Translations under genes and position numbers: made by a program
NCBI GenBank assembly: GCA_964514965.1
Contig: CAZETV010000001.1
Coordinates: forward strand, 753,063-785,062
Length of the DNA: 32,000 nucleotides
From: Candidatus Hadarchaeota archaeon
GTDB taxonomy: Archaea > Hadarchaeota > Hadarchaeia > Hadarchaeales > Hadarchaeaceae
Reading direction: 5' to 3'
The notes under the pieces: model-generated
What the model was told of the DNA's origin: nothing
The model's database searches: none
Seen by the model: only the letters and a program-made list of their open reading frames with translations
Shown here: in pieces, positions 1-32,000 of the stretch
How positions within the stretch are numbered: the first letter of the stretch is position 1
Layout of the letters: each line of letters begins with the position of its first letter

Positions 1-1144
1 TTCCTGGAATTCCCTCGCGCGTGAAGCTCGCATAATCGCTATAGCCCCCAACATCTTGTGCGTACTCTAGTTGTACATAGAAGTCGAGGTTTTCTGCTAG
101 CTCCTGAGCATAGTTATCCAACCACTCAGTTGTGGCTATCTCCCGTGAGCCCTTGAGGCCGACACGCAGCCCGTTCTCAGGACCGGGAGCGATCACATCA
201 AAAACAACTGCGGCGATGATTTTGTTATCAACATGCTCGCGCACAAATGCCGTACTTCCCAGCAGACCGAGTTCCTCACTTCCAAAGGTTGTAAAAAGTA
301 TGGTACGGGGGAGGTCTTCCATTGAGAGTACCCGAGCCATCTCGAGTACTACTGCGACGCCTGAAGCATCGTCGACCGTGCCGGGGGTCAGAACTGAATC
401 GTGGTGTGCGCCAACAATTATAATCTCCTCGTTCTCGCCTGGCAATTTCGCCACAACGTTGCGAGATGTTGAGCGCTCAATCCTAGCACTCAATCGCAAC
501 TCGACCTCAACTTTATCCTGCTCCAAGAGTTCGATTAAGCGCTGCGCATCCTCCCCAGAGATCCAGAACAAAGGTGCCCCAGGTGGGTCCGACCAAATCT
601 CCGAATAGGGCGGCCAATTCTCAAAATAGGTCAACACTGCTAACGGTGGCAGGCCCACGAGCGTCCGGAGAAAATTATTTCCTTCGACTAGAATGTTTCT
701 CTCTACCAAAATCACGCGCTCGCGCAATTGTTCTAAGTTTTCCGGTTTTTCCGTCACGCGCATAAGTTGTCCGGTGATGATGTTGTCCGTCGATGGGGAG
801 TAAACAGCTGGTATGAAAGTTAAATCAAATTGCTCAGGCGAGGTCACGCGAAGCCAATTTTCCTCGACCACGTAAGAATTTTCTATGGTGAAGTTCTCAA
901 TCCATGCCTCCAAGCCGTAGCTCTGGAACTCGTTCATGATGTAGCTAGCGGCCACGGCCTCAGCTTGAGTGCCAGCGAAGCGCGGGGCAATGCTGGTCAA
1001 GAACTCTATATGCCCGTAAACATTATCCTTAGAGACTTCGAGCTGTTGACTGTAAACTAGGGTTGATGTAAACAACACCCATATTAACACCCCGATTATC
1101 ACCAACTGGCCCACGACGGATTTTCTCGACAAACTCCTCGCCAT
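1..1144 (-). CDS. M28-family zinc metallopeptidase (aminopeptidase-like), partial; C-terminus runs off the left edge
   Basis: Absent from the ORF track because it runs off the window. My minus-strand translation from ATG (1142-1144) reads MARSLSRKSVVGQLVIIGVLIWVLF (N-terminal membrane/signal anchor), then IIVGAHHDSVLTPGTVDDASGVAVVLEMARVL and FTTFGSEELGLLGSTAFV. These are M28 metal-ligand motifs. The start overlaps the upstream stop (TGATG). Confidence 0.8.
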   Translation of the reverse strand, partial: MARSLSRKSVVGQLVIIGVLIWVLFTSTLVYSQQLEVSKDNVYGHIEFLTSIAPRFAGTQAEAVAASYIMNEFQSYGLEAWIENFTIENSYVVEENWLRVTSPEQFDLTFIPAVYSPSTDNIITGQLMRVTEKPENLEQLRERVILVERNILVEGNNFLRTLVGLPPLAVLTYFENWPPYSEIWSDPPGAPLFWISGEDAQRLIELLEQDKVEVELRLSARIERSTSRNVVAKLPGENEEIIIVGAHHDSVLTPGTVDDASGVAVVLEMARVLSMEDLPRTILFTTFGSEELGLLGSTAFVREHVDNKIIAAVVFDVIAPGPENGLRVGLKGSREIATTEWLDNYAQELAENLDFYVQLEYAQDVGGYSDYASFTREGIPG

Positions 1145-2358
1145 CATACTCTCCCTGGCGGTGCGCCTCTAAATGCAATTTTGACCAATATGGGAGTTAT
1201 AAGCGTTGTCACGAGAACAATCATCACAGTTATCGAGAGCAACGCTGAATCAATAATCCCCGCTTCGGTTCCGATCGCGGCTATGACGAGCGCTATTTCC
1301 GCGCGAGGCATCATGCCTATCCCTACTCGAAGCGAATCCCTGCCGCTGAAGCCGCCAATGAATGCACCTATCCCACACCCAATTATCTTGGCAAAAATCG
1401 CTATACCAACCAAAGCCAGTGCTAAGAAGAAAACGCCAGCCAGTGCCCCAAAGTCTGTACGTGTACCCATCTCAACAAAGAAAAATGGGATGAAAAATCC
1501 ATACCCGATCGTAGATATCTTAGCCCTCAAAGACCCAGCCACGGGGGCTTTGCTGATTACCACCCCTGCAATGAATGCACCCGTAATTGCTGCGACACTT
1601 ACTTTCTCTGCAAATGCGCCTATCAAGAAGACTATGGCGAGGGCGATAGATAGGGTCACCTCTTCGACATGTAGTCTGCCCACGAAAGTTAGCACGCGCG
1701 GCAGTGTTTTAAAACCAACATAGATTATCGTCAGGAAGAAAATGATGACCAACGCTAAATTTTCTGCAAGCCCGAGGAAGGTGAGACCTCCGAATGCGAG
1801 GCCCGCCAGTACACTGAGGATGACAATTCCGATGATATCATCAAGAACCGCCGCGCCAAGTATAGTCATGCCGACGCGTGTATGAAGCCTGTGAACGTCC
1901 ATAAGCGTCCTAACCGTGATACCGACACTGGTTGCAACCAGAACGGCCCCCATAAATGCCGCTTGTATGAGAGTCCAGTTGAGCAGAAACGCGACCCCGA
2001 ACCCAAGCAGAAAGGCGGTTACGACCCCAGTTACAGCGACCAATGTTGCAGATTTCTCGGACTTCTTGAACTCATCCACATCTATCGATAGGCCAGCCAG
2101 GAAAAGCAGGAGGATTATTCCAATATCTGCACATACACTCACGAACTCCCCCGCGGGCGAGTTGAGGTCTATGAACAAAGGAACACCAAATAGTTGCTGC
2201 GATATCCAGCCCGCTACAAATGGGCCGATTATAATCCCAGCAATCAATTCACCAAGCACGCCCGGTTGCCTGAACTTCGCCGCAAGCATCCCACCTGCCT
2301 TCGCCACGATGAGAAAGATTGCCAGATATAAAAGTAGAGATGAAATCTCAACCGTCAT
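1144..2358 (-). CDS. Cation:proton antiporter, CPA2 (Kef/NapA-like) family
   Basis: 404-aa polytopic membrane ORF. The N-terminus AKFRQPGVLGELIAGIIIGP is typical of CPA2 Na+(K+)/H+ exchangers. No C-terminal RCK/KTN domain is present. Confidence 0.8.
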   Translation of the reverse strand: MTVEISSLLLYLAIFLIVAKAGGMLAAKFRQPGVLGELIAGIIIGPFVAGWISQQLFGVPLFIDLNSPAGEFVSVCADIGIILLLFLAGLSIDVDEFKKSEKSATLVAVTGVVTAFLLGFGVAFLLNWTLIQAAFMGAVLVATSVGITVRTLMDVHRLHTRVGMTILGAAVLDDIIGIVILSVLAGLAFGGLTFLGLAENLALVIIFFLTIIYVGFKTLPRVLTFVGRLHVEEVTLSIALAIVFLIGAFAEKVSVAAITGAFIAGVVISKAPVAGSLRAKISTIGYGFFIPFFFVEMGTRTDFGALAGVFFLALALVGIAIFAKIIGCGIGAFIGGFSGRDSLRVGIGMMPRAEIALVIAAIGTEAGIIDSALLSITVMIVLVTTLITPILVKIAFRGAPPGRV

Positions 2359-2367
2359 GTTATGCCC

Positions 2368-2853
2368 CTACCTCAGCGTGTGGTATAGCTCGATGATATC
2401 GCGCAAACAGATGAGCCCTACCAAGCGCTCATTCTCGACGACGGGTAAGTGGCGGAGCTTATGTGCCACCATAAGGTTAAGGGCCTCTTGTGCTGTCATG
2501 CTGGGGGCCACTGTAACCGGTCGTCTTGTCATGATTTCACCCACGGTGCTAGCAGAGCGCTTCATCGCCTGTTTTATCATCGCATGCCCAACCGTTACAT
2601 GGCGCAGTGGAACTTGAAGTACATGGAGCACATCGCTCTCGGTTACTATGCCGAGAAGCTTTCGATTTTTGTCGATGACTGGAAAACAGTCTTCGATTTG
2701 TCCTCTGAGGAGCTCTAGGAGGTCCTCTATTGAAGTATCCGGGTCGACCTTTCGGGGCCTTGAATTCATTATTTCTTTAACTTTCTTCTCCATCAGGCTC
2801 TTCGGATGGATTGGCTCTGGGTCTTGATTCAATTTTTGTCTTTCCTCATCCAT
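2368..2853 (-). CDS. CBS-domain pair protein
   Basis: 161 aa with two CBS-like repeats (IMNSRPRKVDPDTSIEDLLELL..FPVID..LLGIVTESDVL and IMTRRPVTVAPSMTAQEALNLM..HLPVVE..LVGLICLRDII). It lies 9 nt upstream of the antiporter on the same strand. Confidence 0.8.
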   Translation of the reverse strand: MDEERQKLNQDPEPIHPKSLMEKKVKEIMNSRPRKVDPDTSIEDLLELLRGQIEDCFPVIDKNRKLLGIVTESDVLHVLQVPLRHVTVGHAMIKQAMKRSASTVGEIMTRRPVTVAPSMTAQEALNLMVAHKLRHLPVVENERLVGLICLRDIIELYHTLR

Positions 2854-3044
2854 ACTAACTCCGTATCAAGCTAGTACACGAGCTTAAAATGTTTTAGCAA
2901 AAGTGTGCGATTTATTATAGCTACAATAAAAAAGCAAAGATGCAAACGAAAATTATATTATTTGCTCGGTTTTCATAATCATGTACGACAACAATCACTT
3001 TTTTACACCCTCGTAAACTCATTAAATAACATGGAGACAGTACT

Positions 3045-4046
3045 ATGGCGCACGCCGACCTGAGAGTAAATCTCGGGAAACTTCGCCTGAGAAATCCAAC
3101 CTTATTGGCGGCGGGCATTTTAGGGCTAACTGGAGCTTCACTTAAACGAGTTTGGAATGCGGGAGCGGGAGCTGTTATCACCAAAAGCGTGAGCCTAGAA
3201 CCTGTTGAAGGATATCCTGGGCCGAGGGTCGTCCAAGTTCGTGGAGGTTTACTGAATGCCATGGGGCTGTCGAGTCCCGGGGTAAAAAACATCCTCGAAG
3301 AGATTAAGATTGCAAAGAATGGTGAGGCAACAGTCATAGGCAGCGTCTTTGGAGAAAATGAAAAGGAATTCTCTGATGTTGCGAAAGAGATGGAAAAAGT
3401 TAACACTGACGCGGTAGAATTGAATCTCTCATGTCCCCATTTTGAGACTCTACTAACCATGGGGCAAGACCCTAAACTCACGAAAAAAATTGTTAAAGGA
3501 GTTAAGAAAAAAATAAAAGTACCTGTTTGGGTAAAACTCCCTGGAAATACACACATTCCTAACCTCATAGAAGTTGCAAAATCAGCTGAAGTTGCAGGAG
3601 CCGATGCCATTACCATAAGCAATACCGTTCCAGCAATAGTGTTAGACCTAGAAGCAGAACGGGCAGTCCTAGGGCACGAAGTTGGGGGACTTTCAGGCCC
3701 GGCAATTAAGCCCATTTCGATGAGACTGGTCTACGAACTTTTTAAAACTGTGAAAATTCCGATAATCGGCTCTGGTGGCATTATAACCCCGGAAGATGCG
3801 ATAGAATTCTTGGTTGCCGGAGCCTCCGCAGTTCAAATTGGAACTGGAATCATGTATCGGGGACTGGAAATCTTTAATGAAATTTGCACAGGGATCCAAT
3901 CATTCATGGAGAAAAAAGGACTTGAAGAGGTCAATGAAATCACGGGGTTGGTACATTCACCCTTCTCTCTTACAAGTTGTGGCAGGCCCCGGCGACCACG
4001 TGCAAAAATATCCACGAATATGTCCCGCCGCGTTCGAGGAATATAA
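3045..4046 (+). CDS. pyrD: Dihydroorotate dehydrogenase, class 1B catalytic subunit
   Basis: NPTLLAAGILG, LNLSCPH (active-site Cys) and IIGSGGI motifs. GGAGA lies 8 nt upstream of the ATG. The ORF carries a roughly 25-aa Arg-rich C-terminal tail beyond the usual end. Confidence 0.9.
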   Translation: MAHADLRVNLGKLRLRNPTLLAAGILGLTGASLKRVWNAGAGAVITKSVSLEPVEGYPGPRVVQVRGGLLNAMGLSSPGVKNILEEIKIAKNGEATVIGSVFGENEKEFSDVAKEMEKVNTDAVELNLSCPHFETLLTMGQDPKLTKKIVKGVKKKIKVPVWVKLPGNTHIPNLIEVAKSAEVAGADAITISNTVPAIVLDLEAERAVLGHEVGGLSGPAIKPISMRLVYELFKTVKIPIIGSGGIITPEDAIEFLVAGASAVQIGTGIMYRGLEIFNEICTGIQSFMEKKGLEEVNEITGLVHSPFSLTSCGRPRRPRAKISTNMSRRVRGI

Positions 4047-4166
4047 AGGCATCTGAACCCGCCCCTGTCAAAAATTCGCTCAACACGGCCCAATGTCGCC
4101 GGCGGCCTTTCGCCACTTACCTCTGCGCATGCTGCTTCTGTCGGAAGTAACTTACTTTTTAGACAA

Positions 4167-4340
4167 TCAATGCTGGAAAAGCTTCAACTTCCGCGCGGAG
4201 ATTTCGAACATCCCGCACTTCGAGCAGTATATCTCAGCCTGATTGCTCTCCAAGTCTATTGATATCGTATGCGCAGGATTACCGCAGTAAGGGCAGCTCA
4301 CTGGCCCGTGAAGCAGTTCTGAAATTCTCCTATCATCCAT
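4167..4340 (-). CDS. Small zinc-ribbon protein (57 aa), function unknown
   Basis: Below the track's size cutoff. My translation is MDDRRISELLHGPVSCPYCGNPAHTISIDLESNQAEIYCSKCGMFEISARKLKLFQH. It has CPxC...CxxC, AGGAGA 5 nt upstream of the ATG, and a TGA stop. Confidence 0.5.
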   Translation of the reverse strand: MDDRRISELLHGPVSCPYCGNPAHTISIDLESNQAEIYCSKCGMFEISARKLKLFQH

Positions 4341-4343
4341 CTT

Positions 4344-4445
4344 TTATCTCCTAATTTTTCTCCCCCTGTACGAGCTTACACAGTCGGATGGGCAATATGA
4401 AAAAATGATTCCTATCGAGTGCATGAGAACTTCGATGATTCCCAT
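4344..4445 (-). CDS. Candidate 33-aa small ORF upstream of the zinc-ribbon ORF
   Basis: My translation is MGIIEVLMHSIGIIFSYCPSDCVSSYRGRKIRR. GGAGG lies 8 nt upstream of the ATG. Its TAA is 3 nt before the zinc-ribbon ATG. I have no homology evidence for it. Confidence 0.25.
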   Translation of the reverse strand: MGIIEVLMHSIGIIFSYCPSDCVSSYRGRKIRR

Positions 4446-4594
4446 TCTCTAACCCTCCAAGCTTCCAATTAAACTTTGAAGAAACGTGCCTTTAATCTAT
4501 GCCCGAAACCGTCAAAAAATATCATTTATTCGACTATAAATAAACTAGGAATTAATAAACCAAGCAGATATGCGTTTCCAAGAATTCCCGCTTT

Positions 4595-5449
4595 TTATTT
4601 GCGAGGATGCCAATCTAGTTCGATTTTCCTTCCACTGGCGTCTCGCGTGAAAATTCCAAATTCGTCTTTTATTTTCCTTAACCTATCCGAAGAAAAGATT
4701 GGGCCATCAACACAAACTCTGTAAGGTCCTATGCAACAGCTACCACACAATCCAACCGAACACTTCATCATTCGCTCTAAAGAGACTTGCAAAGGGATTT
4801 TGTATTCTTCTGAAAGGTCAAATGTTTTTTTCAACATCAGCTCGGGCCCGCACGCGAGTATACAATCAAATTTATTACTTCTCAGTATGTCTTCCAACAC
4901 TTCGGTGGCTAGACCTTTCATTCCTGCCGAGCCATCTTCGGTGCTTATCTTCAGTTCTACATCCAAATTTTCGAGCCTCGATTTGAAAAGGAGTTCATCA
5001 GATGTCTTCGCACCCAGAATCACGGTGACTTCCTTGCCTTCGGACAGGGCCACTTCTGCGCCAAACGCCAATGGAGCCGCACCGTATCCACCCCCAACCA
5101 TCAAAAGTCTTTTTCCAGAGAGGTCGAACCAATTTCCATAAGGTCCCCTAACTCCAATCTTGTCACCTTTCCCTAACTCGTGAAGCCGTGCAGTTGCATC
5201 ACCCACTTTTGCCACAGTCAACCCCAGCTCGCCTTTTTTATCCGCCTTTGACACGCTCATCGGTATCTCATCTTTTTCGATTACCCAAAACATGACAAAC
5301 TGCCCCGGTCGAACTTTTGACGAAATATTCGGGCAATTAACGTGGAAAGTTTTGGTCGTGGGAGTCTCATTCACGACTTTGTTTATCGGCAAAACCTTTG
5401 GCCTATGAACTACTTCGCGGAATAAATCGTCCATAACCATCTTTTCCAA
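4595..5449 (-). CDS. pyrK: Dihydroorotate dehydrogenase electron-transfer subunit (FAD / 2Fe-2S)
   Basis: Ferredoxin-reductase-like fold with the C-terminal cluster CSVGLCGSCCIGPYRVCVDGP. The start is ambiguous: TTG at 5449, or ATG at 5440 or 5434. It overlaps the end of pyrC. Confidence 0.9.
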   Translation of the reverse strand: MEKMVMDDLFREVVHRPKVLPINKVVNETPTTKTFHVNCPNISSKVRPGQFVMFWVIEKDEIPMSVSKADKKGELGLTVAKVGDATARLHELGKGDKIGVRGPYGNWFDLSGKRLLMVGGGYGAAPLAFGAEVALSEGKEVTVILGAKTSDELLFKSRLENLDVELKISTEDGSAGMKGLATEVLEDILRSNKFDCILACGPELMLKKTFDLSEEYKIPLQVSLERMMKCSVGLCGSCCIGPYRVCVDGPIFSSDRLRKIKDEFGIFTRDASGRKIELDWHPRK

Positions 5450-6743
5450 TTACCTCACCATCCTCAAACACCACCTCACCCCGAACGAGAGTCATAAACG
5501 GTTTTCCGATGACCCTATATCCCTCAAAAGGGGTGAATTTGGTTTTTCCATGCAATTCTTCTCCTTTGATTTTCCACTTCTCCTTTTGATTCAAAGCTAC
5601 AAAATCTGCATCGGCCCCTGGTTTGATTATCCCCTTAAGCATTCCGGACTTGCCGCGGAGGCCGAATATTTTTGCTGGCATCGTGCACATTGCCTCAACC
5701 AATCTGAAAATAGAAAGCCTCCTTTTTCGAACTAAGGTGTAAATGAGCGGGAGAGAGGTTTCAACTCCAGCTATGCCCGGTGGTGATTCCCATATGTTCA
5801 TTTTGCCTTTTTTCTTTTCCTTCAGCGCATGGGGCGCATGGTCGCTGACCACAATATCGATCGTTCCACTCCGCAGTGCTCTAAAAATTGCGAGCCTATC
5901 CGCTGGAGATCGAAGTGGGGGCAAAGTTTGTGCGAACGGCCCAAGCTTGCGTAAATGAATTGATGAAAGAAGCAGGTGGTGGGGAGTCGCCTCGCATGTC
6001 ACCTTCCCAGTCCTTTTTGCCTTCGCGATTAAATTTATCGATTCACTCGTTGTTACGTGGCAGAGGTGTAGAGGTGCATCATAGAGTAAGCGTAACAAAC
6101 GGGCTATCTCAGAAATTTCAGCCAGTTTGGGCCGACACCTGATGAATTCCTTAATGCTTTTCCCTTGAGGCTTGAATTTTTTGAGCACGACGGGGTCCTC
6201 GGCATGAGCTGAAATGGTTAAGTTAAGTCCTAAAAAATTGGGAATTTCCGAATCACCTTGAGATTCAGTGTAAACTTTAAACGACGCGGCGCCAGCCTTT
6301 GCGAGTTTGGTCCCTTCATCCAAATCGTCGGGCAAGAGGGCGTGCAAACCAAAATCTACACACGACTTACTTTTTGCTATTTTTATCTTCTCTTTGAATC
6401 TCTTCAACGAGTTGGTCGGAGGAACACAGTTTGGCATGTCACAGACCGTGGTTACCCCTCCAGCGGCTGCGGCTCTCGACCCGCTGGCGAAGTCTTCCTT
6501 CCAAGTTAAACCCGGATCCCTGAAATGAACGTGAGCGTCCACGATGCCCGGAAGAAGCAACGACCCTCTCAAATTTACTTTTTTATCTGCTGGCGGCAGA
6601 CGCTTTCTTTGAACCGCAGCTATTTTACCATTATCAATCGCAACCCCTGCCTCCACAAGTAACCCCCGATATGGAATTTTGACGTTTTCCAAGCAGAGGT
6701 CTACCGCTCCCAACTTCTCCCCCGCTGTAAATGAATCTACCAA
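5403..6743 (-). CDS. pyrC: Dihydroorotase
   Basis: PGIVDAHVHFRDPG metal-binding motif and VSDHAPH. The track start at 6743 is TTG. An internal TTG at 6713, preceded by GGGGGAG, is an equally good start. Confidence 0.9.
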   Translation of the reverse strand: MVDSFTAGEKLGAVDLCLENVKIPYRGLLVEAGVAIDNGKIAAVQRKRLPPADKKVNLRGSLLLPGIVDAHVHFRDPGLTWKEDFASGSRAAAAGGVTTVCDMPNCVPPTNSLKRFKEKIKIAKSKSCVDFGLHALLPDDLDEGTKLAKAGAASFKVYTESQGDSEIPNFLGLNLTISAHAEDPVVLKKFKPQGKSIKEFIRCRPKLAEISEIARLLRLLYDAPLHLCHVTTSESINLIAKAKRTGKVTCEATPHHLLLSSIHLRKLGPFAQTLPPLRSPADRLAIFRALRSGTIDIVVSDHAPHALKEKKKGKMNIWESPPGIAGVETSLPLIYTLVRKRRLSIFRLVEAMCTMPAKIFGLRGKSGMLKGIIKPGADADFVALNQKEKWKIKGEELHGKTKFTPFEGYRVIGKPFMTLVRGEVVFEDGEVIGKDGYGRFIPRSSS

Positions 6744-6804
6744 GCAATATAAGCAATCAGATAGCAGCTAGAATCGAAATTTGCGGCAAAAAAACCTTTG
6801 AACC

Positions 6805-6838
6805 TGAAAGTTTAATATCATAGCTTTTGAAAGTTTAA
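6805..6838. repeat. Direct repeat of the 11-mer TGAAAGTTTAA (6805-6815 and 6828-6838) in the pyrC/pyrB divergent intergenic region
   Basis: Read directly from the sequence, with a 23-nt period. The first copy overlaps the TATA-like TTTAATAT at 6811-6818. Confidence 0.6.
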
Positions 6839-7771
<933 letters not shown>

Positions 7772-7775
7772 CAGG

Positions 7776-8246
7776 ATGGGAGACGTTGAGACAGAGCTGA
7801 GGGTCAGCAAAATAAAAACGGGAACCGTGATAGACCACATCACCTCCGGCAAGGCACTAGCTGTACTCAGAATTCTGAACATTAGCGGGCAGAACAGTGC
7901 AATTATTTCAGTCTTGATGAATGTCCCAAGCAAAATGCACGGCAAGAAAGACGTGATTAAAGTCGAAAACCGAAAACTGACGGAAGAAGAAGTGAACAAG
8001 ATAGCGTTGGCGGCACCAGATGCAACTATCAACATCATTAAAAATTTCGAGGTAACCGAAAAGAAGAGTGTCGAACTCCCGGAATTCATCGAAGGGATAG
8101 TCAAGTGTTCCAATCCCGGTTGCATCACGAACACTTCCGAACCAGCCATCCCTCGGTTCAGGATTGTCAGCAAGACCCCAGTCAACCTCAGATGTGTTTA
8201 CTGCGAGCGGATAACCGGGGAAAAAGAGTTGTTGGCCCAATTTTGA
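7776..8246 (+). CDS. pyrI: Aspartate carbamoyltransferase regulatory chain
   Basis: The in-frame ATG at 7776 gives MGDVETELRVSKIKTGTVIDHI... and the C-terminal Zn domain CSNPGCITN...CVYCE. The track ORF start at 7443 is an upstream extension that overlaps pyrB. Confidence 0.9.
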   Translation: MGDVETELRVSKIKTGTVIDHITSGKALAVLRILNISGQNSAIISVLMNVPSKMHGKKDVIKVENRKLTEEEVNKIALAAPDATINIIKNFEVTEKKSVELPEFIEGIVKCSNPGCITNTSEPAIPRFRIVSKTPVNLRCVYCERITGEKELLAQF

Positions 8247-8258
8247 GGTTTTCATTTG

Positions 8259-8963
8259 ATGGGAAAAGAATTCAAAGAAAGAATGTTGAGAAAATCCGAG
8301 AAGAATGAGTCTAAATTAATCTTAGCGCTCGATACACCGAAGGAGCAAGTGCAAAAAATTTTGGAAGATGTCTCAAGCTACGTCGCCGCGGTCAAAATTG
8401 GGTATCCGTTAGTTTTAGAAGCAGGCATAGAAGTGGTTTCAAAAATCAAAGAAGCGGGTGACCTTCCAATCATAGCAGACTTCAAGATTGCAGATGTCCC
8501 GCACACCAACCAGCGAATCGCGCGCTGCGTCTACGATGCTGGAGCTGACGCTGTTATCGCACACGCATTTGTCGGTCGGGACAGTTTGGATGCCATCATC
8601 AAAGTTGCCGATGAAAAAGGAGACAGGGGCGTCATCGTGGTCCCGAATATGTCTCACCCCGGCGCGAGCATGTTCATTGAAGCTGTTTCGGAGCGCATGG
8701 CTAAATTGGCGGTTGATGTCGGCGCAACTGGTGTCATCGGGCCTGCAACGAGACCAAAGGAAATCACGGCACTGAGATTATGGGTGGGTAAGGATTTGCT
8801 GATTCTGACCCCGGGAGTAGGGGCGCAGGGAGCACAACCTGGAGATGCAATAAAAAGCGGTGCCAATTTCGAAATTGTCGGAAGAGCGATATACACCGCC
8901 AAAAGTCCCGCAAAAATGGCAAAAGCGATGCGCGACCAGATTAACGAAAGCATGGAGGGATGA
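8259..8963 (+). CDS. pyrF: Orotidine-5'-phosphate decarboxylase
   Basis: LILALDT and ADFKIADVPHTN motifs. ATG at 8259 (TTG at 8256 is also possible), with TGAGGT upstream. Confidence 0.9.
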   Translation: MGKEFKERMLRKSEKNESKLILALDTPKEQVQKILEDVSSYVAAVKIGYPLVLEAGIEVVSKIKEAGDLPIIADFKIADVPHTNQRIARCVYDAGADAVIAHAFVGRDSLDAIIKVADEKGDRGVIVVPNMSHPGASMFIEAVSERMAKLAVDVGATGVIGPATRPKEITALRLWVGKDLLILTPGVGAQGAQPGDAIKSGANFEIVGRAIYTAKSPAKMAKAMRDQINESMEG

Positions 8964-8967
8964 GTTT

Positions 8968-9600
8968 TTGGATTCAACCTTTTCAAAAAGCAAAATTGAA
9001 AAATGGCAAAAGGCAGCAGTTCTTCTCCATAAGTTAAATGCAATCCAATTTGGCGAGTTCGTTCTGGCCTCCGGAAAGACTAGCCCTTATTATGTTGACC
9101 TCAGACTCACACCTTCATACCCCGAGGTATTCAACAAACTCGCCAACCTTTGTGTGGATATGGTAAAGCAGGAAATAAACAGGGTAATCTATAAGTTTGC
9201 CGGGGTGCCATATGCAGGTCTTTCTCTGGCCACGCTTGTGAGCTTCAAACTCAAATCTCCATTAATCTTTGTGAGAAAAGAGAAGAAACCCCATGGCCGC
9301 ATGAAGATGGTTGAAGGGTTGCTCGAGCCGGGAGACCACGTCATTTTGATTGATGACCTAGCAACCACTGGAGGAAGCATCTTGGACGCGGCCAACGCAA
9401 TTAGGGCGGAGGGCGGGACGGTCGAACACGCTTTTGTAATCCTCGATCGAGAAGAGGGAGCCAAGAAGATGTTGGAAACCAACAATATTCATCTACATGC
9501 CTGTATGGGGATCAAGGCGGTTGTAAAATATTTACATGACACGGATTTTCTTGATAACAGACAATACTCTTTGGTCATGAAATATTTAGAGCAAAATTAA
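8968..9600 (+). CDS. pyrE: Orotate phosphoribosyltransferase
   Basis: FGEFVLASGKTSPYYVDLR and the PRPP motif VILIDDLATTGGS. The likely start is TTG at 8968, 7 nt after GGAGGGA. The track start at 8860 overlaps pyrF by about 100 nt. Confidence 0.85.
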   Translation: MDSTFSKSKIEKWQKAAVLLHKLNAIQFGEFVLASGKTSPYYVDLRLTPSYPEVFNKLANLCVDMVKQEINRVIYKFAGVPYAGLSLATLVSFKLKSPLIFVRKEKKPHGRMKMVEGLLEPGDHVILIDDLATTGGSILDAANAIRAEGGTVEHAFVILDREEGAKKMLETNNIHLHACMGIKAVVKYLHDTDFLDNRQYSLVMKYLEQN

Positions 9601-10406
9601 TGCGTTCTCAAATATTCAACCATAGATTCCAGTATCAACTTGCCATCACCATACTTCGGAATTTCTTTCATCATCGTCCAGTTAGGGAGCTGAACTCCGT
9701 AATATGCCCGCTCGGGGTGAGGCATCAAACCAAAAATTGTCCCGCTAGGATCGCAAATACCAGCAATGTCGTGAAAAGCTCCATTCGGATTTATCGGGTA
9801 CTTCCCGTCAGCATATGCTCCCTTCTCATCACAATATCTAAACACAAGCTGGTCGTTCTCGTACAGTTCTTCTAGATAATTTTTCTCATTTTTCTTCGAG
9901 AAAACAAACCTGCCCTCACTATGTGCCACAGGCACGAAAAGTTTTTGTCCTTTTTGAAATTTTTTAGTAAATATGCATTTGCCACGATTTTCATGTTTTA
10001 AGTAAACCCATCTGCACTCATATTTCGCTGAGCAATTGATTGCTAAGGCCGCATCAGGATAATCGTTAATTCCCTTGAACCCTGGCAACAACCCAGTCTC
10101 GACCAATACTTGAAATCCATTGCATATCCCTAATATCGGCCTTCCCTCTTCGACAAACTTCCTTAACTCATTGGCGAGCTCGGTAGCAATCCACTTGCCC
10201 AAAATTGCCCCTGCCCGCACATAGTCGCCATATGAAAAACCGCCAGGAATGATGAGAGCGTCGTAATCTAAGATATTTTTGTCCTTTGCAAGATTGTTTG
10301 TATGAATTATCTCTGATTTTACGCCTAAATCGTCGAGCGCCGCCTTTGTCTCAACATCACAATTTGTTCCTCCAACACGCATAACACAAATTTTAATTTC
10401 TTTCAT
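9597..10406 (-). CDS. purQ: Phosphoribosylformylglycinamidine synthase, glutaminase subunit
   Basis: The triad is intact: GICNGFQ (Cys) and MPHPER (His/Glu). Confidence 0.9.
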   Translation of the reverse strand: MKEIKICVMRVGGTNCDVETKAALDDLGVKSEIIHTNNLAKDKNILDYDALIIPGGFSYGDYVRAGAILGKWIATELANELRKFVEEGRPILGICNGFQVLVETGLLPGFKGINDYPDAALAINCSAKYECRWVYLKHENRGKCIFTKKFQKGQKLFVPVAHSEGRFVFSKKNEKNYLEELYENDQLVFRYCDEKGAYADGKYPINPNGAFHDIAGICDPSGTIFGLMPHPERAYYGVQLPNWTMMKEIPKYGDGKLILESMVEYLRTH

Positions 10407-10409
10407 TTT

Positions 10410-12782
10410 TTAGCCCTCAAAAGTCTTTTTCCAAGCCTCTCTCAGCTTTGTCGACTCAATGTTCGCAACTCGCTTGCCTTTCAACCCATAGATGGAGAGA
10501 CAATTCTTTTCTTTCACGTAACCCACGGGGGAGCAAACATTACCTTTCATCAACTTTTCAAAATCCCGCTTGTGCTCCGCTTGAACTTCGATCAAGAATC
10601 TGCTGTTTGATTCAGAAAATAGGATAAAATCATCCCTCCCCATTGATGCAGGAACTTTTCTCAAATCCAATTCAAGTCCATAATCACTGCCGAGTGCCAT
10701 TTCGCTGGCTGCAATAGCAAGTCCACCTTCAGAGAGATCATGACAAGCTCTGACATACCCTCTATCAATCGCGTTCGTAATTGAAGTCATAATTTTTTTA
10801 GCTTGGGCCGTCTTGACTTTTGGGACTTTTTCACCAACAAAACCAAGAAGTTTGTAATACTCTGACCCACCCAACTCAGGATATGTTTCCCCAACGAGGT
10901 AAATCAAATCACCCGGCTTTTTCACGTCAATCGAAACGGTTTTCCTCACGTCCGGAATTATCCCGATCGCGGTTATCAAAAGTGTTGGTGTCACCGACCC
11001 AAGCGGGGATTCGTTGTAGAGACTATCTTTCCCCGAAATGAACGGTGTACCAAAGGCCTTGGCGAAATCGTAGCAAGCTTGGCATGCCCTAACGAGCGCT
11101 CCCAATCGATCCGGCCTTTCAGGATTACCCCACGTAAAGTTATCTAATACCGAGATCCTCCTCCCGCCAACCGCTATATTGTTCCTGATTGCCTCTTCTA
11201 AATTCGAAGCCACCATCCAGTAAGGGTCTATTTTTCCGTAGTTAGGGTTCATTCCACTTGAGATCACGACGCCTCTCCAAGAATCTCGCAAGGGCTTTAT
11301 AACTGCGGCATCATTCGGTCCGCTGTACTTGCCCTGCAGCGGCTTTAGAACTGTATTTCCTTGTACTTCGTGGTCGTAGGTTCTTACCACAGATTCCTTG
11401 GTGGCGATGTTTGGTGCTTTTAATAGCTTCAAAATGATCTTGGCTAAATTTTTCTCCTCTGCAAAACGCGGTTCAAAAAGTTTTGGCTTTTTCCACTTTG
11501 CCGTTCTCTTAATCATTGGTGGATTAAAAAGGAAGTCCAAATCCAAGTTTACGATATTGTGTCCACGATAATCAACCATGAGTTTGCTATCCCCGGTAAA
11601 TCTTCCGACTGCAGATGCCTCTACATCCTCACTAGCGAAAATATCTAAAACTTTTTGAAGGTTTTCCTTTCTAACTGTTAAAAACATTCTTTCTTGGGAC
11701 TCAGAAATCCAAATCTCCCAAGGAACCATGCCCGAATGTTTTAGCTGCACTTTTTCTAACTCAACGTGAAGACCACAATTAGACCTATCAGCCACTTCAC
11801 CAGCCGCACAGGATAACCCGCCGCCGCCCAAGTCGGTTATGCCCGATGCCAGCCCCTCGTCCCTTATTTGGGATATAGCCCGCCTCAACTTCTCTTCCTC
11901 AATTGGATTCGCGATTTGAACAGCTGGTCTCGAAACCTCCTCAGATTCTTTTGTCAGTTCAACAGACGCAAATGTAACGCCGTGAATTCCATCTCTACCA
12001 GTTTTCCCGCCAGCTAAAACAGCGACATCGCCAACTCTCGTATCTTTCACGTATTTACTAACTGGAAGGAGCCCCACGCAGCCGCAATAGACCACCGGGT
12101 TGCCAATATAGCTCTCGTCGAAGTAAATTGCTCCGTTAACCGTCGGTATTCCCATATTGTTCCCATAACTACCTATCCCGGCCACGACACCTCTGAACAA
12201 GTATCTTGGATGCTTTATTCCGGGTGGAAGTTTTTTGTAATCATAATCTAATGGACCGAAACAAAGCACATCCGTACCAGCTATTGGATTGGCCCAAACG
12301 CCGAGAATGTCTCTGATTACTCCACCCACACCAGTCGCCGCACCACCAAACGGCTCTATGGCTGATGGATGATTGTGAGTCTCGACTTTTGCGACTATTG
12401 CGTAGTCTCCTTCAAAATCAACGATACCTGCATTGTCCTCGAAAACCGAGACGCACCAAGGCAACGCGAGTTCTTTAGTAGCTTTCGCGATGTAGTCTTT
12501 AAACAATCTCACTTTGCGTTTTGCTATGGACACTTTTCCTTTGAAGGTTTTATGATAGCAGTGCTCAGACCAAGTTTGGCCGATGGTCTGGAGCTCGATG
12601 TTGGTGGGATTTCTTCCTCTTTTAGAGAAATATTCCCGGCATCGCTGCATCTCCTCAAGGTTTAAAACAAGCCCTAATTCTTGGCTGATTTCGAGAAGTT
12701 GCGCTTTATTAGCGTTCAGCAAGTCTAACTCGAACAGTTCAAATGGCAGACCTTCTCTCTTTACATAAAGATTGGAAATCAT
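10410..12782 (-). CDS. purL: Phosphoribosylformylglycinamidine synthase subunit II
   Basis: 790 aa with ETHNHPSAIEPFGGAATGVGGVIRD. ATGA overlap with purS. Confidence 0.95.
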   Translation of the reverse strand: MISNLYVKREGLPFELFELDLLNANKAQLLEISQELGLVLNLEEMQRCREYFSKRGRNPTNIELQTIGQTWSEHCYHKTFKGKVSIAKRKVRLFKDYIAKATKELALPWCVSVFEDNAGIVDFEGDYAIVAKVETHNHPSAIEPFGGAATGVGGVIRDILGVWANPIAGTDVLCFGPLDYDYKKLPPGIKHPRYLFRGVVAGIGSYGNNMGIPTVNGAIYFDESYIGNPVVYCGCVGLLPVSKYVKDTRVGDVAVLAGGKTGRDGIHGVTFASVELTKESEEVSRPAVQIANPIEEEKLRRAISQIRDEGLASGITDLGGGGLSCAAGEVADRSNCGLHVELEKVQLKHSGMVPWEIWISESQERMFLTVRKENLQKVLDIFASEDVEASAVGRFTGDSKLMVDYRGHNIVNLDLDFLFNPPMIKRTAKWKKPKLFEPRFAEEKNLAKIILKLLKAPNIATKESVVRTYDHEVQGNTVLKPLQGKYSGPNDAAVIKPLRDSWRGVVISSGMNPNYGKIDPYWMVASNLEEAIRNNIAVGGRRISVLDNFTWGNPERPDRLGALVRACQACYDFAKAFGTPFISGKDSLYNESPLGSVTPTLLITAIGIIPDVRKTVSIDVKKPGDLIYLVGETYPELGGSEYYKLLGFVGEKVPKVKTAQAKKIMTSITNAIDRGYVRACHDLSEGGLAIAASEMALGSDYGLELDLRKVPASMGRDDFILFSESNSRFLIEVQAEHKRDFEKLMKGNVCSPVGYVKEKNCLSIYGLKGKRVANIESTKLREAWKKTFEG

Positions 12783-13048
12783 TCGGTTCCCTTTATCTCA
12801 AACTTATAGTCATCTTTGATGGGGTTGGCAAGCAATTTCCTACACATCTCGTCCACTTGCTTTTTTGCTTCTTCTATCGAAGGCGCATCGAAATCGAGTT
12901 CGTATACTTTCACGACATCGACTCTTTTAACACCATATTTCAAATCTATCAAAGATTTCTTCGTCGCTTCCCCTTCTGGGTCCAAGTGACCTAGCTTAAG
13001 CCTGACCTCAACCCTGGCATGATAAGATTTAATTCTAAGTTTCTTCAT
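12779..13048 (-). CDS. purS: Phosphoribosylformylglycinamidine synthase subunit PurS
   Basis: 89 aa, sitting between purM and purL. It has a PurS-like sequence (VEVRLKLGHLDPEGEA...LANPIKDDYKFEI). Confidence 0.9.
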   Translation of the reverse strand: MKKLRIKSYHARVEVRLKLGHLDPEGEATKKSLIDLKYGVKRVDVVKVYELDFDAPSIEEAKKQVDEMCRKLLANPIKDDYKFEIKGTE

Positions 13049-13057
13049 ATGACCCCC

Positions 13058-14209
13058 CTAGCTCGTGTATTCAAACTTACCGAACTCGCTGCTGATTGTT
13101 AATCTATTCCTCCCGTCACTTTTTTCACATCTCCCAATTATTTTGGCTTCCAAAGCAAACTTTTCTGGAATGCTTAAAACTTCTTCCGCGTATTCTTCTT
13201 TTACCACAATCTCAAATCCTGTTCCCATGTTAAAATCCTCAAACATCGCCCGCCAGCTTTCCCCTGACTCTCGTTTAATCAGGCCGAATATGGGGTCGGG
13301 CTTTATGATATTGTCTTTAATGTAGTGGATATTTTTTCCAATCTTTAAACACTTCGTGTGTCCACCGCCTGTGTTGTGAACCAATCCGACTATATGCGTC
13401 CGATAAACATCTAAAATTTTTGCCACTACTGGCGCAAACAGTCGAGTAGGGGAGATTATCGCTTCCCCAACTGTCATCCCTAGCTCATCCAAATATTTAT
13501 CAAAAGCGAACCTGCCGTAATACTTTTTTTCATTCGAATCTTTAATTTCTGGGTACTTCCTTTCGCATTCTTTTTTCATCAAACAATGTCTCGTCAAAGT
13601 TATCCCATTACACATTATCCCGCTATTTCCGCGTTTCTCGTACTTTGTCTTACCACCACTTCTCAGACCAATGATAACATCACCTGGTTTGATTTTGCCC
13701 CCATTTATTACCTCTGACAATTTAACGCGGGCGCTTATCGTGCCCGAAACATCCAATGTTCGGAGCTGGTCGGGTAGGTCGGCTGTCTCACCGCCTAGGA
13801 ACGATATTTTTATCCCGTGCCTTTTCAGCACCCCAAAACATTTTTTAAATCCAGAATTAAGCGCGGCGAGAAATTCTTTCCTCGGAACTCTGAATGTATT
13901 TATCGCAACATAATCGACGAACCCAATAGCTTGAGCGCCAACGCAGATGGTATCATCTATGTTCATCGCCACGACATCTTGGGCGACACTTTCAAACCAC
14001 TTGAATTCACCTGTTTCTTTCCAGTGGAGATAGTTTTGGATAGGTTTACTTCCAGCACCATCGGTATGTAAAAGTATCCCATATCCACGTAACTGAGGGT
14101 CTTTGCCCACGACACAGAAAGCTTGCGGGAAGAGATTCTGCACGGTCGCCCTGAAGGTTTCGATACCTCTTTTTCGCACATCCACGCCGATTTCAGAGTA
14201 TTTCGACAT
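13058..14209 (-). CDS. purM: Phosphoribosylformylglycinamidine cyclo-ligase (AIR synthase), long variant
   Basis: TDGAGSK, VAMNIDD, GGETADLP, PTRLF and HNTGGG align with PurM motifs. It has an insertion of roughly 30-40 aa relative to E. coli PurM. Confidence 0.85.
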   Translation of the reverse strand: MSKYSEIGVDVRKRGIETFRATVQNLFPQAFCVVGKDPQLRGYGILLHTDGAGSKPIQNYLHWKETGEFKWFESVAQDVVAMNIDDTICVGAQAIGFVDYVAINTFRVPRKEFLAALNSGFKKCFGVLKRHGIKISFLGGETADLPDQLRTLDVSGTISARVKLSEVINGGKIKPGDVIIGLRSGGKTKYEKRGNSGIMCNGITLTRHCLMKKECERKYPEIKDSNEKKYYGRFAFDKYLDELGMTVGEAIISPTRLFAPVVAKILDVYRTHIVGLVHNTGGGHTKCLKIGKNIHYIKDNIIKPDPIFGLIKRESGESWRAMFEDFNMGTGFEIVVKEEYAEEVLSIPEKFALEAKIIGRCEKSDGRNRLTISSEFGKFEYTS

Positions 14210-14218
14210 AATCGACCC

Positions 14219-15106
14219 CTATAGTTTAATTTCTCCGGCCCCCTTTGTTGCAATCTTTGTCGCTATCAAAGTATTGCACAGCAACATCACGCGCGTCATG
14301 GGCCCTACGCCACCCGGCACCGGAGTGATGTAGGACGCTTTTTCCATCACGCTTTCAAAATCGACATCACCATGCAACTTGCCCCCAACGTAATTCATGC
14401 CCACATCGACAACGACAACGCCCTCCTTCACCATCCCCCCTCTGACTACAAAGTTCGGACGTCTGCCTACCGCGCTGATCAAAACATCAGCTGCTAGGAT
14501 ATGTTTTTCCAGCCCCTGAGTTTTTGAGTGGCAAACGACAACTGTGGCATTTCGATCTAAGAACAATTTTGATAGCGGCTTGCCCACGAGATCGCTTCGG
14601 TTAATTATCACTGCAAGTTTACCTGCGAGTTCGATTCCATAGTGATCAAGCAACTTTACTATACCCTTAGGTGTGCATGGTAACAATTCATTATCAGAAT
14701 CATACATACCTAACCAAAGCTTCCCCACGTTGTAAGGGTGCAACCCATCCACATCTTTTTGAGGATTTATGCGAACTGTCACTTTTTTCTTATCAATTTG
14801 AGGAGGGAGGGGCAACTGCACGAATATTCCGTGAACTTTACGCTCCTTGTTTAGCTCATCGACTAGTTCAAGGATTTTCTGCTCAGCTGTTAATGCCGGA
14901 AGCTCGTAGAGCCTGAAATCAATGCCGACCTCATCACAATCCTTGCCCTTTCCTTTAACATAAATTCTTGAAGAAGGATCATCGCCGACCAATATGGTGG
15001 CTAGGGTTGGAGTTATACCCCTTTCTTTTTTAAAAACTTCCACATGCGATGCAATATCTCGCTTAAACTTTTCTGCGAGAGCCTTGCCGTCCATTATCAC
15101 TGCCAT
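14219..15106 (-). CDS. folD: Bifunctional methylene-THF dehydrogenase / methenyl-THF cyclohydrolase
   Basis: ILVGDDPSSRIYVKGK, DVDGLHP and PVPGGVGPMT motifs. Confidence 0.9.
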   Translation of the reverse strand: MAVIMDGKALAEKFKRDIASHVEVFKKERGITPTLATILVGDDPSSRIYVKGKGKDCDEVGIDFRLYELPALTAEQKILELVDELNKERKVHGIFVQLPLPPQIDKKKVTVRINPQKDVDGLHPYNVGKLWLGMYDSDNELLPCTPKGIVKLLDHYGIELAGKLAVIINRSDLVGKPLSKLFLDRNATVVVCHSKTQGLEKHILAADVLISAVGRRPNFVVRGGMVKEGVVVVDVGMNYVGGKLHGDVDFESVMEKASYITPVPGGVGPMTRVMLLCNTLIATKIATKGAGEIKL

Positions 15107-15218
15107 AAACCCACACGCAAGATTTTTGCAGTTATCTCAATATAATCTATTGCCCACAGCGTATAGCATCAAGGTGAATTTCTGAGTCTAAAATAGAAGC
15201 CATTTATAGCTATAATGT

Positions 15219-16676
15219 TCAAAATTCAGGGGTGTGCATCTTTCCGAGCCTATCCCTGTATTTCAGAAGGATTGGTTTGGCGACTTCTTTCACGAATTTT
15301 TCACATCGCTCACGAGCGTCGCCCAAATGTTCAGTCGGATCTAACAGCCTGTCAATCTCCTCTCCGCTCAATTTAGAGCTTATCGTCCGGTCTTGTTTCA
15401 ACAACTGAGGCAATGGGTTTTCCTCACCTATCATTACCCGCTCCCAAGCTTTGAATGAGAGTTCGCGAAGTTTCTCATGCATTTGCTGTCTGTGCCCACC
15501 TCGCTCGACGAGTTTCATCAAAATCGCTTCCGTCCCTGAAAATGCTCCATATTTTTCAAGGTTCCGCTTCAGGATTACGGGATAAATTCTAACATCCCGC
15601 ACCACTCGATCGTAAAGCATTAAACATTCGTCGGTGGCCAAGAAGCCTTCGGGTATAACAATTCTTCTATTCGCTGAGTCGTCCAAAGTTCGCTCGAAAA
15701 TTGTCTGCGCTGCATTTTCCCACACAACCCTCGGTAGCGTACCAACGTACCTTGCTAACGAGCACATCCGCTCGGCAGTCACAGGATTTTTCTTAAAAGG
15801 CATTGCAGAAGAGCCAACTCTGGTCTCTTTCATCGGTTCAGACATCTCTCCATATGCAGGAGATTGCATGTGCCTCAAATCAAGACCAAACTTATGCGTA
15901 CTCTGCACAATGCTGGCCAACAGCGACAAAACCATGTAATCGAGCTTTCGTGGGTAGGTTTGAGTCGAGACGGAGTACGTTTTTAACCCCAGTTTTTGCA
16001 TCACATCTTTTTCGAGATCGGCGGATTTGCCTTTGCGTCCCAACAATCTCTGAAAACTCGCAGAAGTTCCGATCGCCCCTTTTATCCCCCTTCCCTTCAT
16101 TAAGTTTTCTAGCAGATTTTCCACGTTATAAATGTCCAAGACGATATCTTGAGCATAATTCGCAAATCGATAACCTAGAGTTGTAGGTACCGCTGGCTGT
16201 AGATGTGTCCAGCCGATGCATGCCAAATCCTTGTACTTCGTTATATGTTTAGATAAAGAATCCAAACAATTGGTCAACCTTGTTAAAATTACGTCAAAAG
16301 CGGCTTTCATCCTCAGAACATCCGCGTTGTCCTCAATATCCATCGATGTCGCGCCAAGATGAATTTTACCGCCGCCGATCGGGCATTGCTCGGCATATGC
16401 TTTAATCTCCGCCATCAAATCGTGCCCGATCTCTCTCTCAATCTCGTGAGCCCTTTTCAAATCAACGTGTTCTGGACCCATTTTAGATTTTAAATCAGCC
16501 AATTCTTTCCGAGTAACAAGACCGTATTTTGATTGAGCTTCGGCAAGAGCCACCCAAATTTTCCTCCATGTCGCCCTATAATTGATTTCAGAAAAAATCT
16601 TTCTCATCTCAGGACTACCGTATCGCCATGTAAATGGGGAAAGGAAAGTCCCATAATCAAATTTTTCGGTCCTCAT
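15219..16676 (-). CDS. purB: Adenylosuccinate lyase
   Basis: 485 aa of the fumarase/ASL superfamily, with the GSSAMPFKKNP signature loop. Confidence 0.9.
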   Translation of the reverse strand: MRTEKFDYGTFLSPFTWRYGSPEMRKIFSEINYRATWRKIWVALAEAQSKYGLVTRKELADLKSKMGPEHVDLKRAHEIEREIGHDLMAEIKAYAEQCPIGGGKIHLGATSMDIEDNADVLRMKAAFDVILTRLTNCLDSLSKHITKYKDLACIGWTHLQPAVPTTLGYRFANYAQDIVLDIYNVENLLENLMKGRGIKGAIGTSASFQRLLGRKGKSADLEKDVMQKLGLKTYSVSTQTYPRKLDYMVLSLLASIVQSTHKFGLDLRHMQSPAYGEMSEPMKETRVGSSAMPFKKNPVTAERMCSLARYVGTLPRVVWENAAQTIFERTLDDSANRRIVIPEGFLATDECLMLYDRVVRDVRIYPVILKRNLEKYGAFSGTEAILMKLVERGGHRQQMHEKLRELSFKAWERVMIGEENPLPQLLKQDRTISSKLSGEEIDRLLDPTEHLGDARERCEKFVKEVAKPILLKYRDRLGKMHTPEF

Positions 16677-16854
16677 GCCCTCACCGAATCAACCATTCTT
16701 CGCTCTTAGCCTCTTTAACCTTAGCGGAGAATTGAAAAATCTAGAGCTATCCAGCACTGGAGTATTGGGTCAAAAACTCAATTCAAAGAGTGCACTCCAT
16801 AACTACTATTATTCTTACCATATTTTTGAAAATTGGTTCTCCACGCACCGATGG

Positions 16855-16862
16855 TTATAAAT
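16855..16862 (+). promoter_or_regulatory. TATA-like box upstream of purE
   Basis: TTATAAAT lies about 25-30 nt upstream of the ATG at 16887. No SD is visible, which would fit a leaderless or short-leader archaeal transcript. Confidence 0.35.
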
Positions 16863-16886
16863 CTCGCCACCAGAAAATATCAACGA

Positions 16887-17369
16887 ATGTCGCAAAAAGT
16901 CGTTATCCTGTTTGGCTCCAAGGTGGATGTCGATTTCGCCAAACCACTGAGGCGCACGTTGCAAGAGTTTGGAATAAATTTTGACCAATGGATCACTTCG
17001 GCTCACAAGACGCCAAAAAAGGTACTAGAAATATTGAGAGAATACGAAAAGTCCGAAGATGAATTGATCTACATAACGGTCGCTGGCAGATCAAATGCTC
17101 TTTCGGGTGTAGTCGATGCGAATACTAAATTTCCCGTAATAGCGTGCCCGCCATGTTCTGAAAGATTAAGTATCGATATCTACTCGTCGTTACGTATGCC
17201 AAGCGGTGTTGCCCCCCTTGTTCTTTTGGACCCCGAAGCTGCAGCTCTGGCGGCTGCGAAAATCTTGGCATTGGATAATGAGAAACTTTCAAAGAAAATT
17301 ACAAACTATCAAAGTCAAATGAAGAAAAAAATAGAAGCCAACAACAAAACGCTTAGACGCAAAAATTAA
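16887..17369 (+). CDS. purE: AIR carboxylase, class II PurE
   Basis: ATG at 16887 gives MSQKVVILFGS... The motifs SAHKTP, VAGRSNALSGVV, FPVIACPP and SSLRMPSG match class II (metazoan PAICS-type) PurE. They do not match class I SAHRTP/AGGAAHLPG. Confidence 0.9.
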   Translation: MSQKVVILFGSKVDVDFAKPLRRTLQEFGINFDQWITSAHKTPKKVLEILREYEKSEDELIYITVAGRSNALSGVVDANTKFPVIACPPCSERLSIDIYSSLRMPSGVAPLVLLDPEAAALAAAKILALDNEKLSKKITNYQSQMKKKIEANNKTLRRKN

Positions 17370-17399
17370 TTTGAGATGTTGACCGGCGCATCCAATCGA

Positions 17400-17415
17400 T
17401 TTTTAAAGGAAAAAA
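17400..17415. terminator. Back-to-back oligo-T tracts between the convergent purE and purF-like genes
   Basis: T5 on the + strand (17400-17404) lies after the purE stop. A6 (17410-15), which is T6 on the - strand, lies 15 nt after the purF-like stop. This is the archaeal style of oligo-T termination. Confidence 0.35.
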
Positions 17416-17429
17416 GCATTACTCTATTT

Positions 17430-18842
17430 TTAAGCTTTCCGAAACGGGTCTGCTATAGATTTGCCAGCCCATACATACAGGCAAAGACGCTCTTTGGGAA
17501 GCCCGATAGCCTTTATCATGTCATCCAATTTTTGATATCTTAATGAAGTAACATTCAACTCTTTGGCAATATAATTTACCATTTTCTTATACTTCTTTGA
17601 ATTTGGATCAATATATTCATCAACATTTTCAATATCTCTTCCTTCAATGACTTTTATAGCGCGGCGAGCGGCCAATTCTTCCATCCTCCTTGTTGAATAA
17701 TCGAACACGCTCGGGAACAATAGGGGTGGGCAAGCTATGCGTAAGTGAACTTTTTTTGCTCCATTATCCCACAATTTTTGTACAATATTTCTTAACTGGG
17801 TGCCTCTTACTATCGAATCATCACAGAGAATAATTCTTTTTCCTTCAATCAACTCTTTAATCGGGATTAATTTCATCCTCGCAACCAACTCTCTTGTCTC
17901 TTGAGAGGGCGGTGTATAACTCCTGTCGTACCCGGGGGTATACTTAACCAGCGGTCTCCTAAAAGGAATTTTTGACTCCAATGAATAGCCGATAGCATGA
18001 GTAGTACCTGAATCCGGAATACCAGCGACCATATCTGCCTTGACGTTATCATTCTTCGCCAGATATCTTCCACACCTCTCTCTGACAATTTCTACATTTA
18101 TTCCCTCATAGGAAGAAGCTGGAAATCCTGAATAAATCCATAAAAAGCTGTTTATTTGGCCTATGGTTGTACCTTTCTGCTTTTGACCAATCCCTGAAGG
18201 GGTGAGTAAGACTATTTCTCCAGGCAAAAGATATTTCTTAATTTTAAAACCTAGATTAAAAAAAGATGAACTCTCGGAAGTTACTGCCCAAGAGCCTCTC
18301 TTTTGCCCAACAATAAGAGGACTATAACCAAACTTATCCCTAACAGCATAGATGCCCTCTTTATTGAGCAGAAGAAGCGAACAAAAACCCCTAATCTTGC
18401 CAAACATGTGATTAATTCCTTCCACAATGGTCTTTCCCTCTGCAATGAGCTTAGCAACAAGTTCAGTAGAATTCACGCCTGCGCCGGTTATCTCACTGAA
18501 CGAGATGCCTTTTTCACGTAATTCGCTGGCCAGCTCTTCGGCATTTTGTATTAAACCGGTTGAACATATGCAGAACTGACCAAATTTTGAATCCAAACAA
18601 ACGGGTTGTATTTCTCTAGAGGTGATTACGCCGATCCCGCTATTTCCATGCATAGTCTTGTAATCATCATAAAATTTTGACTTGAACTGACTCTACCCCA
18701 ACGTGTGGATACTTCTTACAATCCTCTCCCCCAAAACTGCTAGGCCGCCATATTCCGTGCCCAAGTGGGAGAGATAGTCTGTGCCGTGAAATAGATTTTC
18801 CGAACAATCCTGCCGAGAGATTACCCCAAAAATTCCACTCAT
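17430..18842 (-). pseudogene. purF: Amidophosphoribosyltransferase (PurF)-like gene interrupted by an in-frame TAG, with a degenerate glutaminase domain
   Basis: My translation from ATG 18842 is MSGIFGVISRQDCSENLFHGTDYLSHLGTEYGGLAVLGERIVRSIHTLG. A TAG follows at 18693-18695, then SQFKSKFYDDYKT. The reading frame continues into the 407-aa track ORF (17430..18653, MHGNSGIG...). The N-terminus aligns to PurF MCGIxG...LQHRGQxxAGI. The C-terminal half has an intact PRPP motif, ILCDDSIVRGTQ. Confidence 0.7.
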
Positions 18843-18859
18843 TTTGATCCACTCATTTT
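18834..18859 (-). repeat. Tandem duplication of the purF-like start region (AAAATGAGTGGA x2, 14-nt period)
   Basis: The forward strand has tccactcatttt at 18834-18845 and again at 18848-18859. This creates a second upstream ATG at 18856. Confidence 0.8.
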
Positions 18860-18883
18860 AATCTTCCATAAAATAGTTTAAGA

Positions 18884-20281
18884 CTATGTTTTCAGGAGTT
18901 CTTCCACATGCTTTTTGCTTCTGTTTATGTATTCTGGGAGAGCTATGTCTTCTCTGTGTCTCAAAGGACCATCTATTTTTCTAATTCCTTCCATGGAGAT
19001 TTCTCTAGCTTCATCCAATGTGTTTGATATCCCCACCACCGCAACAGCTCTGGAACTTAAAGCATGAAAACCTCCATTTCTCAGTTCCATCGCCCCTGGA
19101 TAAATTCTCAAATTATCTCCGTACTTTTCCTTTAATTTTTCAGCTTTGTTTAGATCTAGTTTTTTAGGACCCGAGTAACTTACGTATCCCCCATATTCCA
19201 GAGGAACTGCGTAAGTCACAACTGTTGCTTTATCTTCAAAATCGAGTTTTATTAAATTACCATCTAAAATTTTGAAGCAAACGTCAACAAAATCATCTTT
19301 CAAAATTGGCAGGATATTCATTACTTCCGGGTCGCCCCATCTGCTGTTTATCTCAAGGATTTTTACACCACTTTTTGTGGTTATGTAAGCCATGTATAGA
19401 TTTCCTCTAACTCCCAGGTTTTTTTTGGCCTTCTTTAACCCATCATGAATCTTCTCTCCTATCTTCAGCGATTCTCTCCAATCGCTTTCATTCATGAACG
19501 GGAGCAAATTTTCTCTATCCTTGTAAGAACCCATCCCCCCAGTGTTTGGTCCTAGATCCCAGTCAAAGGCCCTCTTGTAATCTCTGACAGCGGGAGTGGA
19601 AACCAAATGCTCTCCATCGGAAACAAACTGTAAAGAAAACTCTTCTCCCTCTAACTTTTCCTCGACTATTACTGCTCCCTTTTCAAAACTCGGCAAAAAA
19701 TAATCCTCAAACAAACTTTCTCTAGATGCGAAATGGTCTCCCCAGACGCCAACCCCTTTTCCTGTTGCTGGTGCATCGGGCTTTACAGCTACTTCGTTTC
19801 CAATTTCATTCAACCACTTGTATACCTCTTTTTTAACTTCAGTCTTTGTACCATAATCGCTGGGATCGAAGACCTTGAATCTCGGATTGGCAGAAGGAAC
19901 TATTTCCTCTATTAATCTTCTCTGTTCGACTTTGCTTCTCTCGATAAAATATTCGGCTGTTGGACATATCATTTTTATCTTTGTTTCTTTTTCGATTCTA
20001 TCTCTAATCCCGTTCATGCCCGGGGCTTCAGGACCGAACACACCGAAGTCGATTTCATTTTCATGTTTCTTAGCAAATTTGGTGATATCATCTACATTTA
20101 AATTTGGAATTACGAAATGTTCCCCTCCAGTTTCTTCCGCCTTTTTTATATTGTAAGGATTTCCCTGCTTGTCTGCTATGAAGAGTTTTACCTCATGATT
20201 ACTTCTGGAAAGGGAATCCGCCATGCAAGCGAACCTACTCCCATAACTTATACCTAAAACTCCCACCGCCAACTTTGACAC
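18884..20281 (-). CDS. purD: Phosphoribosylamine-glycine ligase
   Basis: ATP-grasp protein with VKPDAPATGKGVGV and RDYKRAFDWDLGPNTGGMGSY (canonical form DHKR..GPNTGGMG). GTG start. Confidence 0.9.
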   Translation of the reverse strand: MSKLAVGVLGISYGSRFACMADSLSRSNHEVKLFIADKQGNPYNIKKAEETGGEHFVIPNLNVDDITKFAKKHENEIDFGVFGPEAPGMNGIRDRIEKETKIKMICPTAEYFIERSKVEQRRLIEEIVPSANPRFKVFDPSDYGTKTEVKKEVYKWLNEIGNEVAVKPDAPATGKGVGVWGDHFASRESLFEDYFLPSFEKGAVIVEEKLEGEEFSLQFVSDGEHLVSTPAVRDYKRAFDWDLGPNTGGMGSYKDRENLLPFMNESDWRESLKIGEKIHDGLKKAKKNLGVRGNLYMAYITTKSGVKILEINSRWGDPEVMNILPILKDDFVDVCFKILDGNLIKLDFEDKATVVTYAVPLEYGGYVSYSGPKKLDLNKAEKLKEKYGDNLRIYPGAMELRNGGFHALSSRAVAVVGISNTLDEAREISMEGIRKIDGPLRHREDIALPEYINRSKKHVEELLKT

Positions 20282-20283
20282 CT

Positions 20284-21003
20284 CTAAACCGTTTTAATCC
20301 ACTTTTTCCCATTCTTGACATAAACATTTTTGTCAAAGTCGATGGCGAACATTCCCTTTGATAACATTTCAAGAGTTTTCCTGTAAGCAGGGCCGTCACA
20401 TTTTTCTTTCATAAGCTTTTGCTGTTCCTCTGGACTTCTATTTTCTACCGGTAATCCCTCGGATACGAAGAGGATGGGCCCGTGGTCTGGTTTTTCGTCC
20501 ATTATATGGATGGTGGACCTCGTGATTTTATCACCGGATTTTATTTGCTCTTCGACCGCGTTACTTCCGGTATATTTTCTCTTCCCCCCTTCTTTTATCC
20601 TTAAATCTGCAGGATGTACGTTTAGAACCTTAGCTGGAAATCCGTTCAACAACTTTGTCAAAATATACATGTAACCAGAGCATGCGATTATATCTGGCTC
20701 CCACTTTTTTATAATTGACAAAAGTTTTTCATCGTAGGCCTCCCTAATCTTCATGTCCTTAATTGGTTTGCCCCCATAGAAATCGTAGATATCCACCACT
20801 TCTACAGGTATACCTAACTCCTCAACCATTTTTATTCCAGAAGCATTTTTATTTGAAGAAATAGCTCCGACGACTTCGTATCCTTCGCCCCCGACCATGA
20901 AAGGAACAGCACTGGCACCTCCAGAAAAAAGCACGACAATCCGCATTTTTCTATCTTTTTTTGGTTCGTATATCAGCTTCAACTTTTGATTCATATCTAC
21001 CAA
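20284..21003 (-). CDS. purN: Phosphoribosylglycinamide formyltransferase-like (formyltransferase fold)
   Basis: IVVLFSGG, LNVHPADL and MDEKPDHGPIL correspond to the PurN Asn/His/Asp catalytic positions. There is an insertion (RIKEGGKRKYTG). The start is uncertain: TTG 21003, ATG 20994 or ATG 20946. Confidence 0.75.
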   Translation of the reverse strand: MVDMNQKLKLIYEPKKDRKMRIVVLFSGGASAVPFMVGGEGYEVVGAISSNKNASGIKMVEELGIPVEVVDIYDFYGGKPIKDMKIREAYDEKLLSIIKKWEPDIIACSGYMYILTKLLNGFPAKVLNVHPADLRIKEGGKRKYTGSNAVEEQIKSGDKITRSTIHIMDEKPDHGPILFVSEGLPVENRSPEEQQKLMKEKCDGPAYRKTLEMLSKGMFAIDFDKNVYVKNGKKWIKTV

Positions 21004-21193
21004 TGAAATTTTTTACTGTTCTTTTTAATCTATCTATACTCCCCCCCGCAAGTAGCTTTTTCTCTCGTTACCTAATCCTTGTTGAAAGCGATTAGAAGGA
21101 GTGGAGCGAGTAGAACCCTGTTATTTTTACTAATCTGCTGGAGCACTGAATTAACAAATAACTTTATTAAGTATATCCCACTTAAGGCTGAAG

Positions 21194-22810
21194 GTGGTTT
21201 GTTTGACGGAAAGAGTCTCTAAAGATTCTTCCTACCTGAATGCTTCTTCTTCAACTAATACGAGAACTCGCGTGAGAGATGTAAGCCCGACGAGCGGGAT
21301 GTGTCCAATCTGTATCAAGGAGTGCCCCTTTCTCTGTGAAATTAGCCTTTCCGCTTTTCGCGGACGTGAAGTTCTTTATCCAGTACCCAAGCAATTTGGG
21401 CTCAGCACTGCGGCATCTTTAAAGAACTACGGCCTAGATTGGTCCCATATAAACATTCTTTCGGGGCTTAGGGGAGCCAGCGGTATTGAAGAAGATTCTG
21501 ATATGGCAACTTTTCCCAACGTGAATATCAAGTCCGACCTAGGTGGGATTCCTCTCAAACTTCCACTTGTAAACGGCGCATTTGGCTCCACAAATGTCGC
21601 GGGTGAAAATTGGGATGGTCTCGCGATTGGGGCAGCTCTAGCTGGTGTAATCCTGGTTGTTGGAGAGAATGTCTGTGGAATGGATCCAAACGCTAAGTTC
21701 GCCAATGAAAAATTAACTCATTCAAAAGATATGGAGTATAGGGTTAAGAAGTTTAGAGAGTTTTGGGATGGGAAACATGGTGATATTGCCGTCCAAACCA
21801 ACGTGGAAGACCAAAGGCTTGGCGTAGACGTTTATGCTATTTCCAAGCTTGGAGTCAATGTGATTGAGCGAAAGTGGGGCCAAGGAGCGAAAGTAATAGG
21901 TGGAGAGGTAAGGCTTCCTAATCTAGAACGGGCACTCACACTGAAAAAACGGGGCTACATAGTCCTCCCGAACCCGGATGACCCAACCGTTCAAGAGGCC
22001 TTTAAAGCAGGGGTATTCAAGAGCTTTGAACGACACAGCCGGGTGGGGATGCCGGCTGAAAGAGAATTTGTTGAAGATGTAGAATGGTTGAGGGAACAGG
22101 GCGCAAAAAAAGTAACTTTAAAAACGGGGGCTTACCGCCCCTCCGATGTGGCGTGGACAATGAAAGTAGCTTCCGAAGCCAAAGTTGATTATGTCACTTT
22201 CGACGGCGCTGGTGGTGGCACAGCTATGAGTCCAGTGCCAATGATGAACGAGATGAGTACTCCAACAGTTTATCTTGAAGCGCAGATACTCAAGTGTGTC
22301 CAAATTTTGAAGCAGAAGGGTCGATATGTTCCAGATATCAGCATGGCAGGTGGTTTCATCAACGAGACTCAGATTTTCAAGAGTATCGCGATGAGTAACT
22401 TTGGAGACGGGCCGATAATCAAGGCGATAACTATAGCTAGGGCACCTCTTACCGCAGTTATGAAGGCTACTTACTTCATGGAATTGGCTGAACAGAAAAA
22501 GTTGCCTCGCGATTTCGCTGAGCAATACGGTACAGATCCCGCGAAATTCTTCATCACAGCACCAGAGTTGAATAAGAAATATGGTAGTAAGTCCAAGAAT
22601 ATCCCGTTACCAGCTATAGGACTCTACACATATCTCATTGACCGAATTGGAGTTGGACTCCAACAGTTGATGGCGGGAGCACGAAAGTGGAAAATAGAGT
22701 TGTTAGACAGAAGCGACCTAATATCACTAACAGAAAGAGCATCAAAAGTTACTGGAATTCCGATGCCTGACGATTTCGAGGCCGATGTGATCGAACAAAT
22801 CTTGGAGTGA
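21194..22810 (+). CDS. Glutamate-synthase FMN-domain-like protein with an N-terminal Cys cluster (Fe-S?), function unknown
   Basis: KWGQGAKVIGGEV and FDGAGGGTAMSP resemble the GltS FMN-domain motifs QGAKPGxGG and DGxxGGTGAxP. The N-terminus has CPICIKECPFLCE (CX2CX3CX3C). The start is uncertain: GTG 21194, TTG 21203 or ATG 21299. Confidence 0.7.
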   Translation: MVCLTERVSKDSSYLNASSSTNTRTRVRDVSPTSGMCPICIKECPFLCEISLSAFRGREVLYPVPKQFGLSTAASLKNYGLDWSHINILSGLRGASGIEEDSDMATFPNVNIKSDLGGIPLKLPLVNGAFGSTNVAGENWDGLAIGAALAGVILVVGENVCGMDPNAKFANEKLTHSKDMEYRVKKFREFWDGKHGDIAVQTNVEDQRLGVDVYAISKLGVNVIERKWGQGAKVIGGEVRLPNLERALTLKKRGYIVLPNPDDPTVQEAFKAGVFKSFERHSRVGMPAEREFVEDVEWLREQGAKKVTLKTGAYRPSDVAWTMKVASEAKVDYVTFDGAGGGTAMSPVPMMNEMSTPTVYLEAQILKCVQILKQKGRYVPDISMAGGFINETQIFKSIAMSNFGDGPIIKAITIARAPLTAVMKATYFMELAEQKKLPRDFAEQYGTDPAKFFITAPELNKKYGSKSKNIPLPAIGLYTYLIDRIGVGLQQLMAGARKWKIELLDRSDLISLTERASKVTGIPMPDDFEADVIEQILE

Positions 22811-22836
22811 CTGCTAAAAAGAGTGAAGGTAACCGG

Positions 22837-23775
22837 ATGTTCGAACCTCAGAAATTTCTTGAGGAAAAAGTTGAGTGGCTTAAGATTAACATAGGGAATA
22901 AAAAGGCGGTTGTGGCAATTTCGGGCGGTGTGGATAGCTCCGTAACGACGATGCTGGGACACCACGCGGTCGGTGATAGGTTAACAGCTGTCTTCCTTGA
23001 CGATGGATTGATGAGGAAGGGAGAGCCAGAGCAAGTGGTTGATTGTTTCAAGCAATTGGGAGTAAATATCAAACTTTACGACGTGAGCGGCGAGTTCTTT
23101 AAAGCACTTAAAGGCCTAACGGACCCGGAAGAAAAAAGGAAGGCGTTTAGAGAAACGTTCTATAGAGTTTTCGGCGGAATTGCGCGTGAGTTGGGAGTAG
23201 AGTACTTACTACAGGGCACTATAGCTGCAGATGTAGCGGAAACCAAAGCTGGCATTAAGACCCAACACAATGTTTTAGAGCAGATCGGGATTCATCCGCT
23301 CGAAAAGTATGGTTTTAAAGTTTTGGAACCTCTGAAGGACATCTACAAGCCAGAGGTTCGCGAAGTTGCTAAAATGCTGGGGCTGCCAGCTGAAATCCAA
23401 GAACGAAGGCCTTTCCCAGGCCCTGGCCTCTCGATTAGGATCCTAGGTGAAGTAACTCCCGAAAAAGCAGATTTGGTGAGGAAAGCCACGGAGATTGTAG
23501 AAGAAGAGACCAAAGACACTCCGTGTTTCCAAGCATTTGCGATAGCAATGGGCGACAAAGCGACCGGAGTTACTACGGATAGAGAGAGAAAGTACGGAGA
23601 AATAATAGTGATTCGAGTAGTGCAATCAAAGGATGCCGTGACCGCAAAATCTGTTGAGCTACCATGGCAGGTGTTGAAGCGAATCGAGGGGAGAATAAGA
23701 GAAAAAATCCCGACAGTCACCCGCGTTCTTTACGATTTAACTGACAAGCCTCCGGCGACAATAGAGTACGAATAA
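22837..23775 (+). CDS. guaA: GMP synthase subunit B (ATP pyrophosphatase)
   Basis: MFEPQKFLEE..KAVVAISGGVDSSV P-loop, DPEEKRK, FPGPGL and C-terminal PPATIEYE. ATG at 22837 with GAAGGT 6 nt upstream. The track start GTG 22807 overlaps the upstream stop. Confidence 0.9.
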   Translation: MFEPQKFLEEKVEWLKINIGNKKAVVAISGGVDSSVTTMLGHHAVGDRLTAVFLDDGLMRKGEPEQVVDCFKQLGVNIKLYDVSGEFFKALKGLTDPEEKRKAFRETFYRVFGGIARELGVEYLLQGTIAADVAETKAGIKTQHNVLEQIGIHPLEKYGFKVLEPLKDIYKPEVREVAKMLGLPAEIQERRPFPGPGLSIRILGEVTPEKADLVRKATEIVEEETKDTPCFQAFAIAMGDKATGVTTDRERKYGEIIVIRVVQSKDAVTAKSVELPWQVLKRIEGRIREKIPTVTRVLYDLTDKPPATIEYE

Positions 23776-23938
23776 CGTGATTTATCCAATCCAAATTCTT
23801 GATATCAATCATTAGAATTCAGAAGAAGGGAGTAAAGGGTCTCATCGATGTAGGGGGCAAACCAAGTGGAGGAATACATCCCAGAATTACCGATAACGAA
23901 AACCTTTATTTCTCCTTGATTATCTGGACTTTGGGTAC

Positions 23939-25477
23939 ATGATGAAAATTGTAAGAGCACTGATTAGCGTCTCAGACAGAACCGGCATCGTAGAGTTTGC
24001 AAAAGGGCTTCAAGAACTTGGTATAGAAATCATCTCAACCGGTGGGACAGCAAAAGTTTTGAAAAAAAGCGGGGCAAAAGTAAAAGAAATTTCGGATTTT
24101 ACTGGCTTTCCGGAGATACTTGAGGGCAGGGTTAAGACTCTTCACCCAAAAGTTCATGGAGGAATCCTCGCAATCAGGGAGAAAGAAGAGCACATACGAG
24201 AATTGAGAAAGCATGACATCAAACCTATAGATCTAGTAATTGTAAATCTTTACCCATTTGAGAAAACGATTCTAAGCGGCGGCACAATTGAAGAGGCGAT
24301 TGAAAATATAGACATCGGCGGACCAACTATGCTTCGTTCCGCAGCGAAAAATTACAGAAATGTTGTGGTGATTGTTAATCCTAATGAATATGATGAGGTT
24401 TTAAAGGGGTTGAGAGAAAAAGGCGAAATAAGCGAAAAAACCAGAGAAAGGCTAGCTGTGGAAACATTTACTCACACCGCAAGATATGATACAATAATTT
24501 CAAATTACCTACGGAGAATGTTTCACGGAGAAGAGTTCCCGGAAACACTTTCTTTAACTTATAAGAAAATTCAAAATTTACGCTACGGTGCAAACCCGCA
24601 CCAAAAAGCCGCATTTTATAGAGAGGATATCAAAGAACCCAGCATCGTGAACGCAAGAAAGTTATGGGGAAAGGAACTGTCATATAACAATATCCTTGAC
24701 TTAGGAGCCTCTCTTGAACCCGTGAAGGAATTTGAAAATCCAACCTGTGTTATCATGAAGCACACCAGCCCAATTGGTGTGGCAACAACCGAGAAGATTT
24801 TCGACGCATACAAACTAGCATATCAAACGGACCCGATATCGGCGTACGGTGGGATAGTCGCCCTAAATAGAGAAGTTGATGCGGAAACGGCAAGGGAGAT
24901 ATCAAAAGTATTTTTAGAGGCCATCATCACCCCAAAATTTAGTCGAGAAGCTTTGGATATCCTGAAAAAGAAAAAGAATATACGTCTGCTAGAGATTGAA
25001 CTAAAACCAAGTAGTAGAGAGGGAAAAGAAATAAGATCTATTGTGGGCGGATTGCTCGTCCAAGATAGAGATGTAAAAAAGTTAGACGTGCACAATCTCA
25101 AAATCGTGACCAAGAGAGCTCCAACCAGTGAGGAGATGAAATCCCTGCTGTTTGCATTTAAAGTTGCCCGGTATTGCAAATCAAACGCACTAGTTTTTAC
25201 TAAGGAAGAAAGAACGGTCACAATTGGTTCTGGACAACCCAGTCGAGTAGATGCTGCGCGCATTGCATTGACCAAAGGCGGTGCAAATTTGAAAGGCGCT
25301 GCTATGGCAAGTGATGGATTTTTGCCATTTAGGGATGTTGTCGATGTCGTTGCAGGTGCTGGCGTAACCGCTATCATCCAGCCGGGAGGGTCGATTAGAG
25401 ACCAAGAAGTTATCGATGCTGCGAACGAATATGGTATGTCGATGGTATTCAGCAACATAAGAGTATTCAAACACTGA
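23939..25477 (+). CDS. purH: Bifunctional AICAR transformylase / IMP cyclohydrolase
   Basis: 512 aa with RALISVSDRTGIVEFA..STGGTAK (MGS-like domain) and the C-terminal AICARFT domain. Confidence 0.95.
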   Translation: MMKIVRALISVSDRTGIVEFAKGLQELGIEIISTGGTAKVLKKSGAKVKEISDFTGFPEILEGRVKTLHPKVHGGILAIREKEEHIRELRKHDIKPIDLVIVNLYPFEKTILSGGTIEEAIENIDIGGPTMLRSAAKNYRNVVVIVNPNEYDEVLKGLREKGEISEKTRERLAVETFTHTARYDTIISNYLRRMFHGEEFPETLSLTYKKIQNLRYGANPHQKAAFYREDIKEPSIVNARKLWGKELSYNNILDLGASLEPVKEFENPTCVIMKHTSPIGVATTEKIFDAYKLAYQTDPISAYGGIVALNREVDAETAREISKVFLEAIITPKFSREALDILKKKKNIRLLEIELKPSSREGKEIRSIVGGLLVQDRDVKKLDVHNLKIVTKRAPTSEEMKSLLFAFKVARYCKSNALVFTKEERTVTIGSGQPSRVDAARIALTKGGANLKGAAMASDGFLPFRDVVDVVAGAGVTAIIQPGGSIRDQEVIDAANEYGMSMVFSNIRVFKH

Positions 25478-25492
25478 AGCGCTAGATAAATC

Positions 25493-25510
25493 AAAAAATC
25501 TATGGTTTTT
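25493..25510. terminator. Back-to-back oligo-T tracts between the convergent purH and carB genes
   Basis: A6 (25493-25498), which is T6 on the - strand, lies after the carB stop. T5 (25506-25510) on the + strand lies after the purH stop. Confidence 0.35.
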
Positions 25511-25516
25511 GAGACA

Positions 25517-28500
25517 TCAAACCGTTTGAATCTTCTTTACCTCAGTATGATATTCATTGAGCGACCTAATCTCAATTTTTTCATTCAATATTTTCTCTAT
25601 TGCCTGAACAGCCACACTCGCGCTCGTTAGAGTTGTAATATACGGAATCCCGATATCTACCGCTGCCCGCCGAATCTGGTATCCATCGCGCACCGGATCT
25701 CGTCCGACGGTGGGAGTGTTGATAATTAAATCGACATCGCCAGCGCGGATGTAATCGATGATGTTTGGACGCCCCTGGGAAACTTTCAATACTAGTTTTG
25801 ACTCGACGCCAGCTTTCTGGAGCATATCACCCGTGCCATCAGTGGCCAAAATCTCGAATCCAATTTTCTTAAGCTTTCTCGCAATCGGGACGAACTCCTG
25901 TTGGTCCCCCTTTCGTACACTCATGAATATCCTCCCCGAAGTTGGGAGCTTGTTACCGGCCGCCAGCTGGGCTTTGAAAAATGCCCTGCCCGGGTCACGG
26001 TCTATGCCCATTACTTCACCGGTCGACTTCATCTCAGGACCCAGAACCGGATCGACTCCGGGAAGTTTAATGAAAGGAAAGACTGATTCCTTCACACAAA
26101 CATACGGTATTTCTACATCTTTCGGAATTCCAATCTCGTCGAGTGAATGTCCAAGCATAACCTTGGTGGCGACTTTAGCTAATGGAATTCCGATAGCCTT
26201 CGATATGAAAGGTACTGTACGACTCGCCCGCGGATTTACCTCAAGCACGTAAACTACATCATTCTTGACCGCATACTGGATGTTCATCAGGCCAATAACT
26301 TTTAATTCTCTTGCAAGCCTAATAGTGCACTCCCTGATTGTCTTGATGGCTTTCTCGCTCAGAATTTGAGAAGGCATAACCATGGCAGCATCTCCCGAAT
26401 GAACACCAGCTTCTTCGATGTGTTCTAAAATCCCCCCGATGAAAGTTCGTTTTCCATCCGAAACCGCATCGACATCGACTTCAATTGCCTGAGAGAGGAA
26501 CTTGTCGATGAGGATTGGGTGTTCCTCTGATACCTTCGCGGCTTCTTCCATGTAGCGTGCGAGTTCGATTTCATCATGCACCCGCACCATGGCACGTCCA
26601 CCAAGAACATAACTTGGCCTCACTAAGACGGGATATCCAATCTTTTTCGCTATCTTTTTTGCCTCCTCAGCCGAGAAAGCTGTACTTCCTTCGGGCTGAT
26701 GAATTTCCAATTTCCTAAGAAGTTTGTTAAAGCGCTTTCTATCTTCAGCAATATCAATACTTTCAGCTGAGGTTCCGAGAACATTAACGCCAGCCTTATC
26801 CAGTGAAACTGCAAGATTTATTGGAGTTTGACCACCAAACTGTAAAATCACTCCATATGGTTTTTCTTTCTCTATGACGTGCATTACATCTTCAAATGTA
26901 AGCGGCTCGAAGTAAAGCTTGTCAGATGTGTCTGAATCGGTGGAGACGGTTTCCGGGTTATTGTTAATGATTATAGCTTCGATTCCCTCCTCCCGCAAAG
27001 CCAGTACTGAGTGGACACAACAATAATCAAATTCTATCCCTTGGCCGATTCGGATAGGCCCTCCACCTATAATAATTATCTTCTTCCGCTTGCTAGTCGG
27101 AACCTCATCAACAGGTTCATAGCTCGAGTAATAATAGGGGGCCTTGGCGGCAAATTCAGCGGCACAAGTATCCACTGTCTTAAAAGTAGTTTTGACGCCC
27201 ATTTGCTTGCGAAGTTGCTTAATATTCCTCTCTTTGGTTTTGAACAAGTAGGCGAGTTGTCGGTCCGAAAAACCAAATCTCTTTGCTTCCCCCAAAGCTT
27301 TATTTTTTTCAGATTTTTTCAGAGATATGCGCTTGAGTTTTTCTTCCATGTCGATAATTCGCTTAAACTTCCAAATGAACCAAGGATCAATCTTCGTTAG
27401 TTGATAGATTTCATCTACACCGATCCCAATCTTGAGCGCATCTCTAACCAAGAAAACTCTTTGGTCATTTGGGTGGGTTAGCTGCCACTTTAGAGGCTCG
27501 ATATCAATGATAGGTTTGTCCTTTCCGTCACCACCGAGGCCAAACCTCCCGATTTCGAGTGAACGTATCGCCTTTTGGAACGCTTCTTCGAATGTCCGTC
27601 CGATCGCCATCACTTCTCCCGTGGACTTCATTTGTGTACCTATCGTTTGGTCAGCTTCTGGGAATTTATCAAACGGCCAACGCGGGACTTTGATTACCAC
27701 GTAGTCAAGAGTTGGCTCAAATGAAGCGGGGGTATCCTTAGTAACAGGGTTGGAAATTTCATCTAGAGTCATCCCAAGCGCTAGTTTCGTCGCTATCCTG
27801 GCAATCGGGTAACCCGTGGCTTTAGATGCAAGCGCGGAGGAACGGCTGACTCTTGGATTGACTTCGATTATATAGTACTCAAATTTGTCTGGATTAACAG
27901 CAAACTGAATATTGCAGCCACCGTTTAGTTTAAGAGCCCGGATTACTTTCAGGGAAACGGACCTTAGGGTTTGGTGCTCCCGGTCGGAAAGCGTTTGAGC
28001 CGGAGCGACGACCATACTCTCGCCAGTGTGAATTCCCATAGGGTCGATGTTTTCCATGTTACAGATGGTAATACAGTTGTCTACACTATCACGCATCACC
28101 TCGTACTCGATTTCCTTCCAACCGAGCACACATTTGTCGAGAGAAACGGTTCGATTTAAACTCACGTTTAGCCCAAATTTCACGATTCGTGTGAGTTCCT
28201 CTTCATCATGCGCAACGCCTGAACCCGTGCCACCCAGACAGTAGTTAGGTCTGCATAAGATTGGGTATCCATCAAGCTCTTTGACGGCCCCCAATGCCTC
28301 CTCAAGTGAGTGAACTTCAATGGATTTAGGCATTCGTTCGCCTATCTCGTGAATAAGTTCGAAAAAGAGCTTCCGATCCTCGGCAGCCTTAATGGAGTTT
28401 ACTGGTGTTCCTATCACCTCGACTCCCACCTCATCGAGCACCCCTAACTTTTGGAGTTCTACCGTGAGATTAAGGCCAGTTTGACCACCCATCGAAGGAA

Positions 28501-28759
28501 TCACAGCGTCTGGTTTCTCCTTGCGTATTATTTCAGCTACTATTTCAGGCACCAAAGGCTCGATGTATACGATGTCCGCGATATCCGTGTCTGTTTGGAA
28601 AGTGGCTGGATTAGAATTAACGAGGACAACTTCTATTCCTTCCTCGCGCAGTGCTTTACAGGCTTGCGAACCTGAATAGTCAAATTCGGCCGCTTGACCT
28701 ATCACTATGGGTCCACTGCCGATTACCATCACTTTCTTGATGTCCTTACGTTTGGGCAA
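25517..28759 (-). CDS. carB: Carbamoyl-phosphate synthase large subunit
   Basis: 1080 aa with duplicated ATP-grasp halves. The N-terminus is MPKRKDIKKVMVIGSGPIVIGQAAEFDYSG. TTG start preceded by TAGGAGG. Confidence 0.95.
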   Translation of the reverse strand: MPKRKDIKKVMVIGSGPIVIGQAAEFDYSGSQACKALREEGIEVVLVNSNPATFQTDTDIADIVYIEPLVPEIVAEIIRKEKPDAVIPSMGGQTGLNLTVELQKLGVLDEVGVEVIGTPVNSIKAAEDRKLFFELIHEIGERMPKSIEVHSLEEALGAVKELDGYPILCRPNYCLGGTGSGVAHDEEELTRIVKFGLNVSLNRTVSLDKCVLGWKEIEYEVMRDSVDNCITICNMENIDPMGIHTGESMVVAPAQTLSDREHQTLRSVSLKVIRALKLNGGCNIQFAVNPDKFEYYIIEVNPRVSRSSALASKATGYPIARIATKLALGMTLDEISNPVTKDTPASFEPTLDYVVIKVPRWPFDKFPEADQTIGTQMKSTGEVMAIGRTFEEAFQKAIRSLEIGRFGLGGDGKDKPIIDIEPLKWQLTHPNDQRVFLVRDALKIGIGVDEIYQLTKIDPWFIWKFKRIIDMEEKLKRISLKKSEKNKALGEAKRFGFSDRQLAYLFKTKERNIKQLRKQMGVKTTFKTVDTCAAEFAAKAPYYYSSYEPVDEVPTSKRKKIIIIGGGPIRIGQGIEFDYCCVHSVLALREEGIEAIIINNNPETVSTDSDTSDKLYFEPLTFEDVMHVIEKEKPYGVILQFGGQTPINLAVSLDKAGVNVLGTSAESIDIAEDRKRFNKLLRKLEIHQPEGSTAFSAEEAKKIAKKIGYPVLVRPSYVLGGRAMVRVHDEIELARYMEEAAKVSEEHPILIDKFLSQAIEVDVDAVSDGKRTFIGGILEHIEEAGVHSGDAAMVMPSQILSEKAIKTIRECTIRLARELKVIGLMNIQYAVKNDVVYVLEVNPRASRTVPFISKAIGIPLAKVATKVMLGHSLDEIGIPKDVEIPYVCVKESVFPFIKLPGVDPVLGPEMKSTGEVMGIDRDPGRAFFKAQLAAGNKLPTSGRIFMSVRKGDQQEFVPIARKLKKIGFEILATDGTGDMLQKAGVESKLVLKVSQGRPNIIDYIRAGDVDLIINTPTVGRDPVRDGYQIRRAAVDIGIPYITTLTSASVAVQAIEKILNEKIEIRSLNEYHTEVKKIQTV

Positions 28760-28770
28760 CTTGAAGCCTC

Positions 28771-29853
28771 CTAACTATTCTCCTTTAGCATCCCCACAAA
28801 ATTATCGAAGAGATACTGGTTGTCCCATTCGGGGTAGTATTGAATCGAGATAATTGGAAGCTCAACATGGCTCATGCCTTCGACGGTTTTATCGTTACAA
28901 TTCACTTTAGTAATTTGAAAGCCAGTCCCCTCAAGAGAATCGGCATCCACGGCGAAACCGTGATTTTGAGAGGTTATATGCACCTTGCCGGTTCTCAAAT
29001 CCTTAACCGGCTGGTTCCCTCCCCTGTGCCCAAACTTCAACTTGAAAATCTTGGCGCCTGAGGCCAGAGCTAAGATTTGGTGACCAAGACTGATGCCCAT
29101 AATTGGATATTGAGAAAGCAACTTTCGAACTGTCCCTCGAACGTGACTTAATATGGCTGGGTCTCCTGGTCCGTTTGAGATGACGACTCCATCGGGCTCA
29201 AGAAATTTAATTTCCTCAGAAGTCGTGCTTGCGGGAACGCATGTTACCGAAACCCCGCGCTTGAGCAAGCTTCGAATGATACTGCGCTTGACGCCGCAGT
29301 CAATCAAGACCACTTTGAGTTTGTCACCACCGTCAAATTCTCCAACTTGCTTACAAGTGGTTTCGCTAACGAGATCTAGCTCAGAAAAGCCGAGCTGCTT
29401 CTTAACCTTTTCAAGCAACTCCGCAGCTGGGGGGTCCACACCGGTGTAGGTTACAATCATTCCCTTCTTCACTCCATACTCTCGAATCTTGATGGTGAGC
29501 GAGCGAGTATCCACGCCCATCATACCTGGTATGTTAAACTCTTTCAAAAATGCGTCAAGAGTTTTGGCACCTTTCCAGTGAGACGGGTTCTCGCAAACTT
29601 CTCTGACGATGAATCCTTCTGCCCAAATTCTATCGGATTCACACCAATCCGGATGTACCTTGTAATTTCCTACCAAGGGATATGTTAACATCAAAATTTG
29701 GCCTTTATAAGAGGGGTCTGTTAACGATTCAACGTAACCGCTCATCGAAGTGTTAAAAACTACTTCACCCGATGCTTCTTTTTCGGCACCAAATCCCGCA
29801 CCGTAAATTATTGTACCGTCTTCCAGAGCGAGCACTGCTTTTGTTCTTTTCAA
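28771..29853 (-). CDS. carA: Carbamoyl-phosphate synthase small subunit with a substituted catalytic triad (Cys->Ser, His->Tyr)
   Basis: Aligns to CarA along its full length (VVFNTSMSGY, SNGPGDP, FGHRGGNQPV, QNHGFAV). However, it reads GISLGHQ (AGT codon at 29089-29091) and QYYPEW (TAC at 28834-28836) where GICLGHQ and GHPE are expected. Confidence 0.9.
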   Translation of the reverse strand: MKRTKAVLALEDGTIIYGAGFGAEKEASGEVVFNTSMSGYVESLTDPSYKGQILMLTYPLVGNYKVHPDWCESDRIWAEGFIVREVCENPSHWKGAKTLDAFLKEFNIPGMMGVDTRSLTIKIREYGVKKGMIVTYTGVDPPAAELLEKVKKQLGFSELDLVSETTCKQVGEFDGGDKLKVVLIDCGVKRSIIRSLLKRGVSVTCVPASTTSEEIKFLEPDGVVISNGPGDPAILSHVRGTVRKLLSQYPIMGISLGHQILALASGAKIFKLKFGHRGGNQPVKDLRTGKVHITSQNHGFAVDADSLEGTGFQITKVNCNDKTVEGMSHVELPIISIQYYPEWDNQYLFDNFVGMLKENS

Positions 29854-29919
29854 GAACCCACCTCAATTTCCTACCAACCCAGTATTTAAAGTTTTAACTG
29901 ATTGGTGTTACGCCAACTT

Positions 29920-31272
29920 TTATCCGGTTAGACTTTGGATTGGGGAAGGTATTCTCCCGCCCCTCGATACAAATTTTGATGAACTAAATTTGCCCACCTT
30001 CATCACCGGCGCTCTCCCTAACAGCCCCCCTAATTCTACCCATTCTCCCTCTTTTCCCATCGGGATTATCCTTACACCGGTTGCCTTATCGTTCGCGACG
30101 CCTATCGCGCATTCGTCCGCGATGACCGCGGCGATAGTTTCCGATGGTGTCTTGCTTGGCACCACTATCATGTCCAAACCAACTGAACAGACCGAAGTCA
30201 TCGCCTCTAACTTATCTAAACTCATGGCGCCCTCAGCCACCGCTTCAGCCATGTCCTTGTCTTCGCTGACGGGGATGAATGCCCCAGATAAGCCACCCAC
30301 ATATGAGGTCGCCATCACTCCCCCCTTCTTCACGGCATCCGTAAGAATGGCAAGCGCTGCAGTACTGCCATGAGTTCCACATTTTTCCACCCCCATGGCT
30401 TCAATTATTCCCGCGACCGAATCGCCTTCAAAAGGAGTTGGGGCCAACGATAAGTCAATAATCCCGAATTTAACGTTCAACCTTCTCGCCATTTCCCGCC
30501 CGACTAGCTCTCCAACCCTCGTTATCTTAAATGCAGTTTGCTTGATTTTCTCGGCCAGCTCTCCGAAATCAGCATCACTAAGCTTTTCTACTACAGCTCT
30601 AATGACGCCGGGGCCTGAAATTCCAACGTTGACGCTGTTCTCTGCCTCTCCAACACCGTGAAAGGCCCCTGCCATGAACGGATTATCAGGAGGGGCATTC
30701 GCGAAGGTAACAAGTTTGGCACAGCTCAATGGATTAATTGATGCGCATTCCTTCACCGCCTTTCCCATCCTAAGCACGGCGTCCATGTTGATTCCACTTT
30801 TAGTAGTTGCGACGTTTACAGAGGAACATAATCGCTTGGTTTTGTTCAGCACCTTCGGGATGGAATCAATCAAGAGCTCGTCTCCCTTGGTGAACCCTTT
30901 GTGCACTAGAGCGGAGTACCCTCCAATATAGTCCACTTTCAATTTTTCGGCAGCCACGTCCACACATTTCGCCAATTTCACGCAAGTACTCTCTTTTTTG
31001 GTGTTCAATGCGTCCAACAAGGAAGCTAGGGGAGTAACAGCAATCCTTTTATTGACAATCGGCAGCCCATATTTCATCTCCACTTCCTTTGCTTCTTTGA
31101 CGAGGTCACAGCCTACCGAGGTGATTTTTTTGTAGACCTTTTTGCACATTCGGTCGATATTCGGATCAATACATCCACCAAGATTTATCCCCAAGGTAAC
31201 TGTTCGAATGTCCAGCCGTTCAAAATTAATCATCTTTATCGTTTCGGCTATCTCTTCCTTGGAAAACTGCAT
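29920..31272 (-). CDS. UPF0210 / DUF711 family protein, function unknown
   Basis: 450 aa. I recognise the N-terminus ([20 protein letters not shown]) as UPF0210. This family is typically paired with a small ACT protein. Confidence 0.75.
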
Positions 31273-31275
31273 GAC

Positions 31276-31548
31276 CTACACCCTGTGCATGTATTTGAAA
31301 AGCCCTTCGTGCTGCATTATAATCTTAACTTTCTGTTTAGCAGCAACCCTATCTAGCACCTTTTGAACCTCGCTTCTCTTGACCTCACTTACGTCCACGA
31401 GCATAATCATGGTGAAGAACTCTTGCAAAATAGTTTGACTTATGTCCTCGATATTGACCTTTAACTTAGCCAACTCCGTTGTGACAGCAGCTACTATACC
31501 AGGGTGGTCAACCCCCGTAACTGTAATCACGGCTCGCTCCTTCGTCAC
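31276..31548 (-). CDS. ACT-domain protein (UPF0237-like)
   Basis: 90 aa with AVITVTGVDHPGIVAAVTTELAKLKVNIEDISQT. GTG start after GGGGA. Its TAG stop is 3 nt before the UPF0210 ATG. Confidence 0.8.
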   Translation of the reverse strand: MTKERAVITVTGVDHPGIVAAVTTELAKLKVNIEDISQTILQEFFTMIMLVDVSEVKRSEVQKVLDRVAAKQKVKIIMQHEGLFKYMHRV

Positions 31549-31620
31549 AAATCCCCATTTTTAAAGTTTACATTAATTAGTTAATAAATGTAATAATTTG
31601 TTGTAGTTTAGCGGTAGTGA
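31549..31620. promoter_or_regulatory. AT-rich divergent promoter region between the ACT gene and purC
   Basis: 72 nt of very AT-rich sequence (TTTAAAGTTTACATTAATTAGTTAATAAATGTAATAATTTG) containing several TATA-like elements. Confidence 0.4.
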
Positions 31621-31623
31621 GGG

Positions 31624-32000
31624 ATAAAAACGGGAAGTGTAAAAGATCTGGAAATTATAAGCCAGCCAGCCGGCAATAAAATGGGAGTCGGCAGATTTCA
31701 CTTTTCTGACCGCTACTCCGTGTTCGACTGGGGAGAAATGCCAGACCACCTCATCAACAAGGGAGCTGCGTTATGCATGATGGGCGCTTACTGTTTCGAG
31801 AAATCGGAGGAAAACGGGATAAAAACCCATTATAGGGGTGTAGTAGGGCGAGATGGGAAAGTTGTCAGAGCCGACGAACTGCGCGAACCTACTGATACAA
31901 TGGAAATAAATTTAGTCCGAGTAATTCGCCCGAAAAAAGGGAGCGGAACCAATTATGATTATAGCGCCTTTAAACATGCCTTTGTAAATTTTTTGATACC
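31624..32000 (+). CDS. purC: SAICAR synthase, partial; the 3' end runs off the window and the start codon is unresolved
   Basis: My translation is (G)IKTGSVKDLEIISQPAGNKMGVGRFHFSDRYSVFDWGEMPDHLINKGAALCMMGAYCFEKSEENGIKTHY. This is a PurC family sequence. The in-frame TGA at 31618-31620 leaves only GGG ATA AAA ACG before the conserved GSVKD loop. Confidence 0.8.
   Translation, partial: MKTGSVKDLEIISQPAGNKMGVGRFHFSDRYSVFDWGEMPDHLINKGAALCMMGAYCFEKSEENGIKTHYRGVVGRDGKVVRADELREPTDTMEINLVRVIRPKKGSGTNYDYSAFKHAFVNFLI

What the first reader, a model, noticed from the sequence alone, without database searches (positions are those of the whole stretch)
17430..18842. PurF-like gene with Ser in place of the N-terminal Cys nucleophile, degenerate glutaminase residues and an in-frame amber codon
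Reading the minus strand from ATG 18842 gives MSGIFGV..., where the canonical Ntn amidotransferase start is MCGIFG. Ser is encoded by AGT at 18837-18839. The other glutaminase signature positions also differ: LQHRGQ->LSHLGT, HVRY->GVIT, HNGN->STGL and SDTE/SDSE->NSTE. These correspond to PurF Arg, Asn-Gly and Asp residues as I recall them. The PRTase half is well conserved (DDSIVRGT). Codon 50 is TAG (18693-18695). The frame then continues uninterrupted into the 407-aa track ORF. The TAG aligns with a hydrophobic residue of PurF (GLV), one substitution from TTG. There are three possibilities. It may be a decaying pseudogene. It may be a split or re-initiated protein starting at ATG 18653. Or it may be an ammonia-dependent PRA synthase whose dead glutaminase domain is being shed. 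It is the only step-1 candidate in an otherwise complete purine cluster.
Basis: partly seen in the sequence, partly recalled or inferred. Interest (0 to 1): 0.75.

Follow-up and report, generated by a model that had tools for sequence, protein, structure and literature searches.

The report
Cys-less PurF paralogue with nonsense mutation
This is a member of a large, conserved family of PurF-like enzymes that never have the glutamine-splitting cysteine (a class first noted in 2011), it sits in the step-1 slot of a Hadarchaeota purine gene cluster, and in this one genome it carries a very recent CAG-to-TAG stop mutation.

Summary
On the minus strand, ATG 18842 opens MSGIFGV…, codon 50 (18693-18695) is TAG, and the frame continues into the 407-aa ORF. 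All glutaminase catalytic residues are replaced and the PRTase motifs are intact. The interpretation needs correcting. Ser-for-Cys and the other substitutions are not decay. They define a very large family (Hadarchaeota, Omnitrophota, Planctomycetota, gut Bacteroidales): none of the 119 closest relatives has Cys. The N-domain is under strong purifying selection, so it is not being shed. Brown et al. 2011 described such Cys-less paralogues (PurF′) in Crenarchaeota and proposed ammonia-dependent PRA synthesis, which remains untested. The TAG is unique to this genome. All eight other Hadarchaeota orthologues are intact and read CAG (Gln) there, not a hydrophobic codon. TAG is an ordinary stop in the window (8 of 26 genes). 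dN/dS upstream of the stop is about 0.1, so the mutation is very recent. An independent assembly of the same run reproduces it. In Hadarchaeota this is the only purF-like gene in the cluster. In some bacteria it lies beside a canonical purF. Verdict: a new member of a known, uncharacterised kind, carrying an ordinary nonsense lesion.

The parts
17430..18842 (-). Whole purF′-like reading frame: 470 codons including the internal TAG, with terminal TAA at 17430-17432
   Evidence: TIGR01134 purF scores 195.9 bits over residues 3-400, below the 350-bit cutoff. It is 89% identical to the intact 471-aa orthologue P0001.
18696..18842 (-). Codons 1-49 upstream of the stop: MSGIFG… with Ser2 (AGT 18837-18839) in place of the Cys nucleophile and LSHLGT in place of LQHRGQ
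   Evidence: dN/dS for codons 1-63 against intact orthologues is 0.10-0.125. In the model of the intact orthologue P0001, this stretch forms strands at 3-9, 31-37 and 41-47 and a helix at 14-22.
18693..18695 (-). In-frame TAG at codon 50, derived from CAG (Gln) by one C>T transition
   Evidence: DNA alignments: the window reads GGG TAG AGT where L002 and L006-L012 read AGA/AGG/AGT CAG AGT/ACC. The independent Logan assembly L001 has the identical sequence.
17430..18653 (-). 407-aa ORF as annotated (P0002), starting at Met64. It holds the rest of the Ntn-fold N-domain and the complete PRTase domain
   Evidence: PDSG is at residues 276-279 and DDSIVRGT at 341-348 (nt 17799-17822). Both motifs are invariant or nearly so across the family.
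18847..18854 (-). Shine-Dalgarno-like GAGTGGAT, 5-12 nt upstream of ATG 18842. This supports 18842 as the native start
   Evidence: Read from the sequence. Orthologues have GAGAGGGT, GAGATGGT or GAGGCTGG at the same place.
18884..20281 (-). purD immediately upstream. It ends in TAG, so TAG functions as a stop in this genome
16833..17369 (+). purE, convergent with and downstream of purF′. Part of the conserved Hadarchaeota synteny purN-purD-purF′-purE-purB-folD-purM-purS-purL-purQ
9597..25477 (.). Purine cluster around the gene: purQ, purL, purS, purM, folD, purB, purE, purF′, purD, purN, a 538-aa ORF, the guaA ATP-PPase subunit and purH. purC starts at about 31549 (+) and runs off the window

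Best explanation
The gene encodes a PurF′-type protein. This is a two-domain homologue of glutamine-PRPP amidotransferase with a complete PRTase catalytic domain and a conserved N-terminal Ntn-fold domain that cannot bind or hydrolyse glutamine.

In Hadarchaeota it occupies the purF slot of the purine cluster and is the only purF-like gene seen there. I infer that it makes phosphoribosylamine from PRPP and free ammonia. E. coli PurF Cys1 mutants are reported to do this. In that scheme the dead N-domain would be kept for folding, oligomerisation, loop closure or regulation.

In this particular genome a single C>T change turned Gln50 (CAG) into TAG. The change is real in the reads that two assemblers used. 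It is evolutionarily very recent and is not a recoding event. This copy is therefore most likely a freshly inactivated allele, or at best one rescued by low-level readthrough. Nothing suggests a designed split gene.

Shown: family membership, the residue substitutions, synteny, the origin of the TAG, and purifying selection. Inferred: ammonia-dependent PRA synthesis, and loss of function in this strain.
For: Family and fold.
- The gene belongs to a large family of intact 464-475-aa orthologues at 63-89% identity.
- None of the 119 has Cys at position 2. Arg26 is Leu or Met, Arg73-Tyr74 is Ile-Ser and Asp127 is variable. PDSG and (D/E)DSIVRGT are invariant.
- The full PurF fold is predicted with pLDDT 88 and TM 0.85 to 1GPH/1AO0.
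- The Cys-less signature spans dozens of 50%-identity clusters. Canonical PurFs appear only at 38% identity or less.

Context.
- All eight Hadarchaeota loci share the synteny purN-purD-purF′-purE-purB… with no canonical purF in about 20-50 kb.

Literature.
- C1A/C1S E. coli PurF is reported to lose Gln-dependent but keep NH3-dependent activity. PurF′ was proposed to be ammonia-dependent (PMC3261824).

The TAG.
- It replaces CAG, which all eight orthologues carry.
- TAG is the stop of 8 of 26 genes in the window.
- The Logan assembly of SRR14802574 matches the window over 7224 nt, including the TAG.
- dN/dS is 0.13 overall and 0.10-0.12 for codons 1-63.
- The window copy has only 8 departures from conserved columns, against 4-14 in intact relatives.
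Against: - No biochemical data exist for any member, as far as my searches found.
- In at least six bacterial loci the paralogue sits next to a canonical purF: L004 in tandem with a 4-nt overlap, and L024, L029, L053, L078 and L082 as purF-purM-purF′. There it is not a simple replacement. It could be a regulatory partner or catalyse something else.
- Most bacterial copies are not in pur operons.
- A canonical purF elsewhere in the 1.03-Mb contig or the MAG could not be excluded.
- The strong conservation of the N-domain hints at a function beyond being a scaffold.
- The two assemblies probably derive from the same read set, so they are not independent biological samples.
Confidence: 0.6

Rival explanations
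1. The TAG is a sequencing or consensus artefact, or a minority allele, and the organism's gene is intact with CAG.
For: The gene shows no other lesion. Selection statistics cannot be told apart from those of intact orthologues. All eight relatives are intact. The NCBI contig and the Logan contig appear to come from the same sample.
Against: Two different assemblers give identical sequence over 7.2 kb. A 51-kb k-mer-based contig implies accurate reads with repeated support for the TAG k-mers. The neighbouring codon also differs from relatives (GGG against AGA), so this is a genuinely diverged lineage rather than a single isolated odd base.
Confidence: 0.15
2. The TAG is decoded, either as pyrrolysine or by a suppressor or programmed readthrough. 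Alternatively, the gene works as a split or re-initiated protein (a 49-aa peptide plus the 407-aa product from ATG 18653).
For: The frame stays open through the stop, and codons 1-63 are still under purifying selection in pairwise comparisons. An in-frame ATG lies 13 codons downstream of the TAG.
Against: - TAG terminates 8 of 26 genes here, including purD just upstream.
- No tRNA gene lies in the window.
- The position is an unremarkable Gln, Gly or Ser in relatives.
- No orthologue is split.
- The 407-aa product would lack strands 3-9, 31-37 and 41-47, helices 14-22 and 53-62, and the invariant F53, K54 and F57.
- No new Shine-Dalgarno-like motif precedes ATG 18653. That sequence is constrained by the conserved YDDY codons.
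- Low dN/dS is equally explained by the mutation being recent.
Confidence: 0.07
3. At family level, PurF′ is not a PRA synthase. It may be a catalytically silent regulatory or structural partner of canonical PurF (a pseudoenzyme), or a PRPP-dependent transferase for a different nucleophile. If so, Hadarchaeota would have their real purF elsewhere.
For: - It is paired with canonical purF in tandem or within an operon in six bacterial loci. L004 has a 4-nt overlap that suggests translational coupling.
- The N-domain carries its own invariant motif set (GTDY-SHLGT, FK-KF, GIGVIS, N124, K131, C154), which is not needed for a mere scaffold.
- Bacterial neighbours are varied: DUF1846, CarB and HisG.
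- In Crenarchaeota, PurF′ always accompanies PurF.
Against: - The PRTase catalytic motifs and the flexible-loop residues (RSYxxPxQxxR…KL) are invariant. A pure pseudoenzyme would not need them.
- In eight Hadarchaeota loci and in Omnitrophota L005 it is the only purF-like gene inside an otherwise full pur operon.
Confidence: 0.3
4. One reading: an old decaying pseudogene, or a glutaminase domain in the process of being lost.
For: A premature stop lies in the N-domain, and the glutaminase residues are non-canonical.
Against: - The non-canonical residues are fixed family traits.
- N-domain conservation is 0.79 against 0.87 for the PRTase core, and residues 1-63 score 0.82.
- dN/dS is about 0.13.
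- There are no frameshifts or further stops.
- All relatives keep the full-length domain.
Confidence: 0.03

Closest known systems
PurF′ of Crenarchaeota (Brown, Hoopes, White and Sarisky 2011, Biol Direct 6:63, PMC3261824)
   Same: It is a two-domain PurF homologue without the N-terminal Cys nucleophile, encoded among purine genes. The proposed, still untested function is ammonia-dependent PRPP aminotransferase.
   Different: Crenarchaeal PurF′ has Ala or Val at the nucleophile position and always accompanies a canonical PurF nearby. The Hadarchaeota protein has Ser (Gly or Asp in some relatives). It is 63-68% identical to bacterial Omnitrophota and Planctomycetota proteins, which suggests inter-domain transfer. 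No canonical purF was seen within 20-50 kb. Whether the two groups form one clade was not tested. Representatives with MAG…FYQQHLGE starts, about 35% identical, may be the crenarchaeal type, but their organisms are unnamed.
Canonical glutamine-PRPP amidotransferase PurF (EC 2.4.2.14; B. subtilis 1AO0/1GPH, E. coli 1ECF)
   Same: The overall fold matches (TM 0.82-0.85). So do the PRPP loop DDSIVRGT, the PDSG motif and the flexible-loop motif. Bacterial members also keep the four Cys ligands of the B. subtilis-type [4Fe-4S] cluster.
   Different: Cys1, Arg26, Arg73/Tyr74 and Asp127 are all replaced. In the Hadarchaeota clade Asn101 is also replaced, and three of the four Fe-S ligands are lost (N231, S378, V457). 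The TIGR01134 score is 196 against a cutoff of 350.
E. coli PurF Cys1 mutants (C1A, C1S; Mei and Zalkin 1989, as cited in PMC3261824)
   Same: Loss of the nucleophile abolishes glutamine use but leaves NH3-dependent PRA synthesis. This is the mechanistic precedent for a natural Cys-less enzyme.
   Different: Those are laboratory point mutants with an otherwise intact glutamine site. Here the whole site has been remodelled and then conserved.
Mlab_0150 of Methanocorpusculum labreanum (Ser-for-Cys PurF duplicate)
   Same: An archaeal PurF-like protein with Ser at the nucleophile position.
   Different: It is described as a recent duplicate of that organism's own canonical purF. It is not a member of a widespread separate family.

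Membership tests
Canonical PurF (glutamine-PRPP amidotransferase, TIGR01134) | N-terminal Cys nucleophile (Cys1 after Met or propeptide removal) | tested here: not met
   Ser2 in the window. Among 119 relatives: 109 Ser, 6 Gly, 3 Asp and 0 Cys.
Canonical PurF (glutamine-PRPP amidotransferase, TIGR01134) | Glutamine-binding and oxyanion residues Arg26, Arg73/Tyr74, Asn101-Gly102 and Asp127 | tested here: not met
   These positions read Leu27, Ile-Thr with a deletion, Thr95-Gly96 and Ser125 in the window. The replacements hold across the family, except that bacterial members keep Asn-Gly.
Canonical PurF (glutamine-PRPP amidotransferase, TIGR01134) | Type I PRTase domain with PRPP loop (DDSIVRGTT), PDS motif and flexible loop | tested here: met
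   PDSG 276-279, DDSIVRGT 341-348 and RSYTPPSQETR…MKL are invariant or nearly invariant.
Canonical PurF (glutamine-PRPP amidotransferase, TIGR01134) | Score at or above the curated equivalog cutoff | tested here: not met
   195.9 bits against a cutoff of 350.
Canonical PurF (glutamine-PRPP amidotransferase, TIGR01134) | Two-domain PurF fold | tested here: met
   AF2 model of orthologue P0001: pLDDT 88.2, and Foldseek TM 0.85 to 1GPH/1AO0.
PurF′ (Cys-less PurF paralogue, Brown et al. 2011) | PurF homologue lacking the N-terminal Cys | tested here: met
PurF′ (Cys-less PurF paralogue, Brown et al. 2011) | Encoded among purine biosynthesis genes | tested here: met
   It lies between purD and purE in the window and in seven other Hadarchaeota loci.
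PurF′ (Cys-less PurF paralogue, Brown et al. 2011) | Accompanies a canonical purF close by in the same genome | tested here: not met
   No canonical purF was found in the 32-kb window, the 51-kb Logan contig or the ±10 kb flanks of seven Hadarchaeota loci. The feature is met in six bacterial loci. The rest of the genome could not be searched.
PurF′ (Cys-less PurF paralogue, Brown et al. 2011) | Falls in the same phylogenetic cluster as crenarchaeal PurF′ | not tested
Candidate representatives carried no organism names.
PurF′ (Cys-less PurF paralogue, Brown et al. 2011) | Ammonia-dependent PRA synthesis (hypothesised function) | not testable with these tools
   This needs an enzyme assay or complementation.
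Pyrrolysine-encoding or otherwise reassigned TAG | TAG avoided as a stop; pylT/pylS present; the position conserved as TAG in orthologues | tested here: not met
   TAG ends 8 of 26 genes. No tRNA lies in the window. Orthologues have CAG. Whether pyl genes exist elsewhere in the genome is not testable here.

The most novel reading that the evidence does not exclude
Hadarchaeota, and some Omnitrophota such as L005, run de novo purine synthesis with a glutaminase-dead PurF′ as their only step-1 enzyme. That would be a natural ammonia-dependent phosphoribosylamine synthase, acquired by inter-domain transfer and having displaced canonical PurF. The same uncharacterised family is abundant in Planctomycetota and in gut Bacteroidales, and its remodelled, strongly conserved N-domain would have a new role (ammonia entry or gating, or allostery).
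Probability: 0.35. Interest if true: 0.6.

Novelty: new member of a known kind. Interest (0 to 1): 0.35.

Why it matters
Automated annotation names these proteins 'amidophosphoribosyltransferase'. That name implies glutamine use, which the sequences rule out.

If PurF′ is the sole step-1 enzyme in Hadarchaeota, the first committed step of purine synthesis in a cosmopolitan subsurface archaeal phylum would depend on free ammonia. The PurF′ hypothesis of 2011 would then have a clean natural test case, plus a very large bacterial family to test it in.

The TAG has a practical consequence. Annotating the 407-aa ORF as a gene is misleading. It is the tail of an interrupted 470-codon gene, and this strain may be a purine auxotroph or carry a segregating null allele.

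Tried and rejected
- **TAG reassignment or pyrrolysine:** rejected. TAG ends 8 of 26 genes, there is no tRNA in the window, and orthologues have CAG.
- **Assembly error specific to the NCBI contig:** made unlikely by the identical Logan contig.
- **Long-term pseudogenisation:** rejected by the conserved-column counts and by dN/dS.
- **'Domain being shed':** rejected by the domain conservation figures.
- **TAG derived from TTG or a hydrophobic codon:** rejected by the DNA alignments.
- **Literature searches for any characterised Cys-less PurF:** terms covered Hadesarchaea, Omnitrophota, PurF-like, paralog with catalytic cysteine, and ammonia-dependent. They returned only Brown et al. 2011.
- **Naming the organisms of the more distant Cys-less subgroups** (looking for the crenarchaeal PurF′ type): mostly no names were returned. 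Only Muribaculaceae was named, for the MGGFFG subgroup.
- **Promoter and terminator scan of the locus:** nothing above chance.
- **Searching for a canonical purF in the Hadarchaeota genomes as a whole:** not possible. Only ±10 kb flanks and the 51-kb contig could be read. I judged a further database search with a heterologous canonical PurF unlikely to be conclusive and did not run it.
Full report
**1. The observation**

Reading the minus strand from ATG 18842 gives MSGIFGVISRQDCSENLFHGTDYLSHLGTEYGGLAVLGERIVRSIHTLG. A TAG follows at 18693-18695 (codon 50). The frame then continues without further interruption to TAA at 17430-17432.
- The mechanical ORF list shows only the 407-aa ORF 17430..18653, which starts at Met64.
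- Pfam finds GATase_7 and a weak Pribosyltran match.
- NCBIfam TIGR01134 (purF) matches residues 3-400 at 195.9 bits, far below its 350-bit cutoff.
- The match begins at residue 3, so the 49 codons upstream of the TAG are homologous to PurF and belong to the gene.

**2. The glutaminase site**

phmmer against PDB sequences gives B. subtilis PurF (1AO0/1GPH) as the best hit at E = 4e-50, and E. coli PurF at 1e-24. In that alignment:
- Cys1 is Ser2.
- LQHRGQ is LSHLGT, so Arg26 becomes Leu.
- The Arg-Tyr of GHVRY falls in a deletion after GIGVIT.
- HNGN is STGL, so Asn becomes Thr.
- SDTE is NSTE, so Asp127 becomes Ser.
- VPDS, the flexible-loop motif and DDSIVRGT are retained.

**3. These are family traits, not decay**

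A search of the 5.8-billion-protein collection returned thousands of hits. The best 120 are nearly all full-length proteins of 464-475 aa at 63-89% identity, annotated 'amidophosphoribosyltransferase' in Hadesarchaea and Omnitrophica MAGs. In the alignment of 119 relatives:
- Position 2 is Ser in 109, Gly in 6, Asp in 3 and never Cys.
- Arg26 is Leu or Met in all.
- Arg73-Tyr74 is Ile-Ser in essentially all.
- Asp127 is variable.
- PDSG and (D/E)DSIVRGT are invariant.

An exhaustive HMMER search of 1.84 billion cluster representatives with the intact orthologue P0001 showed how far the family extends.
- The Cys-less signature ([SGTA]-G-[ILF]-F-G … G-T-D-Y-x-S-H-L-G-T … G-I-G-V-I-S) spans dozens of 50%-identity clusters, from 59% down to about 36% identity.
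- Canonical PurFs (Cys, QHRGQE, HVRYST, HNGN) appear only at about 35-38% identity.
- One subgroup (MGGFFG…) comes from Muribaculaceae, and another cluster has 3295 members.

So the Ser1 orthologues do form a clade, and it is very large.

The N-domain is not being lost.
- Its mean column conservation is 0.79, against 0.87 for the PRTase core.
- Residues 1-63 score 0.82, with 33 of 63 columns at least 90% conserved.
- An AlphaFold2 model of P0001 is confident (pLDDT 88.2, pTM 0.87). It superposes on B. subtilis, Arabidopsis and E. coli PurF with TM 0.82-0.85.

**4. The TAG**

- The closest relatives read …HTLRQSQFKSKF… where the window reads …HTLG*SQFKSKF….
- At DNA level the window has ACG TTG GGG TAG AGT CAG. 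All eight other Hadarchaeota orthologues (L002, L006-L012) have CAG at that codon. The stop therefore arose by one C>T transition from Gln, not from TTG or another hydrophobic codon.
- TAG is the normal stop of 8 of 26 genes in the window, including purD immediately upstream. No tRNA gene lies in the window.
- The exact 407-aa product is on record from only two contigs: the 1.03-Mb NCBI contig and a 51-kb Logan contig assembled from run SRR14802574.
- The Logan contig is identical to the window over 7224 nt, including the TAG. Its gene caller also produced a 49-aa ORF plus a 407-aa ORF.

**5. How old is the lesion?**

- The window copy departs from columns that are at least 90% conserved at 8 positions. 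Intact Hadarchaeota relatives depart at 4-14 positions; P0001 has 11.
- Nei-Gojobori dN/dS between the window and its four closest intact relatives is 0.13-0.16 overall. It is 0.10-0.125 for codons 1-63 and 0.13-0.17 for codons 64-470.
- Comparisons among intact genes give 0.14-0.29.
- There are no frameshifts and no further stops.

The nonsense change is therefore very recent, or tolerated, or an error. It is not part of a long decay.

A functional split looks unlikely.
- The 407-aa product would lack strands 3-9, 31-37 and 41-47 and helices 14-22 and 53-62.
- Even a two-piece assembly would lack residues 50-63, which include the invariant F53, K54 and F57.
- No in-frame start codon lies between the TAG and Met64 (read from the sequence).
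- The bases before ATG 18653 are the conserved YDDY codons, not a new ribosome-binding site.
- The native start has a Shine-Dalgarno-like GAGTGGAT, as orthologues do.

**6. Genomic context**

- The window is an archaeal nucleotide-biosynthesis island. It holds pyrD, pyrK, pyrC, pyrB, pyrI, pyrF and pyrE; then purQ, purL, purS, purM, folD, purB, purE, purF′, purD and purN; then a 538-aa ORF, the guaA subunit and purH; then carB and carA, DUF711 and an ACT protein; and the start of purC.
- Extending along the Logan contig adds purC and purP at one end, and an M28 peptidase and Cdc6 at the other. There is no canonical purF in 51 kb.
- A scan of species-representative genomes found 392 relatives. 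Among the best 80 are seven Hadarchaeota loci. All have purN-purD-purF′-purE-purB-folD-purM-purS-purL-purQ, an intact purF′ and no canonical purF within ±10 kb.

In bacteria the picture differs.
- In L004 (JGI metagenome contig; an operon related to that of the Omnitrophica MAG L005) purF′ overlaps by 4 nt a downstream canonical purF. That gene has a propeptide followed by CGLFGI, QQHRGEE, GHTRYST, AHNGN, CDSE and CVAC.
- In five Planctomycetota loci the order is purF-purM-purF′.
- In L005 (Omnitrophica WOR_2 MAG) purF′ is the only purF-like gene in the pur operon.
- Most other bacterial copies are outside pur operons. Their neighbours include DUF1846 (15 loci), carB (12) and hisG (6).

**7. 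What is known**

Brown et al. 2011 (PMC3261824) reported the following.
- Every crenarchaeon they studied has PurF plus a second cluster of proteins, 'PurF′'.
- PurF′ lacks the N-terminal Cys (often Ala or Val) and lies near purF and other pur genes.
- They proposed that it is an ammonia-dependent PRPP aminotransferase.
- They cite Mei and Zalkin 1989 for the finding that E. coli PurF C1A/C1S loses glutamine-dependent but keeps ammonia-dependent activity.

I found no later characterisation. The kind is therefore known but untested. The Hadarchaeota, Omnitrophota and Planctomycetota clade is a further, very large set of members. I did not test whether it shares a clade with the crenarchaeal PurF′.

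**8. Mechanism I commit to**

- Shown: the protein has an intact PRTase active site and a conserved Ntn-fold domain that cannot hydrolyse glutamine.
- Inferred, at about 45% confidence: it condenses PRPP with free NH3 to give PRA, and serves as the step-1 enzyme in Hadarchaeota.
- The main rival, at about 30%, is an accessory or regulatory role beside a canonical PurF, as the bacterial tandem arrangements suggest.
- For this genome, the most likely state is a real, very recent null allele or a segregating variant (about 75-80% combined). An artefact is at about 15%, and recoding or a functional split at about 7%.

**9. Verdict**

The Ser1 and 'dead glutaminase' features are genuine. They define a known but biochemically uncharacterised class, so they are neither decay nor a new invention of this locus. 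The in-frame TAG is an ordinary lineage-specific nonsense substitution. Interest is moderate (0.35). The worthwhile lead is the family, and whether it is the sole PRA-forming enzyme in Hadarchaeota. The stop codon itself is not the lead.

Noticed in passing
window 21194-22810 (+): A 538-aa ORF sits between purN and the guaA ATP-PPase subunit and overlaps the latter by 4 nt. It has only a weak Glu_synthase FMN-domain match (E 1e-6), no NCBIfam hit, and a Cys-rich N-terminus (CPICIKECPFLCE). tblastn found it in none of the other seven Hadarchaeota loci.
   Followed up: partly
window 18832-18857 (-): The 11-nt string AAATGAGTGGA occurs twice, 14 nt apart. The downstream copy contains the purF′ start codon. 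The upstream copy creates an out-of-frame mini-ORF (MSGSK*) across the Shine-Dalgarno region. Relatives read AAAGAGAGGG or AAATGAGATGG there.
   Followed up: no
alignment A2, query residues 231, 378, 454, 457 (window about 18150, 17709, 17481, 17472): 99 of 119 family members (the bacterial type) keep four Cys at the positions of the B. subtilis PurF [4Fe-4S] ligands. The Hadarchaeota clade, including the window, has Asn, Ser, Cys and Val there. It has apparently lost the cluster, and Asn101 is Thr as well.
   Followed up: partly
L004 4233-15773 versus L005 5636-16327: These are two related operons, L005 from an Omnitrophica MAG. L004 has PurS-fused purL, purQ, purF′ and canonical purF. L005 has a shorter purL without PurS, no purQ, and only purF′. 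This may point to a wholly ammonia-dependent version of both amidotransferase steps, or the missing genes may lie elsewhere.
   Followed up: partly
bacterial loci, e.g. L075 8412-9929 and L075 5119-8328: A DUF1846 protein (PF08903 plus PF20921, about 505 aa, function unknown) lies directly upstream of purF′ (median gap 57 nt) in 15 bacterial loci. carB lies upstream of it in 12. A hisG gene follows purF′ in 6 loci.
   Followed up: partly
L086 7130-8521 and window 23939-25477: The same genome encodes both PurP (DUF1246/DUF1297, next to purC just beyond the window) and a full-length PurH. It therefore has both known routes for AICAR formylation.
   Followed up: no
representatives P0164, P0187, P0189, P0205, P0208: An intermediate PurF group keeps the Cys nucleophile and LQHRGQ but has GIGHVS and FSGN in place of HVRYST and HNGN. 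It scores closer to the Cys-less family (36-41% identity) than typical PurFs do, and may be an evolutionary intermediate.
   Followed up: no
L003 6463-6807: A free-standing LAGLIDADG_1 homing-endonuclease ORF (114 aa) lies immediately upstream of purN in Hadesarchaea MAG GCA_030616305.1.
   Followed up: no
L017 (JAIWAR010000001.1): An 87-kb contig binned as Methanosarcinales carries a bacterial-type purF′ (66% identity to the query) with no pur genes detected around it. This could be mis-binning or another inter-domain transfer.
   Followed up: no
window 4047-4594: About 550 bp between pyrD and pyrK hold no convincing ORF. The longest open stretch is 71 aa, and the Logan gene caller places a 57-aa ORF there.
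   Followed up: no

What the first reader, a model, noticed from the sequence alone, without database searches (positions are those of the whole stretch)
17430..29853. Shared pattern: several glutamine-dependent steps of nucleotide synthesis appear to have lost their link to glutamine
Three observations in one cluster point the same way. (1) The CarA triad is Ser/Tyr/Glu. (2) PurF-like has Ser1 and a degenerate Ntn domain. (3) GMP synthase subunit B is present without a neighbouring glutaminase subunit A. Both lost nucleophiles are encoded by the same codon, AGT, which is one step from TGT. PurQ keeps an intact Cys/His/Glu triad (GICNGFQ, HPER), so the loss is selective rather than a general assembly artefact. 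This suggests a lineage that feeds free ammonia, or an unknown ammonia donor, into the CPS, PRA and possibly GMP steps. I am not aware of this configuration having been described as a coordinated trait.
Basis: inference. Interest (0 to 1): 0.7.

Follow-up and report, generated by a model that had tools for sequence, protein, structure and literature searches.

The report
Archaeal nucleotide enzymes without glutaminase sites
In a subsurface archaeon's nucleotide-synthesis gene cluster, two enzymes that normally take nitrogen from glutamine have dismantled but well-conserved glutamine-splitting sites, so they probably use free ammonia; the two changes have separate origins, and normal copies may sit elsewhere in the genome.

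Summary
The sequence observations are real. The carB-linked CarA (28771-29853) has Ser/Tyr/Glu in place of Cys/His/Glu. This form is conserved in a Hadesarchaeal clade (45 sequences) under purifying selection (dN/dS 0.12). Related lineages show earlier stages, with His and the loop lost but Cys kept. The enzyme is most likely an ammonia-fed CPS resembling vertebrate CPS I.

The PurF-like gene (17430-18842) does start Met-Ser. However, it belongs to an old, widespread Cys-less PurF paralogue family of bacteria and archaea. That family has an intact PRTase site, and on one bacterial contig it lies in tandem with a canonical purF. In this genome the gene is broken by an in-frame TAG and has an altered ribosome-binding site.

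A lone guaA-B is normal for archaea. The shared AGT codon is a coincidence.

A canonical nrpR-carA-purF-pyrG cluster with clade-like codon usage lies on another contig from the same sample. I could not show whether it belongs to the same genome; I put it at roughly 0.6.

Verdict: two independent glutaminase-dead enzymes, not one coordinated trait.

The parts
28771..29853 (-). carA*: CPS small subunit with a dismantled class-I glutaminase site. Ser255 replaces Cys, Tyr340 replaces His, Glu342 is kept, and the 5 residues after the Glu are deleted. It lies 11 nt upstream of carB.
   Evidence: Pfam PF00988 and PF00117; TIGR01368 scores 442.5. Motifs and alignment. The alignment to E. coli CarA shows A356-P360 missing. 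dN/dS against L002 is 0.12, and 0.11-0.13 in the GATase part.
25517..28759 (-). carB: CPS large subunit (1080 aa), the presumed partner of carA*.
   Evidence: ORF and translation; domain calls for the same gene in L001. It is 92% identical to L002 carB, with dN/dS 0.09.
17430..18842 (-). PurF-like gene, a member of the Cys-less PurF paralogue family. It starts MSGIFG and is interrupted by TAG at codon 50 (18695-18693). The remaining ORF of 407 aa starts at Met64 (18653).
   Evidence: Sequence. TIGR01134 scores 195.9 against a cut-off of 350. Relatives have Gln at codon 50. The PRTase motifs are kept and the Gln-site residues replaced. The ribosome-binding site GAGAGGG of relatives reads GAGTGGA here.
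22807..23775 (+). guaA-B: ATP-pyrophosphatase subunit of the two-subunit GMP synthetase. The likely true start is the ATG at 22837, giving 312 aa as in relatives.
   Evidence: TIGR00884 scores 351.6 against 338.75. Start comparison.
9597..10406 (-). purQ: FGAM synthase glutaminase subunit with an intact Cys95/His230/Glu232 triad. It serves as an internal control showing that glutamine is still used in this pathway.
   Evidence: PF13507 at 4.4e-66; motifs GICNGFQ and HPER.
18884..20281 (-). purD, immediately downstream of the PurF-like gene. It is the consumer of phosphoribosylamine.
   Evidence: TIGR00877 scores 234.9. The order purN-purD-PurFlike-purE is conserved in L002 and L096-L101.
21194..22810 (+). 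538-aa ORF with weak similarity to the FMN domain of glutamate synthase, just upstream of guaA-B. It is unique to this genome among the sister loci. Its relation to the finding is unknown.
   Evidence: PF01645 at 1e-06 only; no NCBIfam or PDB match. Absent from L002 and L096-L101.

Best explanation
The window is the pyrimidine-plus-purine gene supercluster of a Hadesarchaeon (Hadarchaeales). It holds two unrelated glutaminase-dead proteins and one ordinary gene.

(1) carA*. This is a non-catalytic CPS small subunit. In the carB-linked carA of part of the Hadesarchaea, the triad His and the five following residues were lost first. Those residues correspond to E. coli A356-P360. Later, in the window's clade, the nucleophile Cys became Ser or Gly. 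The protein is kept under purifying selection because CarB still needs it as a structural or allosteric partner. Inferred: the enzyme takes free ammonia, as vertebrate CPS I does. Inferred: the missing loop, which I recall as tunnel wall in E. coli, leaves the ammonia tunnel open to solvent and so forms an entry port.

(2) PurF-like. This is not a decayed PurF. It belongs to an old, widespread family that never has the N-terminal Cys. The family has replaced the glutamine-binding residues with a different conserved set and keeps every PRPP/PRTase motif. In Hadesarchaea the gene sits beside purD. Inferred: it makes phosphoribosylamine from PRPP and ammonia, or from another non-glutamine donor, alongside a canonical PurF or instead of it. 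In this particular genome it has just been knocked out by a nonsense codon and a changed ribosome-binding site.

(3) guaA-B alone is the normal archaeal two-subunit layout.

The two losses differ in age and origin, so this is not one coordinated trait. I put the odds at roughly 0.6 that this genome also carries the canonical nrpR-carA-purF-pyrG cluster found in the same sample. That remains open.
For: Shown for carA*:
- The triad is S/Y/E plus the deletion.
- The form is conserved in 6 clusters holding 45 sequences from four data sources.
- One lineage has Gly instead of Ser, so no nucleophile is required.
- Intermediate states C/F/E, C/S/E, C/P/E and C/C/A are all carB-linked.
- Other Hadesarchaea have a canonical carB-linked carA in the same ACT-DUF711 context.
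- dN/dS is 0.12 overall and 0.11-0.13 in the dead domain, against 0.09-0.19 for neighbouring genes.
- The glutamine-pocket motifs SNGPGDP, Q of GxSLGHQ and QNHGF are retained.
- The best PDB match is the engineered E. coli C269S mutant. 1M6V carries G359F in exactly the deleted loop.
- Human CPS1 has the same Cys-to-Ser change and uses only ammonia (PMC4655335).

Shown for PurF-like:
- 98 of the 120 nearest homologues start MSGIFG; others start MGG or MDG.
- Among the family members of the 150 best representatives at 50% identity, residue 1 is S, G, T, A or D and never Cys. The Cys-bearing canonical PurFs appear only further down that list.
- Ser is always AGT or AGC (26 of 26).
- Arg26 is Leu in 40 of 49 members and Arg73 is Ser in 46 of 49. 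Of the PRTase positions checked, the second Asp, the Ser and the Arg of the DDSxxRGT motif are unchanged in all 49; the loop Arg and the PDS positions are unchanged in 46-48 of 49.
- Identity to canonical PurF is 27%.
- Contig L122 carries purL-purQ-PurFlike-purF(canonical)-purM.
- The Hadesarchaeal order is purN-purD-PurFlike-purE.
- dN/dS is 0.155 in both domains.
- E. coli PurF with Cys1 replaced by Ser or Ala loses glutamine use but keeps ammonia use (Brown et al. 2011 citing Mei and Zalkin).
- TAG is an ordinary stop in this genome, used by 6 of 21 genes.

guaA-B: many archaea encode the two GMP synthetase units as separate genes, and the ATPPase subunit alone can use ammonia in vitro (PMC10526850).
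Against: There is no biochemistry. Ammonia use by either enzyme is inferred from mutant and CPS I precedents.

The role of E. coli residues 355-364 as tunnel wall, and the properties of the G359F and P360A/H361A mutants, come from my own recall of Thoden et al. 2002 and Kim and Raushel 2004. Only the existence of that paper and of the PDB variants was checked.

The identical deletion in three lineages conflicts with the protein tree. In that tree a loop-bearing canonical CarA (P0008) nests among deleted ones. The 'His first, Cys later, once' history may therefore be too simple.

The PurF-like family keeps a conserved alternative motif in the former glutamine pocket (GTDYxSHLG, with Ser or Thr at position 1). 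That hints at an unknown ligand or chemistry rather than plain ammonia use.

In most bacterial loci the PurF-like gene is not in a pur cluster.

I could not inspect the whole genome.
Confidence: 0.55

Rival explanations
1. This lineage has given up glutamine as nitrogen donor at the CPS, PRA and possibly GMP steps as one coordinated trait. There are no canonical carA, purF or guaA-A genes anywhere in the genome, and free ammonia feeds all three steps.
For: Among the 120 best hits of each search, no second CarA and no canonical PurF lies on the 1,030,738-bp contig. Clade-A CarA* sequences number 45, but only 3 sequences resemble the canonical orphan P0008. Most clade-A genomes therefore probably have no such second copy. 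The dead CarA and the PurF-like gene travel together in every clade-A locus seen.
Against: The PurF-like family is far older than the CarA decay and coexists with canonical PurF on L122. The PurF-like gene is itself broken here, which is hard to tolerate if it were the only source of PRA. A lone guaA-B is normal. The AGT coincidence dissolves in relatives. PurQ in the same pathway keeps its triad. A canonical carA-purF-pyrG cluster with clade-A-like codon usage lies in the same sample.
Confidence: 0.2
2. A dual-route genome. The organism carries both sets of genes. One set is the nrpR-carA-purF-pyrG operon beside glnA and gltS, encoding glutamine-dependent enzymes. The other set sits in the pur/pyr supercluster and encodes the ammonia-using carA* and PurF-like proteins. 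The two small subunits compete for a single CarB, so nucleotide synthesis switches nitrogen donor with nitrogen status.
For: L005 comes from the same run, SRR14802574. Its ten core genes all show clade-A-like codon usage, with a mean log-likelihood ratio of +0.04 per codon, like the window. P0008's identities to other Hadesarchaeal CarAs (85, 79, 77 and 73%) track the identities of the window CarB (82, 78, 79 and 76%). The gene content of the two contigs is complementary, and 1.03 + 0.245 Mb is a plausible genome size from my own knowledge. The orphan carA has no carB beside it. The knocked-out PurF-like gene implies another source of PRA. The cluster with its upstream palindrome is conserved in a second organism.
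Against: Membership of the same genome is not shown. GC3 of the L005 core genes is 0.49 against 0.455 in the window. Tetranucleotide comparison is ambiguous. P0008-like sequences are 15 times rarer than clade-A CarA* sequences, so the arrangement cannot be general for the clade. No Methanococcus-type NrpR operator (GGAA-N6-TTCC) is present. The regulation is pure inference.
Confidence: 0.3
3. Both genes are decaying relics with no remaining function, on their way to being lost.
For: The catalytic residues are gone. The window's PurF-like gene carries a nonsense codon and an altered ribosome-binding site.
Against: dN/dS is 0.12 for carA* and 0.155 for PurF-like, equal to the neighbouring housekeeping genes. 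The dead domains are as constrained as the live ones. Reading frames are intact in all relatives. The PurF-like family is 60-67% identical between these archaea and bacteria such as Omnitrophota.
Confidence: 0.07
4. Ser acts as a substitute nucleophile, so both enzymes still hydrolyse glutamine or another amide. This would resemble Ser- or Thr-type Ntn hydrolases.
For: Ser or Thr predominates at position 1 of the PurF-like family and is held in the AGY/ACY codon block. The CarA* glutamine pocket is largely retained.
Against: Gly replaces Ser in CarA* of lineage L099/P0005 and in the PurF-like protein of several Hadesarchaea. Asp and Ala also occur at that position. CarA* also lacks the general-base His. 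E. coli PurF with Cys1 changed to Ser has no glutamine activity. From my own knowledge, E. coli CarA C269S binds glutamine but does not hydrolyse it. All glutamine-binding residues of PurF are replaced.
Confidence: 0.05

Closest known systems
Vertebrate ammonia-specific carbamoyl phosphate synthetase I (human CPS1, PDB 5DOU/5DOT)
   Same: The glutaminase-like domain is retained but inactive. The catalytic Cys is replaced by Ser (Ser294). The enzyme must take ammonia from outside (PMC4655335). The window CarA aligns to its N-terminal moiety at E = 4.7e-67.
   Different: CPS1 is a single fused chain that depends on N-acetylglutamate. It keeps the triad His and Glu and the following TPGP loop. 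The archaeal protein is a separate subunit and has additionally lost the His and the whole 5-residue loop. CPS I is known only from animals. Reviews describe prokaryotic CPS as glutamine-dependent CPS II (PMC6022934).
Engineered E. coli CPS small-subunit mutants: C269S (1C30/1C3O), G359F (1M6V) and the 1T36 variant
   Same: The window CarA reads GISLGHQ exactly like C269S, and C269S is its best PDB match. The natural deletion removes A356-P360, the loop that holds G359. From my own recall of Thoden et al. 2002 (reference seen), disturbing this loop opens the ammonia tunnel to bulk solvent and uncouples glutamine use while ammonia-dependent synthesis remains.
   Different: Those are laboratory point mutants. 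Here a natural, conserved combination of Cys loss, His loss and deletion of the whole loop is found. Its effect on the tunnel has not been tested.
Canonical glutamine PRPP amidotransferase PurF (B. subtilis 1AO0/1GPH; E. coli 1ECB)
   Same: The two-domain architecture is the same: an Ntn-type domain plus a type-I PRTase domain. The DDSxxRGT PRPP motif, the PDS motif and the loop Arg are conserved. In Hadesarchaea the gene sits next to purD.
   Different: There is no N-terminal Cys, and Arg26, Arg73, Asn101 and Asp127 are replaced. Identity to canonical PurF is 27%. The TIGR01134 score is 196 against a cut-off of 350. The Hadesarchaeal subgroup has lost three of the four Fe-S cysteines, whereas most of the family keeps them.
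Mlab_0150 of Methanocorpusculum labreanum (Brown et al. 2011, PMC3261824)
   Same: [quoted passage not shown] The authors judged that it is not the glutamine amidotransferase.
   Different: It was described as a recent duplicate of that organism's own purF. Whether it belongs to the family described here was not tested.
Two-subunit GMP synthetase of archaea (M. jannaschii, P. horikoshii)
   Same: The ATPPase subunit is encoded on its own. In vitro it can use external ammonia (PMC10526850).
   Different: Nothing unusual was found. The partner glutaminase gene simply could not be looked for outside the window.

Membership tests
CarA, CPS small subunit (TIGR01368; PF00988 + PF00117) | N-terminal CPSase small-chain domain plus a class-I GATase fold, scoring above the family cut-off | tested here: met
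   TIGR01368 scores 442.5 against 307.35. PF00988 hits at 2.4e-51 and PF00117 at 9.6e-43.
CarA, CPS small subunit (TIGR01368; PF00988 + PF00117) | Catalytic triad Cys269/His353/Glu355 (E. coli numbering) | tested here: not met
   The residues are Ser255, Tyr340 and Glu342, and residues 356-360 are deleted. For comparison, 80 of 80 CarAs from other species are C/H/E.
CarA, CPS small subunit (TIGR01368; PF00988 + PF00117) | Encoded next to, and presumably complexed with, carB | tested here: met
   An 11-nt gap separates it from carB. The order ACT-DUF711-carA*-carB is conserved in L001-L004 and L096-L101. Physical association cannot be tested here.
CPS I (ammonia-specific CPS) | Glutaminase-like domain retained, with the nucleophile Cys replaced | tested here: met
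   Cys is replaced by Ser, as at human Ser294.
CPS I (ammonia-specific CPS) | Single fused polypeptide with N-acetylglutamate as an essential activator | tested here: not met
   carA* and carB are separate genes. Dependence on N-acetylglutamate cannot be tested here.
CPS I (ammonia-specific CPS) | Uses ammonia and not glutamine | not testable with these tools
   Inferred only from the dead triad and from mutant precedents.
PurF, glutamine PRPP amidotransferase (TIGR01134) | Score above the equivalog cut-off | tested here: not met
   195.9 against 350.
PurF, glutamine PRPP amidotransferase (TIGR01134) | N-terminal nucleophile Cys and the glutamine-site residues Arg26, Arg73, Asn101 and Asp127 | tested here: not met
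   Residue 1 is Ser here, and S, G, T, A or D across the family. Leu replaces Arg26 and Ser replaces Arg73; positions 101 and 127 are variable.
PurF, glutamine PRPP amidotransferase (TIGR01134) | Type-I PRTase domain with the PRPP-binding motif and the catalytic loop | tested here: met
   The DDSxxRGT motif (DDSIVRGTQ in the window), the PDS motif and the loop Arg are conserved in 46-49 of 49 family members.
Cys-less PurF-like family (unnamed; no NCBIfam model) | Start M-[S/G/T]-G-[ILFV]-[FCVM]-G, the GTDYxSHLG motif, an intact PRTase domain, and about 465-480 aa | tested here: met
   The window protein is 89% identical to P0121 and 60-67% identical to homologues that include Omnitrophota members. 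In this genome, however, it is interrupted by TAG.
GMP synthetase ATPPase subunit, GuaA-B (TIGR00884) | Score above the cut-off; PP-loop plus the GMP_synt_C domain | tested here: met
   351.6 against 338.75; PF00958 at 2.2e-26.
GMP synthetase ATPPase subunit, GuaA-B (TIGR00884) | A partner GATase subunit (GuaA-A) present in the genome | not testable with these tools
   Only about 51 kb of this genome could be read. Adjacency is not a feature of the family.
PurQ (PF13507) | Cys/His/Glu triad | tested here: met
   Cys95 in GICNGFQ; His230 and Glu232 in HPER.

The most novel reading that the evidence does not exclude
A natural 'perforated-tunnel' carbamoyl phosphate synthetase. Hadesarchaea would have turned CarA into a non-catalytic ammonia intake port. 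They did so by deleting the tunnel-wall loop and then discarding the triad, an independent prokaryotic parallel to animal CPS I. In at least some genomes, this port subunit and a Cys-less, ammonia-using PurF paralogue would coexist with an nrpR-linked canonical carA-purF-pyrG operon. The cell would then choose between glutamine and free ammonia as nitrogen donor for both nucleotide pathways, according to nitrogen status.
Probability: 0.25. Interest if true: 0.75.

Novelty: new variant of a known kind. Interest (0 to 1): 0.55.

Why it matters
The reviews I read describe prokaryotic CPS as glutamine-dependent and treat ammonia-only CPS I as an animal innovation. A conserved archaeal small subunit with the same Cys-to-Ser change would be an independent natural experiment on how amidotransferases give up glutamine. 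Here the change comes with loss of the His and of a loop that, as I recall, walls the ammonia tunnel in E. coli. It also suggests a direct test of whether an engineered 'escape route' can serve as an entry route for ammonia.

Separately, the analysis exposes a large and apparently uncharacterised family of Cys-less PurF paralogues in bacteria and archaea. Databases label them 'amidophosphoribosyltransferase'. Metabolic reconstructions that count them as glutamine-dependent PurF may be wrong, and their true nitrogen donor or ligand is unknown.

The claim of a single coordinated trait, which drove the original score, does not hold.

Tried and rejected
- **GTDB genome scan with CarA.** The 80 loci served only as a baseline for the triad.
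- **NCBI assembly accessions for the two contigs.** I tried to obtain them by looking up edge genes.
- **Composition tests for same-genome membership.** GC3 and tetranucleotide correlation were ambiguous because L005 is itself heterogeneous. A codon-usage likelihood classifier was more informative, but it cannot separate one clade-A genome from another.
- **Cluster membership of L005 ribosomal and core proteins.** It gave no member on the 1.03-Mb contig. The clustering is incomplete, however: P0008 and P0009 are 94% identical yet sit in separate clusters. The absence therefore says little.
- **Pyrrolysine or read-through reading of the in-frame TAG.** Rejected: TAG ends 6 of 21 genes here, including purD immediately upstream, and relatives have CAG (Gln) at that codon.
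- **Recombination scan of P0008 against P0013 and canonical CarAs.** No clear mosaic was seen, so it does not explain the conflict between the deletion and the tree.
- **Microhomology at the deletion site.** None was convincing.
- **Methanococcus-type NrpR operator GGAA-N6-TTCC.** Absent. A different palindrome was found instead.
- **Literature searches.** I searched for a prokaryotic dead CarA and for a Cys-less PurF family. Nothing was found beyond Mlab_0150.
- **Structure prediction.** Not run. It would only recover the known folds, and the tools return no tunnel geometry.

Full report
**What the window is.** The window carries a complete pyrimidine block: pyrD, pyrK, pyrC, pyrB, pyrI, pyrF and pyrE, at about 3045-9600. 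It is followed by a purine block:
- purQ 9597-10406
- purL 10410-12782
- purS 12779-13048
- purM 13058-14209
- folD 14219-15106
- purB 15219-16676
- purE 16833-17369
- PurF-like 17430-18842
- purD 18884-20281
- purN 20284-21003
- a 538-aa GltS-FMN-like ORF 21194-22810
- guaA-B 22807-23775
- purH 23939-25477
- carB 25517-28759
- carA 28771-29853
- DUF711 29920-31272
- an ACT protein

The nearest named relatives are Hadesarchaea/Hadarchaeales. The same DNA occurs in a 51-kb Logan contig of run SRR14802574 and in an NCBI contig of 1,030,738 bp.

**CarA: the observation.** The protein reads GISLGHQ, with Ser255 (AGT) where the nucleophile Cys belongs. It reads QYYPEWD, with Tyr340 where the His belongs, and Glu342 is retained. 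In the alignment to E. coli CarA these are A356-S-P-G-P360.

**CarA: not an artefact.** All 80 CarAs recovered from other species are C/H/E. So are 106 of the 120 closest database homologues. All 14 exceptions lie among the 25 closest homologues: twelve in the group that includes the named Hadesarchaeal sequences, and P0023 and P0025 of unknown origin. The S/Y/E-plus-deletion form is shared by six 90%-identity clusters (45 sequences) from NCBI, JGI, ENA and Logan. It is always in the order ACT-DUF711-carA*-carB. One sister lineage has Gly (GGC) instead of Ser. The others encode Ser with AGC, not AGT.

**CarA: stages of decay.** Other Hadesarchaea show intermediate states in their carB-linked gene. 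These are Cys kept with His changed to Phe, Ser, Pro or Cys, plus the same deletion (L089, L090, L091). Still others keep a fully canonical carA in the same genomic context (L086-L088).

**CarA: still under selection.** Against the sister locus L002, carA* has dN/dS 0.12. The dead GATase part (0.11-0.13) is as constrained as the N-terminal domain (0.14). It is also as constrained as carB, purD, purH and DUF711 (0.08-0.19). The protein is therefore kept for a function that is not glutamine hydrolysis.

**CarA: how it most likely works.** The closest precedent is vertebrate CPS I. Its retained glutaminase-like domain carries Ser294 in place of the Cys, and it takes ammonia from outside (PMC4655335). 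CPS I still has the His, the Glu and the loop, so the archaeal protein has gone further. Its best PDB match is the engineered E. coli C269S mutant. The PDB also holds G359F (1M6V), a mutation inside the very loop that is deleted here. From my own recall of Thoden et al. 2002 (the reference was seen; the content was not verified here), disturbing loop 355-364 opens the ammonia tunnel to solvent. I therefore infer that CarA* is a structural or allosteric partner of CarB whose deletion leaves a permanent port for free ammonia. The sequence facts are shown. Ammonia dependence and the port are inference.

**PurF-like: the observation.** Codon 50 is TAG (18695-18693), whereas every relative has Gln. 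TAG is an ordinary stop in this genome: it ends 6 of 21 genes, including purD just upstream. The GAGAGGG ribosome-binding site of all relatives reads GAGTGGA here. dN/dS against L002 is still 0.155 in both domains. This allele therefore looks freshly inactivated.

**PurF-like: an old paralogue family, not a decayed PurF.**
- It is 27% identical to canonical PurF.
- It scores 196 against the TIGR01134 cut-off of 350.
- The search of the 1.84 billion representative proteins gave 8,404 hits at E ≤ 0.001 and 894 at E ≤ 1e-30. The top of that list is this family; canonical PurFs follow lower down.
- Residue 1 in the family is Ser, Gly, Thr, Ala or Asp, and never Cys.
- Ser is always AGT or AGC (26 of 26).
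- Family-wide, Arg26 is Leu, Arg73 is Ser, and positions 101 and 127 vary.
- The PRTase positions checked are almost invariant: the second Asp, the Ser and the Arg of the DDSxxRGT motif in 49 of 49, and the PDS positions and loop Arg in 46-48 of 49.
- The Hadesarchaeal subgroup has also lost three of the four Fe-S cysteines.

**PurF-like: genomic context.** In Hadesarchaea the gene lies in the order purN-purD-PurFlike-purE. On a 128-kb bacterial contig (L122) it lies in tandem with a canonical, Cys-bearing purF, in the order purL-purQ-PurFlike-purF-purM. The family therefore coexists with real PurF.

**PurF-like: likely function.** E. coli PurF with Cys1 changed to Ser or Ala loses glutamine use but keeps ammonia use. 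The most likely function is thus PRA synthesis from PRPP and ammonia. The conserved alternative motif in the former glutamine pocket leaves room for an unknown ligand or donor.

**guaA-B and purQ.** guaA-B is a normal ATPPase subunit. Many archaea encode the two GMP synthetase units as separate genes (PMC10526850). Its isolation is therefore not evidence of loss. purQ keeps Cys95, His230 and Glu232, so the same pathway still uses glutamine.

**Canonical copies: what was found.** P0008 is a canonical CarA (GICLGNQ, HPEGSPGP). It lies on a 245,056-bp NCBI contig and a 41-kb Logan contig from the same run, SRR14802574. The cluster reads glnA and the gltS subunits, divergently transcribed from nrpR-carA-purF-pyrG-rpl18e-rpl13. 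The purF there is canonical...ESCGVFG, HRG, HVRY, YNGN. The same cluster, 91% identical in DNA, occurs in a second sample.

**Canonical copies: arguments for the same genome, or at least the same clade.**
- The ten core genes of L005 all have clade-A-like codon usage.
- P0008's identities to other Hadesarchaeal CarAs (85, 79, 77 and 73%) mirror those of the window's CarB (82, 78, 79 and 76%). The window's own CarA* is 65-69% identical to all of them, as expected for an accelerated copy.
- The gene content of the two contigs is complementary.
- The broken PurF-like gene implies another source of PRA.

**Canonical copies: arguments against.**
- GC3 is somewhat higher in L005.
- Tetranucleotide data are ambiguous.
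- Only 3 P0008-like sequences exist against 45 clade-A CarA* sequences. Most clade-A genomes probably lack such a copy.
- No second CarA or canonical PurF on the 1.03-Mb contig appears among the best 120 hits.

I could not obtain assembly accessions. I put same-genome membership at roughly 0.6.

**Verdict.** Two glutaminase-dead enzymes are real and are probably ammonia users. However, they have different origins and ages, the third item is ordinary, and the codon argument is void.

The CarA* case is a new natural variant of a known kind, resembling CPS I. The Cys-less PurF family appears uncharacterised in the literature I could search. The one exception is a brief mention of a different Ser-bearing paralogue, Mlab_0150.

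**Unexplained.** The same deletion occurs in three lineages, although a canonical CarA nests among them in the tree.

Noticed in passing
window 18693-18695 and 18845-18855 (minus strand): The PurF-like gene has an in-frame TAG at codon 50, where all relatives have CAG (Gln). The GAGAGGG ribosome-binding site of all relatives reads GAGTGGA here. This creates a second ATGAGTGGA and a 5-codon upstream ORF. dN/dS is still low, so the inactivation looks recent.
   Followed up: yes
window 21194-22810 (+): A 538-aa ORF shows only weak similarity to the FMN domain of glutamate synthase (PF01645, 1e-06). It has a Cys-rich N-terminus (CPICIKECPFLCE) and no NCBIfam or PDB match. It sits directly upstream of guaA-B and is absent from every sister locus. 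guaA-B has twice the synonymous divergence of its neighbours (dS 0.99), which suggests a local replacement or insertion.
   Followed up: partly
L109-L115, L118 (next to PurF-like); L021, L022, L026, L091, L118 (near carA/carB): DUF1846/UPF0371 recurs as a neighbour of the Cys-less PurF-like gene and of carA/carB. This holds in Omnitrophota, Planctomycetes and a Hadesarchaeon. Its only published role is hemin binding in S. pneumoniae (PMC9238395). Structures 7F00 and 3BH1 exist. A link to nucleotide or nitrogen metabolism is possible.
   Followed up: partly
L005 7618-14351; L094 238-5483: There is a conserved cluster of glnA and the gltS subunits, divergent from nrpR-carA-purF-pyrG. It puts three glutamine amidotransferases in one apparent operon with a nitrogen-regulator homologue. 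A perfect palindrome TAGGTA-N6-TACCTA lies in the glnA-nrpR spacer (L005 8963-8980; L094 86-103). It was found nowhere else in 140 loci or in the window. The Methanococcus NrpR operator is absent.
   Followed up: partly
CarA alignment (A1); P0008/P0009 against P0010, P0011, P0013, P0020, P0024 and P0001-6: An identical 5-residue deletion occurs in three Hadesarchaeal CarA groups. The loop-bearing canonical P0008 nests inside one of them (83-85% identical to P0013 along its whole length). This implies repeated deletion, gene conversion or exchange of the 3' end.
   Followed up: partly
P0023, P0025 (CarA homologues, 65-66% identical, outside the main group): Two further CarA lineages have Gly in place of the nucleophile Cys. 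One keeps His and Glu. Loss of the CarA nucleophile may therefore have happened more than once in archaea. Their organisms and genomic contexts were not examined.
   Followed up: no
window 23939-25477 and L001 5693-7084: The genome has both a bacterial-type bifunctional purH (737 bits to NF002049) and an archaeal purP (DUF1246/DUF1297). These appear to be redundant routes for the last steps of purine synthesis. PurM, PurN, PurD and PurE all score below their NCBIfam equivalog cut-offs.
   Followed up: no
L005 16500-20000: Four genes downstream of the ribosomal protein block, including an HSP20-like and a PadR-like gene, have GC3 of 0.62-0.70 and codon usage unlike the rest of the contig. This looks like a foreign island next to a gas-vesicle gene.
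   Followed up: no

What the first reader, a model, noticed from the sequence alone, without database searches (positions are those of the whole stretch)
28771..29853. CarA has lost its glutaminase nucleophile (Cys->Ser) and catalytic His (->Tyr), suggesting a CPS I-like, ammonia-dependent CPS in a prokaryote
The ORF aligns with CarA over its whole length, and the glutamine-pocket motifs are kept (SNGPGDP, GHQ, QNHGFAV). The triad Cys position (E. coli Cys269 in GICLGHQ, number from memory) is Ser, encoded by AGT at 29089-29091 (residue 255). The triad His (E. coli His353 in GHPE) is Tyr, encoded by TAC at 28834-28836 (residue 340). The Glu is retained. Each change is one nucleotide away from the canonical codon (TGT, CAC). 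Two independent hits on catalytic residues in an otherwise well-conserved protein argue against a sequencing error. Vertebrate ammonia-specific CPS I also has Ser at this Cys. I do not know of a described prokaryotic equivalent. carB, translationally coupled via TAGGAGG-N6-TTG, looks intact.
Basis: partly seen in the sequence, partly recalled or inferred. Interest (0 to 1): 0.75.

Follow-up and report, generated by a model that had tools for sequence, protein, structure and literature searches.

The report
Dead-glutaminase CarA subunit in Hadesarchaea
In a lineage of subsurface archaea (Hadesarchaea), the small subunit of carbamoyl-phosphate synthetase has lost the residues that split glutamine but is otherwise kept under strong selection, so the enzyme most likely uses free ammonia, as the animal urea-cycle enzyme CPS I does.

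Summary
ORF 28771-29853(-) is a full-length CarA with Ser255 (AGT) at the E. coli Cys269 position and Tyr340 (TAC) at His353. The Glu is kept.

It is not an error. The window matches an independent assembly base for base. All 26 distinct sequences of the same Hadesarchaea lineage, from many metagenomes, carry Ser or Gly plus Tyr plus the deletion. Among positions conserved in 106 canonical homologs, only these sites are hit. The glutamine pocket, the remaining tunnel residues and CarB are intact, and dN/dS is 0.12-0.13.

Best reading: a pseudo-glutaminase subunit on an ammonia-using CarAB. This is functionally like CPS I but is not a member of that family.

I could not establish whether this genome also holds a canonical carA. 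One found in the same sequencing run belongs to a different Hadesarchaeon.

Related lineages show parallel degeneration. 23 of the 150 closest diverse CarA cluster representatives also lack the Cys, the His or both, including one bacterial pyr-operon copy. The neighbouring purF-like gene has also lost its nucleophile. I found no published description.

The parts
28771..29853 (-). carA-like gene (360 aa): small subunit of carbamoyl-phosphate synthetase with an inactivated glutaminase site (pseudo-glutaminase)
   Evidence: TIGR01368 442.5 bits, PF00988 and PF00117. AF2 model has pLDDT 94.6 and TM 0.96 to E. coli CarA. dN/dS against the lineage-A ortholog is 0.13.
29089..29091 (-). Codon AGT = Ser255, at the position of the nucleophile Cys269 of E. 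coli CarA
   Evidence: In lineage A this position is Ser in 20 and Gly in 6 of 26 distinct sequences.
28834..28836 (-). Codon TAC = Tyr340, at the position of the general base His353
   Evidence: It is Tyr in all lineage-A sequences.
28825..28830 (-). Glu342 (GAA, the retained triad Glu355) followed directly by Trp343. This is the junction of the 5-residue deletion that removes the equivalents of E. coli Ala356-Ser357-Pro358-Gly359-Pro360.
   Evidence: Alignments. Gly359 is the residue mutated in the tunnel-blocking G359F enzyme, PDB 1M6V.
28760..28773 (-). carA stop TAG overlapping a GGAGG Shine-Dalgarno, 7 nt before the TTG start of carB (translational coupling)
   Evidence: Read directly from the sequence.
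25517..28759 (-). carB, large (synthetase) subunit, 1080 aa, intact
   Evidence: NF003671 1623 bits. It aligns 1-1075 to E. coli CarB. The ammonia-tunnel gate Cys232/Ala251/Ala314, plus Glu215/217/219 and Arg265, are conserved (the gate is named in PMC8674909). dN/dS is 0.09.
6851..8246 (+). pyrB and pyrI (aspartate carbamoyltransferase), the consumer of the carbamoyl phosphate, in the same gene island
   Evidence: TIGR00670 409 bits. PyrI was called on the identical Logan contig.

Best explanation
The gene encodes a catalytically dead (pseudo-)glutaminase small subunit that still pairs with an intact CarB. The thiol nucleophile is Ser, or Gly in close relatives. The general base is Tyr. The loop that follows the triad Glu and forms part of the ammonia-tunnel wall is deleted. 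Glutamine therefore cannot be hydrolysed.

The holoenzyme most likely makes carbamoyl phosphate from free NH3, bicarbonate and 2 ATP, and feeds the pyrimidine genes encoded nearby. The small subunit is kept because CarB needs it as a structural or allosteric partner. It may also serve as the entry port of the preserved ammonia tunnel.

Shown: the loss of the catalytic residues, the deletion, conservation across the clade, purifying selection, the intact pocket, tunnel and CarB, and the coupling to carB.

Inferred: absence of glutaminase activity, use of free ammonia, and the role of the retained subunit.
For: The identity and positions of the lesions are. Lineage-A sequences from many independent metagenomes and MAGs, including Hadesarchaea DG-33 (KUO39748.1), all carry Ser or Gly plus Tyr plus the deletion. 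The Gly variant rules out any nucleophile at this position.

Of the positions conserved in at least 93% of 106 canonical homologs, only Cys269, His353 and Pro358-Gly359-Pro360 are changed throughout lineage A. The glutamine-pocket residues (S47, G241, G243, L270, Q273, N311, G313, F314) and the tunnel residues (S35, M36, G/S293, S309) are kept.

dN/dS is 0.13 for the whole gene and 0.12 for the GATase-like half, the same range as the neighbouring genes at 0.075-0.19. The fold is predicted with high confidence and superposes on E. coli CarA.

carB is intact, its tunnel gate is conserved, and it is translationally coupled.

Precedents: human CPS1 cannot use glutamine because Ser294 replaces the Cys. 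E. coli CPS variants with a blocked or perforated glutamine tunnel remain normally active with external ammonia (PMC4655335). Isolated bacterial CarB works as an ammonium-dependent CPS (PMC8121099).

The same elements are hit again in other Hadesarchaea carB-linked copies (P0013, P0020) and in 23 of the 150 closest diverse representatives.
Against: There is no biochemistry. The glutamine pocket is fully conserved, which pure loss of function does not predict. Either something still binds there or the pocket doubles as the tunnel mouth.

E. coli CPS has a poor affinity for ammonia (established knowledge, recalled, not checked here), so efficient use would need high ammonium or further adaptation that I did not identify in CarB.

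I could not read the rest of the genome. A second, canonical carA that could swap onto CarB is not excluded. PurQ in the same window has a canonical Cys/His/Glu, so the cell does use glutamine as a nitrogen donor elsewhere.
Confidence: 0.72

Rival explanations
1. Two-small-subunit switch. The genome also encodes a canonical, glutaminase-active CarA elsewhere, for example in a nitrogen-regulated operon. CarB would pair with the dead copy when ammonium is plentiful and with the live copy under nitrogen limitation.
For: A canonical stand-alone carA (P0008) lies in the same SRA run, in an operon of an NrpR-like regulator, carA, canonical purF and pyrG, next to glnA and GOGAT genes (L082). P0008 is robustly closer (1000 of 1000 resamplings) to the degenerate carB-linked P0013 than to canonical carB-linked copies. 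That pattern suggests a duplication followed by degeneration of the carB-linked copy in that lineage. B. thetaiotaomicron uses CarAB at low ammonium and the orphan CarB2 at high ammonium (PMC8121099). Contig L126 shows a dead and a live carA-carB pair side by side in one bacterium.
Against: L082 is not the window's organism. Its PyrG is 78% and 71% identical to two other Hadesarchaea, whereas the window's PyrB, PyrD, PurH and DUF711 are only 43-56% identical to those same organisms. GC content and tetranucleotide usage also differ. Among the 120 best CarA hits (at least about 54% identity), none besides the query lies on the 1,030,738-bp contig. The well-sampled lineage A has no matching family of canonical paralogs: the other canonical relatives whose context could be read are carB-linked orthologs of other lineages. 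A more distant paralog cannot be excluded.
Confidence: 0.17
2. The subunit is still a glutaminase. Ser255 would act as the nucleophile with another base, so the CPS would remain glutamine-dependent.
For: Ser can be a nucleophile in other hydrolases, and the glutamine pocket is intact.
Against: The general base is lost as well (Tyr340). Close relatives have Gly instead of Ser with everything else unchanged. The loop holding tunnel residue Gly359 is deleted. In human CPS1 the Cys-to-Ser replacement is given as the reason glutamine cannot be used (PMC4655335).
Confidence: 0.04
3. Sequencing or assembly artefact, or a decaying pseudogene.
For: Each catalytic change is one nucleotide away from the canonical codon. 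The nearby purF-like gene carries an in-frame TAG.
Against: The sequence is identical in two assemblies. The same state is seen in 26 distinct sequences from many samples. There are no frameshifts or stops. dN/dS is 0.12-0.13. All other conserved residues are retained.
Confidence: 0.02
4. The dead pocket has been re-purposed as a ligand sensor. Glutamine, or a related metabolite, would bind without being hydrolysed and allosterically tune CarB according to nitrogen status. This is a variant of the best explanation with an added regulatory role.
For: All glutamine-binding residues are conserved under purifying selection although catalysis is gone. From memory, not checked here: the E. coli C269S enzyme still binds glutamine, and binding stimulates the large subunit's ATPase.
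Against: There is no direct evidence. The same residues may be conserved simply because they shape the fold, the interface or the tunnel mouth. Several of the more diverged dead CarAs elsewhere have lost pocket residues.
Confidence: 0.2

Closest known systems
Vertebrate carbamoyl-phosphate synthetase I (CPS1, ammonia-dependent, mitochondrial)
   Same: It has a glutaminase-like domain retained but inactive, with Ser in place of the nucleophilic Cys, and takes free ammonia as substrate (PMC4655335). The window's CarA model superposes on the CPS1 N-terminal moiety with TM 0.90.
   Different: CPS1 is one fused polypeptide of about 1500 residues that needs N-acetylglutamate. According to the paper only the Cys is replaced, and the old tunnel is blocked by Gln318 at the Gly293 position. 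Here the subunits are separate genes, the His is also lost, the loop carrying tunnel residue Gly359 is deleted, position 293 stays small (Gly in the window, Ser in its relatives), and nothing is known about activators.
Engineered E. coli CarA mutants (C269S, PDB 1C30/1C3O; G359F, PDB 1M6V; tunnel-blocked and perforated variants)
   Same: The same sites are affected. The C269S mutant chain is the best sequence hit in the PDB. Tunnel-blocked or perforated variants lose glutamine use but keep normal activity with external ammonia (PMC4655335; titles).
   Different: Those are single laboratory mutations. Here three lesions are naturally combined, fixed in a clade and maintained by selection.
Canonical prokaryotic CarAB (CPS II type, glutamine-hydrolysing)
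   Same: Same two-gene, translationally coupled architecture, domain composition, fold, interface, tunnel and CarB.
   Different: The defining Cys-His-Glu triad is not present. A survey table of 600 genomes lists no CarAB without a glutaminase component (PMC3376133).
Bacteroides thetaiotaomicron orphan CarB2 (proposed ammonium-dependent CPS)
   Same: A prokaryotic ATP-grasp CPS proposed to use ammonium directly, alongside glutamine-dependent enzymes located in a low-ammonium-induced locus (PMC8121099). This parallels the NrpR-carA-purF-pyrG operon seen in a related Hadesarchaeon.
   Different: CarB2 has no small subunit at all. Here a dead small subunit is retained and conserved.
Archaeal PurF' paralogs (PurF-like proteins lacking the N-terminal Cys)
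   Same: An amidotransferase homolog without its nucleophile, kept inside nucleotide-biosynthesis clusters (PMC3261824). The window holds such a gene 10 kb from carA.
   Different: It belongs to a different family (class II Ntn glutaminase). Its function is also unknown.
Carbamate-kinase-like CPS of Pyrococcus and the mini-CPS of Methanobrevibacter smithii
   Same: These are the only prokaryotic ammonia-dependent carbamoyl-phosphate-forming enzymes cited in the literature I read (PMC6022934; PMC8121099).
   Different: They have an amino-acid-kinase fold or a 41-kDa half-size synthetase and no CarA-like subunit. The window has a full CarB plus a CarA-like subunit.

Membership tests
CarA, CPS small subunit (TIGR01368 / PF00988 + PF00117) | N-terminal CPSase small-chain domain plus C-terminal class-I GATase fold, full length | tested here: met
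   PF00988 173 bits covering 1-126 of 126 profile positions. PF00117 146 bits. TIGR01368 442.5 bits against a cut-off of 307. AF2 model TM 0.96, rmsd 1.2 A to E. coli CarA.
CarA, CPS small subunit (glutamine-hydrolysing) | Catalytic triad Cys269-His353-Glu355 | tested here: not met
   Ser255, Tyr340, Glu342. The triad is invariant in 106 of 106 canonical homologs and in 80 of 80 reference genomes.
CarA, CPS small subunit | Intact loop after the triad Glu (Pro358-Gly359-Pro360) lining the ammonia tunnel | tested here: not met
   Five residues are deleted. The loop is conserved at 97-100% in canonical homologs.
CarA, CPS small subunit | Encoded next to and co-expressed with carB | tested here: met
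   An 11-nt spacer with a Shine-Dalgarno overlapping the stop codon. The arrangement is the same in lineage-A loci L083-L085.
CarA, CPS small subunit | Glutamine hydrolysis coupled to carbamoyl-phosphate synthesis | not testable with these tools
   Needs enzyme assays.
CPS I (ammonia-dependent, N-acetylglutamate-activated) | Nucleophile Cys replaced (Ser) in a retained glutaminase-like domain | tested here: met
   Ser255. CPS1 has Ser294 (PMC4655335).
CPS I | Single polypeptide fusing the small-subunit-like and large-subunit-like moieties | tested here: not met
   Two ORFs separated by a stop codon and 11 nt.
CPS I | Obligatory activation by N-acetylglutamate | not testable with these tools
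   The C-terminal MGS-like allosteric domain is present (PF02142), but ligand specificity cannot be read from the sequence here.
CPS I | Old glutamine tunnel blocked by a bulky residue at the E. coli Gly293 position (Gln318 in human) | tested here: not met
   Gly in the window and Ser in its relatives at this position, as in canonical CarA.
Carbamate-kinase-like CPS (Pyrococcus type) | Amino-acid-kinase fold enzyme, no ATP-grasp CarB | tested here: not met
   The synthetase here is a full ATP-grasp CarB (NF003671 1623 bits).

The most novel reading that the evidence does not exclude
Hadesarchaea, and apparently many other prokaryotes, run an 'ammonia mode' of nucleotide biosynthesis. Glutaminase-dead but selectively maintained partners (CarA here, PurF' next door) would turn amidotransferases into free-ammonia enzymes. 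The conserved dead pocket would serve either as the mouth of the ammonia tunnel or as a non-hydrolysing glutamine sensor. In some lineages, live copies in a nitrogen-regulated operon would take over when ammonium is scarce. The repeated loss of the same three elements (nucleophile, base, tunnel loop) would then be an adaptive, recurrent switch and not decay.
Probability: 0.3. Interest if true: 0.8.

Novelty: new variant of a known kind. Interest (0 to 1): 0.64.

Why it matters
The papers I read state that every CPS type except animal CPS I draws its nitrogen from glutamine. They also state that prokaryotic ammonia-dependent carbamoyl-phosphate synthesis is limited to carbamate-kinase-like enzymes and a mini-CPS. 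A conserved CarAB whose small subunit is a pseudo-enzyme would be a natural prokaryotic counterpart of CPS I.

It would give a clean system for three questions. Why is the dead glutaminase domain kept? How does external ammonia reach the carboxyphosphate site? Is the loss adaptive in ammonium-rich, energy-poor subsurface habitats?

There is also a practical point. Automatic annotation names these proteins 'glutamine-hydrolyzing', which would mislead metabolic reconstructions of nitrogen flow in Hadesarchaea and in the other lineages where such copies occur.

Tried and rejected
It returned only distant canonical CarAs and did not find the window's genome. Its one use was that all 80 loci are Cys-His-Glu.

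2. A homolog search with a fused L13+S9 query was meant to test whether L082 and the window share a genome. It did not even recover the self proteins and was uninformative.

3. I looked for a PyrG on the 1,030,738-bp contig and found none. I first read this as support for the 245-kb contig (L082) belonging to the same genome. I rejected that reading after triangulation showed the window's lineage is so distant from L082's relatives that its PyrG would fall below the listing cut-off.

4. Tetranucleotide and GC comparison of L082 with the window leans towards different organisms but is not decisive on its own.

5. I tried to obtain NCBI accessions for the two long contigs by looking up edge genes or using a minimal flank. 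Both attempts failed.

It did yield L126 by luck.

7. I looked for an NrpR-type operator (GGAA-N6-TTCC, recalled from memory) in the glnA-nrpR spacer of L082 by eye and saw none.

8. The idea that all glutamine amidotransferases of this organism are dead is rejected. PurQ is canonical.

9. Fan et al. 2009, on the ammonia tunnel, could not be read. The full list of tunnel residues therefore rests partly on memory.

Full report
**What is there.** The ORF at 28771-29853 on the minus strand (360 aa, TTG start) is a full-length carbamoyl-phosphate synthetase small subunit. It matches TIGR01368 at 442.5 bits against a cut-off of 307, and carries PF00988 plus PF00117. Eleven nucleotides downstream, after a stop codon that overlaps a GGAGG, begins an intact 1080-aa carB (NF003671, 1623 bits).

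The HMMER alignment to E. coli CarA places Ser255 on Cys269, Tyr340 on His353 and Glu342 on Glu355. The top PDB hit is the engineered E. coli C269S mutant, 1c30.

The five residues after the Glu (E. coli Ala356-Ser357-Pro358-Gly359-Pro360) are absent: E. coli has HPE-ASPGP-HD and the window has YPE-----WD.

**Not an error and not decay.** The whole window is identical, with 0 mismatches over 32,000 bases, to a contig assembled independently by Logan from run SRR14802574.

The closest homologs are 84-86% identical and come from NCBI, JGI, ENA and Logan assemblies. Some are labelled Hadesarchaea, including MAG DG-33. All show the same state. Of 26 distinct sequences read, 20 have Ser, 6 have Gly, and all have Tyr and the deletion.

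I compared these with 106 canonical homologs in which Cys, His and Glu are invariant. The only positions conserved at 93% or more that are changed throughout this lineage are Cys269, His353 and Pro358-Gly359-Pro360. The residues I recall as forming the glutamine pocket (S47, G241, G243, L270, Q273, N311, G313, F314) are retained. So are those I recall as lining the small-subunit part of the tunnel (S35, M36, position 293, position 309).

Against the ortholog in L083, dN/dS is 0.13 for carA and 0.12 for its GATase-like half. It is 0.09 for carB and 0.075-0.19 for seven neighbouring genes. An AlphaFold model built on a 50-sequence alignment is confident (pLDDT 94.6, pTM 0.92). It superposes on E. 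coli CarA at TM 0.96 and on the N-terminal moiety of human CPS1 at TM 0.90.

In CarB, the tunnel gate Cys232/Ala251/Ala314 (named in PMC8674909), the nearby glutamates and Arg265 are conserved.

**How it most likely works.**
- Without a thiol nucleophile, with Gly tolerated at that position, and without the general base, covalent glutamine hydrolysis cannot proceed.
- The deleted loop contains Gly359. [quoted passage not shown]
- De Cima et al. report that E. coli variants with a blocked or perforated glutamine tunnel are normally active with external ammonia. They also report that human CPS1 cannot use glutamine because Ser294 replaces the Cys (PMC4655335).
- Isolated bacterial CarB is an ammonium-dependent CPS (PMC8121099).

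The best-supported mechanism is therefore a CarAB complex that takes free NH3. The small subunit would be kept as a structural or allosteric partner. Because the pocket and tunnel are conserved and the wall loop is gone, it may also be the port through which ammonia enters. That last step is inference. The product would feed pyrB/pyrI and the rest of the pyrimidine pathway, which lie in the same gene island.

**Is there a second, canonical carA?**

A canonical CarA, P0008, is 68% identical to the query and occurs in the same sequencing run. It is not next to carB. It sits in an operon of an NrpR-like regulator, carA, a canonical purF (Cys-containing) and pyrG, and that operon lies beside glnA and glutamate-synthase genes (L082). 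This resembles the low-ammonium locus of B. thetaiotaomicron.

However, L082 belongs to another organism. Its PyrG is 78% and 71% identical to those of two other Hadesarchaea. The window's PyrB, PyrD, PyrK, PurH and DUF711 are only 43-56% identical to the same organisms. Composition also differs.

P0008 is closest to a degenerate, carB-linked CarA of its own lineage, P0013, which keeps the Cys, has His->Phe and carries the same deletion. The two are 83-85% identical, and P0008 is closer to P0013 than to canonical carB-linked copies in 1000 of 1000 resamplings. This suggests that in that lineage a duplication was followed by degeneration of the carB-linked copy.

For the window's lineage I found no second CarA on the 1.03-Mb contig among the 120 best hits. 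I also found no family of canonical paralogs matching this well-sampled lineage. The two other canonical relatives whose context I could read, P0012 and P0017, are carB-linked orthologs from other lineages. A distant paralog cannot be excluded, because I could not read the rest of the genome.

**Wider pattern.** Other Hadesarchaea carB-linked copies are hit in the same places:
- P0010, P0011 and P0013: Cys kept, His->Ser/Pro/Phe, deletion.
- P0020, P0022 and P0024: further loss of the Glu.
- P0023: Cys->Gly only.

Beyond Hadesarchaea, 23 of the 150 best representatives of 50%-identity clusters are full-length CarA-like proteins that lack the Cys, the His or both. Most have Cys->Gly, His replaced by various residues, and often a degenerate PGP loop. 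Their nearest neighbours are mostly canonical, which implies many independent losses. Cluster representatives over-count fast-evolving lineages. In line with that, none of the 80 nearest species-representative genomes has a degenerate copy.

There is one concrete bacterial case. On metagenome contig L126, a pyr-operon carA-like gene (GIGLGHE ... FEPEAAPGA, that is Cys->Gly and His->Glu) precedes a full carB, pyrK, pyrD, pyrF and pyrE. A canonical carA-carB pair follows immediately.

**Comparison with what is known.** The enzyme works like CPS I but is not a member of that family. The subunits are separate. The His is also lost. The tunnel loop is deleted, whereas in CPS1 the tunnel is blocked at position 293. 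Nothing can be said about N-acetylglutamate.

It belongs to the CarA family by domains, fold and genomic context, but it fails that family's catalytic definition.

My literature searches found no description of a prokaryotic CarAB with a dead small subunit. De Cima et al. state that all CPS types except CPS1 use glutamine. Liu et al. state that prokaryotic ammonium-dependent CPSs are known only as the archaeal carbamate-kinase-like enzyme and the M. smithii mini-CPS. A table covering 600 genomes lists no carAB without a glutaminase component. The searchable library is incomplete, so an existing description cannot be ruled out.

**Side observation that bears on the interpretation.** Ten kilobases away, the purF-like gene (17430-18842, minus strand) starts MSGIFGV in place of the canonical MCG. 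Its downstream glutaminase motifs are degenerate, and it scores 187 bits against the TIGR01134 cut-off of 350. The lineage-A relative has the same Ser1 protein intact at 471 aa, with dN/dS 0.16. In the window the gene also carries an in-frame TAG at 18693-18695, and gene calls on both assemblies reflect it. Such PurF' paralogs are known in archaea but are of unknown function (PMC3261824). PurQ in the window is canonical. The organism therefore still uses glutamine for some amidotransfers, and the loss is enzyme-specific, not global.

**Verdict.** I rate it a new variant of a known kind, of moderate to high interest. The main open points are the enzyme's actual substrate preference, the role of the conserved dead pocket, and whether a canonical carA exists elsewhere in this genome.

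Noticed in passing
window 17430-18842 (-), TAG at 18693-18695: The purF-like gene has Ser in place of the N-terminal nucleophile Cys (MSGIFGV). Its glutaminase motifs are degenerate (GVITS where GHxRYxT is expected, STG where HNG is expected). TIGR01134 scores only 187 bits against a cut-off of 350. In this genome an in-frame TAG splits it into a 49-aa and a 407-aa ORF, and both assemblies carry that gene call. The lineage-A relative (L083/L084) has the intact 471-aa Ser1 version. It resembles the archaeal PurF' paralogs of unknown function (PMC3261824).
   Followed up: partly
L082 7618-14351 (Logan SRR14802574_66899; the NCBI contig is 245,056 bp): In another Hadesarchaeon from the same run, glnA and GOGAT-like genes lie next to an operon of an NrpR-like regulator, a canonical stand-alone carA, a canonical purF (Cys-containing) and pyrG. 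This looks like a nitrogen-regulated operon of glutamine amidotransferases. The carA is 83-85% identical to a degenerate carB-linked copy (P0013) of the same lineage.
   Followed up: partly
proteins P0464-P0613; L126 13-11291: 23 of the 150 closest 50%-identity cluster representatives of CarA lack the catalytic Cys, the His or both. Each is nearest to canonical sequences, which points to many independent losses. On L126, a bacterial pyr operon has a dead carA-like gene (Cys->Gly, His->Glu) coupled to a full carB, directly upstream of a canonical carA-carB pair.
   Followed up: partly
window 1-32000: The whole window is a nucleotide-biosynthesis island. It holds pyrD, pyrK, pyrC, pyrB, pyrI, pyrF, pyrE, purQ, purL, purS, purM, folD, purB, purE, purF', purD, purN, guaA subunit B, purH, carB and carA. 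No GMP-synthase glutaminase subunit (guaA subunit A) lies next to subunit B (22807-23775).
   Followed up: no
window 9597-10406 (-): PurQ, the glutaminase of FGAM synthetase, has a canonical Cys (GICNGFQ) and His/Glu (HPER). Glutamine is therefore still used as a nitrogen donor by at least one amidotransferase of this organism.
   Followed up: yes
window 21194-22810 (+): A 538-aa ORF has a Cys-rich N-terminus (CPICIKECPFLC) and a weak glutamate-synthase FMN-domain match. Its stop overlaps the start of guaA subunit B. It is absent from the syntenic position in the lineage-A relative L083. Function unknown.
   Followed up: no
window 29920-31548 (-): An ACT-domain protein (90 aa) and a DUF711/PRK05313 protein (450 aa) overlap by 4 nt and end 66 nt upstream of carA. 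They may form one operon with carAB. The arrangement is conserved in lineage A (L083-L085), but in another Hadesarchaeon (L091) the pair lies elsewhere. Function unknown.
   Followed up: no
window carB/carA compared with L086, L088, L089, L090: CarB is 78-82% and CarA 64-68% identical between the window's lineage and the other Hadesarchaea, whereas PyrB, PyrD, PyrK, PurH and DUF711 are only 43-56% identical. Together with the identical 5-residue deletion in several lineages, this may simply reflect strong constraint on CarB. It may instead reflect lateral spread of a carAB cassette. Unresolved.
   Followed up: no
window 29836-29853 (-): The gene callers of the public assemblies start carA six codons further in (354 aa, P0001) than the TTG at 29853 used here. 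The residue numbers 255 and 340 refer to the 360-aa ORF.
   Followed up: no
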